From NCBI GenBank assembly GCA_964563965.1, contig CAZLZI010000002.1, forward strand, positions 1 to 36,825: a stretch of DNA of 36,825 nucleotides, in the 5' to 3' direction. Source of the stretch: an uncultured Candidatus Saccharibacteria bacterium. Lineage in GTDB: Bacteria; Patescibacteriota; WWE3; UBA101185; UBA10185. The translations under genes and the position numbers were made by a program. The number at the start of each line of letters is the position of its first letter. Positions within the stretch are counted from its first letter, which is position 1. This document shows, in pieces, positions 1 through 36,825 of the stretch. The notes under the pieces were generated by a model. That model saw nothing but the letters and a program-made list of their open reading frames with translations. It was not told the origin of the DNA and made no database searches.

Positions 1-317
1 TTCTCTGAAGGAGAAGTCGATCATTTAGGTGACCAAAATGTTACGGTCTCCACCAAGAATGATTTTTTACCAGTAACTAATCTCCTTTTGCTTGTTGCTC
101 AAGTTCTTACTTCTACTTAGTAGAGCTCTTTAAATCTTTAGCTTAGCTATCTAACATCCCATTTGAACAAGTTGAAATAGAACAAACTACTAAACTCAAG
201 AAGAAGGGTGCTTTTGAAAAAAAAACTCTTTCTCGAGTGGGTTGAGGAAAACTAATAGGCTATTGGATAGCCGAAACCAAACATACTAATATTACATTCC
301 TTGCATCTATTACTTCA

Positions 318-1763
318 CTAATCCGCTTTTATTGGGACTGGTGTTGTGCGCCTAAGATCTACGTATATGTTTTTAATCTTCTTATACTGAAGATACTCAC
401 TAAGATTAAAAGATTGGAAATTAGGTTTATCATACTTGGTTTGCAGATGCATGATAAAATTCCACTCCGTATCAAGCGCGGGACTATTGTTTTCGATACT
501 CTTTAGCTCTTGAAAGTGTTCGTAATGATAGCTAGAGTCAGCTGAAAGTCTTGCTAAATAAGCGTGATCTATTGGTCTTGCATGCGTACTAGGTTTATAC
601 GTATAAATCAACTTATCGAAGTTTATAATATTAATACTAACCAAAAGAATACTCGTAAAGACAATACTAGCTTCATAGAACTTTTTCATCGAAGTGCCTC
701 TATCAATATACTTGATGTATGAAACATAAATCCCGACTATCCATGCAATAACAACCAGTCCATATAACCTCTTATGAGTAAGACCCCATTGACTCATGTA
801 ATATAAATCACTACGTAAAGCCACAAGAAGCAGATAAACTAATTGGAGATAGAGTATGCTTTTTATAACATTGTAGGTTTTATCTCTAGTTTTATTATTA
901 AGCAACAACACAAAGACAACTAGACATACAGCACTTAATTGTGCAAAGACATCATTAGTCTGTTTAGAAAGATTGGTTGTTGTTGAAAAATGCGCATCTA
1001 ATTGAAAGAGACTAAATACAGAAATTAAAGTACAAGCAATTAACAAAGGTAATCTTAAATCTATCTTGTGTTGTAATGCAGTCGGGAGCGTAAGTAATGT
1101 TTTATTAGAATAGACCAAAGATAAGTATTTAAGTAGCAAGCCTGAAAAGACAATGGATGCTATAAGTCTATCGACCCTTACATTGCCACTTATATAGGTA
1201 AACAACCCCTTCAAATTAAATGCTTCAATCAAGGTCTCAAATAGCTTACCAAATTGTGGATTAGCAGAGCCAAGTAATGCGCCAACTACAGCAAAAGTTA
1301 GTAATGAAACAAGTACAACAATTAGTGTTTCGATAACCTGTTGTTTTGACTTTCGGGTAGGTTTATCAAGATAAGAAAGCTTTAGCTTAAAGATATTATG
1401 TTCTTTAAGAGTTTGCAGAATTACTAGCATTGGACTAACTATGAGACTGCTAAGATGTTCTTCTTTAGCCGAAGTAAGGGAGAGCAATGCACCTAAAAAG
1501 ATTATGCCTATGAGGTTAAGTACTATAACAATGTGGTTGGCCCTAATAATGAGAAAGAGTGCTAAAACTACTATCAGCAAGTACTCATATGTATGTAAGC
1601 GGGTTTTTTCTTGTTTGACATAATAAACTAGTGTAGCTAGATAGATGAAGAACACAGCCAAGCTTGTATTAGGGAAATAATCGCTATTAAAGAGTACAAA
1701 ACAAGTTAAAATACTAAGACCTACTGCAGAAAGAACCAAAAAATTGTTTCTTTTTGGACTCAT
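318..1763 (-). CDS. Polytopic integral membrane protein, function unknown (DUF4153/DUF4173-like by recollection only)
   Basis: 481-aa ORF made almost entirely of hydrophobic helices (e.g. LLIVVLALFLIIRANHIVIVLNLIGIIFLGALL). A -10-like box lies 6 nt upstream of ATG 1763. Confidence 0.8.
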   Translation of the reverse strand: MSPKRNNFLVLSAVGLSILTCFVLFNSDYFPNTSLAVFFIYLATLVYYVKQEKTRLHTYEYLLIVVLALFLIIRANHIVIVLNLIGIIFLGALLSLTSAKEEHLSSLIVSPMLVILQTLKEHNIFKLKLSYLDKPTRKSKQQVIETLIVVLVSLLTFAVVGALLGSANPQFGKLFETLIEAFNLKGLFTYISGNVRVDRLIASIVFSGLLLKYLSLVYSNKTLLTLPTALQHKIDLRLPLLIACTLISVFSLFQLDAHFSTTTNLSKQTNDVFAQLSAVCLVVFVLLLNNKTRDKTYNVIKSILYLQLVYLLLVALRSDLYYMSQWGLTHKRLYGLVVIAWIVGIYVSYIKYIDRGTSMKKFYEASIVFTSILLVSINIINFDKLIYTYKPSTHARPIDHAYLARLSADSSYHYEHFQELKSIENNSPALDTEWNFIMHLQTKYDKPNFQSFNLSEYLQYKKIKNIYVDLRRTTPVPIKAD

Positions 1764-1769
1764 GCTTGG

Positions 1770-1798
1770 ATGTTAGCAGATAGGATTTGCCGGTGCAA
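1770..1798 (-). promoter_or_regulatory. Sigma70-like promoter TTGCAC-17nt-TGcTAACAT ending 6 nt before ATG 1763 (leaderless transcript predicted)
   Basis: Read on the minus strand: TTGCAC (1798..1793), 17-nt spacer, TG-extended TAACAT (1778..1770), then ccaagc and ATG. Confidence 0.45.
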
Positions 1799-1892
1799 CT
1801 CCAGCAGTGGGAGCATTTTTATGCTCTTGAAGTTTGTGAGTATGGAAGGGTAGCTTTCGACCACTCTTGTGCTTAATTACTGCCTAAATCCA

Positions 1893-1921
1893 TTGACTAG
1901 TCATTTTTATCTACCTACAAT
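1893..1921 (+). promoter_or_regulatory. Sigma70-like promoter TTGACT-17nt-TACAAT upstream of the giant gene
   Basis: TTGACT at 1893-1898, exact 17-nt spacer, TACAAT at 1916-1921. ATG 1955 lies about 33 nt downstream. Confidence 0.5.
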
Positions 1922-1954
1922 TTATACAGGCGTAATTTTTATGTCCAACCTGTT

Positions 1955-4900
1955 ATGAAAACAAAAATTAGTTATTTGCGCACAAGAAGATCTAAATCAC
2001 TTATATTAAAGATTCTAATTTTACTACTGCCAATCGTGGGCGTAGGGATAATACTACACTCGGGTATCGTTAAAACCTTTGCAGAGGGGGATGTTGTCAC
2101 TACTAATTGGGATTTATCAACTCCGGGTAATTATGTGACATCGGACGATAATCTTGTTGAGATTACAGGTGGTATTGCCCAACATAAGGTACAAAACTAT
2201 GCTGATGATGCAAGTACTGGACTTCTACTCCATTTAGATGAATCTAGTGGTGCTGTTGCAGAAGACAGCTCGTCTCATGGCACAGATGGAGATGTTACCA
2301 ATGGTACATTTGGTACAGGTATTTTGAATAATGGACTGGCCTTTGGCGGAGTAAATTCCAAGCTTGAAGTAAATGATGCCTCGGGAGTTTCCCTTGGGCA
2401 GAATCATACGATAGAACTTTGGTCTAAATTAGATGAAACATTTTCTGCAACTGCTAAAGAAGCAAAATATGGCTTAGTTGATAAAGGAGATTACTCACTC
2501 TATTTCGATGATGAAACCGGCAAAATTACCTACGAATTAGCTAATTCAGCAGCAACTGAATGGACACAAGAAGCAGGAAACGACATAAATAGTAGCTGGG
2601 ATTTAAACGGCAAGTTAGCTGTGCATGATACTGTAGCTGTAGGCTCAGTGATTTACACTGCACTTGGTAATGCAGTAGGTGATGCAGAGGTTTGGAGCTA
2701 TACAGCAGGAACTTGGGCACAGATTGGGGGAGATGGCTTAAACTCAGGCTGGGATGCAGCTACTTATGAAAGTGTCTTTGCTTTAGCATCTAGCGGTACT
2801 GTGTTATATGCAGGTCTAGGTACAACAGCTGGGGATGGAGAGGTATGGAGTTGTGTAATTGCTGCAGGGTGTAATGACTGGACTAAAATCGGTGGGGATG
2901 GGATCAATACCAGTTGGGCAATAAATACTTTTGAAGGTGTGTATTCTATGACTTATTTTGGTGGTAACCTCTACGCTGGTGTTGGAAACACTGCAGGAGA
3001 TGCCGAGGTATGGCGTTGGAACGGCAGCTCTTGGACAAAAATTGGTGGTGATAGCTTACTTTCAGGTTGGACTACAAACTATGATTTGGTTTATGCAATG
3101 ACTAATGACGGTACAAATCTCTATGTTGGCCTTGGACTTACAGCCACTGAATCAGAGGTGTGGATGTGGAATGGTACCGTGTGGTCTAAAATAGGTGGCG
3201 ATGGGGTGAGCTCTAGCTGGAACACAGATTATGAATATGTTCTATCCCTTGATTATTTTGGTACAAGTCTTTATGTAGGACTAGGTAGTTCAGCAGGAGA
3301 TGCCGAGGTTTGGAGACTTTCATCTGGCACCTGGACCAAGATTGGCGGGGATGATTTAAATTCTGGCTGGACAACGGTTGGGGCATATGAAGGTGTCTAT
3401 TCACTTACTAATGATGGAACTAACCTATATGCAGGTCTAGGTGCTTCAGCAGGTGACAATGAGGTTTGGATGTGGAACGGTTCAGTTTGGGCTAAACTTG
3501 GTGGCGATGGTCTAAATTCCAGTTTTACAAACACACATACTTACGTCTCTGATCTTTATTTTGCAAATAACACTTTATATACGGGACTTACTACTACTAA
3601 TAATTCTGCAACCATGTGGACATATACAGAAGGAGCTTGGGCACTTATTGCAGGCAATTATGTAAAAAAAAGCTGGGGTTACTATAACTTACAATCAATC
3701 GAAGTTATGCAAGTATATGGGGATAATTTATATGCAGGCAGTGGATATACTGTTGCTGGAAATGCTTTAGTTTGGAAATTTAATGGCACTTCTTGGGAAC
3801 TCATCGGAGGACAAGGCTTAAATAATAGCTGGGGTATAGGTACATACGAGATTGTTTATTCTATGAAAACATTTGGGAATGAACTGTATGTTGGCTTGGG
3901 AAGTACAGCTGGTGATGCAGAAGTGTGGAAATGGAATGGCTCTAGTTGGATTCAAGTAGGAGGTGATAGTTTTAACTCCGGTTGGACAACTGGGTACGAA
4001 CAAGTAACTTCCCTTGCGGCTGATGAGAATTATCTCTACGCGGGACTTGGCAACAGTGCAAATGATGCAGAAGTATGGAGATGGAATGGTACAGCATGGG
4101 GTAAGATCGGTGGAGATAATTCTAATTCAGGTTGGGCTACTAATTATGAAATTGTCCAAGCTATGGTGCCGTTCAATGGTTATTTGTATGCGGCTTTGGG
4201 AAATACGGCAGGGGATTCTGAAGTATGGAGATGGAATGGTACAGTCTGGGCAAAGATTGGTGGAGATACTGCAGGTTCAAGCTGGGGAGCTACTATTGAA
4301 ATTGTAGATTCACTAATCGTTTATAAAGGTGAACTATTTGCATCCTTAGGCAACAGCACAGGAGATGCGCAAGTTTGGAAATATAATGGATCAACATGGG
4401 CACAAGTTGGTGGCGATGATGTAAATAGCAGTTGGACTAGCGGTACATTTGAACGAGTTCGAGCCATGGCAGTTTATAACGGTAAACTGTATGCTGGCCT
4501 TGGTACTACAGCTGGGGAAGGTGAAGTGTGGCGATATGATGGCTCTAGTTGGGAGAAGGTTGGGGGAGATACGATAAACTCAAGCTGGGCAAACAACGTC
4601 ATTGAAAGTGTCCATTCACTTACAGTTTATAATGGAAAACTGTATGCAGGGCTTGGCGAAACTGCCAACGTTGATCCTGCTGTCTGGTCCTATGGAGGAA
4701 ATAGTATCCTACGCTCGACTGCCTCTTCTTTTAATACTGATTGGAGACATATAGCAGCCACTTATAACGGATCGTCAATGAAACTTTACATAAATGGCAC
4801 TCTTGATACTCAAACGAGTGCCTCAGTCTCAGTCCCTGATTCATCGCTTGATGTATTAATTGGCTCGACCTATGGTAGTCCCTCACACGGTAAACCTTCA

Positions 4901-7837
4901 GGTTACTTTACAGGTAGTTTAGACGAAGTACGGCTAAGTTCAACTCCACGAACCTCTTTTAATACAACTGCCTATTCTGCTTCCCCTCAAACAGTAACCC
5001 CGCTTACTGCTGTTTATACAGAAGACATTGCTAACTATTCAGCCTTTAATGCTACAGAAGTATTAAATGGGGGCACAGTAACTTACAGACTGTCTAATGA
5101 TGGGGGGAGTACATGGAAGTATTGGAACGGTTCAGCTTGGGCTACGTCAGCGTCTCTTGCCAATGCGAATACTTATACCGATATACACACTAATATTGAG
5201 GCTTTTCCTGTAACTACAGGAGGATTTAAGTGGCAAGCTGTCTTAACTGGTGATGGTACGCAGCAAGTTCAGCTTGATCTTGTAAGTCTGTCAGCCATCG
5301 AAGATATAGAAAATCCGAATCCGCCATCGTTAATTGTTGCGCTTAATCAAGCTGGTGGTGGAACTTCACTTACCTCGACTGAATGGTATGCATATTCGTC
5401 TCCTTCTTTTACTTGGTCAGGAGCAACTGATGTTGGTGATGCAGGTATTGCAGGCTATTATGTATATTTTGGCACTGATAGCAGTGCAGTACCCTCAACA
5501 GCCGGTAATTTTCAAGCGGGAACAACATATACAGCAACTAGTCTAGTCAATGGCAGTACCTACTATTTAAGAATACAAACAAAAGATAATGCTCAAAATG
5601 TAAGCACACCGTATAGTGCCTTTACGTATAAATTTGATAACTCAGTACCCACTAACCCTAGTACTATTACTGTAACTCCTACTGGGTATGCAGCCACAAA
5701 TTCATTTACATTTGCTTGGCCTACTTCGGGAGATGGTATAGCTACAGATTCAGGTTCTGGTATTGCTGGTTATCAATATAAGACAGGGGCATCAAGCGGT
5801 GTGTTAAGTGAATGGTCCTCGGTCACCACAGCAAATTCAATTACAATCGATTCAGCAGCCTATTCTAGTGAAGTAAACACATTCTATTTACGAGTTATCG
5901 ATGAGGCAGGAAACACCGCGGCAACACCATTGTCTGTTAATTATTATTATGCTGGGGATGGTCCTTCAGTGCCTAGATTTGTAACTGCTACCCCATCATC
6001 AAGTACGACAAATTCATTTGCCTTTTCTTGGCAAGCACCAGAGAATTTTTCAGGCAATGCATCAGATTTAACATACTGTTATTCAATAAATAGTTTGCCT
6101 TCAGAGTCGACATGCACTTATACAAGTGCGGGTGCTACGTCATTATCTGCCAGTGCTTTTGCAACGCAAGTTGGGCTTAATACTTTTTATGTAGTTGCAA
6201 AAAACAGTGATGATGTGGGTGGCTCTATAAACTACGGTGCTTATGGTTCAGCTACCTTTACTGCAAATACCTCAGCACCAGGGATTCCGGTTGGGCTTGA
6301 GATATCAGATGTCTCAATTAAATCTCAAGAGGCATGGCGACTAGCACTGTCATGGGCAGTGCCTGAAGATATAGGCTCCGGTGTTTCTTCCTATAAAGTT
6401 TATCGGGCTGATGAAGATACAGAGTCAGAATATACTTATCTTGCATCGGTAAACTCCAGTACTGCATCAACTGGAGCTGCCTATATAGACACAGAACTAT
6501 TACAGCAAAATTATTATTATAAGATTAAAGCTTGTGATAGTGTCTCTAACTGTGGAGCTTTTACCTCATCAGTAGTTTTACTCCCAACTGGTAAATTTAC
6601 AGAAGCCGCTGCCATAGAAGATGATCCGAAAGTCACAAGTATTACAACTAAACAAGCAACCGTTTCATGGTCGACAAATCGAACAAGTGATTCTAAAGTT
6701 CAATACGGAAAGAGTTCAGATGACTATTTCGACGCTGAACCATCAAACTCTACGCAAGTTACTGCCCACGAAATCGTGCTTACCAATTTAAGCCCTGGGA
6801 CCAAGTATTATGCTGTTGCCAAGTGGACTGATGAGGATGGTAATACCGGACTTAGTGATGAGTTTACATTCACTACACAACCAGCCCCCACAGTTACTGA
6901 TCCATCAGTTAAACAGGCTGGTATCACCACTCTTACACTTCAATACACGGTTAAAGATGCCTCAAAGGTAAAAATTTACTATGGTAAGACTTCTGCGTTT
7001 GGTGCATCGCTTGAGCTATCTACTTCAACAAAATCTACAACTTACGCAACTACACTTGATGACTTAGAAGATGGTACTAAATATTATTACAAAATAAATA
7101 CCTTTGATAGCGAAGGTGAAGAATACGAAGGAAGTATATTATCCTTTGAAACTTTACCAAGGCCAAAGATAGCCGATGTTAAAATACAGCAAATTAAAAA
7201 TTCAGCCCAACCCTCAGTTCTTGTTTCGTGGACGACTAATACTGAAGTTTCTTCTATCGTAACTTATGCCCCGACATCAAATCCTGCGGATACCAAAGAT
7301 GAGGTTAATGTAGCACTTATCAAAGGTCTCCACCGAGTTCTCATTAAAAGTCTTTTGCCTGAAACACCATATACTATAATTGTAAAAGGTAGAGATAAAG
7401 CTGGTAATGAGGCTCAAAGTGATCCGCAGAAGATTACAACTGCAACTGATACTCGTCCGGCTGAACTTACTGATTTAAATGTTGAGCCAAGTATTGCTTT
7501 ATCTCAAAATAAAGAAGCTACCGCTCAACTGGTAGTAAGCTGGAATACAGATGAACCTGCAACATCACAGGTTGAGTTTGGAGAGGGGACTGGGTCTACC
7601 TATTCACAAAAATCTCAAGAAGATAAAAATTTAACCTTTAACCATGTTGTAGTTATCTCAAATCTTAATACCTCTAAAGTTTACCATTTGCGAGCTAGCT
7701 CAAAAGATAAAGCTGGAAATACTGCTACATCCGTTGATACAGTTACTATAACACCAAAAGCATCGGAGAATGCACTTAACCTTGTAATTACTAATCTTGG
7801 CGAAGTCTTTGGATTTCTAAAAGGAGTTGAATACTAA
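1955..7837 (+). CDS. Giant (1960 aa) membrane-anchored surface protein: LamG-like, 14 Kelch-like beta-propeller blades, Asp-box module, about 8 Fn3-like domains
   Basis: N-terminal hydrophobic anchor at aa 15-35. LamG (Laminin_G_3)-like N-half at aa ~88-200. 14 units of ~50 aa (LYAGLGxTAGDAEVWRWNGxxWxKIGGDxxNSxW) at aa ~205-915. LamG C-half signature WRHIAATYNGSSMKLYINGT...FTGSLDEVRLS at aa ~926-996. Asp-box LSNDGGSTW at aa 1046-1054. Repeated Fn3-like modules at aa ~1120-1935, the last four resembling purple-acid-phosphatase N-terminal type Fn3 (SWSTNxxSDSKVQYG). Confidence 0.95.
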   Translation: MKTKISYLRTRRSKSLILKILILLLPIVGVGIILHSGIVKTFAEGDVVTTNWDLSTPGNYVTSDDNLVEITGGIAQHKVQNYADDASTGLLLHLDESSGAVAEDSSSHGTDGDVTNGTFGTGILNNGLAFGGVNSKLEVNDASGVSLGQNHTIELWSKLDETFSATAKEAKYGLVDKGDYSLYFDDETGKITYELANSAATEWTQEAGNDINSSWDLNGKLAVHDTVAVGSVIYTALGNAVGDAEVWSYTAGTWAQIGGDGLNSGWDAATYESVFALASSGTVLYAGLGTTAGDGEVWSCVIAAGCNDWTKIGGDGINTSWAINTFEGVYSMTYFGGNLYAGVGNTAGDAEVWRWNGSSWTKIGGDSLLSGWTTNYDLVYAMTNDGTNLYVGLGLTATESEVWMWNGTVWSKIGGDGVSSSWNTDYEYVLSLDYFGTSLYVGLGSSAGDAEVWRLSSGTWTKIGGDDLNSGWTTVGAYEGVYSLTNDGTNLYAGLGASAGDNEVWMWNGSVWAKLGGDGLNSSFTNTHTYVSDLYFANNTLYTGLTTTNNSATMWTYTEGAWALIAGNYVKKSWGYYNLQSIEVMQVYGDNLYAGSGYTVAGNALVWKFNGTSWELIGGQGLNNSWGIGTYEIVYSMKTFGNELYVGLGSTAGDAEVWKWNGSSWIQVGGDSFNSGWTTGYEQVTSLAADENYLYAGLGNSANDAEVWRWNGTAWGKIGGDNSNSGWATNYEIVQAMVPFNGYLYAALGNTAGDSEVWRWNGTVWAKIGGDTAGSSWGATIEIVDSLIVYKGELFASLGNSTGDAQVWKYNGSTWAQVGGDDVNSSWTSGTFERVRAMAVYNGKLYAGLGTTAGEGEVWRYDGSSWEKVGGDTINSSWANNVIESVHSLTVYNGKLYAGLGETANVDPAVWSYGGNSILRSTASSFNTDWRHIAATYNGSSMKLYINGTLDTQTSASVSVPDSSLDVLIGSTYGSPSHGKPSGYFTGSLDEVRLSSTPRTSFNTTAYSASPQTVTPLTAVYTEDIANYSAFNATEVLNGGTVTYRLSNDGGSTWKYWNGSAWATSASLANANTYTDIHTNIEAFPVTTGGFKWQAVLTGDGTQQVQLDLVSLSAIEDIENPNPPSLIVALNQAGGGTSLTSTEWYAYSSPSFTWSGATDVGDAGIAGYYVYFGTDSSAVPSTAGNFQAGTTYTATSLVNGSTYYLRIQTKDNAQNVSTPYSAFTYKFDNSVPTNPSTITVTPTGYAATNSFTFAWPTSGDGIATDSGSGIAGYQYKTGASSGVLSEWSSVTTANSITIDSAAYSSEVNTFYLRVIDEAGNTAATPLSVNYYYAGDGPSVPRFVTATPSSSTTNSFAFSWQAPENFSGNASDLTYCYSINSLPSESTCTYTSAGATSLSASAFATQVGLNTFYVVAKNSDDVGGSINYGAYGSATFTANTSAPGIPVGLEISDVSIKSQEAWRLALSWAVPEDIGSGVSSYKVYRADEDTESEYTYLASVNSSTASTGAAYIDTELLQQNYYYKIKACDSVSNCGAFTSSVVLLPTGKFTEAAAIEDDPKVTSITTKQATVSWSTNRTSDSKVQYGKSSDDYFDAEPSNSTQVTAHEIVLTNLSPGTKYYAVAKWTDEDGNTGLSDEFTFTTQPAPTVTDPSVKQAGITTLTLQYTVKDASKVKIYYGKTSAFGASLELSTSTKSTTYATTLDDLEDGTKYYYKINTFDSEGEEYEGSILSFETLPRPKIADVKIQQIKNSAQPSVLVSWTTNTEVSSIVTYAPTSNPADTKDEVNVALIKGLHRVLIKSLLPETPYTIIVKGRDKAGNEAQSDPQKITTATDTRPAELTDLNVEPSIALSQNKEATAQLVVSWNTDEPATSQVEFGEGTGSTYSQKSQEDKNLTFNHVVVISNLNTSKVYHLRASSKDKAGNTATSVDTVTITPKASENALNLVITNLGEVFGFLKGVEY
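2567..4699 (+). repeat. Intragenic tandem array of 14 diverged ~150-153-nt units encoding Kelch-like blades
   Basis: The conserved Trp of the (A)EVW motif falls at aa 247, 298, 353, 403, 453, 505, 555, 607, 658, 708, 758, 808, 859 and 911, a spacing of 50-55 aa. An identical 25-mer occurs at 4070-4094 and 4220-4244, offset by exactly 150 nt. Confidence 0.9.
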
Positions 7838-8610
7838 TGCCTGCAGTCATAAGAGTAGAAAACTTACAAAAATCTTTTAGAGTAGGAGTTCAAGATATAC
7901 CGGTTATAAAAGGTGTGACGTTCCAAATAAACACTGGGGACTTTGCCGTTATAGTTGGAGCATCTGGGTCAGGTAAATCCACACTCCTCCATATGATTTT
8001 AGGACTTGAAATTCCATCTGCTGGCGAGGTTTATATTCTTGAAAACGATATCTATAAATTAGGCAATGAAGATGACAGGTCTAAGTTTAGAAAAAGGCAT
8101 GTAGGTATGGTTTACCAGCAACCTAATTGGATAAAATCTATTACTGTAATTGAAAATATTGCATTCCCTCTATTGCTATTAGGTATGGATAAAGTCAGCG
8201 CTATTATGAAAGCAAGTACCTTGTTACTTGATTTGAAGTTGCAGAATTGGGCACATTATCTGCCAACTGAACTCTCAGGCGGTCAACAACAAAAGATTGC
8301 ATTGGCACGTGCACTCATTACTGATCCTGATATCATTATTGCAGACGAACCTACAGGTAATTTAGATTTTGAATCGGGTCAGGCATTGATGCAGCAACTA
8401 CTGGATCTTAATAACAAAGGCAAGACTATTTTAATGGTTACACATGATTTAGAATATTTAAAGTATGCAAAAACTGCGATTAAAGTGTTTGACGGAACAA
8501 TTGCAGGGATATATTCAGGTCAAGAAAAAGAAGAGTTTCAAGGTAGTTTTTTAGGCAAGAAAAGGACCATAGCTGATGAGGCTGCTCAATCTTCTACTTC
8601 GAATAATTAA
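7837..8610 (+). CDS. ABC transporter ATP-binding protein, MacB/LolD/FtsE type
   Basis: Walker A GASGSGKST, signature LSGGQQQKIALARAL, Walker B IIIADEPTGNLD, H-loop VTHD. The ATG overlaps the giant-gene stop (TAATG at 7835-7839). Confidence 0.93.
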   Translation: MPAVIRVENLQKSFRVGVQDIPVIKGVTFQINTGDFAVIVGASGSGKSTLLHMILGLEIPSAGEVYILENDIYKLGNEDDRSKFRKRHVGMVYQQPNWIKSITVIENIAFPLLLLGMDKVSAIMKASTLLLDLKLQNWAHYLPTELSGGQQQKIALARALITDPDIIIADEPTGNLDFESGQALMQQLLDLNNKGKTILMVTHDLEYLKYAKTAIKVFDGTIAGIYSGQEKEEFQGSFLGKKRTIADEAAQSSTSNN

Positions 8611-10669
8611 AGCACCCCTTAACATCTTTGTACTGCTGCGCGGTATAAAAGACATGAGCCGGGAATTTGTTATTTATAATATTTTGATCCTGCTCAATGT
8701 TTTTTCATTTAGCATTATTGCCTTACTTAGCAAACTAAGAGTCTTTCCTTTCTTTCCTGTTTCGAAATTTCAGACAGCCTTCTTGGGCCATGTAACAAAG
8801 ATAACAAAGATGGTTGATAAAAAGACAGATCAAATCAGTAGAACAGATCTTATCCAACTCTCTATGAAAAATATGCTGGTAAAAAAAACACGGACTTTGG
8901 TAACCATCGGTGGTGTTTCTATAGGTATTGGAGCTATCGTCTTTCTAGTTTCGATCGGGTATGGTTTGCAAAATGTTGTTATCTCAAGAGTTGCTCGGCT
9001 TGATGAATTAAAACAAGCTGAAATAACCCCGCAAGCTGGTTCGAAAGTTAAAATTGATGACAAAATAATAGCTGATATTAAAGAGTTCACTAACGTCTCG
9101 GATGTTTTACCGGTTATTGCAGCAGTAGGGCGCGTTAATTACAAGAACTCAGTAACAGATATGGCTGTTTATGGTGTTACAACAGGCTATCTTGAAAAAT
9201 CGGCTATCAAACCTGTTAAAGGTAAAATCTTTTTAAGCAATGACTTATCTATAAAAGTCAAAAATGTTGATACTAATCCTCAAGGAGAAGTTGCAGGGGC
9301 ATCTACCAAGACCAGCTTTATTTTGGGTGAAACTTTAGGGCAAGCTGAAATTGAGCTGGATGCTAATAAATGGATTCGAGTCAGAGCAACCCCATCACCT
9401 TCTGGTGCTGTACTTGGCTATACTCGAAAGCTTAAAGGTACTCAATTTGGGGAAGCAATAATAGGAGAGAGTTACGAATCAGATACACCAACAGGGACAT
9501 ATGTAAAAAATGAACAAGGTGAGGATTTAGGGCTTTGGGTAAAAAGTAGTGTTGCGTTGTGGCAAGAAAAAGCATGTGATGACCAAGAACTCACTTGTGT
9601 GGATGGTAAATATCTTGAAGTACAAGATGCAAGTGGAGAACAAATGATAAGAGAAGGCTATATGGCTGTGGTAAATATGAAAGCTGATGTGTCAAATTCT
9701 ATTTCTCTTGGAACAGTCTTAGGTACCTCGAGCTCAATTCTTGCAGGTGATATTCTTGCAGCTGAAACTTCGCCAAGTGCCAATACAGTTATTATTGATG
9801 AAGGTGATTGGGTTAGAATTGTTGATCCTAATGCGGATAAAAAAGATACAGATGTAAAACGAGTGCCCCTGCATTCATCGGCAGTAAAACAAGCGGTAGT
9901 AAATCGAGCTGCCATCAAGGTTCTTAATATTGATGAGAATCTAGCTATTGGAAAAAGATTTAAAACCTCATTTATTATTCCAAGTTCTCTAGTAGCGGAC
10001 TCCAAACAAAGAATAGAATCAGAGGATGTTGAATATGAAATTGTTGCTGTAGTACCTGATGATTCAACGCCATTATTTTATGTTGCTTTAGTTGATCTTA
10101 GATCTTTAGGGACATCAAGCTTCTCACAAGTAAAAGTTGTGGTGAATGAAACAGAACAATTATCAGATGTCCGTAAGAAAATTGATGCGATTGGTTTTTC
10201 TAGTAGATCGGTTTCCGATACAGTTGAGCAGATCTCAAGTCTATTTAGTACTTTGCGGATCGTGCTAGGTATTATGGGTATGGTTGCCTTAATTGTTGCA
10301 TCTCTGGGTATGTTCAATACGCTTACAGTCTCACTTTTGGAAAGATCACGAGAGGTGGGTTTGATGAAAGCATTGGGTATGACAACTGCGGAAGTCCAGC
10401 AATTGTTTTTAACAGAATCAGTCATTATGGGAACAGGGGCAGGTGTTTTTGGTTTACTTGTTGGTTATTTACTAGGTAAAACACTTAGCTTAGTTTTGTC
10501 CACCATGGCTGTGTTTAAAGGAGAAGGTTTTTTAGATATTTCACACATCCCCTTTACTTTTGTAGTAACTATTATGATCCTCTCAACTCTTGTAGGGATA
10601 TTTACTGGTATATTTCCAGCACGTCGCTCAAAGAAAATCTCAGCATTAGATGCTCTGAGGTATGAATAG
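8576..10669 (+). CDS. MacB/FtsX-family ABC permease with an enlarged (~430 aa) extracytoplasmic domain
   Basis: The N-terminal MKNMLVKKTRTLVTIGGVSIGIGAIVFLV and the C-terminal FtsX TM bundle ending ISALDALRYE are typical of MacB/LolCE permeases. The first core TM lies at aa ~107-131 of the 697-aa ORF and the next at aa ~560. The start is uncertain: ATG 8576 (35-nt overlap with the ATPase gene), ATG 8654 or ATG 8810. Confidence 0.88.
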   Translation: MRLLNLLLRIIKAPLNIFVLLRGIKDMSREFVIYNILILLNVFSFSIIALLSKLRVFPFFPVSKFQTAFLGHVTKITKMVDKKTDQISRTDLIQLSMKNMLVKKTRTLVTIGGVSIGIGAIVFLVSIGYGLQNVVISRVARLDELKQAEITPQAGSKVKIDDKIIADIKEFTNVSDVLPVIAAVGRVNYKNSVTDMAVYGVTTGYLEKSAIKPVKGKIFLSNDLSIKVKNVDTNPQGEVAGASTKTSFILGETLGQAEIELDANKWIRVRATPSPSGAVLGYTRKLKGTQFGEAIIGESYESDTPTGTYVKNEQGEDLGLWVKSSVALWQEKACDDQELTCVDGKYLEVQDASGEQMIREGYMAVVNMKADVSNSISLGTVLGTSSSILAGDILAAETSPSANTVIIDEGDWVRIVDPNADKKDTDVKRVPLHSSAVKQAVVNRAAIKVLNIDENLAIGKRFKTSFIIPSSLVADSKQRIESEDVEYEIVAVVPDDSTPLFYVALVDLRSLGTSSFSQVKVVVNETEQLSDVRKKIDAIGFSSRSVSDTVEQISSLFSTLRIVLGIMGMVALIVASLGMFNTLTVSLLERSREVGLMKALGMTTAEVQQLFLTESVIMGTGAGVFGLLVGYLLGKTLSLVLSTMAVFKGEGFLDISHIPFTFVVTIMILSTLVGIFTGIFPARRSKKISALDALRYE

Positions 10670-11386
10670 TTAGTTGGTAAATTCGTAAAGGCAGATGCCT
10701 GTTGAGACTGCTAAGTTATAGGAATCAATATTCTTCTTTTGCGGGATGGTAAATGGAGTACCTAGTTTGGCAAATTGCTTAGGCAGGCCTTCTGCTTCAC
10801 TGCCAAATGCCAAGACCCAAGGGGCAGCAATTGTTAGTTTATCAACTGTTTCTTTAGCTCCGATCATTGATAGATACATGCTGTTTTTATTCGACCTAAT
10901 AAATTCTTCCATACTTCGAAAATATTTAAAGTTGATAGTAAAAACTGACCCCATAGAGGCTCTCACAGTTTTGGGATTAAAGATATCAACAGCAGGCTCA
11001 ATAATTGCTAGATTGTTTACGCCAAAGCCCTGCATGGTTCTAATAATAGTACCCAAGTTTCCTGAATCTGCCGGTTTATACAAAACTACTGTGTTTTCGT
11101 TTGGTTTAAGCTCTGATTTAAACTTTTTGAATACGCCAACTGCGTATATATTTGTTTTATCCGCTACTACGTTGAAGACTCTTTCACTAACATCTACGGT
11201 TATCCCGTGTTTTTTACATAATTCTTTAATATAGGAAATTCCCTCATTTCGATCTCCGTTTGGTGAGATAAATACCTGCATGGCCCTGTGCGGGGCGTGT
11301 TTTAACAGCTCTATTGTTGGATAAACACCTAGCGTATAGGAAAACTCCATATCTTTCTTGTATTGCCTGATCTTGTTATTTGCCAT
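10670..11386 (-). CDS. SpoU/TrmH-family RNA 2'-O-methyltransferase
   Basis: Motifs NLGTIIRTMQGFGVNNLAIIEP, FGSEAEGLP and SYNLAVSTGICLYEF. TATAAT lies 6 nt upstream of ATG 11386. The stop codon directly abuts the permease stop (TAG|TTA). Confidence 0.88.
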   Translation of the reverse strand: MANNKIRQYKKDMEFSYTLGVYPTIELLKHAPHRAMQVFISPNGDRNEGISYIKELCKKHGITVDVSERVFNVVADKTNIYAVGVFKKFKSELKPNENTVVLYKPADSGNLGTIIRTMQGFGVNNLAIIEPAVDIFNPKTVRASMGSVFTINFKYFRSMEEFIRSNKNSMYLSMIGAKETVDKLTIAAPWVLAFGSEAEGLPKQFAKLGTPFTIPQKKNIDSYNLAVSTGICLYEFTN

Positions 11387-11466
11387 AAGTGCATTATATA
11401 GCCTAATGCTAATTTAGACTACTTGAGGTATTTTTGTGCACACTATAATGGTGTATAATTTGCCCA

Positions 11467-11934
11467 ATGTTTGATATCCAACAACTCATTGAAAAATATA
11501 CCGATGAATTAAGTTCTATTCAGCATGAGCATACAAACACACTTCTTAAATTTGGCTCAAGCGATAGCGCCATGGAATCTCGTTTTCCCACTGGCAGAAC
11601 AGAACTAGAAACAACACTCAAAGTAATTGAAGACAAACTGGCGGATTTAACCCAAAAGATTGAACATCTACTTTCTCTCCAAAGTAAAAAACAACGCCCA
11701 TCTGATACAGTAACAGAGCCAAGTGCGGTAAGACTTATGCTTGATGGGAATGAAGGTTGGTATCTTATTAACTCAACCATTTCAGATTATACAAATGGGG
11801 TCATTTCAATTGATACCACACTTGGAAAACATTTAGTAAAGTCAAAAGTCGGAGAAAAGCACATTGGAGAAGGTGATGAAACACTCATAGTCCATATTAA
11901 AGATGTGATAGCTCTGGTTGATGATGATAGCTAA
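11467..11934 (+). CDS. Divergent GreA/GreB-family-like protein (transcript cleavage factor-like), otherwise hypothetical
   Basis: 155 aa, about the length of GreA. The N-terminal half looks like a helical or coiled-coil region. The C-terminal GVISIDTTLGKHLVKSKVGEKHIGEGDETLIVHIKDV resembles the GreA C-terminal motif iS..SPlGkaLlGkkvGd. TATAAT lies 7 nt upstream of the ATG. Confidence 0.45.
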   Translation: MFDIQQLIEKYTDELSSIQHEHTNTLLKFGSSDSAMESRFPTGRTELETTLKVIEDKLADLTQKIEHLLSLQSKKQRPSDTVTEPSAVRLMLDGNEGWYLINSTISDYTNGVISIDTTLGKHLVKSKVGEKHIGEGDETLIVHIKDVIALVDDDS

Positions 11935-13053
11935 CTAATTGCTACGTTGAATAACATAGTCCGCTACCCCTTTTAAGAAATTTATGCCGGTAGTATCCCA
12001 GTGTGTAGGAGCTGTATCTAATACTTGTTTCCCTTTTGCTACGAGTTGTTTCGCCATAGTTTTTGAATAGTCAAAGGAACCACAGTCTAGTAACACCTGC
12101 TGTACTTGCGCATGTTCGTTATCGGTTAAGTCTTTTTTTCCAAGATATGTGTGAATGATGTGTAATTGCTGGTTACTAGCATGTTTAAGTGCGTACTGGA
12201 TAAGCAGTGTCATTTTGCCTTCCATCAAATCATCTTTATCTGATTTGCCCGTTAACTCACTATCGCCGAACATGCCAATGACATCATCGTGTATTTGGAA
12301 GGCAATACCTACAGGAATGGCATACTTTGATAGGACTGCAAGATCACTTTCTTTTGCACCCGCCAGTAAAGCACCGCTGTGTAAGGGGTTTTCAAAAGTA
12401 TAAACTCCGGTTTTCCATTCAAGCATAGATAGAACATCTTGTTCTTGTACTTCGTCTTTGAGCGAATTAAAAGCATCAGTTATTTGCCCATAAGCTGTAG
12501 TTGCAATCTTAGAATTTAAGTTTAGGGCAAGCTTAATTTTTATGTCATCGGAGGTGTTTAGTGCAAGGAGTATTTCTTCCGCTCGGTGCAGTTGCAAAAG
12601 GGCAGCAGTTATGGCCATGGCAGCTCCATGATGATACGGGTCTACTCGGTTAAATGCGTGGGTATTAAAGTAACTTTCTGCTAATACATGTGCAGTAGGA
12701 CCACCTCTGCGGGTTGCAGATTTATCGGTAAAATCATCTATTATTAGCAGATAAGCATGAATCATCTCGATAGCCCGAGCAAGTTCCAGAGCAGCCTCAT
12801 CAGTCTTCCCCCCTAGCATTCTATAAGTATAATATGCAAGAGAACCTCGTATTCTCTTACCACCTCGGATTGCAATTTGGTTATAAAAATTTAATGTAGC
12901 AAAACAGTCTTGATTGTGTTGCGTTTTTGCATAAGACTCTTCTTCGGCAAGATTTGTTGCAAAGTAAGGTTCAAATAGCAAAACAAACTGTTTCACCAGT
13001 GCTTTAGCACTAAGTGCGTCTGCTGATAATGTATAGCCTAAATCAAATTTCAT
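11935..13053 (-). CDS. trans-Isoprenyl (polyprenyl) diphosphate synthase, probably short-chain (FPP/GGPP-type)
   Basis: First Asp-rich motif LLIIDDFTDKSATRRG and second FQIHDDVIGMFGD. I prefer ATG 13053 (MKFDLGY..., 8 nt after the upstream stop) over ATG 13098, which would overlap the upstream gene by 37 nt. Confidence 0.9.
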   Translation of the reverse strand: MKFDLGYTLSADALSAKALVKQFVLLFEPYFATNLAEEESYAKTQHNQDCFATLNFYNQIAIRGGKRIRGSLAYYTYRMLGGKTDEAALELARAIEMIHAYLLIIDDFTDKSATRRGGPTAHVLAESYFNTHAFNRVDPYHHGAAMAITAALLQLHRAEEILLALNTSDDIKIKLALNLNSKIATTAYGQITDAFNSLKDEVQEQDVLSMLEWKTGVYTFENPLHSGALLAGAKESDLAVLSKYAIPVGIAFQIHDDVIGMFGDSELTGKSDKDDLMEGKMTLLIQYALKHASNQQLHIIHTYLGKKDLTDNEHAQVQQVLLDCGSFDYSKTMAKQLVAKGKQVLDTAPTHWDTTGINFLKGVADYVIQRSN

Positions 13054-13061
13054 CGCGGTTA

Positions 13062-14456
13062 TTATACTTCTTTTATGGCATTTACTAAAGCTAGACACAT
13101 GTAAGTAGCAATTAGTATGTGGCCCAAAAGTCCTCCTGGAGTTGCATATAACGCAAGTGTTATATAGTACAAAATGGCAAGAAGTGTTAGTCCGCCATAA
13201 TATTTGTCACTTCTTCTGGCTTTAGTAAATGTTTTAATAAGGGTGATAAGTAAGACAGCAACAAAGAAACTGGCTAGATAACTACTAAGTGGGGCAGGCA
13301 AGAGTGAGGAGGAGCCTTGCTTATCCCAAAACCATAACCCGTTCTTAAGGGCGAAAAGTTCTAAGACAATACCAAAACAAGCAACAAACAAAGAGGATCC
13401 AAGAATAGTTCTTATGCCTATGTAGGCTCCTTTAATTAAGATGAACCGTGCAAAAGGTATAAACAATGGAATACCTAAGAAAGCTAACAGATCTGGATTG
13501 TAACTATACCTGCCAAAAGGAAAGCCAGTTTCAAGGGCAATGTAATCAAGAAAAAATAGCAGTGGTATAAGGAGTAGTTCTTTAGGATCTGAAATCAAAA
13601 TAAATGTTCCAAGTAAAAAAAGACTAAGTGTTGCAATATTTCTAAACTCGGGGTTTTGCAAATATGCTATATAGGGAAAATAAGCATCTAGCATAAGGGC
13701 TAACGCTATAATAATAAAGAACGCCTTACTTACTTTGTATTTTCTAGTCTTTTGTTTAGGTTTACCGTACCAATATTCAAGATTATCTCTATTTCTGGCA
13801 ACTTTGAAATTAAGCAGTGTGCCTATAACTCCTAGTAGAAATTTCTTTAAATTATGGCCATCCTCATATTTACGATAACTGGTAAAGCCGGTTTTAGTAA
13901 TAACTTTTATACTTCTAGCTCCAAAGAGTTTGCGTATTTTCTTATAAAAAAGCATGTCTTCATATGCATAGACCTCTTCATCAAACATGCCTACTTGCTT
14001 AAAATCTTTTTTATTAATGCCCATATAGTGTCCACTGCCTATGCCCGTAAGAAGTGTAATAAAGTTGTAAAACCACACCCCATAACTTGCCACACTTGGA
14101 TATTTCTTATGTCTTACAATCTGTGTTACTGCAAAGTATCTTTTAGAGTTTAATGCACTGACTGTTTCTTCAACTACTGTATCCTTCAGTACTGTATCGG
14201 CATCAACAAAGATTAGTATATCGCCTTTGGCAGCACGCGCAGCTGTATTGCGTGCTTTTGAGATATTTGGCTCTTCTAGGGTTACTACTTTTGCACCTAG
14301 TCTCTGGGCAACACTCTGGGTGTTATCAGTCGAGTTGTTGTTACAAACAATAACCTCGTAAGCAACACCAGCTTTAGCACAAGCCTTCTGGATTGATTTA
14401 ATCGTCTGGGGCAGATTCTTTTCCTCATTTCTAGCTGGGATACAGAATGAAATCAT
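13062..14456 (-). CDS. Fusion protein: N-terminal family-2 glycosyltransferase plus C-terminal multi-TM domain resembling the carotenoid-biosynthesis membrane protein family (DUF422/Caroten_synth)
   Basis: GT2 signatures ISFCIPARNEEKNLPQT, CNNNSTDNT and FVDADT at aa 1-~225. 7-8 hydrophobic helices at aa ~245-464, including ETGFPFGRYSYNP...LGIPLFIPFARF, which matches my memory of PF04240. Confidence 0.8.
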   Translation of the reverse strand: MISFCIPARNEEKNLPQTIKSIQKACAKAGVAYEVIVCNNNSTDNTQSVAQRLGAKVVTLEEPNISKARNTAARAAKGDILIFVDADTVLKDTVVEETVSALNSKRYFAVTQIVRHKKYPSVASYGVWFYNFITLLTGIGSGHYMGINKKDFKQVGMFDEEVYAYEDMLFYKKIRKLFGARSIKVITKTGFTSYRKYEDGHNLKKFLLGVIGTLLNFKVARNRDNLEYWYGKPKQKTRKYKVSKAFFIIIALALMLDAYFPYIAYLQNPEFRNIATLSLFLLGTFILISDPKELLLIPLLFFLDYIALETGFPFGRYSYNPDLLAFLGIPLFIPFARFILIKGAYIGIRTILGSSLFVACFGIVLELFALKNGLWFWDKQGSSSLLPAPLSSYLASFFVAVLLITLIKTFTKARRSDKYYGGLTLLAILYYITLALYATPGGLLGHILIATYMCLALVNAIKEV

Positions 14457-14517
14457 AGACCCATTTTACAATATTTTTGGTATAAGTATTAACTAGTGTA
14501 AATTTTGCAGGGGTATG

Positions 14518-14526
14518 TGCTACAAT
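14518..14526 (+). promoter_or_regulatory. Extended -10 element TGcTACAAT, 6 nt upstream of the rpmG ATG
   Basis: tgc tacaat at 14518-14526, then accccc and ATG 14533. No Shine-Dalgarno sequence. Confidence 0.45.
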
Positions 14527-14532
14527 ACCCCC

Positions 14533-14709
14533 ATGGCTGGAAAAAAAGGCAACAGAATTTTAATAGGGTTGGAATGTGTCGAAACAGGACGCAGAACCTA
14601 TGTAACCCAAAAAAACAAGATAAATAAACCTGATAAGCTTCAGATTATGAAATATAACCCTGTAGCACGCAAAAGGACTCTTCACAAAGAGGTTAGTAAG
14701 CTTAAATAA
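14533..14709 (+). CDS. rpmG: 50S ribosomal protein L33 (Cys-poor, non-zinc form)
   Basis: MAGKKGNRILIGLECVETGRRTYVTQKNKINKPDKLQIMKYNPVARKRTLHKE matches the L33 pattern (Y.T.KNK.N.P.KL...KY.P..RK.T.HKE). There are no CxxC pairs. ATG 14533 is preferred over ATG 14515. Confidence 0.9.
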   Translation: MAGKKGNRILIGLECVETGRRTYVTQKNKINKPDKLQIMKYNPVARKRTLHKEVSKLK

Positions 14710-14723
14710 TCCCATTTTTACAA

Positions 14724-17147
14724 ATGGCAAACACTAGGGTATATAAACATCTTGATATTGAGAGTAACTGGCGTCATAAATGGTATGAAGACAATATTTA
14801 TGAGGCTGTAGACTTTTCACCAAAACCAAAGAAATATATTCTTGCCGAATTGCCTTATCCATCAGGTAAATACCTGCACGCTGGGCATATGATGAGGTAT
14901 ACCATCCCTGAAGTCTATTCACGGTTACTTAGAATGCAGGGCTATAATGTTCTCTTTCCTATGGGTTGGGACTCTTTTGGTCTGCCTGCGGAAACCTTTG
15001 CTATCAAGTCAAAAACAACTCCTCAACAAGTAATTGCTCAAGCTGAAATCGATTATAAACAAGCGATGCAGCTCATGGGTTATGCCATCGATTGGAAACG
15101 AGAAATTAATACCTCCAAACCAGAATTTTATAAATGGACCCAATGGATGTTTTTAAAGTTGTGGGAAAAAGGCTTAGTCAAGCAAAGAGAGATGCCGGTT
15201 TGGTGGTGTAAAGAATTGGGAGTGCTAGCGGATGAAGAAGTTCTAACCAATGAACAAGGAGATAAGATCTCTGAACGAGGATCTTATCCTGTTATAAGAA
15301 AAAACTTTAACCAATGGGTACTTAAGATTACTGACTATGCCCAAAGACTGCTAGACGATTTAGCTAAAACTGATTACATGGATTATGTAAAGCAGGGTCA
15401 GATCAACTGGATTGGGAAAAAGGATGGGACCTTAGTCAAGTTCAAGACATCAGACTCAAAAGAGCTTGTGGTCTTTACTACTCGGGTTGATACTATTTAC
15501 GGCGTTAGTTTTCTAGCTATTTGCCCAGAACATGCAAATATAAACTCATTGCTTAACAGCGCAGCAAACAAAGAAGAGTTGAGGACATATATCAAAGTAG
15601 CTACAGGTTTATCGGAAATGGACCGTCAAACAAAAGAAAAGACTGGAGTACTTATTCAAGGTGTCCACGCCATTCACCCCTTAACTAGTCAAGCCATACC
15701 AATATATATTGCAGATTATGTGTTAGCTGATTTTGGTACCGGTGTAGTCATGGGAGTACCTGCGCATGACCCACGAGACCATGCGTTTGCAGAAAACTAT
15801 GCACTTCCGATAACTGAAGTTATAACAAAACCAGACAGGGAGACTTCTTTGTATGTAGGTGAAGGAGAATTGATTAATTCGGCTAGTTTTACTGGTATGC
15901 AGTCAACTCTTGCACGGACCAAGATCACCGCTATGTTAGAAGCCAATGGCATGGGGGAGCATAAAACCACGTATAAGTTACGAGATACTATTTGGTCCAG
16001 ACAAAGATACTGGGGAGAACCAATACCTTTAATTTATACTGAAAATGGAGAGATACAAGCTGATTATAATTTGCCCGTAATGTTACCAGAACTAAGGGAC
16101 GCATCCGCAGACTTTAAAGAATTTCCTCCATTAAGTGATTTTGAGGGGTGGGCAAATACAGTCGATCAAGATGGTAAGCCGGCCAAAAGGGAGTGTGATG
16201 TCATGCCTACGTGGGCAGGGTCAAATTGGTATTACATTAGGTATCTTGATCCTGCAAATGCTAGCGAGTTTTGCAGTATGGAGAAAATGAAGTATTGGCT
16301 GCCTGTAGATAAGTACTATGGTGATGCTGGGCATACGACTGCACACTTACTCTATACTAGGTTTTGGTATAAAGCACTGTTTGATATGGGGTATATACCC
16401 AATGATGAACCGATTAACTTTAGGATGAGTGGGGGCATACTACTTGGTGAGGATAGAACAAAGATGTCCAAATCAAGACCTGAATTTACAGTCGATCCCA
16501 AATATTTAATGGATAGCTATGGTGCAGATGCTGCGAGGATGGTTTTGTGCTTCTTAGGGCCTTATGATGCTACCTATCCATGGAATCCGCAAAGTATTAA
16601 AGCCTGCTACAAAGTTATTTCAACCATTTACGAATTAACTGATAGGACAACAGAAACCAGTCCTTCTCTTGAGCTACTCCAAGCTTTTCACAAAATGGTT
16701 AAAAACATTACCAAGATGATGGAAGAGTTGAAAATGAATAGTGCGGTGTCAGAAATCATGATTTTTGTTAATTTTTGTAAGACTCAACAAGAGCTTAGTA
16801 CCGAGATATGGAAAGAATTTAGCAAAGTCATCGCTCCTATTACACCCTTTGTTGCAGAACAGATTTGGCAGGAGCTTAATGGCTATGAGAAGTGGAGGAA
16901 AGAAAATAGTGTTCACTTACAAACATGGCCGCTTTTCTTAGAGGAACTTACCCAAGCTGCACAACTAGCACTACCTATACAAATAAACGGTAAAGTTAGA
17001 GCTACGTTAACGATAGCAAGAGACTTGTCAGAAGATGAGATCAAAGCGCAAGTGTATGCTTTGCCTGAAGTAGTTAAATATGCAAGTCCAGCAACAACTA
17101 AGAAATTTCTCTACATCAAAAACAAAATTGTAAGCATTAATGTTTAA
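14724..17147 (+). CDS. leuS: Leucine--tRNA ligase
   Basis: 807 aa. HIGH-type motif YPSGKYLHAGH, KMSKS motif (TKMSKSRPE) and bacterial LeuS-like sequence throughout. Confidence 0.96.
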   Translation: MANTRVYKHLDIESNWRHKWYEDNIYEAVDFSPKPKKYILAELPYPSGKYLHAGHMMRYTIPEVYSRLLRMQGYNVLFPMGWDSFGLPAETFAIKSKTTPQQVIAQAEIDYKQAMQLMGYAIDWKREINTSKPEFYKWTQWMFLKLWEKGLVKQREMPVWWCKELGVLADEEVLTNEQGDKISERGSYPVIRKNFNQWVLKITDYAQRLLDDLAKTDYMDYVKQGQINWIGKKDGTLVKFKTSDSKELVVFTTRVDTIYGVSFLAICPEHANINSLLNSAANKEELRTYIKVATGLSEMDRQTKEKTGVLIQGVHAIHPLTSQAIPIYIADYVLADFGTGVVMGVPAHDPRDHAFAENYALPITEVITKPDRETSLYVGEGELINSASFTGMQSTLARTKITAMLEANGMGEHKTTYKLRDTIWSRQRYWGEPIPLIYTENGEIQADYNLPVMLPELRDASADFKEFPPLSDFEGWANTVDQDGKPAKRECDVMPTWAGSNWYYIRYLDPANASEFCSMEKMKYWLPVDKYYGDAGHTTAHLLYTRFWYKALFDMGYIPNDEPINFRMSGGILLGEDRTKMSKSRPEFTVDPKYLMDSYGADAARMVLCFLGPYDATYPWNPQSIKACYKVISTIYELTDRTTETSPSLELLQAFHKMVKNITKMMEELKMNSAVSEIMIFVNFCKTQQELSTEIWKEFSKVIAPITPFVAEQIWQELNGYEKWRKENSVHLQTWPLFLEELTQAAQLALPIQINGKVRATLTIARDLSEDEIKAQVYALPEVVKYASPATTKKFLYIKNKIVSINV

Positions 17148-18072
17148 GTTTTTTTAGCTTCGCAACAAAAAAGCCTTCAAACAAGTCAGTTGGGAGAATT
17201 CTAATACATTTTGTAATGTCCTCTGTAAAGAGAGTATTATTCCAAGAAATTAACGCTGGTATAAAATTTTCTTTGATCAATTTGGTATCGATAGCCATAA
17301 CCCTTAAATCTTTATGTTTATTTAGCAGGTAAGCAATCACTTCTTCATTTTCCTCTGGAGAGTAGGTACAAGTTGAATAAACAAGCTCACCGTCTTCGGC
17401 AAGCAACTCATAGGCACAATTTACAATTTTCTTCTGTAAATTTCTTAACTGCTTAACTTTCTTCTGACTCCAGTACTTGAGTGAGTCTGTATTTGCCAAA
17501 TTGATAAGACCCTCAGCACTACACGGTGCATCAATTAGTATTTTAGTAAACTTTTGAGGAGTGACATACATGAGTCCTTGAGCAGGTGTGTTAAAGGCTT
17601 GCGTGACGCTAACATCTAACTGTGCAAGTAGTGAGTTAAGGTTATTAAATCTCCGCTTATCTACCTCATTGATGTATAGCTGCGCTTGATTATCTGTTTC
17701 CCTAGCAATCATAAAAGTTTTTCCTCCTGGAGCCGCACACATATCCAGCACATAGTCACTAGCATGTGCATCTAAAACCAAAGGGGGAATCAAACTTGAG
17801 TAATTTAAGATGTAATAATTACCGTCTTTAAAAAACGGCAGTGCGGTTACACGATCTTTCCCTGACTCAATACTGTAACAATATTTGTTATCAGCAATGG
17901 GAATTAAAGTTGCATGCTTGTGTACTTCATCTAGAACTTCTTGCCAGTTGGCTTTAAGAGTATTGAGCACTAGTATTGATTTATGGGAATAAGATAATAG
18001 TTGCGTGACAACTTCATCATTTAGTCCTGTAATCATTTTAAATTTTTCTTTAAATGTAGTTTTAGTTGTCAT
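17137..18072 (-). CDS. NOL1/NOP2/Sun (RsmB/RsmF-like) RNA cytosine-C5 methyltransferase
   Basis: SAM motif DMCAAPGGKT and catalytic motifs ILIDAPCSAEG and LVYSTCTYSPEENEEV. The 3' end overlaps the leuS 3' end by 11 nt. Confidence 0.88.
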   Translation of the reverse strand: MTTKTTFKEKFKMITGLNDEVVTQLLSYSHKSILVLNTLKANWQEVLDEVHKHATLIPIADNKYCYSIESGKDRVTALPFFKDGNYYILNYSSLIPPLVLDAHASDYVLDMCAAPGGKTFMIARETDNQAQLYINEVDKRRFNNLNSLLAQLDVSVTQAFNTPAQGLMYVTPQKFTKILIDAPCSAEGLINLANTDSLKYWSQKKVKQLRNLQKKIVNCAYELLAEDGELVYSTCTYSPEENEEVIAYLLNKHKDLRVMAIDTKLIKENFIPALISWNNTLFTEDITKCIRILPTDLFEGFFVAKLKKLKH

Positions 18073-18080
18073 TTAAGTTG

Positions 18081-18109
18081 TTGACTAGTTATTACTTTTT
18101 AAGTATGTT
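18081..18109 (+). promoter_or_regulatory. Sigma70-like promoter TTGACT-17nt-TATGTT, 7 nt upstream of ATG 18117
   Basis: TTGACT at 18081-18086, 17-nt spacer, TATGTT at 18104-18109, then aagaact and ATG. Confidence 0.5.
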
Positions 18110-18116
18110 AAGAACT

Positions 18117-18872
18117 ATGACACAAAATAATAAACCATGTAATTATACCTATTATTTCCTTTTAGTTCTTCTGGCTATTACCTCATTTGGTTTTGGTTCC
18201 ATGTTTTCTGAGAATAAATATCTGAAAGCTAATCCGTCAAATGTAGCGGCTAATAATAATGCTCCGGCCCAACCTCAAGCTCCGCAACAACCTGCTAAAG
18301 CAATTGACTTAGAGGCAATTGTAACAGGACTTGATCTTGACTACAGTGCAGTCGAAGCTTGTGCCTCATCGGACAAATATAAGCAAAAAGTTGCAGATCA
18401 AGCCGCGGCGGGTAAAGCAGCCAATGTTCAAGGTACACCAGCAGTCTTAGTTATAAACAGAGAAACTAATAAATCTCGAGTACTTCCAGGTGCGGTCCCA
18501 TTTGAAAGCATTAAAACTGCAATTGATGAGGTTCTAACTGGAGAAAATGATACCCCTGCAACGCCAAATGCTTCAGAAATAGATCCTACAAAGATCCCTG
18601 AAGTAACTGCTGAAGACTGGGTAAAAGGTAACAGAGATGCAAAAATAGCATTGATCGAGTACTCTGATTTTGAGTGTCCATTCTGTCAACAATTCCATGC
18701 TTCTGCTCAACAAGCTTTGGATACTTATCCAAACGATTTACAATGGGTTTATAGGCACTTTCCGCTAGATTTCCATCCTAATGCCAATAAGTATGCCTAC
18801 ACAGCTGAATGTGCTGCTGAATTAGGTGGTAATGACGCATTCTGGGCCTTTGCAGATAAGATATTCGAATAA
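18117..18872 (+). CDS. Membrane-anchored DsbA-like thiol:disulfide oxidoreductase with permuted domain order
   Basis: TM anchor YYFLLVLLAITSFGFGSMF and an Ala/Pro/Gln-rich linker. The CPFC active site (nt 18675-18686) lies in the C-terminal half. The cis-Pro loop segment VQGTPAVLV lies in the N-terminal half. The start is taken as ATG 18117 from the promoter geometry; the ORF opens at 18066. Confidence 0.8.
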   Translation: MTQNNKPCNYTYYFLLVLLAITSFGFGSMFSENKYLKANPSNVAANNNAPAQPQAPQQPAKAIDLEAIVTGLDLDYSAVEACASSDKYKQKVADQAAAGKAANVQGTPAVLVINRETNKSRVLPGAVPFESIKTAIDEVLTGENDTPATPNASEIDPTKIPEVTAEDWVKGNRDAKIALIEYSDFECPFCQQFHASAQQALDTYPNDLQWVYRHFPLDFHPNANKYAYTAECAAELGGNDAFWAFADKIFE

Positions 18873-18885
18873 CTAACGAGCACTT

Positions 18886-18915
18886 TTGACATCTAGGTTG
18901 TGACTACTGTAGAAT
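18886..18915 (+). promoter_or_regulatory. Sigma70-like promoter TTGACA-18nt-TAGAAT, 6 nt upstream of the rsmI ATG
   Basis: Consensus TTGACA at 18886-18891, TAGAAT at 18910-18915, ATG at 18922. Confidence 0.5.
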
Positions 18916-18921
18916 ACTGCG

Positions 18922-19620
18922 ATGGAACATGGGGTTTTATATGTTGTGGCGACTCCGATAGGTAACTTGGAAGATATTTCCCAACGTGCCCTACATGTCT
19001 TAACTACCTGTGATCTCATACTTAGTGAAGACACGAGAGAAACACAAAAACTCCTTAACCACTTCCAGATCTCCAAACCACAACTTTCTTACCGAGATCA
19101 GAACCATAAAGGTATTTTTCTAAAGATATTAAATGACCTATTGCATGCTAAAACACTCTGCCTAGTATGTGATTCTGGTACGCCACTTATTTCAGACCCC
19201 GGTTTTAAACTCATTAATGACTTAAGACGCAATGGCTTTACTAACATCATATCTGTCCCTGGACCATCCGCACTTATTGCTGCTTTGAGTATTTCGGGTT
19301 TACCCACAGACCAGTTTACTTTTCTTGGTTTTTTGCCAAAGAAAGAGCAAGATATACTTAAAACCCTAACCCCTCATATAGCATCTGATGCGACGCTTAT
19401 AGTGTATGAATCGCCTTATAGAGTTCTTGCTATCTTAAACACTCTACATACTCTTTTTGGGAATCGTGTTGTCTCTGTTTGTTCGGAACTCACTAAAGCA
19501 CATGAAAGTGTGCATTCTGGCTATATATCAGATATAATAAAGTGTTTTGAAAACGCTTCTCCCAGAGGAGAATACGTGATACTTATTGCAAAAGCCGGAT
19601 TTACATATGACAACTATTGA
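18922..19620 (+). CDS. rsmI: 16S rRNA (cytidine1402-2'-O)-methyltransferase
   Basis: LYVVATPIGNLEDISQRALHVLTTCDLILSEDTR is the typical RsmI N-terminus (tetrapyrrole-methylase fold). 232 aa. Confidence 0.9.
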   Translation: MEHGVLYVVATPIGNLEDISQRALHVLTTCDLILSEDTRETQKLLNHFQISKPQLSYRDQNHKGIFLKILNDLLHAKTLCLVCDSGTPLISDPGFKLINDLRRNGFTNIISVPGPSALIAALSISGLPTDQFTFLGFLPKKEQDILKTLTPHIASDATLIVYESPYRVLAILNTLHTLFGNRVVSVCSELTKAHESVHSGYISDIIKCFENASPRGEYVILIAKAGFTYDNY

Positions 19621-21646
19621 TTTAGAGCAAGAAAAGACAAAACTAGCGCAGACTGTTGAGTTCATTAAGTCGCGCAAGACTAGCTTGGAAAACGCACTCA
19701 CATCAATGGGTGCAATAACACTTGAGAAACTCACCGAACTAAGAAGGGATGCAGAAGGAGGTATGGATTTAATAGTTGCTTTGCAAAGACTCAATGAGTC
19801 TAATGCTTCGTTTAACTTACCTGATAAATATGCGCAACTTGAGGAACTTGCGTATCTGGAGAAAGAACCCTACTTTGCGCGGATTGATTTAAAGGACGCT
19901 TCCTCAACCCAGCCATATTACATAGGAAAATTCGGGGTAATGGCTAATGAAGTACCTTTAGTTACAGATTGGCGAACTAAAATTGCATCCATCTTCTATA
20001 AATACAGGTATCCACAAAAAAACGTCTCATACAAAACTGAAACCGAAACCTATACCTATGACCTGACACTTAAACGAACCTATGAAATTGATGCAGGTGA
20101 GTTAGTTAAATTCTATAACAATGACCTGCAATTTGATGACTCATCACAAATATCTCGCAAGATTGAGAGCCGGACTGGGGGAACACTTGAAGACATCATT
20201 GAAACTATACAGGAAGGCCAACTGGATATTATTGAATCAGACCCACGTCAAACTTGTATCGTACAGGGTTGTGTTGGTAGCGGGAAAAGTACCGTTGCAA
20301 TTCATAAACTGGCACACATCTTTTTTAACTTTCCAGATTTGATACATGCTAACAGATCAATATTAATTGCTCGCAATCAAATCCTTGTCAGTTACTTATC
20401 GACGTTATTTCCTAAGTTAGGCATATTTGATATTAACTATAAAACAGTTAAAGATTTACTTATTCAATTCCTATACAAAGAAGGCATCAAACTGAAATTT
20501 GATTTTGATTTGCCTTCTGATTTAACACTTTACACTCCTGAGTATATTGCAGAGATGCGTGACACTATTGCCACACTGCACGCACATGCGCAGGAAAGAC
20601 TAGCTACAATTTTTAGAGACCCTAAATTTGCCAGTTACGGAGGGTTTGTCTACAGTTTAAAAAACCCCGTATTTGCAAATATAGCTGAGGTAGAAGGGGA
20701 ATTGAATGAAGAAATTATCTTACAGAAAGAACTTATAAAAGAAACTGATAATACGCTAAAGAAAGAAATGCATAAAGAAAATATTAAGAATTTAAAAAAG
20801 GTTATGACGAGTGTAGCGAGAGTTAAGCACATGCTTACCACTGAATATCAGCAAATGCTTAAAACTTATGGACTTAATGAGGAAAAGATCCTTAATTACG
20901 ATCAAACTATCCTTTTTGTTGTTCTTTACACTGAAGTCTATGGTTTTGAAAAATTTATGAAGTTTGAGTATTGTGTTGTCGATGAAGGGCAAGACTTCTC
21001 AATCCTTGAATACTTAGTACTTAATAAGTTTGTACTCTTTGGGAGATTTTGCATTCTTGGAGATCTCAATCAGTCCTATGAGGAGGCCGGTCTTACTACT
21101 TGGGCTGATATTCAATCCTCTATTACAGAAGCACGCAATGCTAAACTTTTTGAATTAACTACAAATTATAGAAGCACCAAGGAAATAATAGTGTTTGCAA
21201 ACTCAATACTTTCCCCGTACACCTCAACCTACTTGCCGATCCCAATTGAAAGACACGGACTCACCCCAACCAGCAATACTTATCCAACTGCTCAAGCCCT
21301 CGTTACTAGTTTAGTAGACCGAGTTAAATTAGATCTTGAGCACTTAACCAAAAGTATAGGAGTTATTGTTTACGATGAGACACTGTACGCTGATGTTGAT
21401 AGAGAACTTTCTAAACTGCTACAAAACAATGATCACTTTATCAAGCTAGATGCTGATAAGCAGATAAGATATATTCCAAAAGGCATTTATTTAACTAAAT
21501 TTGACGACGTTAAGGGGCTTGAGTTTAGTAAAATATACATACTAGGGCTTAATCTTGCTGAAATTACAAGCTTTAAAGAGGCAAAAAGCGCATTTGTAGC
21601 TGTTACTAGAGCTATGAATGAAGTCTTTATACTAGATATCGCCTAG
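19607..21646 (+). CDS. helD: UvrD-like superfamily-1 helicase of the HelD (helicase IV) type
   Basis: N-terminal EPYFARIDL...YYIGKFGV...LVTDWRTKIASIFY is the HelD hallmark. Walker A GCVGSGKST, VVDEGQDFS, NYRSTKEI, VKGLEFSKIYILG, VAVTRAMNEV. The first ATG is 19607; the ORF opens at TTG 19586. Confidence 0.8.
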   Translation: MTTIDLEQEKTKLAQTVEFIKSRKTSLENALTSMGAITLEKLTELRRDAEGGMDLIVALQRLNESNASFNLPDKYAQLEELAYLEKEPYFARIDLKDASSTQPYYIGKFGVMANEVPLVTDWRTKIASIFYKYRYPQKNVSYKTETETYTYDLTLKRTYEIDAGELVKFYNNDLQFDDSSQISRKIESRTGGTLEDIIETIQEGQLDIIESDPRQTCIVQGCVGSGKSTVAIHKLAHIFFNFPDLIHANRSILIARNQILVSYLSTLFPKLGIFDINYKTVKDLLIQFLYKEGIKLKFDFDLPSDLTLYTPEYIAEMRDTIATLHAHAQERLATIFRDPKFASYGGFVYSLKNPVFANIAEVEGELNEEIILQKELIKETDNTLKKEMHKENIKNLKKVMTSVARVKHMLTTEYQQMLKTYGLNEEKILNYDQTILFVVLYTEVYGFEKFMKFEYCVVDEGQDFSILEYLVLNKFVLFGRFCILGDLNQSYEEAGLTTWADIQSSITEARNAKLFELTTNYRSTKEIIVFANSILSPYTSTYLPIPIERHGLTPTSNTYPTAQALVTSLVDRVKLDLEHLTKSIGVIVYDETLYADVDRELSKLLQNNDHFIKLDADKQIRYIPKGIYLTKFDDVKGLEFSKIYILGLNLAEITSFKEAKSAFVAVTRAMNEVFILDIA

Positions 21647-22029
21647 AAGTACACAAGCATATACGGGGAAAAGACTATGATACTTACTATCAACGTACAT
21701 ATGCCCGTAACTAGAACAAACCCTGCGGATAAGTCTTTGATAATCCGTGCACTTTCATCGTAGTGATGAATAACATGATCAATAACACTTTCTACAGCTG
21801 TATTTACCATTTCTGCAGAGAGTAAAAACCCTAAAGAGAGTACTAGCAGCGCCCAGTCGGTTGCTGAAATACTAAAATACATCCCTGCATAGATAACTAC
21901 AATCGTATAAAGTACTTGAACTCTAAAATTTGCTTCATTAAGCAGTGCGTGAAATATACCTTTAAATGCGTATTTGAACCTTTTTACGTGTTTTACAGGA
22001 TGGTGTTCATGCGCTAACTCTTTAATCAT
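21643..22029 (-). CDS. dgkA: Diacylglycerol/undecaprenol kinase (DgkA family)
   Basis: NEANFRVQ, AEMVNTAVESVIDH and IKDLSAGFVL parallel E. coli DgkA NEAAFRQE, EILNSAIEAVVD and AKDMGSAAV. I prefer ATG 22029 (128 aa, -10 box 6 nt upstream). The longer ORF to 22236 would overlap the divergent gene. Confidence 0.88.
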   Translation of the reverse strand: MIKELAHEHHPVKHVKRFKYAFKGIFHALLNEANFRVQVLYTIVVIYAGMYFSISATDWALLVLSLGFLLSAEMVNTAVESVIDHVIHHYDESARIIKDLSAGFVLVTGICTLIVSIIVFSPYMLVYF

Positions 22030-22081
22030 GTCTAAATAATACGCCTTGGAAGAATGTCTTTGCAAATGTATAATATAAGAT

Positions 22082-23125
22082 GTGAAAAAGTTACTTTTAT
22101 TTATAATACCTTTAGTTCTAATTGTCTTAGCTGTGTTTATCTCTTCGAAAACACGGTCAAAATCTATCACGGTAGAAAAGGCTTCAAGCGAGAAACAAGT
22201 TATTGCCAAAACAATTTCAGCATCTGGGGAAGTCACTTCAAAGTATCTCTATGATTTAGCCTTTGAAGGAACAGGCCGAATTAATCAGCTCTCTGTAGCA
22301 AAAGGCGATCCAGTTACTCAAGGCATGTTACTGGCCAGTGCGGTTAATCTTTCGGAATACAACGATATCCAAGCTCTGCGAGATACGCTTGATATCGCAA
22401 AACGTGACAAAGATATCTATGTAGAATTGTATGATACTAAGCGCTCATCTGTCGGGGGAGAAAATGAATATGAAGCGAATGTTCGTCGATTTGATGAGTA
22501 TATTAGTAGGGCAACTGCAAATTACACTTCTTCACTCAATGCTCTCTCTAGGCTTCGCATAACTTCTCCGATAGATGGGACTGTTGTGGACGTACTAAAA
22601 GAACAAAATGAGGTAGCTGCTACGGGACAACCTGTTGTCCGCGTTGCGGATCTATCTAGTTTGGTTTTTGAGGTGTTAATAGATCAAGAAGATTTTGGAC
22701 TGCTTAGTGTTGGGGATAGTGTCGAGCTGACACTTGATTCCTATAAAGACAAAACCTTTAGTGGTGAGGTTTCAGCTCTTCCTCTTTTTGCTCAAGAAAC
22801 TGGAGATTTTGAAGTAAATATTGCTATCACTGATTCAGATAAACCAATTTTGTTAGGGATGAAGGGTGATGCTACTGTCAAGATTGATGAAACTTCAAAA
22901 AAAGTTACTGCTATTGCCTTTGATTTACTCAATGAAGACGATTCTGGTTATTTTCTTTGGATAGATGACAAGGGCATTTTAAAAAAGAAGAAGATAGAGA
23001 TAGGTCTGGAGGGAGACTTTTATACTGAAGTCAAAACTGATATCAGTGGACTAACATTAGTAATACCAGCTCAAGACAGTCAACCTGTTGAAGGTTTGAA
23101 GGTTCGCTATGCAAAAAGTAATTGA
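22082..23125 (+). CDS. HlyD/MacA-type periplasmic adaptor (membrane fusion) protein
   Basis: N-terminal TM, lipoyl-like ASGEV...GRINQLSVAKGDPVTQGMLLA, ITSPIDGTVVDV and a beta-barrel segment. GTG start, 7 nt after TATAAT (22069-22074). Confidence 0.88.
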   Translation: MKKLLLFIIPLVLIVLAVFISSKTRSKSITVEKASSEKQVIAKTISASGEVTSKYLYDLAFEGTGRINQLSVAKGDPVTQGMLLASAVNLSEYNDIQALRDTLDIAKRDKDIYVELYDTKRSSVGGENEYEANVRRFDEYISRATANYTSSLNALSRLRITSPIDGTVVDVLKEQNEVAATGQPVVRVADLSSLVFEVLIDQEDFGLLSVGDSVELTLDSYKDKTFSGEVSALPLFAQETGDFEVNIAITDSDKPILLGMKGDATVKIDETSKKVTAIAFDLLNEDDSGYFLWIDDKGILKKKKIEIGLEGDFYTEVKTDISGLTLVIPAQDSQPVEGLKVRYAKSN

Positions 23126-23777
23126 GGCTAAAAATGTCTCTAAACTATATAAAATCGGTAAAAACGATATTACCGCTGTCAAAAACATTTCACTGCAAAT
23201 TAACCAAGGTGAATTTGTAGCTATTGTTGGCAAATCAGGATCCGGTAAATCCACACTCATGCATATGCTAGGGCTGTTAGATACACCGACTACAGGGGAA
23301 CTTTATTTAAATGACAGACTAGTTTCAAGCCTAAAAGAAAGAGAACTAGCCAGTCTTAGGAATAAAGAAATTGGATTTGTATTTCAATCATTCAATCTAT
23401 TAGCTAGAACCACAGCACTTGATAATGTTATTTTACCGTTAAAGTACTCATCGGTGCCAAGAAACTTATGGAGGCAGAAGGCTGAAGAAATGCTTGCACT
23501 TGTTGAACTATCCGAACGCAAATTAAATAAATCAAATGAATTATCAGGAGGGCAGAAACAACGAGTAGCTATAGCCAGAGCACTTGTGAATGATCCTTCC
23601 ATCATCTTTGCAGACGAACCTACCGGTAATTTAGACTCGAAAACTGGAGAAGACATTGAGCACTTATTTCAAAAACTAAATGCATTAGGTAAGACTATAG
23701 TTCTTGTAACTCATGATGATGAATTAGCGCAAATTGCCAAGCGCAAGATTGTCATTAGGGATGGGGAAATTGTTTAA
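23109..23777 (+). CDS. ABC transporter ATP-binding protein, MacB type
   Basis: GKSGSGKSTLMHMLGLLD, LSGGQKQRVAIARAL, IFADEPTGNLD, VTHD. 17-nt overlap with the adaptor gene. Confidence 0.95.
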   Translation: MQKVIEAKNVSKLYKIGKNDITAVKNISLQINQGEFVAIVGKSGSGKSTLMHMLGLLDTPTTGELYLNDRLVSSLKERELASLRNKEIGFVFQSFNLLARTTALDNVILPLKYSSVPRNLWRQKAEEMLALVELSERKLNKSNELSGGQKQRVAIARALVNDPSIIFADEPTGNLDSKTGEDIEHLFQKLNALGKTIVLVTHDDELAQIAKRKIVIRDGEIV

Positions 23778-24964
23778 TGCTTTCCAAGTTTGCAGAAGGC
23801 GTATCAACTTCTGTAGTTTCTATACTTGCAAATAAACTCCGAGCCTTTCTTACAATGCTTGGTGTTATTATAGGTGTTTTTTCAGTTGTTACACTTATCT
23901 CTCTTGGTAGAGGTTTTCAAAACTATATTAAAGGGGAGTTTGATCAGTTAGGATCTAATCTTCTCTTTGTCGCTCCTGGAAGATCAAATGTGGGTGGAGA
24001 TCCTGCGCTGTCTTTAACACGCAATAAACTTGGCAAAAAACATGTTGATTTAATACATAAATATTCTATGGAGTATGTTGCATACGCTGTACCAAGTATT
24101 AACTTGAATAACGATGTTACCTATAAAGGTAAAACATTTCTTGCGGAGATATTAGGTTCGACGCATGATATGCCTAATATCTTTAATTATCAGATTGATA
24201 CAGGACGCTTCTTTTCCAAAAGTGAGGTTACTGCTAAAGCTAGACTTGCAGTTATAGGGCCTAACGTTGCCAAAGAACTATTTGCTGGTGTTAATCCAAT
24301 TGGCAGGTCTATAGTTATCAATGAAAAAAGTTTTAATGTCATTGGCATCTTTCAAGAGAAGAGTCCTGATTATGATAATCAAATACTTACGACCTACACA
24401 GCCCTTGAGTCAACCTTTGATATTAAGCGCTACACCTACATTGTACTCAAGCTTAAAGAGGACTCCCCTATGGAAATTGCAAAAAAACAAGTTGAATTGG
24501 CTTTACTTCGTGATCTCGAAGAAGATGATTTTTCAGTTCTATCTCAAGAAGATATTTTAGCAACTGTACAACAAATATTAGGTTTGTTAACCACAGGCTT
24601 GGGAGCAATTGCTGCAATCTCACTCTTAGTAGGTGGCATCGGTATTATGAATATTATGTTGGTTACAGTAACAGAGAGAACCAAAGAAGTTGGCCTTCGC
24701 ATGGCGCTAGGCGCTACTAAGATAGATATAGCTTTTCAATTTTTAATGGAAGCAGTTCTTATAAGTGTACTTGGCGGGATAGTTGGTTTAATCTTTGCTT
24801 ACTTAGTATCAATTGGACTCTCGCAGTTTATTCAAACTGAAGTCCCTCCAATGACTATCTTTTTATCATTTTTGTTTTCTGTTGTTGTAGGAGTAATTTT
24901 TGGAACTTATCCTGCTATCATGGCTAGTAAGAAAGAACCTATTGAGGCACTTAGATATGAATGA
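23777..24964 (+). CDS. MacB/FtsX-family ABC permease (paralog 1)
   Basis: LRAFLTMLGVIIGVFSVV at the N-terminus, a ~220-aa extracytoplasmic domain, and an FtsX bundle ending EPIEALRYE. TAATG start/stop overlap. Confidence 0.93.
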   Translation: MLSKFAEGVSTSVVSILANKLRAFLTMLGVIIGVFSVVTLISLGRGFQNYIKGEFDQLGSNLLFVAPGRSNVGGDPALSLTRNKLGKKHVDLIHKYSMEYVAYAVPSINLNNDVTYKGKTFLAEILGSTHDMPNIFNYQIDTGRFFSKSEVTAKARLAVIGPNVAKELFAGVNPIGRSIVINEKSFNVIGIFQEKSPDYDNQILTTYTALESTFDIKRYTYIVLKLKEDSPMEIAKKQVELALLRDLEEDDFSVLSQEDILATVQQILGLLTTGLGAIAAISLLVGGIGIMNIMLVTVTERTKEVGLRMALGATKIDIAFQFLMEAVLISVLGGIVGLIFAYLVSIGLSQFIQTEVPPMTIFLSFLFSVVVGVIFGTYPAIMASKKEPIEALRYE

Positions 24965-26132
24965 AGTCTTATTAACATCTCTTACATCAATTAGAGCAAA
25001 TAAACTCCGCTCATTCCTAACCATGTTGGGGGTTATTATAGGTGTGTTTGCAGTAGTATCCATGTTGTCTTTAGGAGTCGGGGTACAAAACTATATCGCA
25101 AATAGTTTTAATTCACTTGGTACTAATTTGTTATTAGTAGCTCCTGGCAGATTTAACTTCAGGGCAGATCCGTCCAATTCTTTTTCCAGAAATAAGCTTG
25201 AAGAAAAACATGTCGAACTAATTAAAAGATATGCATCGGATGTAATACTGGCAGTTTCGCCGTCAATTAGAACCGGTGCCACCATTCAGTACCGAGACAA
25301 AGAATTCTTTGGAACGGTCATTGGGATTAATTATGATGCGATAAATGTTACCAACTACGAAGTGCTCCAAGGTAGAAACATATCTCGAACCGATGAGAAA
25401 GCAGCTAATAAATATGCACTAATTGGTGTTGAGACAAAAAAAGAGCTTTTCGGTGCAGATAAAGCCCTTGGCAAGACTATCAAGATCAATAAAGAGTCTT
25501 TTACCATTATAGGAGAAATAGCCAAAAAGAATCAGTCATATGATCAAGGTGTTATAACTCCAGTTACGACTGTTAAAGAAGTTTTTGGGATAGAAAATTA
25601 TTCCAATATTGCAGCCAAGCTGAAAGATCCCAAGGATGATACTAAAGCACGTAAAATCATGGAGATGGCTCTTCTTCGAGATTTAAAGGCAGATGACTTT
25701 ACAGTTATTTCGCAATCCGAATTACTGGCATCATTTCAAAACATATTAGGATTACTTACGGCAGGTATAGGTATGATTGCAGGTATTTCGCTCTTGGTTG
25801 GCGGGATTGGGATTATGAATATTATGCTTGTTTCTGTAACAGAAAGAACAAAAGAGATTGGCCTTAGAAAAGCGGTTGGTGCTACCCCCAGAGTAATTGT
25901 CATACAGTTTTTAAGTGAAGCAATCATTATTAGTGTTGCCGGAGGACTCATAGGCATACTTCTGGCGTTTTTGCTTACCGCCTCGATCAAGAGCTATATT
26001 GAGGCAAGTGTTCCGCTCTATGCAATAATCATTGCTTTTGTGTTTTCTGTATCTGTAGGTGCGGTTTTTGGCACATATCCTGCAATTAAAGCTGGGAAAA
26101 AAGACCCGATTGAAGCGTTAACTTTTGAATAG
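24957..26132 (+). CDS. MacB/FtsX-family ABC permease (paralog 2)
   Basis: MNEVLLTSLTSIRANKLRSFLTMLGVIIGVFAVV... ending DPIEALTFE. ATG 24957 overlaps the upstream stop by 8 nt (ATGAATGA). The ORF opens at TTG 24900. Confidence 0.92.
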   Translation: MNEVLLTSLTSIRANKLRSFLTMLGVIIGVFAVVSMLSLGVGVQNYIANSFNSLGTNLLLVAPGRFNFRADPSNSFSRNKLEEKHVELIKRYASDVILAVSPSIRTGATIQYRDKEFFGTVIGINYDAINVTNYEVLQGRNISRTDEKAANKYALIGVETKKELFGADKALGKTIKINKESFTIIGEIAKKNQSYDQGVITPVTTVKEVFGIENYSNIAAKLKDPKDDTKARKIMEMALLRDLKADDFTVISQSELLASFQNILGLLTAGIGMIAGISLLVGGIGIMNIMLVSVTERTKEIGLRKAVGATPRVIVIQFLSEAIIISVAGGLIGILLAFLLTASIKSYIEASVPLYAIIIAFVFSVSVGAVFGTYPAIKAGKKDPIEALTFE

Positions 26133-26630
26133 TTAGTTTGTTAACATGGGACGCAGCACAATTTCTCTCAAGTCGTCTTTATCTATGAGGGCTATCTTGA
26201 CTATGCGATTAGTTATGTCTTCTGTCCCAAAAAATACTCTCCAGTCATAGTTAGGAGGTAGTTTAATATCCAGTACTTGTTCTAGTTCTGTTCCGTAAGT
26301 GAAATTCACACGTTCGTAATATAGCAATCCTTGTTCTCTAGCCTCCTCCAAAACCTCATTTATAGTATCGGTATTGTCGGTGTTGGGAAGTAGTACTTCT
26401 TTTGCTATGGTGTTATTGATGTCCATAACTATAATACGCACATCTATGTCTTTTTTATCACGGCTTTCTACCTTTTCTTCATCGGGTAATTCTTTGATAT
26501 CAATATCTGTGTTTTTTAGTGTAGTATTGATATAAAGTGACGTAAGGACAACAAAGGCAATATAGAGTAGAGGAGCTAAAAACTGAATCCGAGTCTTATG
26601 AGTTGCAATAAAATGGGTTAACTTAGTCAT
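26133..26630 (-). CDS. Hypothetical N-terminally anchored protein (possibly DUF4430-like beta-grasp)
   Basis: 165-aa ORF with a TM at aa ~17-37. The family guess is weak. A -10-like TATACT lies 6 nt upstream of the ATG. Confidence 0.6.
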   Translation of the reverse strand: MTKLTHFIATHKTRIQFLAPLLYIAFVVLTSLYINTTLKNTDIDIKELPDEEKVESRDKKDIDVRIIVMDINNTIAKEVLLPNTDNTDTINEVLEEAREQGLLYYERVNFTYGTELEQVLDIKLPPNYDWRVFFGTEDITNRIVKIALIDKDDLREIVLRPMLTN

Positions 26631-26669
26631 TTGCTAAGTATATAGTATAATAGGTTGATTTTACACTAT

Positions 26670-26746
26670 GCCTCCGTAGCTCAGTGGATCAGAGTACGCG
26701 GCTTCGGACCGCGGGGTCGGGGGTTCGAATCCCTCCGGGGGCGCCA
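26670..26746 (+). tRNA. tRNA-Arg (anticodon TCG), CCA encoded
   Basis: Hand-folded cloverleaf: acceptor GCCTCCG/CGGGGGC, anticodon stem CGCGG/CCGCG with loop CTTCGGA, T arm GGGGG-TTCGAAT-CCCTC. Confidence 0.9.
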
Positions 26747-26838
26747 TAGTAACTAGTGACAAGTAGAGATTGGCATAATAAGTCTAACCATATTATTTTA
26801 AATTAAGTCTAAAGAGCTATGGATTTGTCAACTCCTTA

Positions 26839-27672
26839 ATGGGGGAGTCTAGCAATATATTAATGATAAAATCTTTGCTATATTTTGAGCCCAATACTAC
26901 CAATGCTAAGCATGTTTCTGAAGATGCATATGCTAGTAGAGATAATGTATTTGCGGTTGCAGATGGTGTAACACATGATTTAGATGAACATGGAAACTAT
27001 CCAGTCCCTTCAGATTCAGGTCGTGTTGCAGGTATTATATGTAACTCGTTAGTCGATGAGTTGACAAAAAGTAAGCTATCTCTCACGGCAATGCAAGATG
27101 CATTTATCTCCGCAAATCTAAAAGTTAGGGCATTTAATGCAAAGAGTAATAGGTATAAAAAGCGTGAAACAAATGGCTATGATATTGGAGCAGCTACGGT
27201 AGCAGTTATAGCAATAACTGGTAATACGTTACTATATGGCGTACTTGATGATTGTTATATTTCAGTTTTTGGAAGTGACTACATAGATCATCCTATACTT
27301 CGTTCGTATGTAGATTCTTCAGCCCATTTTCTTGATAATATATACGATTGGTCCGATCTTCAAACCCGTAAGCTTTGGAGAAAAGAACTGAGAAACAATC
27401 AGTACGTAGTAAATGGCACCTCCTATGGCTATGGTGCACTCGATGGTAGAGAGGGCTTTTTACCTTATTTGCAGCTGGGAGAAGTTGAATTGCGGAGTGG
27501 CGATCTGGTGTGTGTTTATACCGATGGGTTTATTAAATTAATACAGCAAAAAGACTTTATCCAAGATTTAAGAGAAAAACCCTTCACTGAGAGTACATAT
27601 GATTTCATTCAGCAATCAGCTCAGGCACTGCACTTGCACAAGGAGAAAACAGGGTATTTTATACAAGTGTAG
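26839..27672 (+). CDS. PP2C-family (PPM-like) protein phosphatase domain protein
   Basis: VFAVADGVTHD, GAATVAVIAITGNTLLYGVLDDCYISVFG and GDLVCVYTDGF resemble PP2C_2-type metal-binding Asp motifs. Confidence 0.65.
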   Translation: MGESSNILMIKSLLYFEPNTTNAKHVSEDAYASRDNVFAVADGVTHDLDEHGNYPVPSDSGRVAGIICNSLVDELTKSKLSLTAMQDAFISANLKVRAFNAKSNRYKKRETNGYDIGAATVAVIAITGNTLLYGVLDDCYISVFGSDYIDHPILRSYVDSSAHFLDNIYDWSDLQTRKLWRKELRNNQYVVNGTSYGYGALDGREGFLPYLQLGEVELRSGDLVCVYTDGFIKLIQQKDFIQDLREKPFTESTYDFIQQSAQALHLHKEKTGYFIQV

Positions 27673-27700
27673 GTCATAATTTTCATGTTATGATATTTGT

Positions 27701-28921
27701 GTGTTGTTAACTTTTTTACGAAATATAAGGCGTCTTTCAAAGTATCGCAATATAAGACAGTATTTTCTTCTTACTATTCTTACTAATCTGTGGTTTGCAG
27801 AATCAAGTTGGTTATTCTTTTGGCGAACATTCATTTCCTATGAGGAAATCGGCATAATCGATGCCTTAGCATTTGGTTTTGGTATGTTTATTGAGATTCC
27901 TACTGGCGCTTTAGCAGATATCATTGGCAAAAGAAATACCATAATTGCATCTTATATATTCTCAGCCCTTGGTATATTTATCATGTCGCAAACCACGGGC
28001 TGGTTTCATTTGCTAGTAGGTATGCTGTTCTTCCAACTAGGTTTTGCACTTTATTCTGGAACTGCGGAGGCATTATGTTATGACAGTTTGTTAGAGGAAA
28101 AGCAAGAGGCGGAATATGAAAGCGTTATTTCTATTACAAGTATTCTGATATTGTTATCAACCATAGTAGCTACCTTTATTGGAGGTACTTTACTATACGC
28201 AGTACATATAAGATTGCCCTATATATTTTGGGGTTTGACTCAAGTAGTAGGATTGGCTGTAGCACTAACTCTTAAAGAGCCGTTGAGTGAGGTAAAGACC
28301 TTCACAGTTAACAATTATATCCATCAACTTCTGCAGGGTTCAAAACTACTCTTTTCCAAACCTCTTAGGAAATACATTGTAAGTATTTTCAGTATTCTTG
28401 GCATTTACTTTGTATATGAATTTGGAATCTTGAAACCTGCATTGGCATTAAGCTTTGGCTTTAATGAAAAAGCTTTAGGTGTGTTAACACCGATTATGTA
28501 TATCTTATCAGCGATAATGATTTATAACTTACATAAATTAAGAAAGCTTTTTGGGGATAGTAATGGACTATTAATGTTAAGCTTCGGTATAAGTGCTTGT
28601 TTACTTATCTCAACCCTAGGTCTTGGCATTTGGGGGTTTGTACCACTCATTTTACTATCCATTCTTGGTAATCTTGGTAATCCATGGTTATCAGTTATTA
28701 TAAATTCACAGATTTCTTCGGAGTATAGAGCAACTGTACTCTCGTCTGTAGCTTTTGTAACAAAGCTCCCTTATGTATTCATGTCTGTTATGTTGGGCTC
28801 TTCACTAGAGGGTGGTCTACTTTACGACTTTAACATCTTACTGTCTATTATCATTTTTGCCTCAATTTTCATCCCCATTTTGTGGTCATTTAAGGAGAGA
28901 AGAAGGGGAGTTGTACTTTAA
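27701..28921 (+). CDS. MFS transporter
   Basis: About 12 hydrophobic helices. MFS loop motif GALADIIGKRNT. GTG start, 6 nt after TGtTATGAT (27686-27694). Confidence 0.85.
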   Translation: MLLTFLRNIRRLSKYRNIRQYFLLTILTNLWFAESSWLFFWRTFISYEEIGIIDALAFGFGMFIEIPTGALADIIGKRNTIIASYIFSALGIFIMSQTTGWFHLLVGMLFFQLGFALYSGTAEALCYDSLLEEKQEAEYESVISITSILILLSTIVATFIGGTLLYAVHIRLPYIFWGLTQVVGLAVALTLKEPLSEVKTFTVNNYIHQLLQGSKLLFSKPLRKYIVSIFSILGIYFVYEFGILKPALALSFGFNEKALGVLTPIMYILSAIMIYNLHKLRKLFGDSNGLLMLSFGISACLLISTLGLGIWGFVPLILLSILGNLGNPWLSVIINSQISSEYRATVLSSVAFVTKLPYVFMSVMLGSSLEGGLLYDFNILLSIIIFASIFIPILWSFKERRRGVVL

Positions 28922-28956
28922 TAATCGCCTAAGTTTGCTAGAATAGAACGGTTCAT

Positions 28957-29031
28957 GGGGGCGTAGCTCAGTGGTAGAGCATTCGGCTCTTAACCGACAG
29001 GTCGTGGGTTCGAATCCCACCGCCCTCACCA
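28957..29031 (+). tRNA. tRNA-Lys (anticodon CTT), CCA encoded
   Basis: Acceptor GGGGGCG/CGCCCTC, D arm GCTC/GAGC, anticodon loop CTCTTAA, T arm GTGGG-TTCGAAT-CCCAC. Confidence 0.9.
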
Positions 29032-29130
29032 GAACAAGCTAAAACGTCACGTAATACCCTATAACCTAAGTATTATATAGAAATACTATTTAAACTTCTC
29101 TAACCTATAAAAGTATAGTAGAATACCACA

Positions 29131-30078
29131 ATGCCTGAGTTATATAGTCATAAACAGCATATTAAACCTGCGTCTTTTGCTGTAGGTATAACAACATGCT
29201 ACGGTCATCCCCAGCTAGTAGAAACTATAAAGTCACTGCGCTTAGCTAAACATGTTGTCAAAGATTTTCGTGTAATAGTGGTTGCAGATAGTGTAAAGTT
29301 AACTGATGAGATTATAGCCGAACTAACTGATCTGAAGGTCGAAATAATAGAAAATCTTTATGAAAGTAGTGCTTTTGCTAAGCAATTACAGATTTTAGAG
29401 CTTGTAACAGAAGACTATATAATTCTCACGCAAGATGATGTCTTATTCCATCCACTTACACTTTCAAAAGTTCTTGAAGAGTTAGCTTGTGAGGGAGTAA
29501 CCTTTGTAGGTGTTAGAAACCAACCACTTAAACCTGCTAGTCTGCTTGAGGGTGGTATTAGCATTGCTACAACTTTGTGCAATTCAATTGCTCGTAATTT
29601 CAATAATGGAGATAATTACCTTGCATGTTTAGGTAGGCTTATGGCGTTTAAGACAGAGTATCTTAAGAATATGCATGTTGAGATTGATAGTGTTTCACTT
29701 GATGCTTTCCTATACTTTGAAAATAAAAGAATAGGTGGTAAGTATGTTTGCCTATGGGATTATCCATTATACTTTAGGGCTCCTCAAAACATACTTGAGC
29801 ATTTGAGGAAAAGCTCGAGATTCCAATATTCACAGGATGAACAGGTATCATACCGACGGTTTGGTAATCTCAATAAAGAGTATATCTTACCGCTTTCAGC
29901 GATTATAAAAGGCACTATTGTTGAGTTTTTACATAATCCGCTCTATTTAACACTCTATGTGTTTATCTTCTTTTATACCAGAATCTTTAAAAGATCATTG
30001 AACAAATCTCTAATTGCAAATTGGGAAGTGGACGAATCTACAAAAGATATAAAGCTTAACTACCTTCAAACAAGTTAA
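29131..30078 (+). CDS. Glycosyltransferase family 2-like protein with a C-terminal TM segment
   Basis: FAVGITTCYG...VVADSV...ILTQDDVLF (DxD-like) is typical of the GT-A fold. TAGAAT lies 6 nt upstream of the ATG. The family call rests on motifs only. Confidence 0.6.
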   Translation: MPELYSHKQHIKPASFAVGITTCYGHPQLVETIKSLRLAKHVVKDFRVIVVADSVKLTDEIIAELTDLKVEIIENLYESSAFAKQLQILELVTEDYIILTQDDVLFHPLTLSKVLEELACEGVTFVGVRNQPLKPASLLEGGISIATTLCNSIARNFNNGDNYLACLGRLMAFKTEYLKNMHVEIDSVSLDAFLYFENKRIGGKYVCLWDYPLYFRAPQNILEHLRKSSRFQYSQDEQVSYRRFGNLNKEYILPLSAIIKGTIVEFLHNPLYLTLYVFIFFYTRIFKRSLNKSLIANWEVDESTKDIKLNYLQTS

Positions 30079-30099
30079 AATGTAGTAAAATGAACGTAT

Positions 30100-30186
30100 G
30101 CCGAAGTGGAGGAACTGGTAGACTCGCTGTCTTCAGAGGGCAGTTTCCGCAAGGAAGTGTGGGTTCGACTCCCACCTTCGGCACCA
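30100..30186 (+). tRNA. tRNA-Leu (anticodon CAG), class II long variable arm, CCA encoded
   Basis: Acceptor GCCGAAG/CTTCGGC, anticodon stem CTGTC/GGCAG with loop TTCAGAG, variable arm TTCC-GCAA-GGAA, T arm GTGGG-TTCGACT-CCCAC. Confidence 0.9.
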
Positions 30187-30210
30187 TATCTGTTGGTTAC
30201 TTGCTTGATT

Positions 30211-30219
30211 TGCTATAAT
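30211..30219 (+). promoter_or_regulatory. Extended -10 element TGcTATAAT, 12 nt upstream of tRNA-Leu(GAG)
   Basis: tgctataat at 30211-30219. The tRNA 5' end is at 30232. Confidence 0.45.
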
Positions 30220-30231
30220 GCTATAACTAGT

Positions 30232-30318
30232 GGGCAGGTGGCGGAATTGGTATACGCGCAACGTTGAGGTCGTTGTGGGGTAAAACCTGTGCAGGTTCAA
30301 GTCCTGTCCTGCCCACCA
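30232..30318 (+). tRNA. tRNA-Leu (anticodon GAG), class II, CCA encoded
   Basis: Acceptor GGGCAGG/CCTGCCC, anticodon stem CAACG/CGTTG with loop TTGAGGT, T arm GCAGG-TTCAAGT-CCTGT. Confidence 0.9.
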
Positions 30319-30332
30319 ATTAGGTGCAGCAT

Positions 30333-31421
30333 ATGAAAATAATAATTTTTGCCGGCGGAACAGGTACTAGGTTTTGGCCTCTATCGAGGAAGAAGTTTCC
30401 CAAGCATTTTAAAAAAATATTTAACGGTGAGAAGAAGCAAAAATCGACCTTGCAGTTAGCTGTTGATAGAGTTGAGAAAACATTTGGTAGCGACAACATA
30501 TACATTAGTACGAATGAAAAATATGTTTCACTTGTTAAAGATCAACTACCCCAGATATCTACTTCAAACATAATTGCCGAGCCGATGAAAAGAGATGTCG
30601 GTCCTGCGGTAGGCTTTGCTCTAATCAATTTGAGAAAGCTTGGTTACCGTGGACCGGTTGCATTGCTGTGGGCAGACCATTTAATCGCAAATGTCGACGA
30701 ATTCGTGAATGCTTTAAAAACTGGCAAAGATATAGTATATAAGACTCCTGAAAAAGTGGTGATGATTGCAGAAGAACCAAGATACGCAGAGAACAATCTT
30801 GGTTGGATTCGTATCGGTACCAATTTAACTGAGAGTATATACGAGTTTAAAGGTTGGAAGTACAGGCCGCCGCTTGAAGAGTGTGTGAGGATGTTTGAAT
30901 CACAGGAATGGAAATGGAATCCAGGGTATTTCGTTGGGGATGTAGATAACTTTCTATCTTTATTCAAGCACTACCAGCCTAATATGTATAAGATACTTAT
31001 GCAAATTGAAAGATCAATCGGTACTGCTGAAGAAACAGCAACTCTGCACAAACTTTATCCAAAGCTTGAAGCAATCCATTTTGACACCGCTATTGCTGAA
31101 AAGATTGACCATAGTGAGGCCGTTGTTGTTTGTGTACGAATGCATTGGTCAGATCCAGGTACCTTATACGCTTTGAAGGAGGGATTGATAGGCAAGACAG
31201 CTCAGAATCTCGAGAAGGGTAGGGTTTTTACACTCAGGACTAATGACTCTGTTGTTATAAATGAAGACAAGCACAAGCTTGTCACAACATATGGACTTGA
31301 CGGTATTGTTGTTGTAAACACGCCGGACGCCATGATAGTAACTCATAAGGACATGGTATCAAGAATGACCGAACTAATTGAAAGCCTTGAGAAAAGCAAA
31401 GATTTTGCTGACTTCACATGA
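30333..31421 (+). CDS. Sugar-1-phosphate nucleotidyltransferase, mannose-1-phosphate guanylyltransferase-like
   Basis: MKIIIFAGGTGTRFWPLSRKKFPKHF is the GMP/ManC-type N-terminal motif. AGGTG (30322-30326) lies 6 nt before ATG 30333. The gene starts 14 nt after the tRNA-Leu CCA. Confidence 0.85.
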   Translation: MKIIIFAGGTGTRFWPLSRKKFPKHFKKIFNGEKKQKSTLQLAVDRVEKTFGSDNIYISTNEKYVSLVKDQLPQISTSNIIAEPMKRDVGPAVGFALINLRKLGYRGPVALLWADHLIANVDEFVNALKTGKDIVYKTPEKVVMIAEEPRYAENNLGWIRIGTNLTESIYEFKGWKYRPPLEECVRMFESQEWKWNPGYFVGDVDNFLSLFKHYQPNMYKILMQIERSIGTAEETATLHKLYPKLEAIHFDTAIAEKIDHSEAVVVCVRMHWSDPGTLYALKEGLIGKTAQNLEKGRVFTLRTNDSVVINEDKHKLVTTYGLDGIVVVNTPDAMIVTHKDMVSRMTELIESLEKSKDFADFT

Positions 31422-31442
31422 TATAATCTTTGAGACGCTAGC

Positions 31443-31517
31443 GCGAGAGTGGCTCAGTGGTAGAGTGTCTCCTTGCCAAGGAGAAGGTCGCGGGTTCGAA
31501 TCCCGTCTCTCGCTCCA
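31443..31517 (+). tRNA. tRNA-Gly (anticodon GCC), CCA encoded
   Basis: Acceptor GCGAGAG/CTCTCGC, anticodon stem TCTCC/GGAGA with loop TTGCCAA, T arm GCGGG-TTCGAAT-CCCGT. Confidence 0.9.
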
Positions 31518-31526
31518 GATGTTTGA

Positions 31527-31683
31527 AGTTCCGACCATTCCGTCTCCCTAGGCTTTTGCTTGCAGTTCCGACTGACTCGTTTGGGTTACCATAAATTATC
31601 ATAGTTTTACTGCTAATTTTTGACTATATTTTTGCTATTTCCAGACTCGTCTGACCCTAGGTTAGGTGCAAAGTTCCGACCAT
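31527..31683 (+). repeat. Short interspersed direct repeats downstream of tRNA-Gly that resemble a tRNA T-arm/3' end
   Basis: AGTTCCGACCAT at 31527-31538 and 31672-31683. AGTTCCGAC at 31564-31572. CCCTAGG at 31546-31552 and 31655-31661. GACTCGT at 31574-31580 and 31644-31650. Confidence 0.7.
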
Positions 31684-31772
31684 AACATATAGCTTGTAGT
31701 GGCTTGATATTTATAGACAACAAAAAACACTTCAGATACATAAAACAAATGCTTTGACGTATAATGCCTTAT

Positions 31773-32258
31773 ATGAAAGGTGTAATTTTAGAAAATAGAA
31801 ATAAAGGATTTCGTGCAGGTGCTGTCATTGTAAAAGATGAGAAAATCCTGTTGATGCACCAGTATCTCGGTCCGCGAAAGCATGAAGGCAAAGGTGCAGA
31901 GGATTTTTATACCCTACCAGGCGGTAGTTGGGAGGTTGGAGAAACAATAGAACAAACCTGCAAAAGAGAAATTAAAGAGGAATGTGGAATAGATGTTGCT
32001 GTGGGCAGACTGATTTTTTACGTTGATACAGAATCAAGACTTGCCTTCTATTTTATTGGTGAGACTTCGGAAACCGAAATTTCTTTAGGGGGTCCTGAAA
32101 AAGAAAGGATGTCTGACCACGAAAAATACGCTGTTGAGTGGATAGAGCTCGAAAGAATAAAGGATTTAACCTTTATTCCAGCACCTGCTAAGGATGCCGT
32201 GCTAAAATATCTGGAAAATCTTAATCAACCTGCTTTTTTCTTAACTACCAATAAGTAG
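31773..32258 (+). CDS. NUDIX hydrolase
   Basis: Complete Nudix box GGSWEVGETIEQTCKREIKEECGI. I prefer ATG 31773 (7 nt after TATAAT 31760-31765), because ATG 31764 lies inside the -10 box. Confidence 0.88.
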   Translation: MKGVILENRNKGFRAGAVIVKDEKILLMHQYLGPRKHEGKGAEDFYTLPGGSWEVGETIEQTCKREIKEECGIDVAVGRLIFYVDTESRLAFYFIGETSETEISLGGPEKERMSDHEKYAVEWIELERIKDLTFIPAPAKDAVLKYLENLNQPAFFLTTNK

Positions 32259-32267
32259 CTTTTATTT

Positions 32268-32882
32268 ATGATTATTCGTTATCCAGTAAAAGATCACACA
32301 ATAAGCCAACCATTCGGCAGGGATGCCTCGAATGACCCTATTTATAAGGAGTTTTATGCCACCTTTGATTATAAACACTGTGGCGTGGATTTTCCGCTTC
32401 CCGTAGGTACTGAGGTTTTTGCCTCTTTTACTGGAGTAGTTGTTAGATGTGAAAATCATATAGGTATGGGCAATGTTGTAGGTGTAAGAAACGGAAACAT
32501 TGTAGCTTTGTACGCACATTTGTCCAAAATATTTGTACAACTTGGAGAGATAGTCAAGGAGGGTGTTTTGATTGGATACTCTGGAGATACTGGAGATGCT
32601 TGCCCTACTCCGCATTTACATTTTGAACTTAGAGATATAACAAAACCAACTCTACGGGAAATGGTTTTTGAACCGCCTTTTGATAGAGAAGCAACCCAGT
32701 ATGTTAGTACATTTAAGTATATTGTTAATAATAAAAATACTAAAAAAACATTGAAGTGTCTTTCTAAGCTTTATTTTGGAAATGAGAGCAACTGGGAGGT
32801 AATAAAAGTGTGTAATGGCCTAAGTTTTGATGAGTATTACATATTGGAAGATTCCTCAACAGTAATAATTCCAAATTTTTAG
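32268..32882 (+). CDS. M23 (LytM-type) metallopeptidase with a C-terminal LysM-like segment and no signal peptide
   Basis: HxxxD (HCGVD) and HxH (PHLHFEL) zinc motifs. The C-terminal TLKCLSKLYFGNESNWEVIKVCNGLS...STVIIP fits the LysM pattern. Confidence 0.82.
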   Translation: MIIRYPVKDHTISQPFGRDASNDPIYKEFYATFDYKHCGVDFPLPVGTEVFASFTGVVVRCENHIGMGNVVGVRNGNIVALYAHLSKIFVQLGEIVKEGVLIGYSGDTGDACPTPHLHFELRDITKPTLREMVFEPPFDREATQYVSTFKYIVNNKNTKKTLKCLSKLYFGNESNWEVIKVCNGLSFDEYYILEDSSTVIIPNF

Positions 32883-32889
32883 ACTATAA

Positions 32890-33279
32890 TTAATTTAATT
32901 CTTTTCCTGTGCACAAATGAAAATGCATCTGGTTAACTTCTTGTCTATCTCCACCATTAACCAAAAGCGTATATTCTTTCCAGTTAAGTTGTTCGACAAT
33001 GATTTTTACCGCTTTGAACACTTCGTTTACAAAGACCCTATCTGAATCCTGAAGTGAAATAATATTTTTTATCTTCTTTTTGGGAACAATTAATACATGT
33101 TGCTCCCAGAATGGTTTAGGATGCCAAAATGCAATCACTTTGTCGTTTTCATATACCCGATTCACGGGTAGTGCGCCACTTAAAGATTCGAAAGTAGTAC
33201 CAACGAGGTAATCAGCAATTGGCGTTTTTGCCATTGAGAAAAGAAATTTACCAAGTTTCATATGAAGTAATTTTATCAT
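32890..33279 (-). CDS. HIT-family nucleotide hydrolase/transferase-like protein
   Basis: Histidine-triad region VNQMHFHLC (QxHxH, first His replaced by Gln). Size and upstream region are typical of HIT proteins. Confidence 0.7.
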   Translation of the reverse strand: MIKLLHMKLGKFLFSMAKTPIADYLVGTTFESLSGALPVNRVYENDKVIAFWHPKPFWEQHVLIVPKKKIKNIISLQDSDRVFVNEVFKAVKIIVEQLNWKEYTLLVNGGDRQEVNQMHFHLCTGKELN

Positions 33280-33299
33280 AAGGGTGAATTCTAAAATCG

Positions 33300-34628
33300 T
33301 CAGTGATTTATGTTTAAATATAACTTCATATTCTTAAGATAAAGAGGTTGCTTTATAAGTGTAAATATTTCCCTTCGTTCTTGATTGGAACCGAATTTTA
33401 AAATGTGTTTTGCAAAAGTTTTAATATCAACTTCCTTTAATCTTCGTTTTTCCTCCTCGTTTTGGGAATCCTCATTCAAAATAGCTTTGAACTTTGCAAA
33501 CCTAGTATATTCCTCTTGTAATATTTTATTAAATTGCTCCTTATCTATTTCTACTTCATTAATAATTTCAACAAGTTGGGTTACAAGATCGTCTTCTCTT
33601 ATATAAGGTTCTTTACAATCAAAATCCTTATCTTTTCCTCTTAAACAGTGATAATAAACGTACTTTACTCTATCCCCATTCTTAAGTTGCTTTGTTCTTT
33701 CTTCACCTGTTAGGTGTGAACCGCACGTGGCGCACCTTATCGTTCGTGTAAAAGGAAAATCATGTTTCATGGAATTTGGTTTATCTGAAGTAGCTAACTT
33801 CTCCTGCACCTTGTTAAATAACCCTCTAGTTATTAACGGCTCGTGTTTACCTTTATACCAAGTCCCACTTCCGACTGGATATTCAAAATCACCACAGTAA
33901 AAAGGGTTTTTGAGTATTTCATAAAGTCTTCCAAGCGCCAACTTCTTACCTCGTCTTGATAAAAAGTTTTTCTCTTTGTCTAAATATCTTTTAACAGAAC
34001 GCCCGCTAAACCCACAATATGCAACCAATTCAAACATCTCTCTTAAGATGGGCGCTTTTACTTCATCTAAAACAAGGTCATTAACTCCATTAATAGTACG
34101 ATTATGATAACCAAGCGGTGACATACATGGTCTCCAACCTCGTTCACATTTTGCTCTAATACCCCGTTTAACATTTTCACCTCTATGGTCATTTTCAAGT
34201 TTTGCCTGAGAGCAAAGTATCATAAGCAAAAACTTTTCGTTTGGATTATTGGAAAATGTTTGTGAATAAGTTTTTATATGAAGTAACTGTTTACGATCCA
34301 TTAAATCAACCAAGGCACCTAAGTCTCCCGCATTTCTACTTAACCTGTCTGGTGCCCATGTAAGGATTGCATTAAACAAGCCTCTATCTATGTCGGCTAT
34401 TAACTGTTTGAAAACTGGTCTTGCTCCCGAGAGTTTTGCTGAATGGCTTTCTTGCCTTACCTCTAGAATATTTAGTTTTTCCTTTGTTGCCTGATCCATC
34501 ATTTCTTTGATTTGGGAATCGATCGACATCGCTTGCCGTTCGTCACTTTCTGTCGATTTTCTGGCGTAAAGGCAGTATCTAAGTTGTTGGTTCTCTTGTT
34601 CTGTCATCTTACACAATGGATGACGCAT
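33300..34628 (-). CDS. Large serine recombinase (resolvase catalytic domain, recombinase domain, zinc ribbon, coiled coil)
   Basis: YCLYARKSTESDERQAMSIDSQ (catalytic Ser in RKST) and DRLSRN. Recombinase domain with GWRPCMSPLGY. Zinc-ribbon-like CATCGSHLTGE...YYHC. Lys/Glu-rich C-terminal coiled coil. An alternative start is ATG 34607. Confidence 0.9.
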   Translation of the reverse strand: MRHPLCKMTEQENQQLRYCLYARKSTESDERQAMSIDSQIKEMMDQATKEKLNILEVRQESHSAKLSGARPVFKQLIADIDRGLFNAILTWAPDRLSRNAGDLGALVDLMDRKQLLHIKTYSQTFSNNPNEKFLLMILCSQAKLENDHRGENVKRGIRAKCERGWRPCMSPLGYHNRTINGVNDLVLDEVKAPILREMFELVAYCGFSGRSVKRYLDKEKNFLSRRGKKLALGRLYEILKNPFYCGDFEYPVGSGTWYKGKHEPLITRGLFNKVQEKLATSDKPNSMKHDFPFTRTIRCATCGSHLTGEERTKQLKNGDRVKYVYYHCLRGKDKDFDCKEPYIREDDLVTQLVEIINEVEIDKEQFNKILQEEYTRFAKFKAILNEDSQNEEEKRRLKEVDIKTFAKHILKFGSNQERREIFTLIKQPLYLKNMKLYLNINH

Positions 34629-34633
34629 AAACG

Positions 34634-34661
34634 TTGTCTAGTCAACTCTTGGTGATATAAT
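34634..34661 (+). promoter_or_regulatory. Promoter TTGTCT-16nt-TGaTATAAT, 6 nt upstream of GTG 34668
   Basis: TTGTCT at 34634-34639. Extended -10 tgatataat at 34653-34661. It lies in the 39-nt divergent region shared with the recombinase gene. Confidence 0.5.
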
Positions 34662-34667
34662 GCCTTT

Positions 34668-35591
34668 GTGCCGCTATTCGATCTAAATAATCACAAAGTA
34701 ATAGAAATTCCTGAAATTGATTTTTCACTAGAGAAAGAACTTCAAACACTAGTAGAAAATAATATTGAAAAGATTTTTAATCTTAAATTTGTTAGAACTG
34801 AACTGCAAATAAACGATTTAAGAATTGATAGCCTTGCGTTTGACGAGGAAAATAACTCTTTTGTAATTATTGAGTATAAAAGAGACAAGAATTTTAGTGT
34901 AATTGACCAAGGTATGTCATATTTAGCACTTATGCTTAATCACAAAGCTGATTTCGTTCTTGCATCTAATGAGTCAGGAAATCCTGTAAAAATAAGCGAT
35001 ATTGATTGGACACAATCGAAGGTATTGTTTTTAGCGCAAAGCTTTACAAAATATCAACGAAACGCTGTAAACTTTCGCGATTTACCAATTGAATTATGGG
35101 AAGTTAGGAAATACAAAAACGGCACCTTATTTCTTAATCAAATAAAGTCTGACCCTAACAGCGAATCTTTTCACAAAGTAGTAGGTCAAAATGAGGTACT
35201 TAAAAAAATAAGCTCAGAAGTTAAGCTATATCAAGTAGAAGATCATCTTAATAACATCCCAGAAAACGTTAAAAACCTATATCAAGAACTTTCAGAAAAG
35301 CTATTAGATTTGGACGATAGGCTTGAAATAAATTCAAGAAAAAAATATATTGGGTTTATGATTGACGGTAAAAATACTGTTGCAATACTAGTTTATAAAA
35401 ACCATCTTACGTTGGCATTTGGTAGAACAAGACCTGAAGATCTTACTGATATAGAACACAAATTAAAATACAGACCTTCAAGTATGAAAAATCAAAATCA
35501 GCATATTTCCGATTTAAAGATTGAGAACACCGAGGACATAAACTATGGTGTACAGCTTGCACGCGAGCTTCTGGAAAAACATTTCAAATAA
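34668..35591 (+). CDS. NucS/RecB-like PD-(D/E)xK nuclease domain protein with a C-terminal DUF5655-like domain
   Basis: D54...E69-x-K71...Q81xxxY85 (RIDSLAF...VIIEYKRD...DQGMSY). The C-terminal KKYIGFMIDGKNTVAILVYKNHLTLAF...ISDLKIENTEDINYGVQLARELLEKH matches my memory of the DUF5655 pattern. GTG start. Confidence 0.75.
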   Translation: MPLFDLNNHKVIEIPEIDFSLEKELQTLVENNIEKIFNLKFVRTELQINDLRIDSLAFDEENNSFVIIEYKRDKNFSVIDQGMSYLALMLNHKADFVLASNESGNPVKISDIDWTQSKVLFLAQSFTKYQRNAVNFRDLPIELWEVRKYKNGTLFLNQIKSDPNSESFHKVVGQNEVLKKISSEVKLYQVEDHLNNIPENVKNLYQELSEKLLDLDDRLEINSRKKYIGFMIDGKNTVAILVYKNHLTLAFGRTRPEDLTDIEHKLKYRPSSMKNQNQHISDLKIENTEDINYGVQLARELLEKHFK

Positions 35592-35601
35592 CTGCGGTAC
35601 T

Positions 35602-36684
35602 CTATGATTCTAGTGTCTCTTTAGTTGCCTTAATAATCTCATCAACCTGGCCTGACCAATCCTCAATATCGTGCATCTTAAATTGCTTACCAGTTAGAGT
35701 ATCCACTAGATTGGTATGTTCTTTGAGTTTCTCCAGGAATATATCTCGATATTTTATCGCGGTCTCTGTGCTATCAAGCCAGCCGTAGTTAAATACAAGC
35801 TTTCCATCAGTTAAAACACTGTACATTGATTTTGGTGAAACTTTGTAAGATACGGCACTAAAAGAACCATCTTTTATTCCTGTTCCCCATTTTATTTGAT
35901 CGAAGTTACCCTTAGTAAATTCGTACAACTTTTTAACTACAGATATGTAACTCACATCCACTTTCTTTTGAAGATCTTCAAAAAACATTTCTTCATTCCA
36001 TGTTTTTCTTTGTGATGACGATCTGGATGTTGCAACATCAATGTCTTTTTTGATTTCATTTCCAAAAAGCTTCGGGATCATAAGTTCGTGATCTTTAAAT
36101 TTGTAATACTCTAGTTCTACAGCAAACACATCGAATTGACTGTTTTTGTTAATAAATAATATTAGATCTTTCAGTCTATCTTCTAAGTGATCCATTAGTA
36201 CCACAAATCTGAATATCCCTTTGTTTAAATTCTGCTTAATGTTTTCAATTAGATCCTCAACCTGTGACTCTTCCTCAAATCCGAAAAACTCAGTAATTTT
36301 TTCATTCATGCTTTTGCCAAACTTCTTGCTTGCTCCGTTTTCTAGTTTTGTAAGAAAGTCAGAAAAGTCGTTGTAATATGACCATATTGAAGCACCGTAA
36401 TCCAGTGCCTGTGCCACAACAGTCCGTTTATCTGGATTCTTATATAGTTTTGTTTCTACTATGTAGATATTTCCGTTTATATCTATACCGATCGCATCAA
36501 TAGGTCCGCTATTAGTGGGAAATTCACGCATTAATATTAAGACCTTAATATCTTCATCAATCTCATACATTGGTAGTGTTTCAGGGTTTTCATAAATGTA
36601 TTCTTGCAATTCCTTTTCATCAGAAAAATCCTGACGGTCTAGCTTTTGTGCATTCTTACCTTTTTCAGTAATTATTACTGTCAT
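35602..36684 (-). CDS. NucS/RecB-like PD-(D/E)xK nuclease domain protein (homolog of the 34668-35591 N-domain) with a distinct C-terminal domain
   Basis: D63...E77-x-K79...Q92xxxY96 (PIDAIGID...IYIVETKLY...AQALDY). The N-terminal motif DFSDEKELQEYIYEN matches DFSLEKELQTLVENN of the neighbouring gene. GGAGG Shine-Dalgarno sequence 4 nt before the ATG. Confidence 0.75.
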   Translation of the reverse strand: MTVIITEKGKNAQKLDRQDFSDEKELQEYIYENPETLPMYEIDEDIKVLILMREFPTNSGPIDAIGIDINGNIYIVETKLYKNPDKRTVVAQALDYGASIWSYYNDFSDFLTKLENGASKKFGKSMNEKITEFFGFEEESQVEDLIENIKQNLNKGIFRFVVLMDHLEDRLKDLILFINKNSQFDVFAVELEYYKFKDHELMIPKLFGNEIKKDIDVATSRSSSQRKTWNEEMFFEDLQKKVDVSYISVVKKLYEFTKGNFDQIKWGTGIKDGSFSAVSYKVSPKSMYSVLTDGKLVFNYGWLDSTETAIKYRDIFLEKLKEHTNLVDTLTGKQFKMHDIEDWSGQVDEIIKATKETLES

Positions 36685-36825
36685 ATAACCTCCAAACTTA
36701 TTAACTTTTTACTTGTGTGGATTGATGACGCAAAGTGCCTATTAATGCAAGAGTAATCTATATTTTTAACTGCTTCGCAAGCTTGTATGTTTATGCTAGG
36801 ACTGTAATACATAAAAAGGGACTAC

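Follow-up and report, generated by a model that had tools for sequence, protein, structure and literature searches.

Among the RTX adhesins, AhLap of Aeromonas and FrhA of Vibrio present their ligand-binding modules by means of a split domain (PMC12077191, PMC10865825). In these adhesins, the binding module has its two termini side by side and emerges from a beta-sandwich whose strands flank it on both sides, and a long string of Ig/Fn3-like extender domains carries the resulting unit. The fibre protein analysed here is alike in both respects; however, its host domain appears to be a LamG jelly roll whereas theirs is an Ig-like extender, its insert is a predicted double propeller of 714 residues, and it is accompanied by a MacB-type ABC transporter in an organism whose envelope is Gram-positive-like. 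No RTX or type I secretion (T1SS) family was found in the fibre in Pfam and NCBIfam scans. The transporter genes in turn resemble the MacB-type (type VII) mechanotransmission systems, namely FtsEX-PcsB/EnvC, LolCDE and MacAB (PMC5985334, PMC6355983, PMC7668044), in ATPase class, in a permease that combines MacB_PCD and FtsX and bears a large extracytoplasmic domain, and in having a partner encoded alongside. The described partners are a hydrolase activator, a lipoprotein or an adaptor, whereas the putative partner here is an Fn3 fibre of 2000 residues that bears a lectin/propeller head; these genes include no HlyD-type adaptor. The author of a preliminary description of this DNA did not recognise the arrangement from described families. 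Our literature search likewise found no published description of the split arrangement or of the gene cassette, but the splitting of a beta-sandwich to carry a binding module is known from RTX adhesins (PMC12077191), and the fibre is therefore better regarded as a variant with precedent.

The window, by which we mean the whole stretch of 36,825 nucleotides analysed, comes from an uncultured Candidatus Saccharibacteria bacterium, and all features described below lie on its forward strand. The fibre gene (1955..7837) is an open reading frame of 1960 aa, and its orthologs, found at 76 of 80 species-level loci, measure 1905-2127 aa as stop-to-stop ORFs. A promoter-like site, TTGACT-17-TACAAT (1893..1921), lies 34 nt ahead of the start codon; it has the top sigma-70-like score within positions 1500-11500 (10 of 12 matches), and is a consensus match, nothing more. 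Upstream of the LamG region, the fibre has a beta-hairpin module with the pattern WxFSxxGxYT...VE..G.A..K (2087..2215; aa 45-87), which is kept in A1 and A2, corresponds to strands 24-27 and 30-33 in the model of the excised domain described below, and also precedes other head types.

The two LamG segments are the N-terminal half (2216..2554; aa 88-200), which aligns with residues 2 to ~112 of the solved LamG structure 4qvs_A, and the C-terminal half (4697..4954; aa 915-1000), which matches Laminin_G_3 by itself. A whole-protein Pfam scan reported no LamG domain, and the Pfam and NCBIfam whole-protein scans together yielded only the C-terminal Fn3 domains; LamG was missed because the domain is split. 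Searched alone, the C-terminal piece (aa 905-1015) matches positions 58-146 of the 151 in Laminin_G_3 (PF13385) at 55.9 bits, and a profile search with the N-terminal piece (aa 45-215) matched no LamG family. When the halves are joined in silico without the intervening array, the match extends in one stretch over positions 4-146 (66.7 bits, E 3e-18; gathering cut-off 27.6 bits). A profile built from nine orthologs excised in the same way aligns with 4qvs_A over residues 2-220 of 227, also in one stretch (E 3e-13), and the alignment with the pappalysin LamG likewise runs across the junction. As separate queries, the two halves match adjoining segments of ordinary, contiguous LamG proteins (P0092 and P0103).

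Structure prediction points in the same direction. The excised construct, which is artificial and was modelled from the window sequence with intact homologs as the alignment rows beneath it, is predicted to form a single domain (pLDDT 81.7, pTM 0.81), with low confidence at the artificial junction alone. Foldseek aligns this model with the ConA-like jelly rolls of clostridial neurotoxin Hc (Hc-N subdomain) over 215-235 of 258 columns (TM 0.50-0.59). In the full-length model (pTM 0.85), both halves have pLDDT of ~75-96 (74-95 for the N-terminal half) and their strand positions are identical to those of the excised model. Thus the domain resembles Laminin_G_3/ConA-like lectins such as 4qvs_A and the neurotoxin Hc N-subdomain in profile and predicted fold once the insert is removed, and differs from ordinary Laminin_G_3 domains in that an insert of 714 residues (aa 201-914) breaks into it after ~54 of the 151 profile positions. 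The insertion site is a beta-hairpin between the strands KITYEL (aa ~190-195) and SILR (aa ~917-920). The order N-terminal half, 14 units, C-terminal half recurs with the same insertion point at 76 of the 80 species-level loci, mostly of Saccharibacteria, leaving gaps of 1-3 aa at the junctions. Profiles, solved and predicted structures and the comparison of relatives thus agree with the earlier proposal that a propeller array sits inside a loop of one LamG sandwich, and we regard a split LamG carrying two seven-bladed propellers as very probably the architecture of the fibre head.

The array between the halves (aa 201-914) comprises exactly 14 regular units of ~50 aa (delimited in the repeat analysis at aa 206-919), the number first reported, and in the full model its 56 strands are predicted to form 14 four-stranded blades. 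We assign the closing strand TEWTQEA and units 1-7 to propeller 1 (2555..3646; aa 201-564), and units 8-14, the last with three strands only, to propeller 2 (3647..4696; aa 565-914). The preliminary description had left the choice between two seven-bladed propellers and one 14-bladed ring. The former is favoured by the predicted model and its relatives: the top Foldseek matches of the array are all tandem 7+7 propellers (Elp2, GH74, Aip1); units 7 and 8 stand out as divergent, unit 7 being the least conserved; and 7-unit relatives with the same insertion point exist, as do free-standing 7-unit arrays elsewhere. In one such single-propeller relative (P0024), the last of the seven units is like unit 14 of the window protein and the first is like unit 8, among others. 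Relatives with 7 or 8 units are rare. The pairs in Aip1 (1nr0), Elp2 (5m2n) and GH74 (2ebs) also have 14 four-stranded blades arranged as two seven-bladed rings, as predicted here, but they are free-standing whereas the fibre pair is nested, and at 9-14% identity there is no detectable sequence kinship. In the prolyl oligopeptidase type, a seven-bladed propeller is found between two segments of one host domain; that host is an alpha/beta-hydrolase and its single propeller gates the active site, in contrast to the lectin-type jelly roll and two propellers of the fibre.

The description of the units as Kelch-like is borne out in the predicted geometry of four-stranded, ~50-aa blades, but not by the Kelch profiles, all of which fell below threshold (Kelch_4, E 0.085; Kelch_3, E 0.058 in two of 13 double units). 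Rax2 matches somewhat better (E 0.003, five of 13 double units), and the sole, transitive link of the array to Kelch is a relative with the same repeat (P0047) that passes Kelch_3 at 2e-8. We therefore refer to the repeat as divergent Kelch/Rax2-like, the Kelch-like part of which is weakly supported. The same propeller repeat also recurs in phage/GTA tail proteins, where it occupies the distal end, and a PHROGs search with the propeller region of the window protein itself returned no match.

The head is followed by a module of ~108 aa (5000..5323) that is conserved in homologs, matches no Pfam family in profile searches and contains, as had been noted, an Asp-box (SNDGGSTW at aa 1047). This is the one Asp-box motif in the fibre; it lies outside the propellers, whose blades have none. 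The stalk (5324..7762; aa 1124-1936) consists of eight modules of ~100 aa, in line with the earlier count of about eight Fn3-like domains. Six of these have Fn3/Ig-type profile support (fn3, Pur_ac_phosph_N, fn3_4, Big), one is weak and one has none, so the Fn3-like label holds for most modules and not for all. Paralogs with other heads share this stalk. The protein closes with a type A tail, SENALNLVITNLGEVFGFLKGVEY (7763..7834), which ends in VFGFLKGVEY, is amphipathic by hydrophobic moment and not transmembrane-like, and is kept across orthologs and paralogs. As previously stated, a search for an LPXTG-like sorting motif found none, and the fibre does not fall in the sortase-anchored class; motif, Pfam and NCBIfam scans detected no lipobox, wall-binding or S-layer-homology domain.

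Two transporter genes follow. The ABC ATPase gene (7837..8610) begins within the fibre stop codon (TAATG), and an overlapping gene (8576..10669, start codon uncertain) encodes a MacB-type permease (MacB_PCD + FtsX) of a long class, whose extracytoplasmic domain measures ~430 aa. The ATPase matches ABC_tran, and its best NCBIfam matches are LolD, FtsE and MacB, of which LolD is the closest. Of the four FtsX-type helices of the permease, TM1 and TM2 are separated by a large loop; among solved structures, the permease is nearest to YtrF, MacB, 5xu1 and LolC. By profile we place the pair (7837..10669) in the MacB-type (type VII) class; the matches of both proteins are all below the equivalog cut-offs, and far below those for Lol, so neither counts as an orthologue of these named proteins. 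The overlap of stop and start suggests that the fibre gene is translationally coupled to the ATPase and permease genes. The transporter pair is directly downstream of the fibre gene at 70 of 71 orthologous loci and directly follows all three paralogs with VCBS, Kelch or DUF2341 heads. A separate transporter pair accompanies each fibre or tandem pair of fibres, and a single contig of 949,910 bp contains at least two cassettes. Tail type, judged by eye, corresponds to permease class whatever the head (type A with long permeases, type B with short ones), without exception among 71 orthologs and three paralogs. A rough neighbour-joining tree of the head region, which is unreliable, gives ~4 tail/permease switches among these physically adjacent loci, and shared inheritance of neighbouring DNA could account for the association. 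We consider it probable that the three genes form a functional unit. Elsewhere in the window, a second MacB pump is encoded in a canonical operon, with an N-terminally anchored HlyD-like adaptor upstream of the ATPase.

The split-LamG head type occurs in at least 186 species-level genomes. The scaffold of Asp-box/Fn3 stalk and amphipathic tail is constant across Patescibacteria, and the heads mounted on it vary (split LamG, DUF2341, Kelch, FG-GAP/VCBS), all being lectin- or propeller-type modules. Within the split-LamG type, a comparison of 68 orthologs showed the head to vary no more than the stalk does, unlike many host-range determinants; this counts against the proposal made below. Among the entries listed in the annotation table of Southlakia, which is genetically tractable, there is no PF13385, ConA-like, PF16656 or PF10102 protein; as no family member is among these annotations, no Tn-seq phenotype can be transferred from that organism. 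The Southlakia genes SEML1_0890 and SEML1_0891 (Fn3, 'VCBS lectin-like'), reportedly essential in a 2023 study in Cell, were considered as orthologs and rejected, since they encode proteins of 196 and 566 aa of a different type. The large FhaB/DUF2341 proteins of Patescibacterium danicum (PMC11809585) were likewise rejected as counterparts, being different proteins.

We propose that the locus encodes a fibre exported by a patescibacterium of the Saccharibacteria type and made up of a split-LamG head with twin propellers, an Asp-box module, an Fn3/Ig stalk and an amphipathic helix, which would serve as a cell-surface binding protein. LamG would present the twin propellers, and these would recognise a conserved ligand, either a glycan or a component of the envelope; the Fn3 modules would act as a spacer. 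The C-terminal helix would be recognised by the dedicated MacB-type permease, and the permease would hold, position or actuate the fibre through mechanotransmission. To this explanation as a whole (exported binding fibre, propeller-presenting LamG, permease-recognised tail) we assign a probability of roughly 0.6. For the binding or adhesion role taken separately, we put the odds at about even; in its favour, the heads are all of lectin or propeller type, the repeat recurs distally in phage/GTA tail proteins and the RTX adhesins offer a split-domain parallel. Docking of the tail on the permease is a more tentative suggestion. The C-terminus may be the cell-proximal end of the fibre, as the N-terminal heads are interchangeable while the stalk and tail are constant and co-vary with the permease; a variable distal end with a constant proximal end is the usual pattern.

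Some alternatives concern what the head and its neighbours are. That there is no split domain, and that the segments are separate or partial domains with the C-terminal one a truncated LamG folding with something else, would agree with the failure of the N-terminal piece alone to match a LamG profile. The joined profile, the 4qvs_A alignment, the contiguous relatives, the full and excised models and the neurotoxin Hc matches are all contrary to it, and in the ConA-like fold, where early and late strands of the jelly roll interleave, the C-terminal half cannot fold alone. This reading is already largely refuted and we give it almost no credence. Nor does it seem at all likely that the fibre is an enzyme in which the twin propellers form a GH74-like cleft cleaving polysaccharide (e.g. 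host wall glycan), with LamG as a carbohydrate-binding module. GH74 double propellers rank with the closest structural counterparts of the array (E ~1e-16) and LamG/ConA-like domains often bind glycans; however, identity to GH74 is 12-14%, non-enzymatic WD40 pairs (Elp2, Aip1, UTPs) match equally well, the Asp-boxes typical of GH74 blades are missing from these blades, and profile scans of the whole protein and of its segments found no glycoside-hydrolase family. The transporter, for its part, might be a generic efflux or resistance pump that shares a transcript with the fibre gene but has no functional tie to it, given that MacB-type pumps are common and that the window contains a second one. 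Such a coincidence is very hard to reconcile with adjacency, across distant Patescibacteria, at 70 of 71 orthologous loci and in all three paralogous cassettes, with one transporter pair per fibre or tandem pair, with the stop/start overlap, or with the complete agreement between tail type and permease class.

Other alternatives accept the head and the cassette and differ on how the fibre is oriented and handled. The N-terminus (1955..2086), identified by hydropathy and ortholog conservation, is K/R-rich and contains, as the preliminary description stated, a single hydrophobic segment (aa 16-34), which that description took for an anchor, with the head on the membrane in a reversal of the stalk-then-head order. 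On this reading the signal anchor stays uncleaved, the head sits on the membrane, possibly beside the permease as membrane-fusion adaptors with an N-terminal anchor do, and the stalk and tail point outward or loop back. An h-region of ~19-20 aa agrees with it, as does a His/Trp-rich motif immediately ahead of the hydrophobic segment in many orthologs (type B) and several other-head paralogs, which fits a retained N-terminal signal anchor; the canonical MacB operon of the window also has an anchored adaptor. The window protein itself, however, lacks the His/Trp motif and has a candidate signal-peptidase site, VKTFA↓EGD (aa 40-44↓45), and in all orthologs the conserved start of the mature protein comes directly after a site of the form (I/V/L/T)(F/L)A↓(S/A/E)(D/G). 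Because this A↓x site is conserved throughout, the segment may be a cleavable signal peptide, and the reversed topology is therefore unproven; the exchangeable module is moreover N-terminal, and it is the constant stalk and tail that co-vary with the permease. We consider a membrane-proximal head rather unlikely. Less likely again is a model in which the fibre is cargo, exported by Sec, held by its C-terminal helix in the outer leaflet and extracted by the transporter in a Lol-like manner, for transfer to the wall or S-layer or for release. The closeness of the ATPase to LolD, the kinship of the permease with LolC/E and MacB, the amphipathic character of the tail and the match of tail type to permease class are what this model would expect, but the fibre lacks a detectable lipobox, wall-binding or S-layer-homology domain and the transporter matches are far below the Lol equivalog cut-offs.

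With two propellers, 714 residues in all, predicted to lie within one beta-hairpin of a lectin fold, the fibre clearly exemplifies a very large nested insert, and the invisibility of its host domain to standard domain scans is a caution for automated annotation. The fibre may also represent a new kind of partner for ABC transporters that work by mechanotransmission. A bolder version of the proposed exported binding fibre, which we consider improbable, is that the MacB-type ABC motor grips the C-terminal helix of the ~2000-residue Fn3 fibre and that ATP hydrolysis mechanically deploys, tensions, retracts or releases it during host attachment. If true, this would be an unrecognised surface machine of Patescibacteria, an ATP-powered adhesin unlike pili, sortase-anchored adhesins or type I secreted adhesins. 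Of the means by which ultrasmall episymbionts recognise and hold other cells, type IV pili are the only well-studied factor. The cassettes described here are concrete candidates for attachment or envelope functions in Patescibacteria: they are conserved, apparently undescribed, and may play a part in attachment to other cells.

The 1960-aa fibre protein, encoded by the ORF at 1955..7837 (+), carries a single hydrophobic segment (aa 16-34), and a Pfam scan of the whole protein detects only Fn3/Pur_ac_phosph_N after aa ~1560 and neither LamG nor Kelch. Fragment scans explain the blindness to LamG, as its signal is complete only when two distant half-domains are joined. The C-terminal half alone (aa 905-1015) matched Laminin_G_3 positions 58-146 of 151 with 55.9 bits, and the N-terminal half alone (aa 45-215) matched no LamG family; an excised construct, from which the intervening units were deleted in silico (aa 45-205 + 915-1015), matched positions 4-146 in one stretch (66.7 bits, E = 3e-18). 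A profile of nine propeller-excised orthologs aligned with residues 2-220 of 227 of the solved LamG domain 4qvs_A (E = 3e-13) in one unbroken stretch spanning the excision junction, which pappalysin LamG domains likewise align across; in 4qvs_A a short turn links the segments that flank the insertion in the fibre. In the ordinary LamG proteins P0092 and P0103, queries with the two halves matched neighbouring segments of the same domain.

AlphaFold2, with intact homologs as alignment rows, folded the excised sequence into one confident domain (pLDDT 81.7, pTM 0.81), with low confidence confined to the artificial junction; over 215-235 of 258 columns, this model superimposes on the ConA-like jelly rolls found in the binding domains of clostridial neurotoxins. 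The native model of aa 45-1015 (pTM 0.85; pLDDT ~75-96 in both LamG halves) has the same strand positions in the halves as the excised model, offset by 713 residues. The insertion point is between strands KITYEL (aa ~190-195) and SILR (aa ~917-920). Five lines of evidence thus agree in supporting a single predicted LamG sandwich, and the split LamG of the preliminary description, where such modelling was proposed, is borne out by the joined-half Pfam match, 4qvs_A, contiguous LamG relatives and the models.

The halves are separated by 14 regular ~50-aa units (consensus IGGDxxNSxW...Y.xV.SL...G..LYAGLG.TAGDAEVW.WNG..W.K), for which the native model has 56 strands, or 14 four-stranded blades. 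The strand TEWTQEA (aa 201-207), directly ahead of unit 1, bears the signature of the fourth strand absent from the last unit. The earlier count of 14 units holds, and of the two arrangements then entertained, 2x7 or 14 blades, the former is favoured. The top Foldseek matches of the insert are all tandem 7+7 propellers (Elp2, GH74, Aip1, UTP proteins), although the alignment bearing on this assignment is sequence-like; units 7 and 8 are divergent, unit 7 being the least conserved; relatives with the same insertion point have seven (P0024) or eight (P0020) units; and elsewhere the repeat forms 7-unit arrays that stand alone. Two seven-bladed propellers are therefore the favoured and well supported prediction. 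A GH74-like enzyme role is unlikely, as identity is 12-14% and the propellers lack Asp-boxes; profile scans of the fibre matched no glycoside hydrolase.

The repeat is a member of no curated family. The units had been called Kelch-like: their own best family matches are weak (Kelch_4, E = 0.085; Kelch_3, 0.058; Rax2, 0.003), but P0047, a relative with the same repeat, passed Kelch_3 at 2e-8. In P0047 (locus L003, 6001-8283), ~12 units and a C-terminal FtsX domain share one ORF, a single occurrence of what may be a "Rosetta stone" fusion that ties such propellers to permeases of the MacB type; a 272-aa ORF overlapping it upstream may be its N-terminal part. Six phage/GTA-type tail proteins (P0052, P0056, P0059, P0060, P0065 and P0067; families phrog_4271 and Phage-tail_3 + Rcc01698_C) terminate in a propeller of 6-7 units that has the repeat type of the fibre and 40-48% identity to the window blades.

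Beyond the head lie one Asp-box (SNDGGSTW, aa 1047) and eight ~100-aa modules, six with Fn3/Ig-type profile support; a motif check found no LPXTG. The module order first described (LamG halves, 14 units, Asp-box, about eight Fn3-type modules, no LPXTG) was accurate. The only six cysteines form three close pairs (aa 300/306, 1375/1387, 1527/1533), a spacing that would suit disulfides formed outside the cytoplasm; the window also has a DsbA/thioredoxin-like gene (18066..18872). Across 1501-6500, G+C (0.41-0.43) and GC skew (+0.22) over the head-coding part exceed the surroundings (0.35-0.38), probably reflecting Gly/Ala/Trp-rich repeat composition.

A homolog survey with one genome per species, as proposed for the insertion point, found a relative in 186 genomes. 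Among the 80 best of these 186, 76 have the N-terminal half, 14 units and the C-terminal half in one ORF (1905-2127 aa stop-to-stop), with gaps of 1-3 aa between half-domain and unit matches. The relatives, named 'LamG domain-containing protein' or hypothetical, are nearly all from Saccharibacteria or other Patescibacteria, the closest at 74% identity; the fibre and its cassette appear absent from the cultivated Southlakia. Conservation over 68 orthologs is even along the full protein (majority fraction 0.56-0.73), with no hypervariable head. In some metagenome-assembled genomes head and stalk are called as two ORFs (L001, 8001-14011, 1166+837 aa; L004, 8001-15221, 1128+1217 aa); the cause may be a frameshift or an assembly error, or the gene may really be split. 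The cassette is typical of Patescibacteria, and contigs with it whose records are labelled 'uncultured Gammaproteobacteria', 'Bdellovibrionales' or 'Pseudomonadales' (loci L011, L016, L019, L024, L035, L045, L049, L059, L061, L068, L072, L073, L077) are probably mislabelled or mis-binned.

The fibre stop codon and the start codon of an ABC ATPase gene overlap (TAATG), and a MacB_PCD/FtsX permease gene comes next; the best promoter-like site closely precedes the fibre gene, and a site scan found no +-strand terminator-like site ahead of the permease gene end. Of the 71 orthologous loci whose flanking sequence was long enough, 70 show this order. The ATPase is nearest to LolD, FtsE and MacB and the permease to YtrF, MacB, 5xu1 and LolC, all below equivalog cut-offs. 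The permease ORF (8576-10669, +) encodes 697 aa, versus ~400-470 aa in most relatives, with a ~430-aa extracytoplasmic domain that matches MacB_PCD over its first ~110 residues only; extra hydrophobic segments lie within the first ~96 residues of the ORF, and translation may really begin at Met78 or Met97. The window has another MacB-type system, a canonical one (22082-26132, +), which comprises an HlyD-like adaptor (22082..23125), an ATPase (23109..23777) and two MacB_PCD/FtsX permeases (23777..24964, 24900..26132); the slot upstream of the ATPase is held by the adaptor here and by the giant fibre gene in the cassette. Divergent from the fibre gene is a 480-aa DUF4153 protein (318-1763, -), which is not kept beside the cassette in four relatives inspected. 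At 26670-31517 and 33300-34628 (-), five tRNA genes (Arg, Lys, Leu, Leu, Gly) stand among protein genes, and the gene of a large serine recombinase (Resolvase + Recombinase + Zn ribbon) close by may mark a mobile element boundary.

Searching with aa 1000-1960 retrieved 252 proteins, every named one from Patescibacteria, which share stalk and tail and differ in head: split LamG, DUF2341, canonical Kelch, FG-GAP/VCBS or no recognised family. Nearly all complete C-termini bear the tail motif. Paralogs with other heads have their own ABC and permease pair directly downstream (3/3 checked), and one 949,910-bp contig holds at least two cassettes. Type A tails (...TPKAxxNALxLVIxNLxxxFGFLxxxx) accompany long permeases (~520-775 aa stop-to-stop), and type B tails (...IIGRASDSVLTIxLNxLxxVFG[FL], ending right there) short ones (~380-500 aa), in 71 of 71 orthologs and three of three paralogs, whatever the head. 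This pairing fits recognition between tail and permease. Linkage of neighbouring DNA could equally be the cause, since just ~4 switches are needed on a rough tree of the heads.

The preliminary description took the N-terminal hydrophobic segment for an anchor and hence placed the head next to the membrane; the single segment is confirmed, and evidence on its role points both ways. A site, (I/V/L/T)(F/L)A|(S/A/E)(D/G), conserved in all orthologs immediately ahead of a conserved mature start (VKTFA|EGD in the window protein), speaks for a cleaved signal peptide. A conserved His/Trp-rich motif, present directly ahead of the segment in type-B orthologs and in several paralogs with other heads but not in the window protein itself, speaks for an anchor or for an extended signal peptide whose n-region is functional. 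The motif reads HHHxAxRPHxxLxxxxxWYxxWHxWxxHxxVH (orthologs L008-L084; paralogs P0207, P0191, P0205, P0212, P0209, P0187, P0174). A variable N-terminal head on a constant stalk and a tail that matches the permease favours, from sequence patterns, a cell-proximal C-terminus.

Domain nesting is itself already known, from RTX split domains and, as a further example, the prolyl oligopeptidase propeller. Our literature search found no description of a LamG split by twin propellers, nor of the conserved fibre tail or the fibre-MacB cassette. We infer a surface binding fibre from head types that are all lectin- or propeller-type modules, from phage/GTA tail proteins whose distal end carries the same propeller repeat, and by analogy with RTX adhesins, which are documented to present binding modules through split domains (PMC12077191). 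MacB-type transporters exert mechanotransmission onto extracytoplasmic partners (PMC5985334, PMC6355983, PMC7668044); this, together with a dedicated pair for each fibre, suggests that the ABC/permease pair would dock, actuate or extract the fibre through its tail.

Follow-up and report, generated by a model that had tools for sequence, protein, structure and literature searches.

Two NucS-like nuclease genes in one cargo slot of a Patescibacteria mobile island: probably separate single-gene defence candidates

Two neighbouring genes for NucS-like PD-(D/E)xK nucleases, here called A and B, are best explained as two separate single-gene candidate defence cassettes that are stacked in one cargo slot of a mobile island and do not make up a system; the probability of this reading is put at roughly 60%. 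A and B would have been acquired and would be transcribed independently, filling a variable cargo slot between TerL and a serine recombinase, in a defence island that would lie beside tRNA-Gly in a Parcubacteria/Patescibacteria genome. The evidence comes from the gene structure, the conservation of catalytic residues, the predicted folds and the comparison of neighbourhoods in related islands.

Gene organisation

The following features were located in the window, which is the whole stretch of 36,825 nucleotides that was analysed:

31443..31682, forward strand: tRNA-Gly (31443-31517) with about 165 nt of flank, kept beside the same island in relatives
33300..34628, reverse strand: large serine recombinase ORF (Resolvase, Recombinase and Zn_ribbon_recom)
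34634..34661, forward strand: promoter-like site for A (TTGTCT, 16 nt, TG-n-TATAAT)
34668..35591, forward strand: gene A, 307 aa, GTG start, protein beginning MPLF as in homologues
35592..35601, no strand: convergent spacer of 10 nt between the stop codons of A and B
35602..36684, reverse strand: gene B, 360 aa

The ORF coordinates agree with the sequence-only reading that A and B converge with a 10-nt gap and that A lies 39 nt from the divergent recombinase ORF. The latter spacer is probably 60 nt because the homologous recombinases all align from residue 8, which makes M8 (ATG 34607) the probable true start. No terminator-like hairpin was found in the 10-nt spacer between A and B. The promoter-like site of A had the top score in a scan of 33200-36825, tied at 10/12, and was the sole one with a TG extension. 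It stops 6 nt upstream of the GTG, so the predicted mRNA is leaderless or nearly so. The recombinase has all three domains named above and matches the integrase phrog_95 (E 4e-66), and tRNA-Gly with its flank is likely to be the island border or attachment region.

Domain structure of A and B

Both proteins can be divided into an N-terminal nuclease and a separate C-terminal part:

A, about residues 1-165, forward strand: NucS-like PD-(D/E)xK nuclease domain with D54, E69, K71, Q81 and Y85
A, residues 190-292 (35235-35543), forward strand: C-terminal YdhG/YjbR-like DUF5655 domain (Pfam, Foldseek)
B, residues 1-207 (36684..36064), reverse strand: NucS-like nuclease domain with a helical insert and D63, E77, K79, Q92 and Y96
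B, residues 210-225, reverse strand: disordered linker
B, residues 226-360 (36009..35605), reverse strand: novel C-terminal domain without a Pfam model

The full D...ExK...QxxxY signature proposed earlier for both proteins is exact to the residue. All five positions are invariant in 23 A-family and 25 B-family proteins aligned at 46-84% identity to the query. In larger alignments of 120 sequences eight residues remain invariant (D54/E69/K71/Y85 in A and D63/E77/K79/Y96 in B) and conservation at Q81 and Q92 is 90% or higher, so the signature holds in the relatives sampled.

The nuclease halves are related, with 27% identity over 89 aa in BLASTP (E 1e-4) and E 1.8e-4 in a profile-profile comparison of A residues 1-95 with B residues 1-106. 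The N-terminal motif that had been noticed in both proteins is thus due to true homology rather than chance, and it corresponds to the first helix of the NucS_C-type nuclease fold. The C-terminal halves differ, as had been described, with no relation at sequence level in hhalign (probability 9%): A has DUF5655 (PF18899, 31.3 bits against a Pfam cut-off of 24), and the Pfam search of B gave no match. Both families are large, with thousands of clusters.

Structure predictions point the same way. The AlphaFold2 model of A (pLDDT 90) matches NucS (5gke/2vld, E 3e-4, probability 1.0 in Foldseek) in its N-terminal part and YdhG (2oc6) and YjbR (2fki) in its C-terminal part; the A family profile has no match among PDB sequences. 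The N-terminal AlphaFold2 model of B matches NucS/EndoMS (2vld and 5gke, Foldseek probability 1.0), and the B family profile finds NucS as its sole and weak match among PDB sequences (2vld, E 0.009). Foldseek gave no PDB counterpart for the C-terminal fold of B. Elsewhere this domain is fused to GmrSD_N, Ser/Thr kinases and an AAA ATPase, and it behaves like a mobile sensor domain. Taken together, the two proteins are intact NucS-like PD-(D/E)xK nucleases with unlike C-terminal domains, as first read.

Most probably each protein works on its own as a restriction-like defence nuclease, in which the N-terminal NucS-type PD-(D/E)xK domain would cut DNA and the C-terminal domain would pick the target, for example modified or otherwise foreign DNA. 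The putative target-choosing domain would be the YdhG/YjbR-like 'double-wing' DUF5655 in A and, in B, the novel domain that also occurs with GmrSD_N, kinases and an AAA ATPase. The nuclease activity, the anti-phage role, the sensor function and the target are predictions.

The mobile cassette and its cargo slot

The recombinase is the terminal gene of a cassette of ParB-N6/N4 methylase (ParB-MTase), TerS, TerL and serine recombinase that is conserved in Patescibacteria; the remaining cassette genes lie past the window end. At locus L188, TerL, TerS, ParB-MTase and a type III RM system are found just past that end, and the RM system nearest to A in the island is of type III, about 5 kb off. A full prophage around TerS and TerL was rejected since the neighbourhood of the cassette showed no genes for portal, capsid or tail proteins. 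A search of the literature for this cassette in Patescibacteria found nothing relevant.

Among loci that were sampled via A or B, and hence are not a census of cassettes, at least 11 have nothing between TerL and the recombinase, and at least 15 have B there, in one orientation or the other. A is found at equivalent positions, abutting TerS in L139 as B does in L040 and L047, and standing beside the recombinase in L005 and L162. The slot between B and the recombinase occurs in three states: empty, with A, or with an M41-peptidase-like gene. Both families recur beside close homologues of this serine recombinase, in keeping with the earlier suggestion that the genes travel with it.

Of 80 species-level B loci, 29 have such a homologue within 10 kb, in most cases accompanied by ParB-MTase, TerS and TerL, and this frequent link could reflect a role of B in the element's own biology. 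B, or A replacing B, would then serve the cassette as an accessory excision or packaging nuclease, as a weapon against competing elements or as the nuclease that forms an addiction pair with the ParB-fused methylase. The divergent orientation of B and ParB-MTase in several loci (L011, L021, L035, L041 and L043) and the six loci where B takes the place of TerL are consistent with such a service, which is nevertheless unlikely. The position and orientation of B within the cassette vary freely, the cassette also exists without B (L005, L162), and about 50 of the 80 B loci, among them loci of Bacteroidales and Acidobacteria and one in a fatty-acid operon, have no recombinase or TerL homologue in the fetched flank (at most 10 kb, less on short contigs). 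Moreover, none of 50,697 phage records contains B, which is also rare in IMG/VR, and three small unannotated records in the phage database match A; A and B are therefore not typical phage genes.

Clean single-gene insertions, of A between B and the recombinase and of B between fadB and thiolase (L172), would also be expected of selfish free-standing homing-type endonuclease genes that settle between conserved genes and propagate through cleavage of unoccupied sites. This origin is improbable. The same slot also holds the M41-like gene, which does not encode a nuclease, and the variability therefore belongs to the slot. No intron or intein accompanies the genes, the C-terminal domain of B is also joined to effectors other than nucleases, and the neighbourhoods are strongly skewed to RM and BREX genes.

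For the A family, RM (type I and type III) and BREX families predominate among these neighbours, and on Acinetobacter plasmids homologues of A are found within hsdM-hsdS-[A]-hsdR operons. Islands with B contain Shedu, DruA, NurA/HerA and type I/ISP RM genes. The neighbourhoods thus bear out the view that both families belong to defence islands or mobile elements. A neighbour of A on pNDM_SCLZS30, annotated as 'PD-(D/E)XK nuclease family protein', was considered as a B homologue and rejected, as it is PDC-S26.

A and B are not an obligate pair

The two-gene module that had been proposed for A and B does not stand up to comparison with related islands. The closest orthologues of B lie in islands without A or with another gene in its place. 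The recombinase is directly downstream of B in L195 (B 95% identical), a 166-aa M41-peptidase-like gene occupies A's slot in A's orientation in L196-198 (92%), and A is missing from the islands in L001 (84%) and L002-4 (81%). The difference can be delimited in the window:

34646..35601, no strand: segment of about 0.95 kb absent from near-orthologous islands, bounded by breaks in blastn synteny

This segment contains only gene A and its promoter, which indicates a single-gene insertion between the stop codon of B and the recombinase promoter. The distance from B to the recombinase is 38-44 nt in the A-less islands L002 and L195, and no meaningful direct or inverted repeats flank the insertion. 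B would be the older resident of the lineage and A a recent insertion of about 0.95 kb that brought its own promoter.

The same lack of pairing is seen across the families. A lies within 10 kb of B in one of the 80 species-level (GTDB) B loci (L044, 5.5 kb away), and B within 10 kb of A in one of the 33 usable A loci, i.e. those with at least 5 kb of flank (L124, 3.9 kb away). The two are adjacent in neither case, and A and B were never found on the same IMG/VR contig. The sequence-only reading had itself named a lack of co-occurrence as evidence against a module, and near-orthologous islands with B and without A now provide it. Three independent co-localisations of A and B differ in the intervening genes, which are a type III RM system in one, BREX-adjacent TPR and Schlafen genes in another, and none in the third. 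L008 and L044 were considered as two independent A-RM-B arrangements and rejected, because the islands are orthologous (82-86% protein identity for A, B and Res; 70% for Mod). The 144 immediate neighbours of B are spread over 131 Pfam families and thus include no conserved partner, and the solitary position of B inside the fatty-acid operon of L172 implies that it needs neither a partner nor a cognate methylase.

Co-localisation of A and B within 10 kb is judged to be far commoner than for two rare unlinked genes. A and B may occasionally cooperate.

PD-(D/E)xK enzymes often act as dimers. This habit, together with the homology of the two nuclease domains, would suit a true two-component system, either a heteromeric nuclease with two sensor domains or a layered pair where one protein controls the other. 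So would the tight convergent juxtaposition of the genes, the recovery of the identical pair in at least four sequencing runs and the occurrence of both families at most 10 kb apart in three independent lineages. However, each family is widespread alone, the arrangement is never the same where both are present, and the convergent genes have separate predicted promoters. Comparative genomics has already largely refuted such a system, which is very improbable.

Comparison with known nucleases and defence systems

A and B share the catalytic fold and signature of NucS/EndoMS (2vld, 5gke), which is the argument for housekeeping repair nucleases of this type, a reading already refuted by the context and by NCBIfam NucS equivalog scores of 18.1 bits for A and 26 bits for B against cut-offs of 216 and 252. 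NucS has an N-terminal DNA-binding/dimerisation domain followed by the nuclease, whereas only NucS_C aligns to A and B, N-terminally in both and thus in reversed domain order, and their partner domains are unrelated. NucS also interacts with the sliding clamp and belongs to the core repair genes; A and B are accessory, with a patchy distribution across phyla and archaea, mobile or defence contexts, and presence or absence that varies among near-identical islands. The core-genome context that would have pointed to a housekeeping nuclease is thus not seen.

The earlier statement that no named defence system matches these genes is outdated. PDC denotes single-gene phage-defence candidates obtained from guilt-by-embedding (Payne et al., bioRxiv 10.1101/2024.01.29.577857), and in PADLOC A matches the candidate system PDC-S18 (profile PDLC04945, E 7.5e-98) from end to end, with residues 1-300 on model positions 1-299 of 302. 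On this profile match A, which carries DUF5655, is a full-length member of the PDC-S18/DUF5655 family. Relatives of A lie within type I RM operons, as the candidate definition requires, but A itself occupies the cargo slot between B and the recombinase in this island and is not embedded in RM, BREX or DISARM genes. For B the match to a candidate system is partial: PDC-S11 (PDLC04916, E 4e-19) aligns residues 9-241 with model positions 11-217 of 358, and PDLC04915 also matches the nuclease half. The C-terminal domain lies outside the match, so B is a relative and not a demonstrated member. As far as its profiles go, B represents a large family without a Pfam model that is distantly PDC-S11-like. 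A further preprint (bioRxiv 10.64898/2026.09.05.749240) mentions PDC-S11 six times and 'NucS-like' twice.

Two kinds of characterised proteins have a comparable design. END-Mag, a NucS-like PD-DExK-iEndoIII protein, restricts phages with modified guanine and has no cognate methylase, as shown by experiment (PMC12191111). Like END-Mag, A and B are single polypeptides with an N-terminal NucS-like nuclease and a C-terminal sensor, putative in A and B. The sensor of the END nucleases is an inactivated EndoIII/Ogg1, unlike the YdhG/YjbR-like DUF5655 of A and the novel domain of B, and Pfam and Foldseek gave no HhH-glycosylase match in either protein. Shedu (SduA) is likewise a single-protein defence that joins a NucS-related PD-(D/E)xK nuclease to a variable sensor, and Shedu genes share islands with B. 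The domain order in A and B is opposite to that of Shedu, no SduA_C/DUF4263 match was found with Pfam or PADLOC, and Foldseek against SduA (8ps5) gave a probability of 0.2.

A more specific version of the preferred reading of two separate cassettes can be offered tentatively. A and B would be modification- or structure-sensing restriction nucleases with two uncharacterised sensor domains, the 'double-wing' DUF5655 and the C-terminal domain of B, which has been exchanged between GmrSD_N, kinase and AAA effectors. The two nucleases would be exchangeable cargo of a so far undescribed, satellite-like element, made up of ParB-MTase, TerS, TerL and serine recombinase, which would move defence genes about in CPR bacteria, and in this one lineage they would have been stacked to widen the target range. 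This extended version is possible and rather doubtful.

Conclusions

A and B should be treated as separate single-gene candidates and not as one unit. The three-state slot, which is empty or contains A or the M41-peptidase-like gene, offers a natural comparison of the contribution of each cargo gene. The C-terminal domain of B is a candidate mobile sensor domain for which Pfam has no model. In Patescibacteria, a group with poorly known mobile elements, the cassette around these genes may act as a carrier of defence genes.

Results

The two NucS-like nuclease genes at the right end of the window, A and B, look like independent residents of defence islands and not a pair, because the closest B orthologues occur without A or with another gene in its place. 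The genes themselves are real, and their coordinates, convergence and 10-nt gap were confirmed by an ORF scan:

34668-35591, + strand: gene A, 307 aa, GTG start
35602-36684, - strand: gene B, 360 aa
33300-34628, - strand: large serine recombinase ORF, 39 nt from A as called

The 39-nt spacing in the sequence-only reading holds for the recombinase ORF as called but probably not for the gene. All homologues align from residue 8 of the called ORF, which makes ATG 34607 the probable start and gives a spacer of 60 nt; at the position matching the called start (ATG 34628), an island with a related B (L002) has no ATG.

The catalytic positions had been placed exactly. D54/E69/K71/Q81/Y85 of A are invariant in 23 aligned relatives and D63/E77/K79/Q92/Y96 of B in 25, and eight of these ten residues remain invariant in alignments of 120 sequences, where conservation of Q81 and Q92 is 90% or higher. 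The shared N-terminal motif is the first helix of a NucS_C-type fold, and by BLASTP (E 1e-4) and profile-profile comparison (E 1.8e-4, residues 1-95 against 1-106) the likeness of the N-termini is genuine. The AlphaFold2 models (pLDDT 90 for A; 80 for B, with a disordered linker at 210-225) superpose on NucS/EndoMS with a Foldseek probability of 1.0. As had been noticed, the C-termini differ: that of A is DUF5655, with a model resembling YdhG (2oc6) and YjbR (2fki), that of B has no match in Pfam or PDB, and hhalign found no relation between the two.

The B C-terminal domain (window 35605-36009, residues 226-360) has 307 phmmer matches among 1.8 billion representative proteins. The majority share the architecture of B, and elsewhere the domain is fused to GmrSD_N, Ser/Thr kinases with DUF4268, DUF4268 alone or an AAA ATPase (for example proteins P0295, P0329, P0343, P0366 and P0397). 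It behaves as a mobile sensor or adaptor domain, and seems to be a not yet described sensor domain that moves among defence proteins. Both families are almost absent from sequenced phages in a phage database search. Gp54 of the giant Bacillus phage G (BFVD G3MBC4) shares its overall fold with B (E 7e-9 in a full-length alignment at 14% identity); no other viral structure matches the B model strongly.

In PADLOC, A matches the phage-defence candidate PDC-S18 over its full length (E 7.5e-98), and B matches PDC-S11 only in the nuclease half (E 4e-19). By these profile matches A is a new PDC-S18/DUF5655 member and B a relative of PDC-S11, both of them already catalogued candidate families. Shedu was rejected by Pfam, PADLOC and Foldseek, and the END nuclease by Pfam and Foldseek. 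NucS was ruled out by NCBIfam scores of 18-26 bits against cut-offs of 216-252, by the N-terminal domain that NucS has and A and B lack, and by the accessory status of genes A and B.

The proposed two-gene module did not survive comparison with near-orthologous islands. The recombinase follows directly after B in L195 (B 95% identical, 44 nt downstream) and in L002-L004 (81%); the L001 contig (84%) lacks A, and what comes after B there is the beginning of an ORF on the same strand, with recombinase-like DNA. In L196-L198 (92%) A's exact place is held, in A's orientation and thus opposite to B, by a different gene, which is an alternative cargo of the slot:

L196 11069-11569 (also L197, L198): M41-peptidase-like cargo gene, 166 aa, Peptidase_M41 (FtsH-like), HExxH motif

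Homology between the window and related islands (blastn) ends at the B stop codon and restarts at the recombinase promoter, and the unshared stretch of about 0.95 kb comprises gene A and 22 nt of upstream sequence. A promoter-like site (TTGTCT, 16 nt, TG-n-TATAAT) ends 6 nt before the GTG; it ties for the top score of the scanned region (10/12), and it alone has a TG extension. Because the gap comprises A with its own promoter-like site and the closest A relative has only 64% identity, A is, on this comparison, a recent single-gene insertion.

The two families are also rarely found together. A B relative occurs in 265 GTDB species genomes, and among the best 80 of these loci (±10 kb) an A homologue was found in one (L044, 5.5 kb off). 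Conversely, B accompanies A in 1 of the 33 loci with at least 5 kb of flank among 80 metagenome loci (L124, 3.9 kb off), and IMG/VR contigs include 11 with B, two with A and none with both. The genes that accompany A and B vary among the independent co-localisations. In the orthologous islands L008 and L044, A comes first, followed by type III Mod, Res and B. In L124, A stands after BREX genes and is separated from B by genes for a TPR and a Schlafen-like protein and by two further ORFs. Only in the window lineage are B and A adjacent. The immediate neighbours of B are 144 genes in 131 Pfam families, with DNA methylases foremost.

Other contigs with identical A and B proteins run past the window end. 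One of them (L188 1-15197) has the order PDDEXK_1, type III Res and type III Mod (all -), ParB_N-N6/N4 methylase, TerS-like, TerL, B (+), A (-), recombinase, HIT (+), M23 and NUDIX (-), with TerS and TerL borne out by a PHROGs search (phrog_38, E 7e-77). The cassette of ParB-methylase, TerS, TerL and serine recombinase is compact and conserved, and about 35 of the Patescibacteria/DPANN loci fetched have it. It is seen at window 33300-36825 and beyond, and in L188, L002, L005, a subset of L011-L090, L171, L176-L180 and L195-L198, and an HNH gene and an S24 repressor-like peptidase are often found upstream. In these loci the cassette has no portal, capsid or tail genes next to it, and its flanks instead carry RM genes (types I, III and ISP), Shedu, DruA and NurA/HerA.

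The TerL-recombinase junction is a cargo slot of variable content: at least 11 loci have nothing there and at least 15 have B, on one strand or the other. In the six loci that lack TerL, B stands between recombinase and TerS. A abuts TerS in L139, as B does in L040 and L047, and A is convergent beside the recombinase in L005, L006 and L162; L114 and L116 also show A linked to the recombinase. Such variation in position and orientation speaks for A and B as cargo and against a functional role of the two in the cassette.

Within window 31443-33279, about 165 nt past tRNA-Gly are conserved with related islands (overlap 45 nt in L196). The genes between this stretch and the recombinase differ, with HIT, M23 peptidase and NUDIX in the window, a 135-aa ORF in L002 and DUF3644 in L196, and the region looks like a second variable region or an island border. 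The window comprises one entire contig, and its LeuRS falls into a cluster of at least 90% identity with a protein from a Candidatus Parcubacteria MAG. A 1960-aa ORF (1955-7837) lies where GC content is raised and GC skew strongly positive (2-5 kb).

Discussion

The defence-type, recombinase-linked character suggested for the genes is supported by RM/BREX neighbourhoods and recurrence beside the recombinase. Homologues of A with 35% identity are found within hsdM-hsdS-[A]-hsdR operons of Acinetobacter plasmids, and metagenome neighbours of A are mostly of type I RM, type III RM and BrxL families. These contexts fit the origin of the PDCs, 145 candidates picked up through embedding in BREX, DISARM or type I RM systems (bioRxiv 10.1101/2024.01.29.577857). 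Within the type I RM operon of A. towneri plasmid pNDM_SCLZS30 (L174 1399-9970), three single-gene nuclease candidates (an HNH gene, PDC-S18 and PDC-S26) stand one after another between hsdS and hsdR. In an Acidobacteria MAG (L172 10001-11080) a lone B homologue sits inside a housekeeping operon, between a fadB-like gene (3HCDH/ECH) and a thiolase gene; B thus needs neither partner nor cognate methylase.

Modular modification-dependent nucleases suggest by analogy that each protein would probably work by itself, with the C-terminal domain recognising foreign DNA and the predicted N-terminal NucS-type nuclease cleaving it, and stacking of A and B would widen coverage. The closest case is the END nuclease, a NucS-like PD-DExK-iEndoIII that restricts phages with modified guanine (PMC12191111), and the putative nuclease activity, targets and anti-phage effect of A and B are proposed on such likeness.

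A literature search found no paper on the ParB-methylase/TerS/TerL/recombinase cassette, possibly a satellite-like carrier of defence genes. The cargo slot in this compact CPR cassette may be a more interesting lead than A and B themselves.
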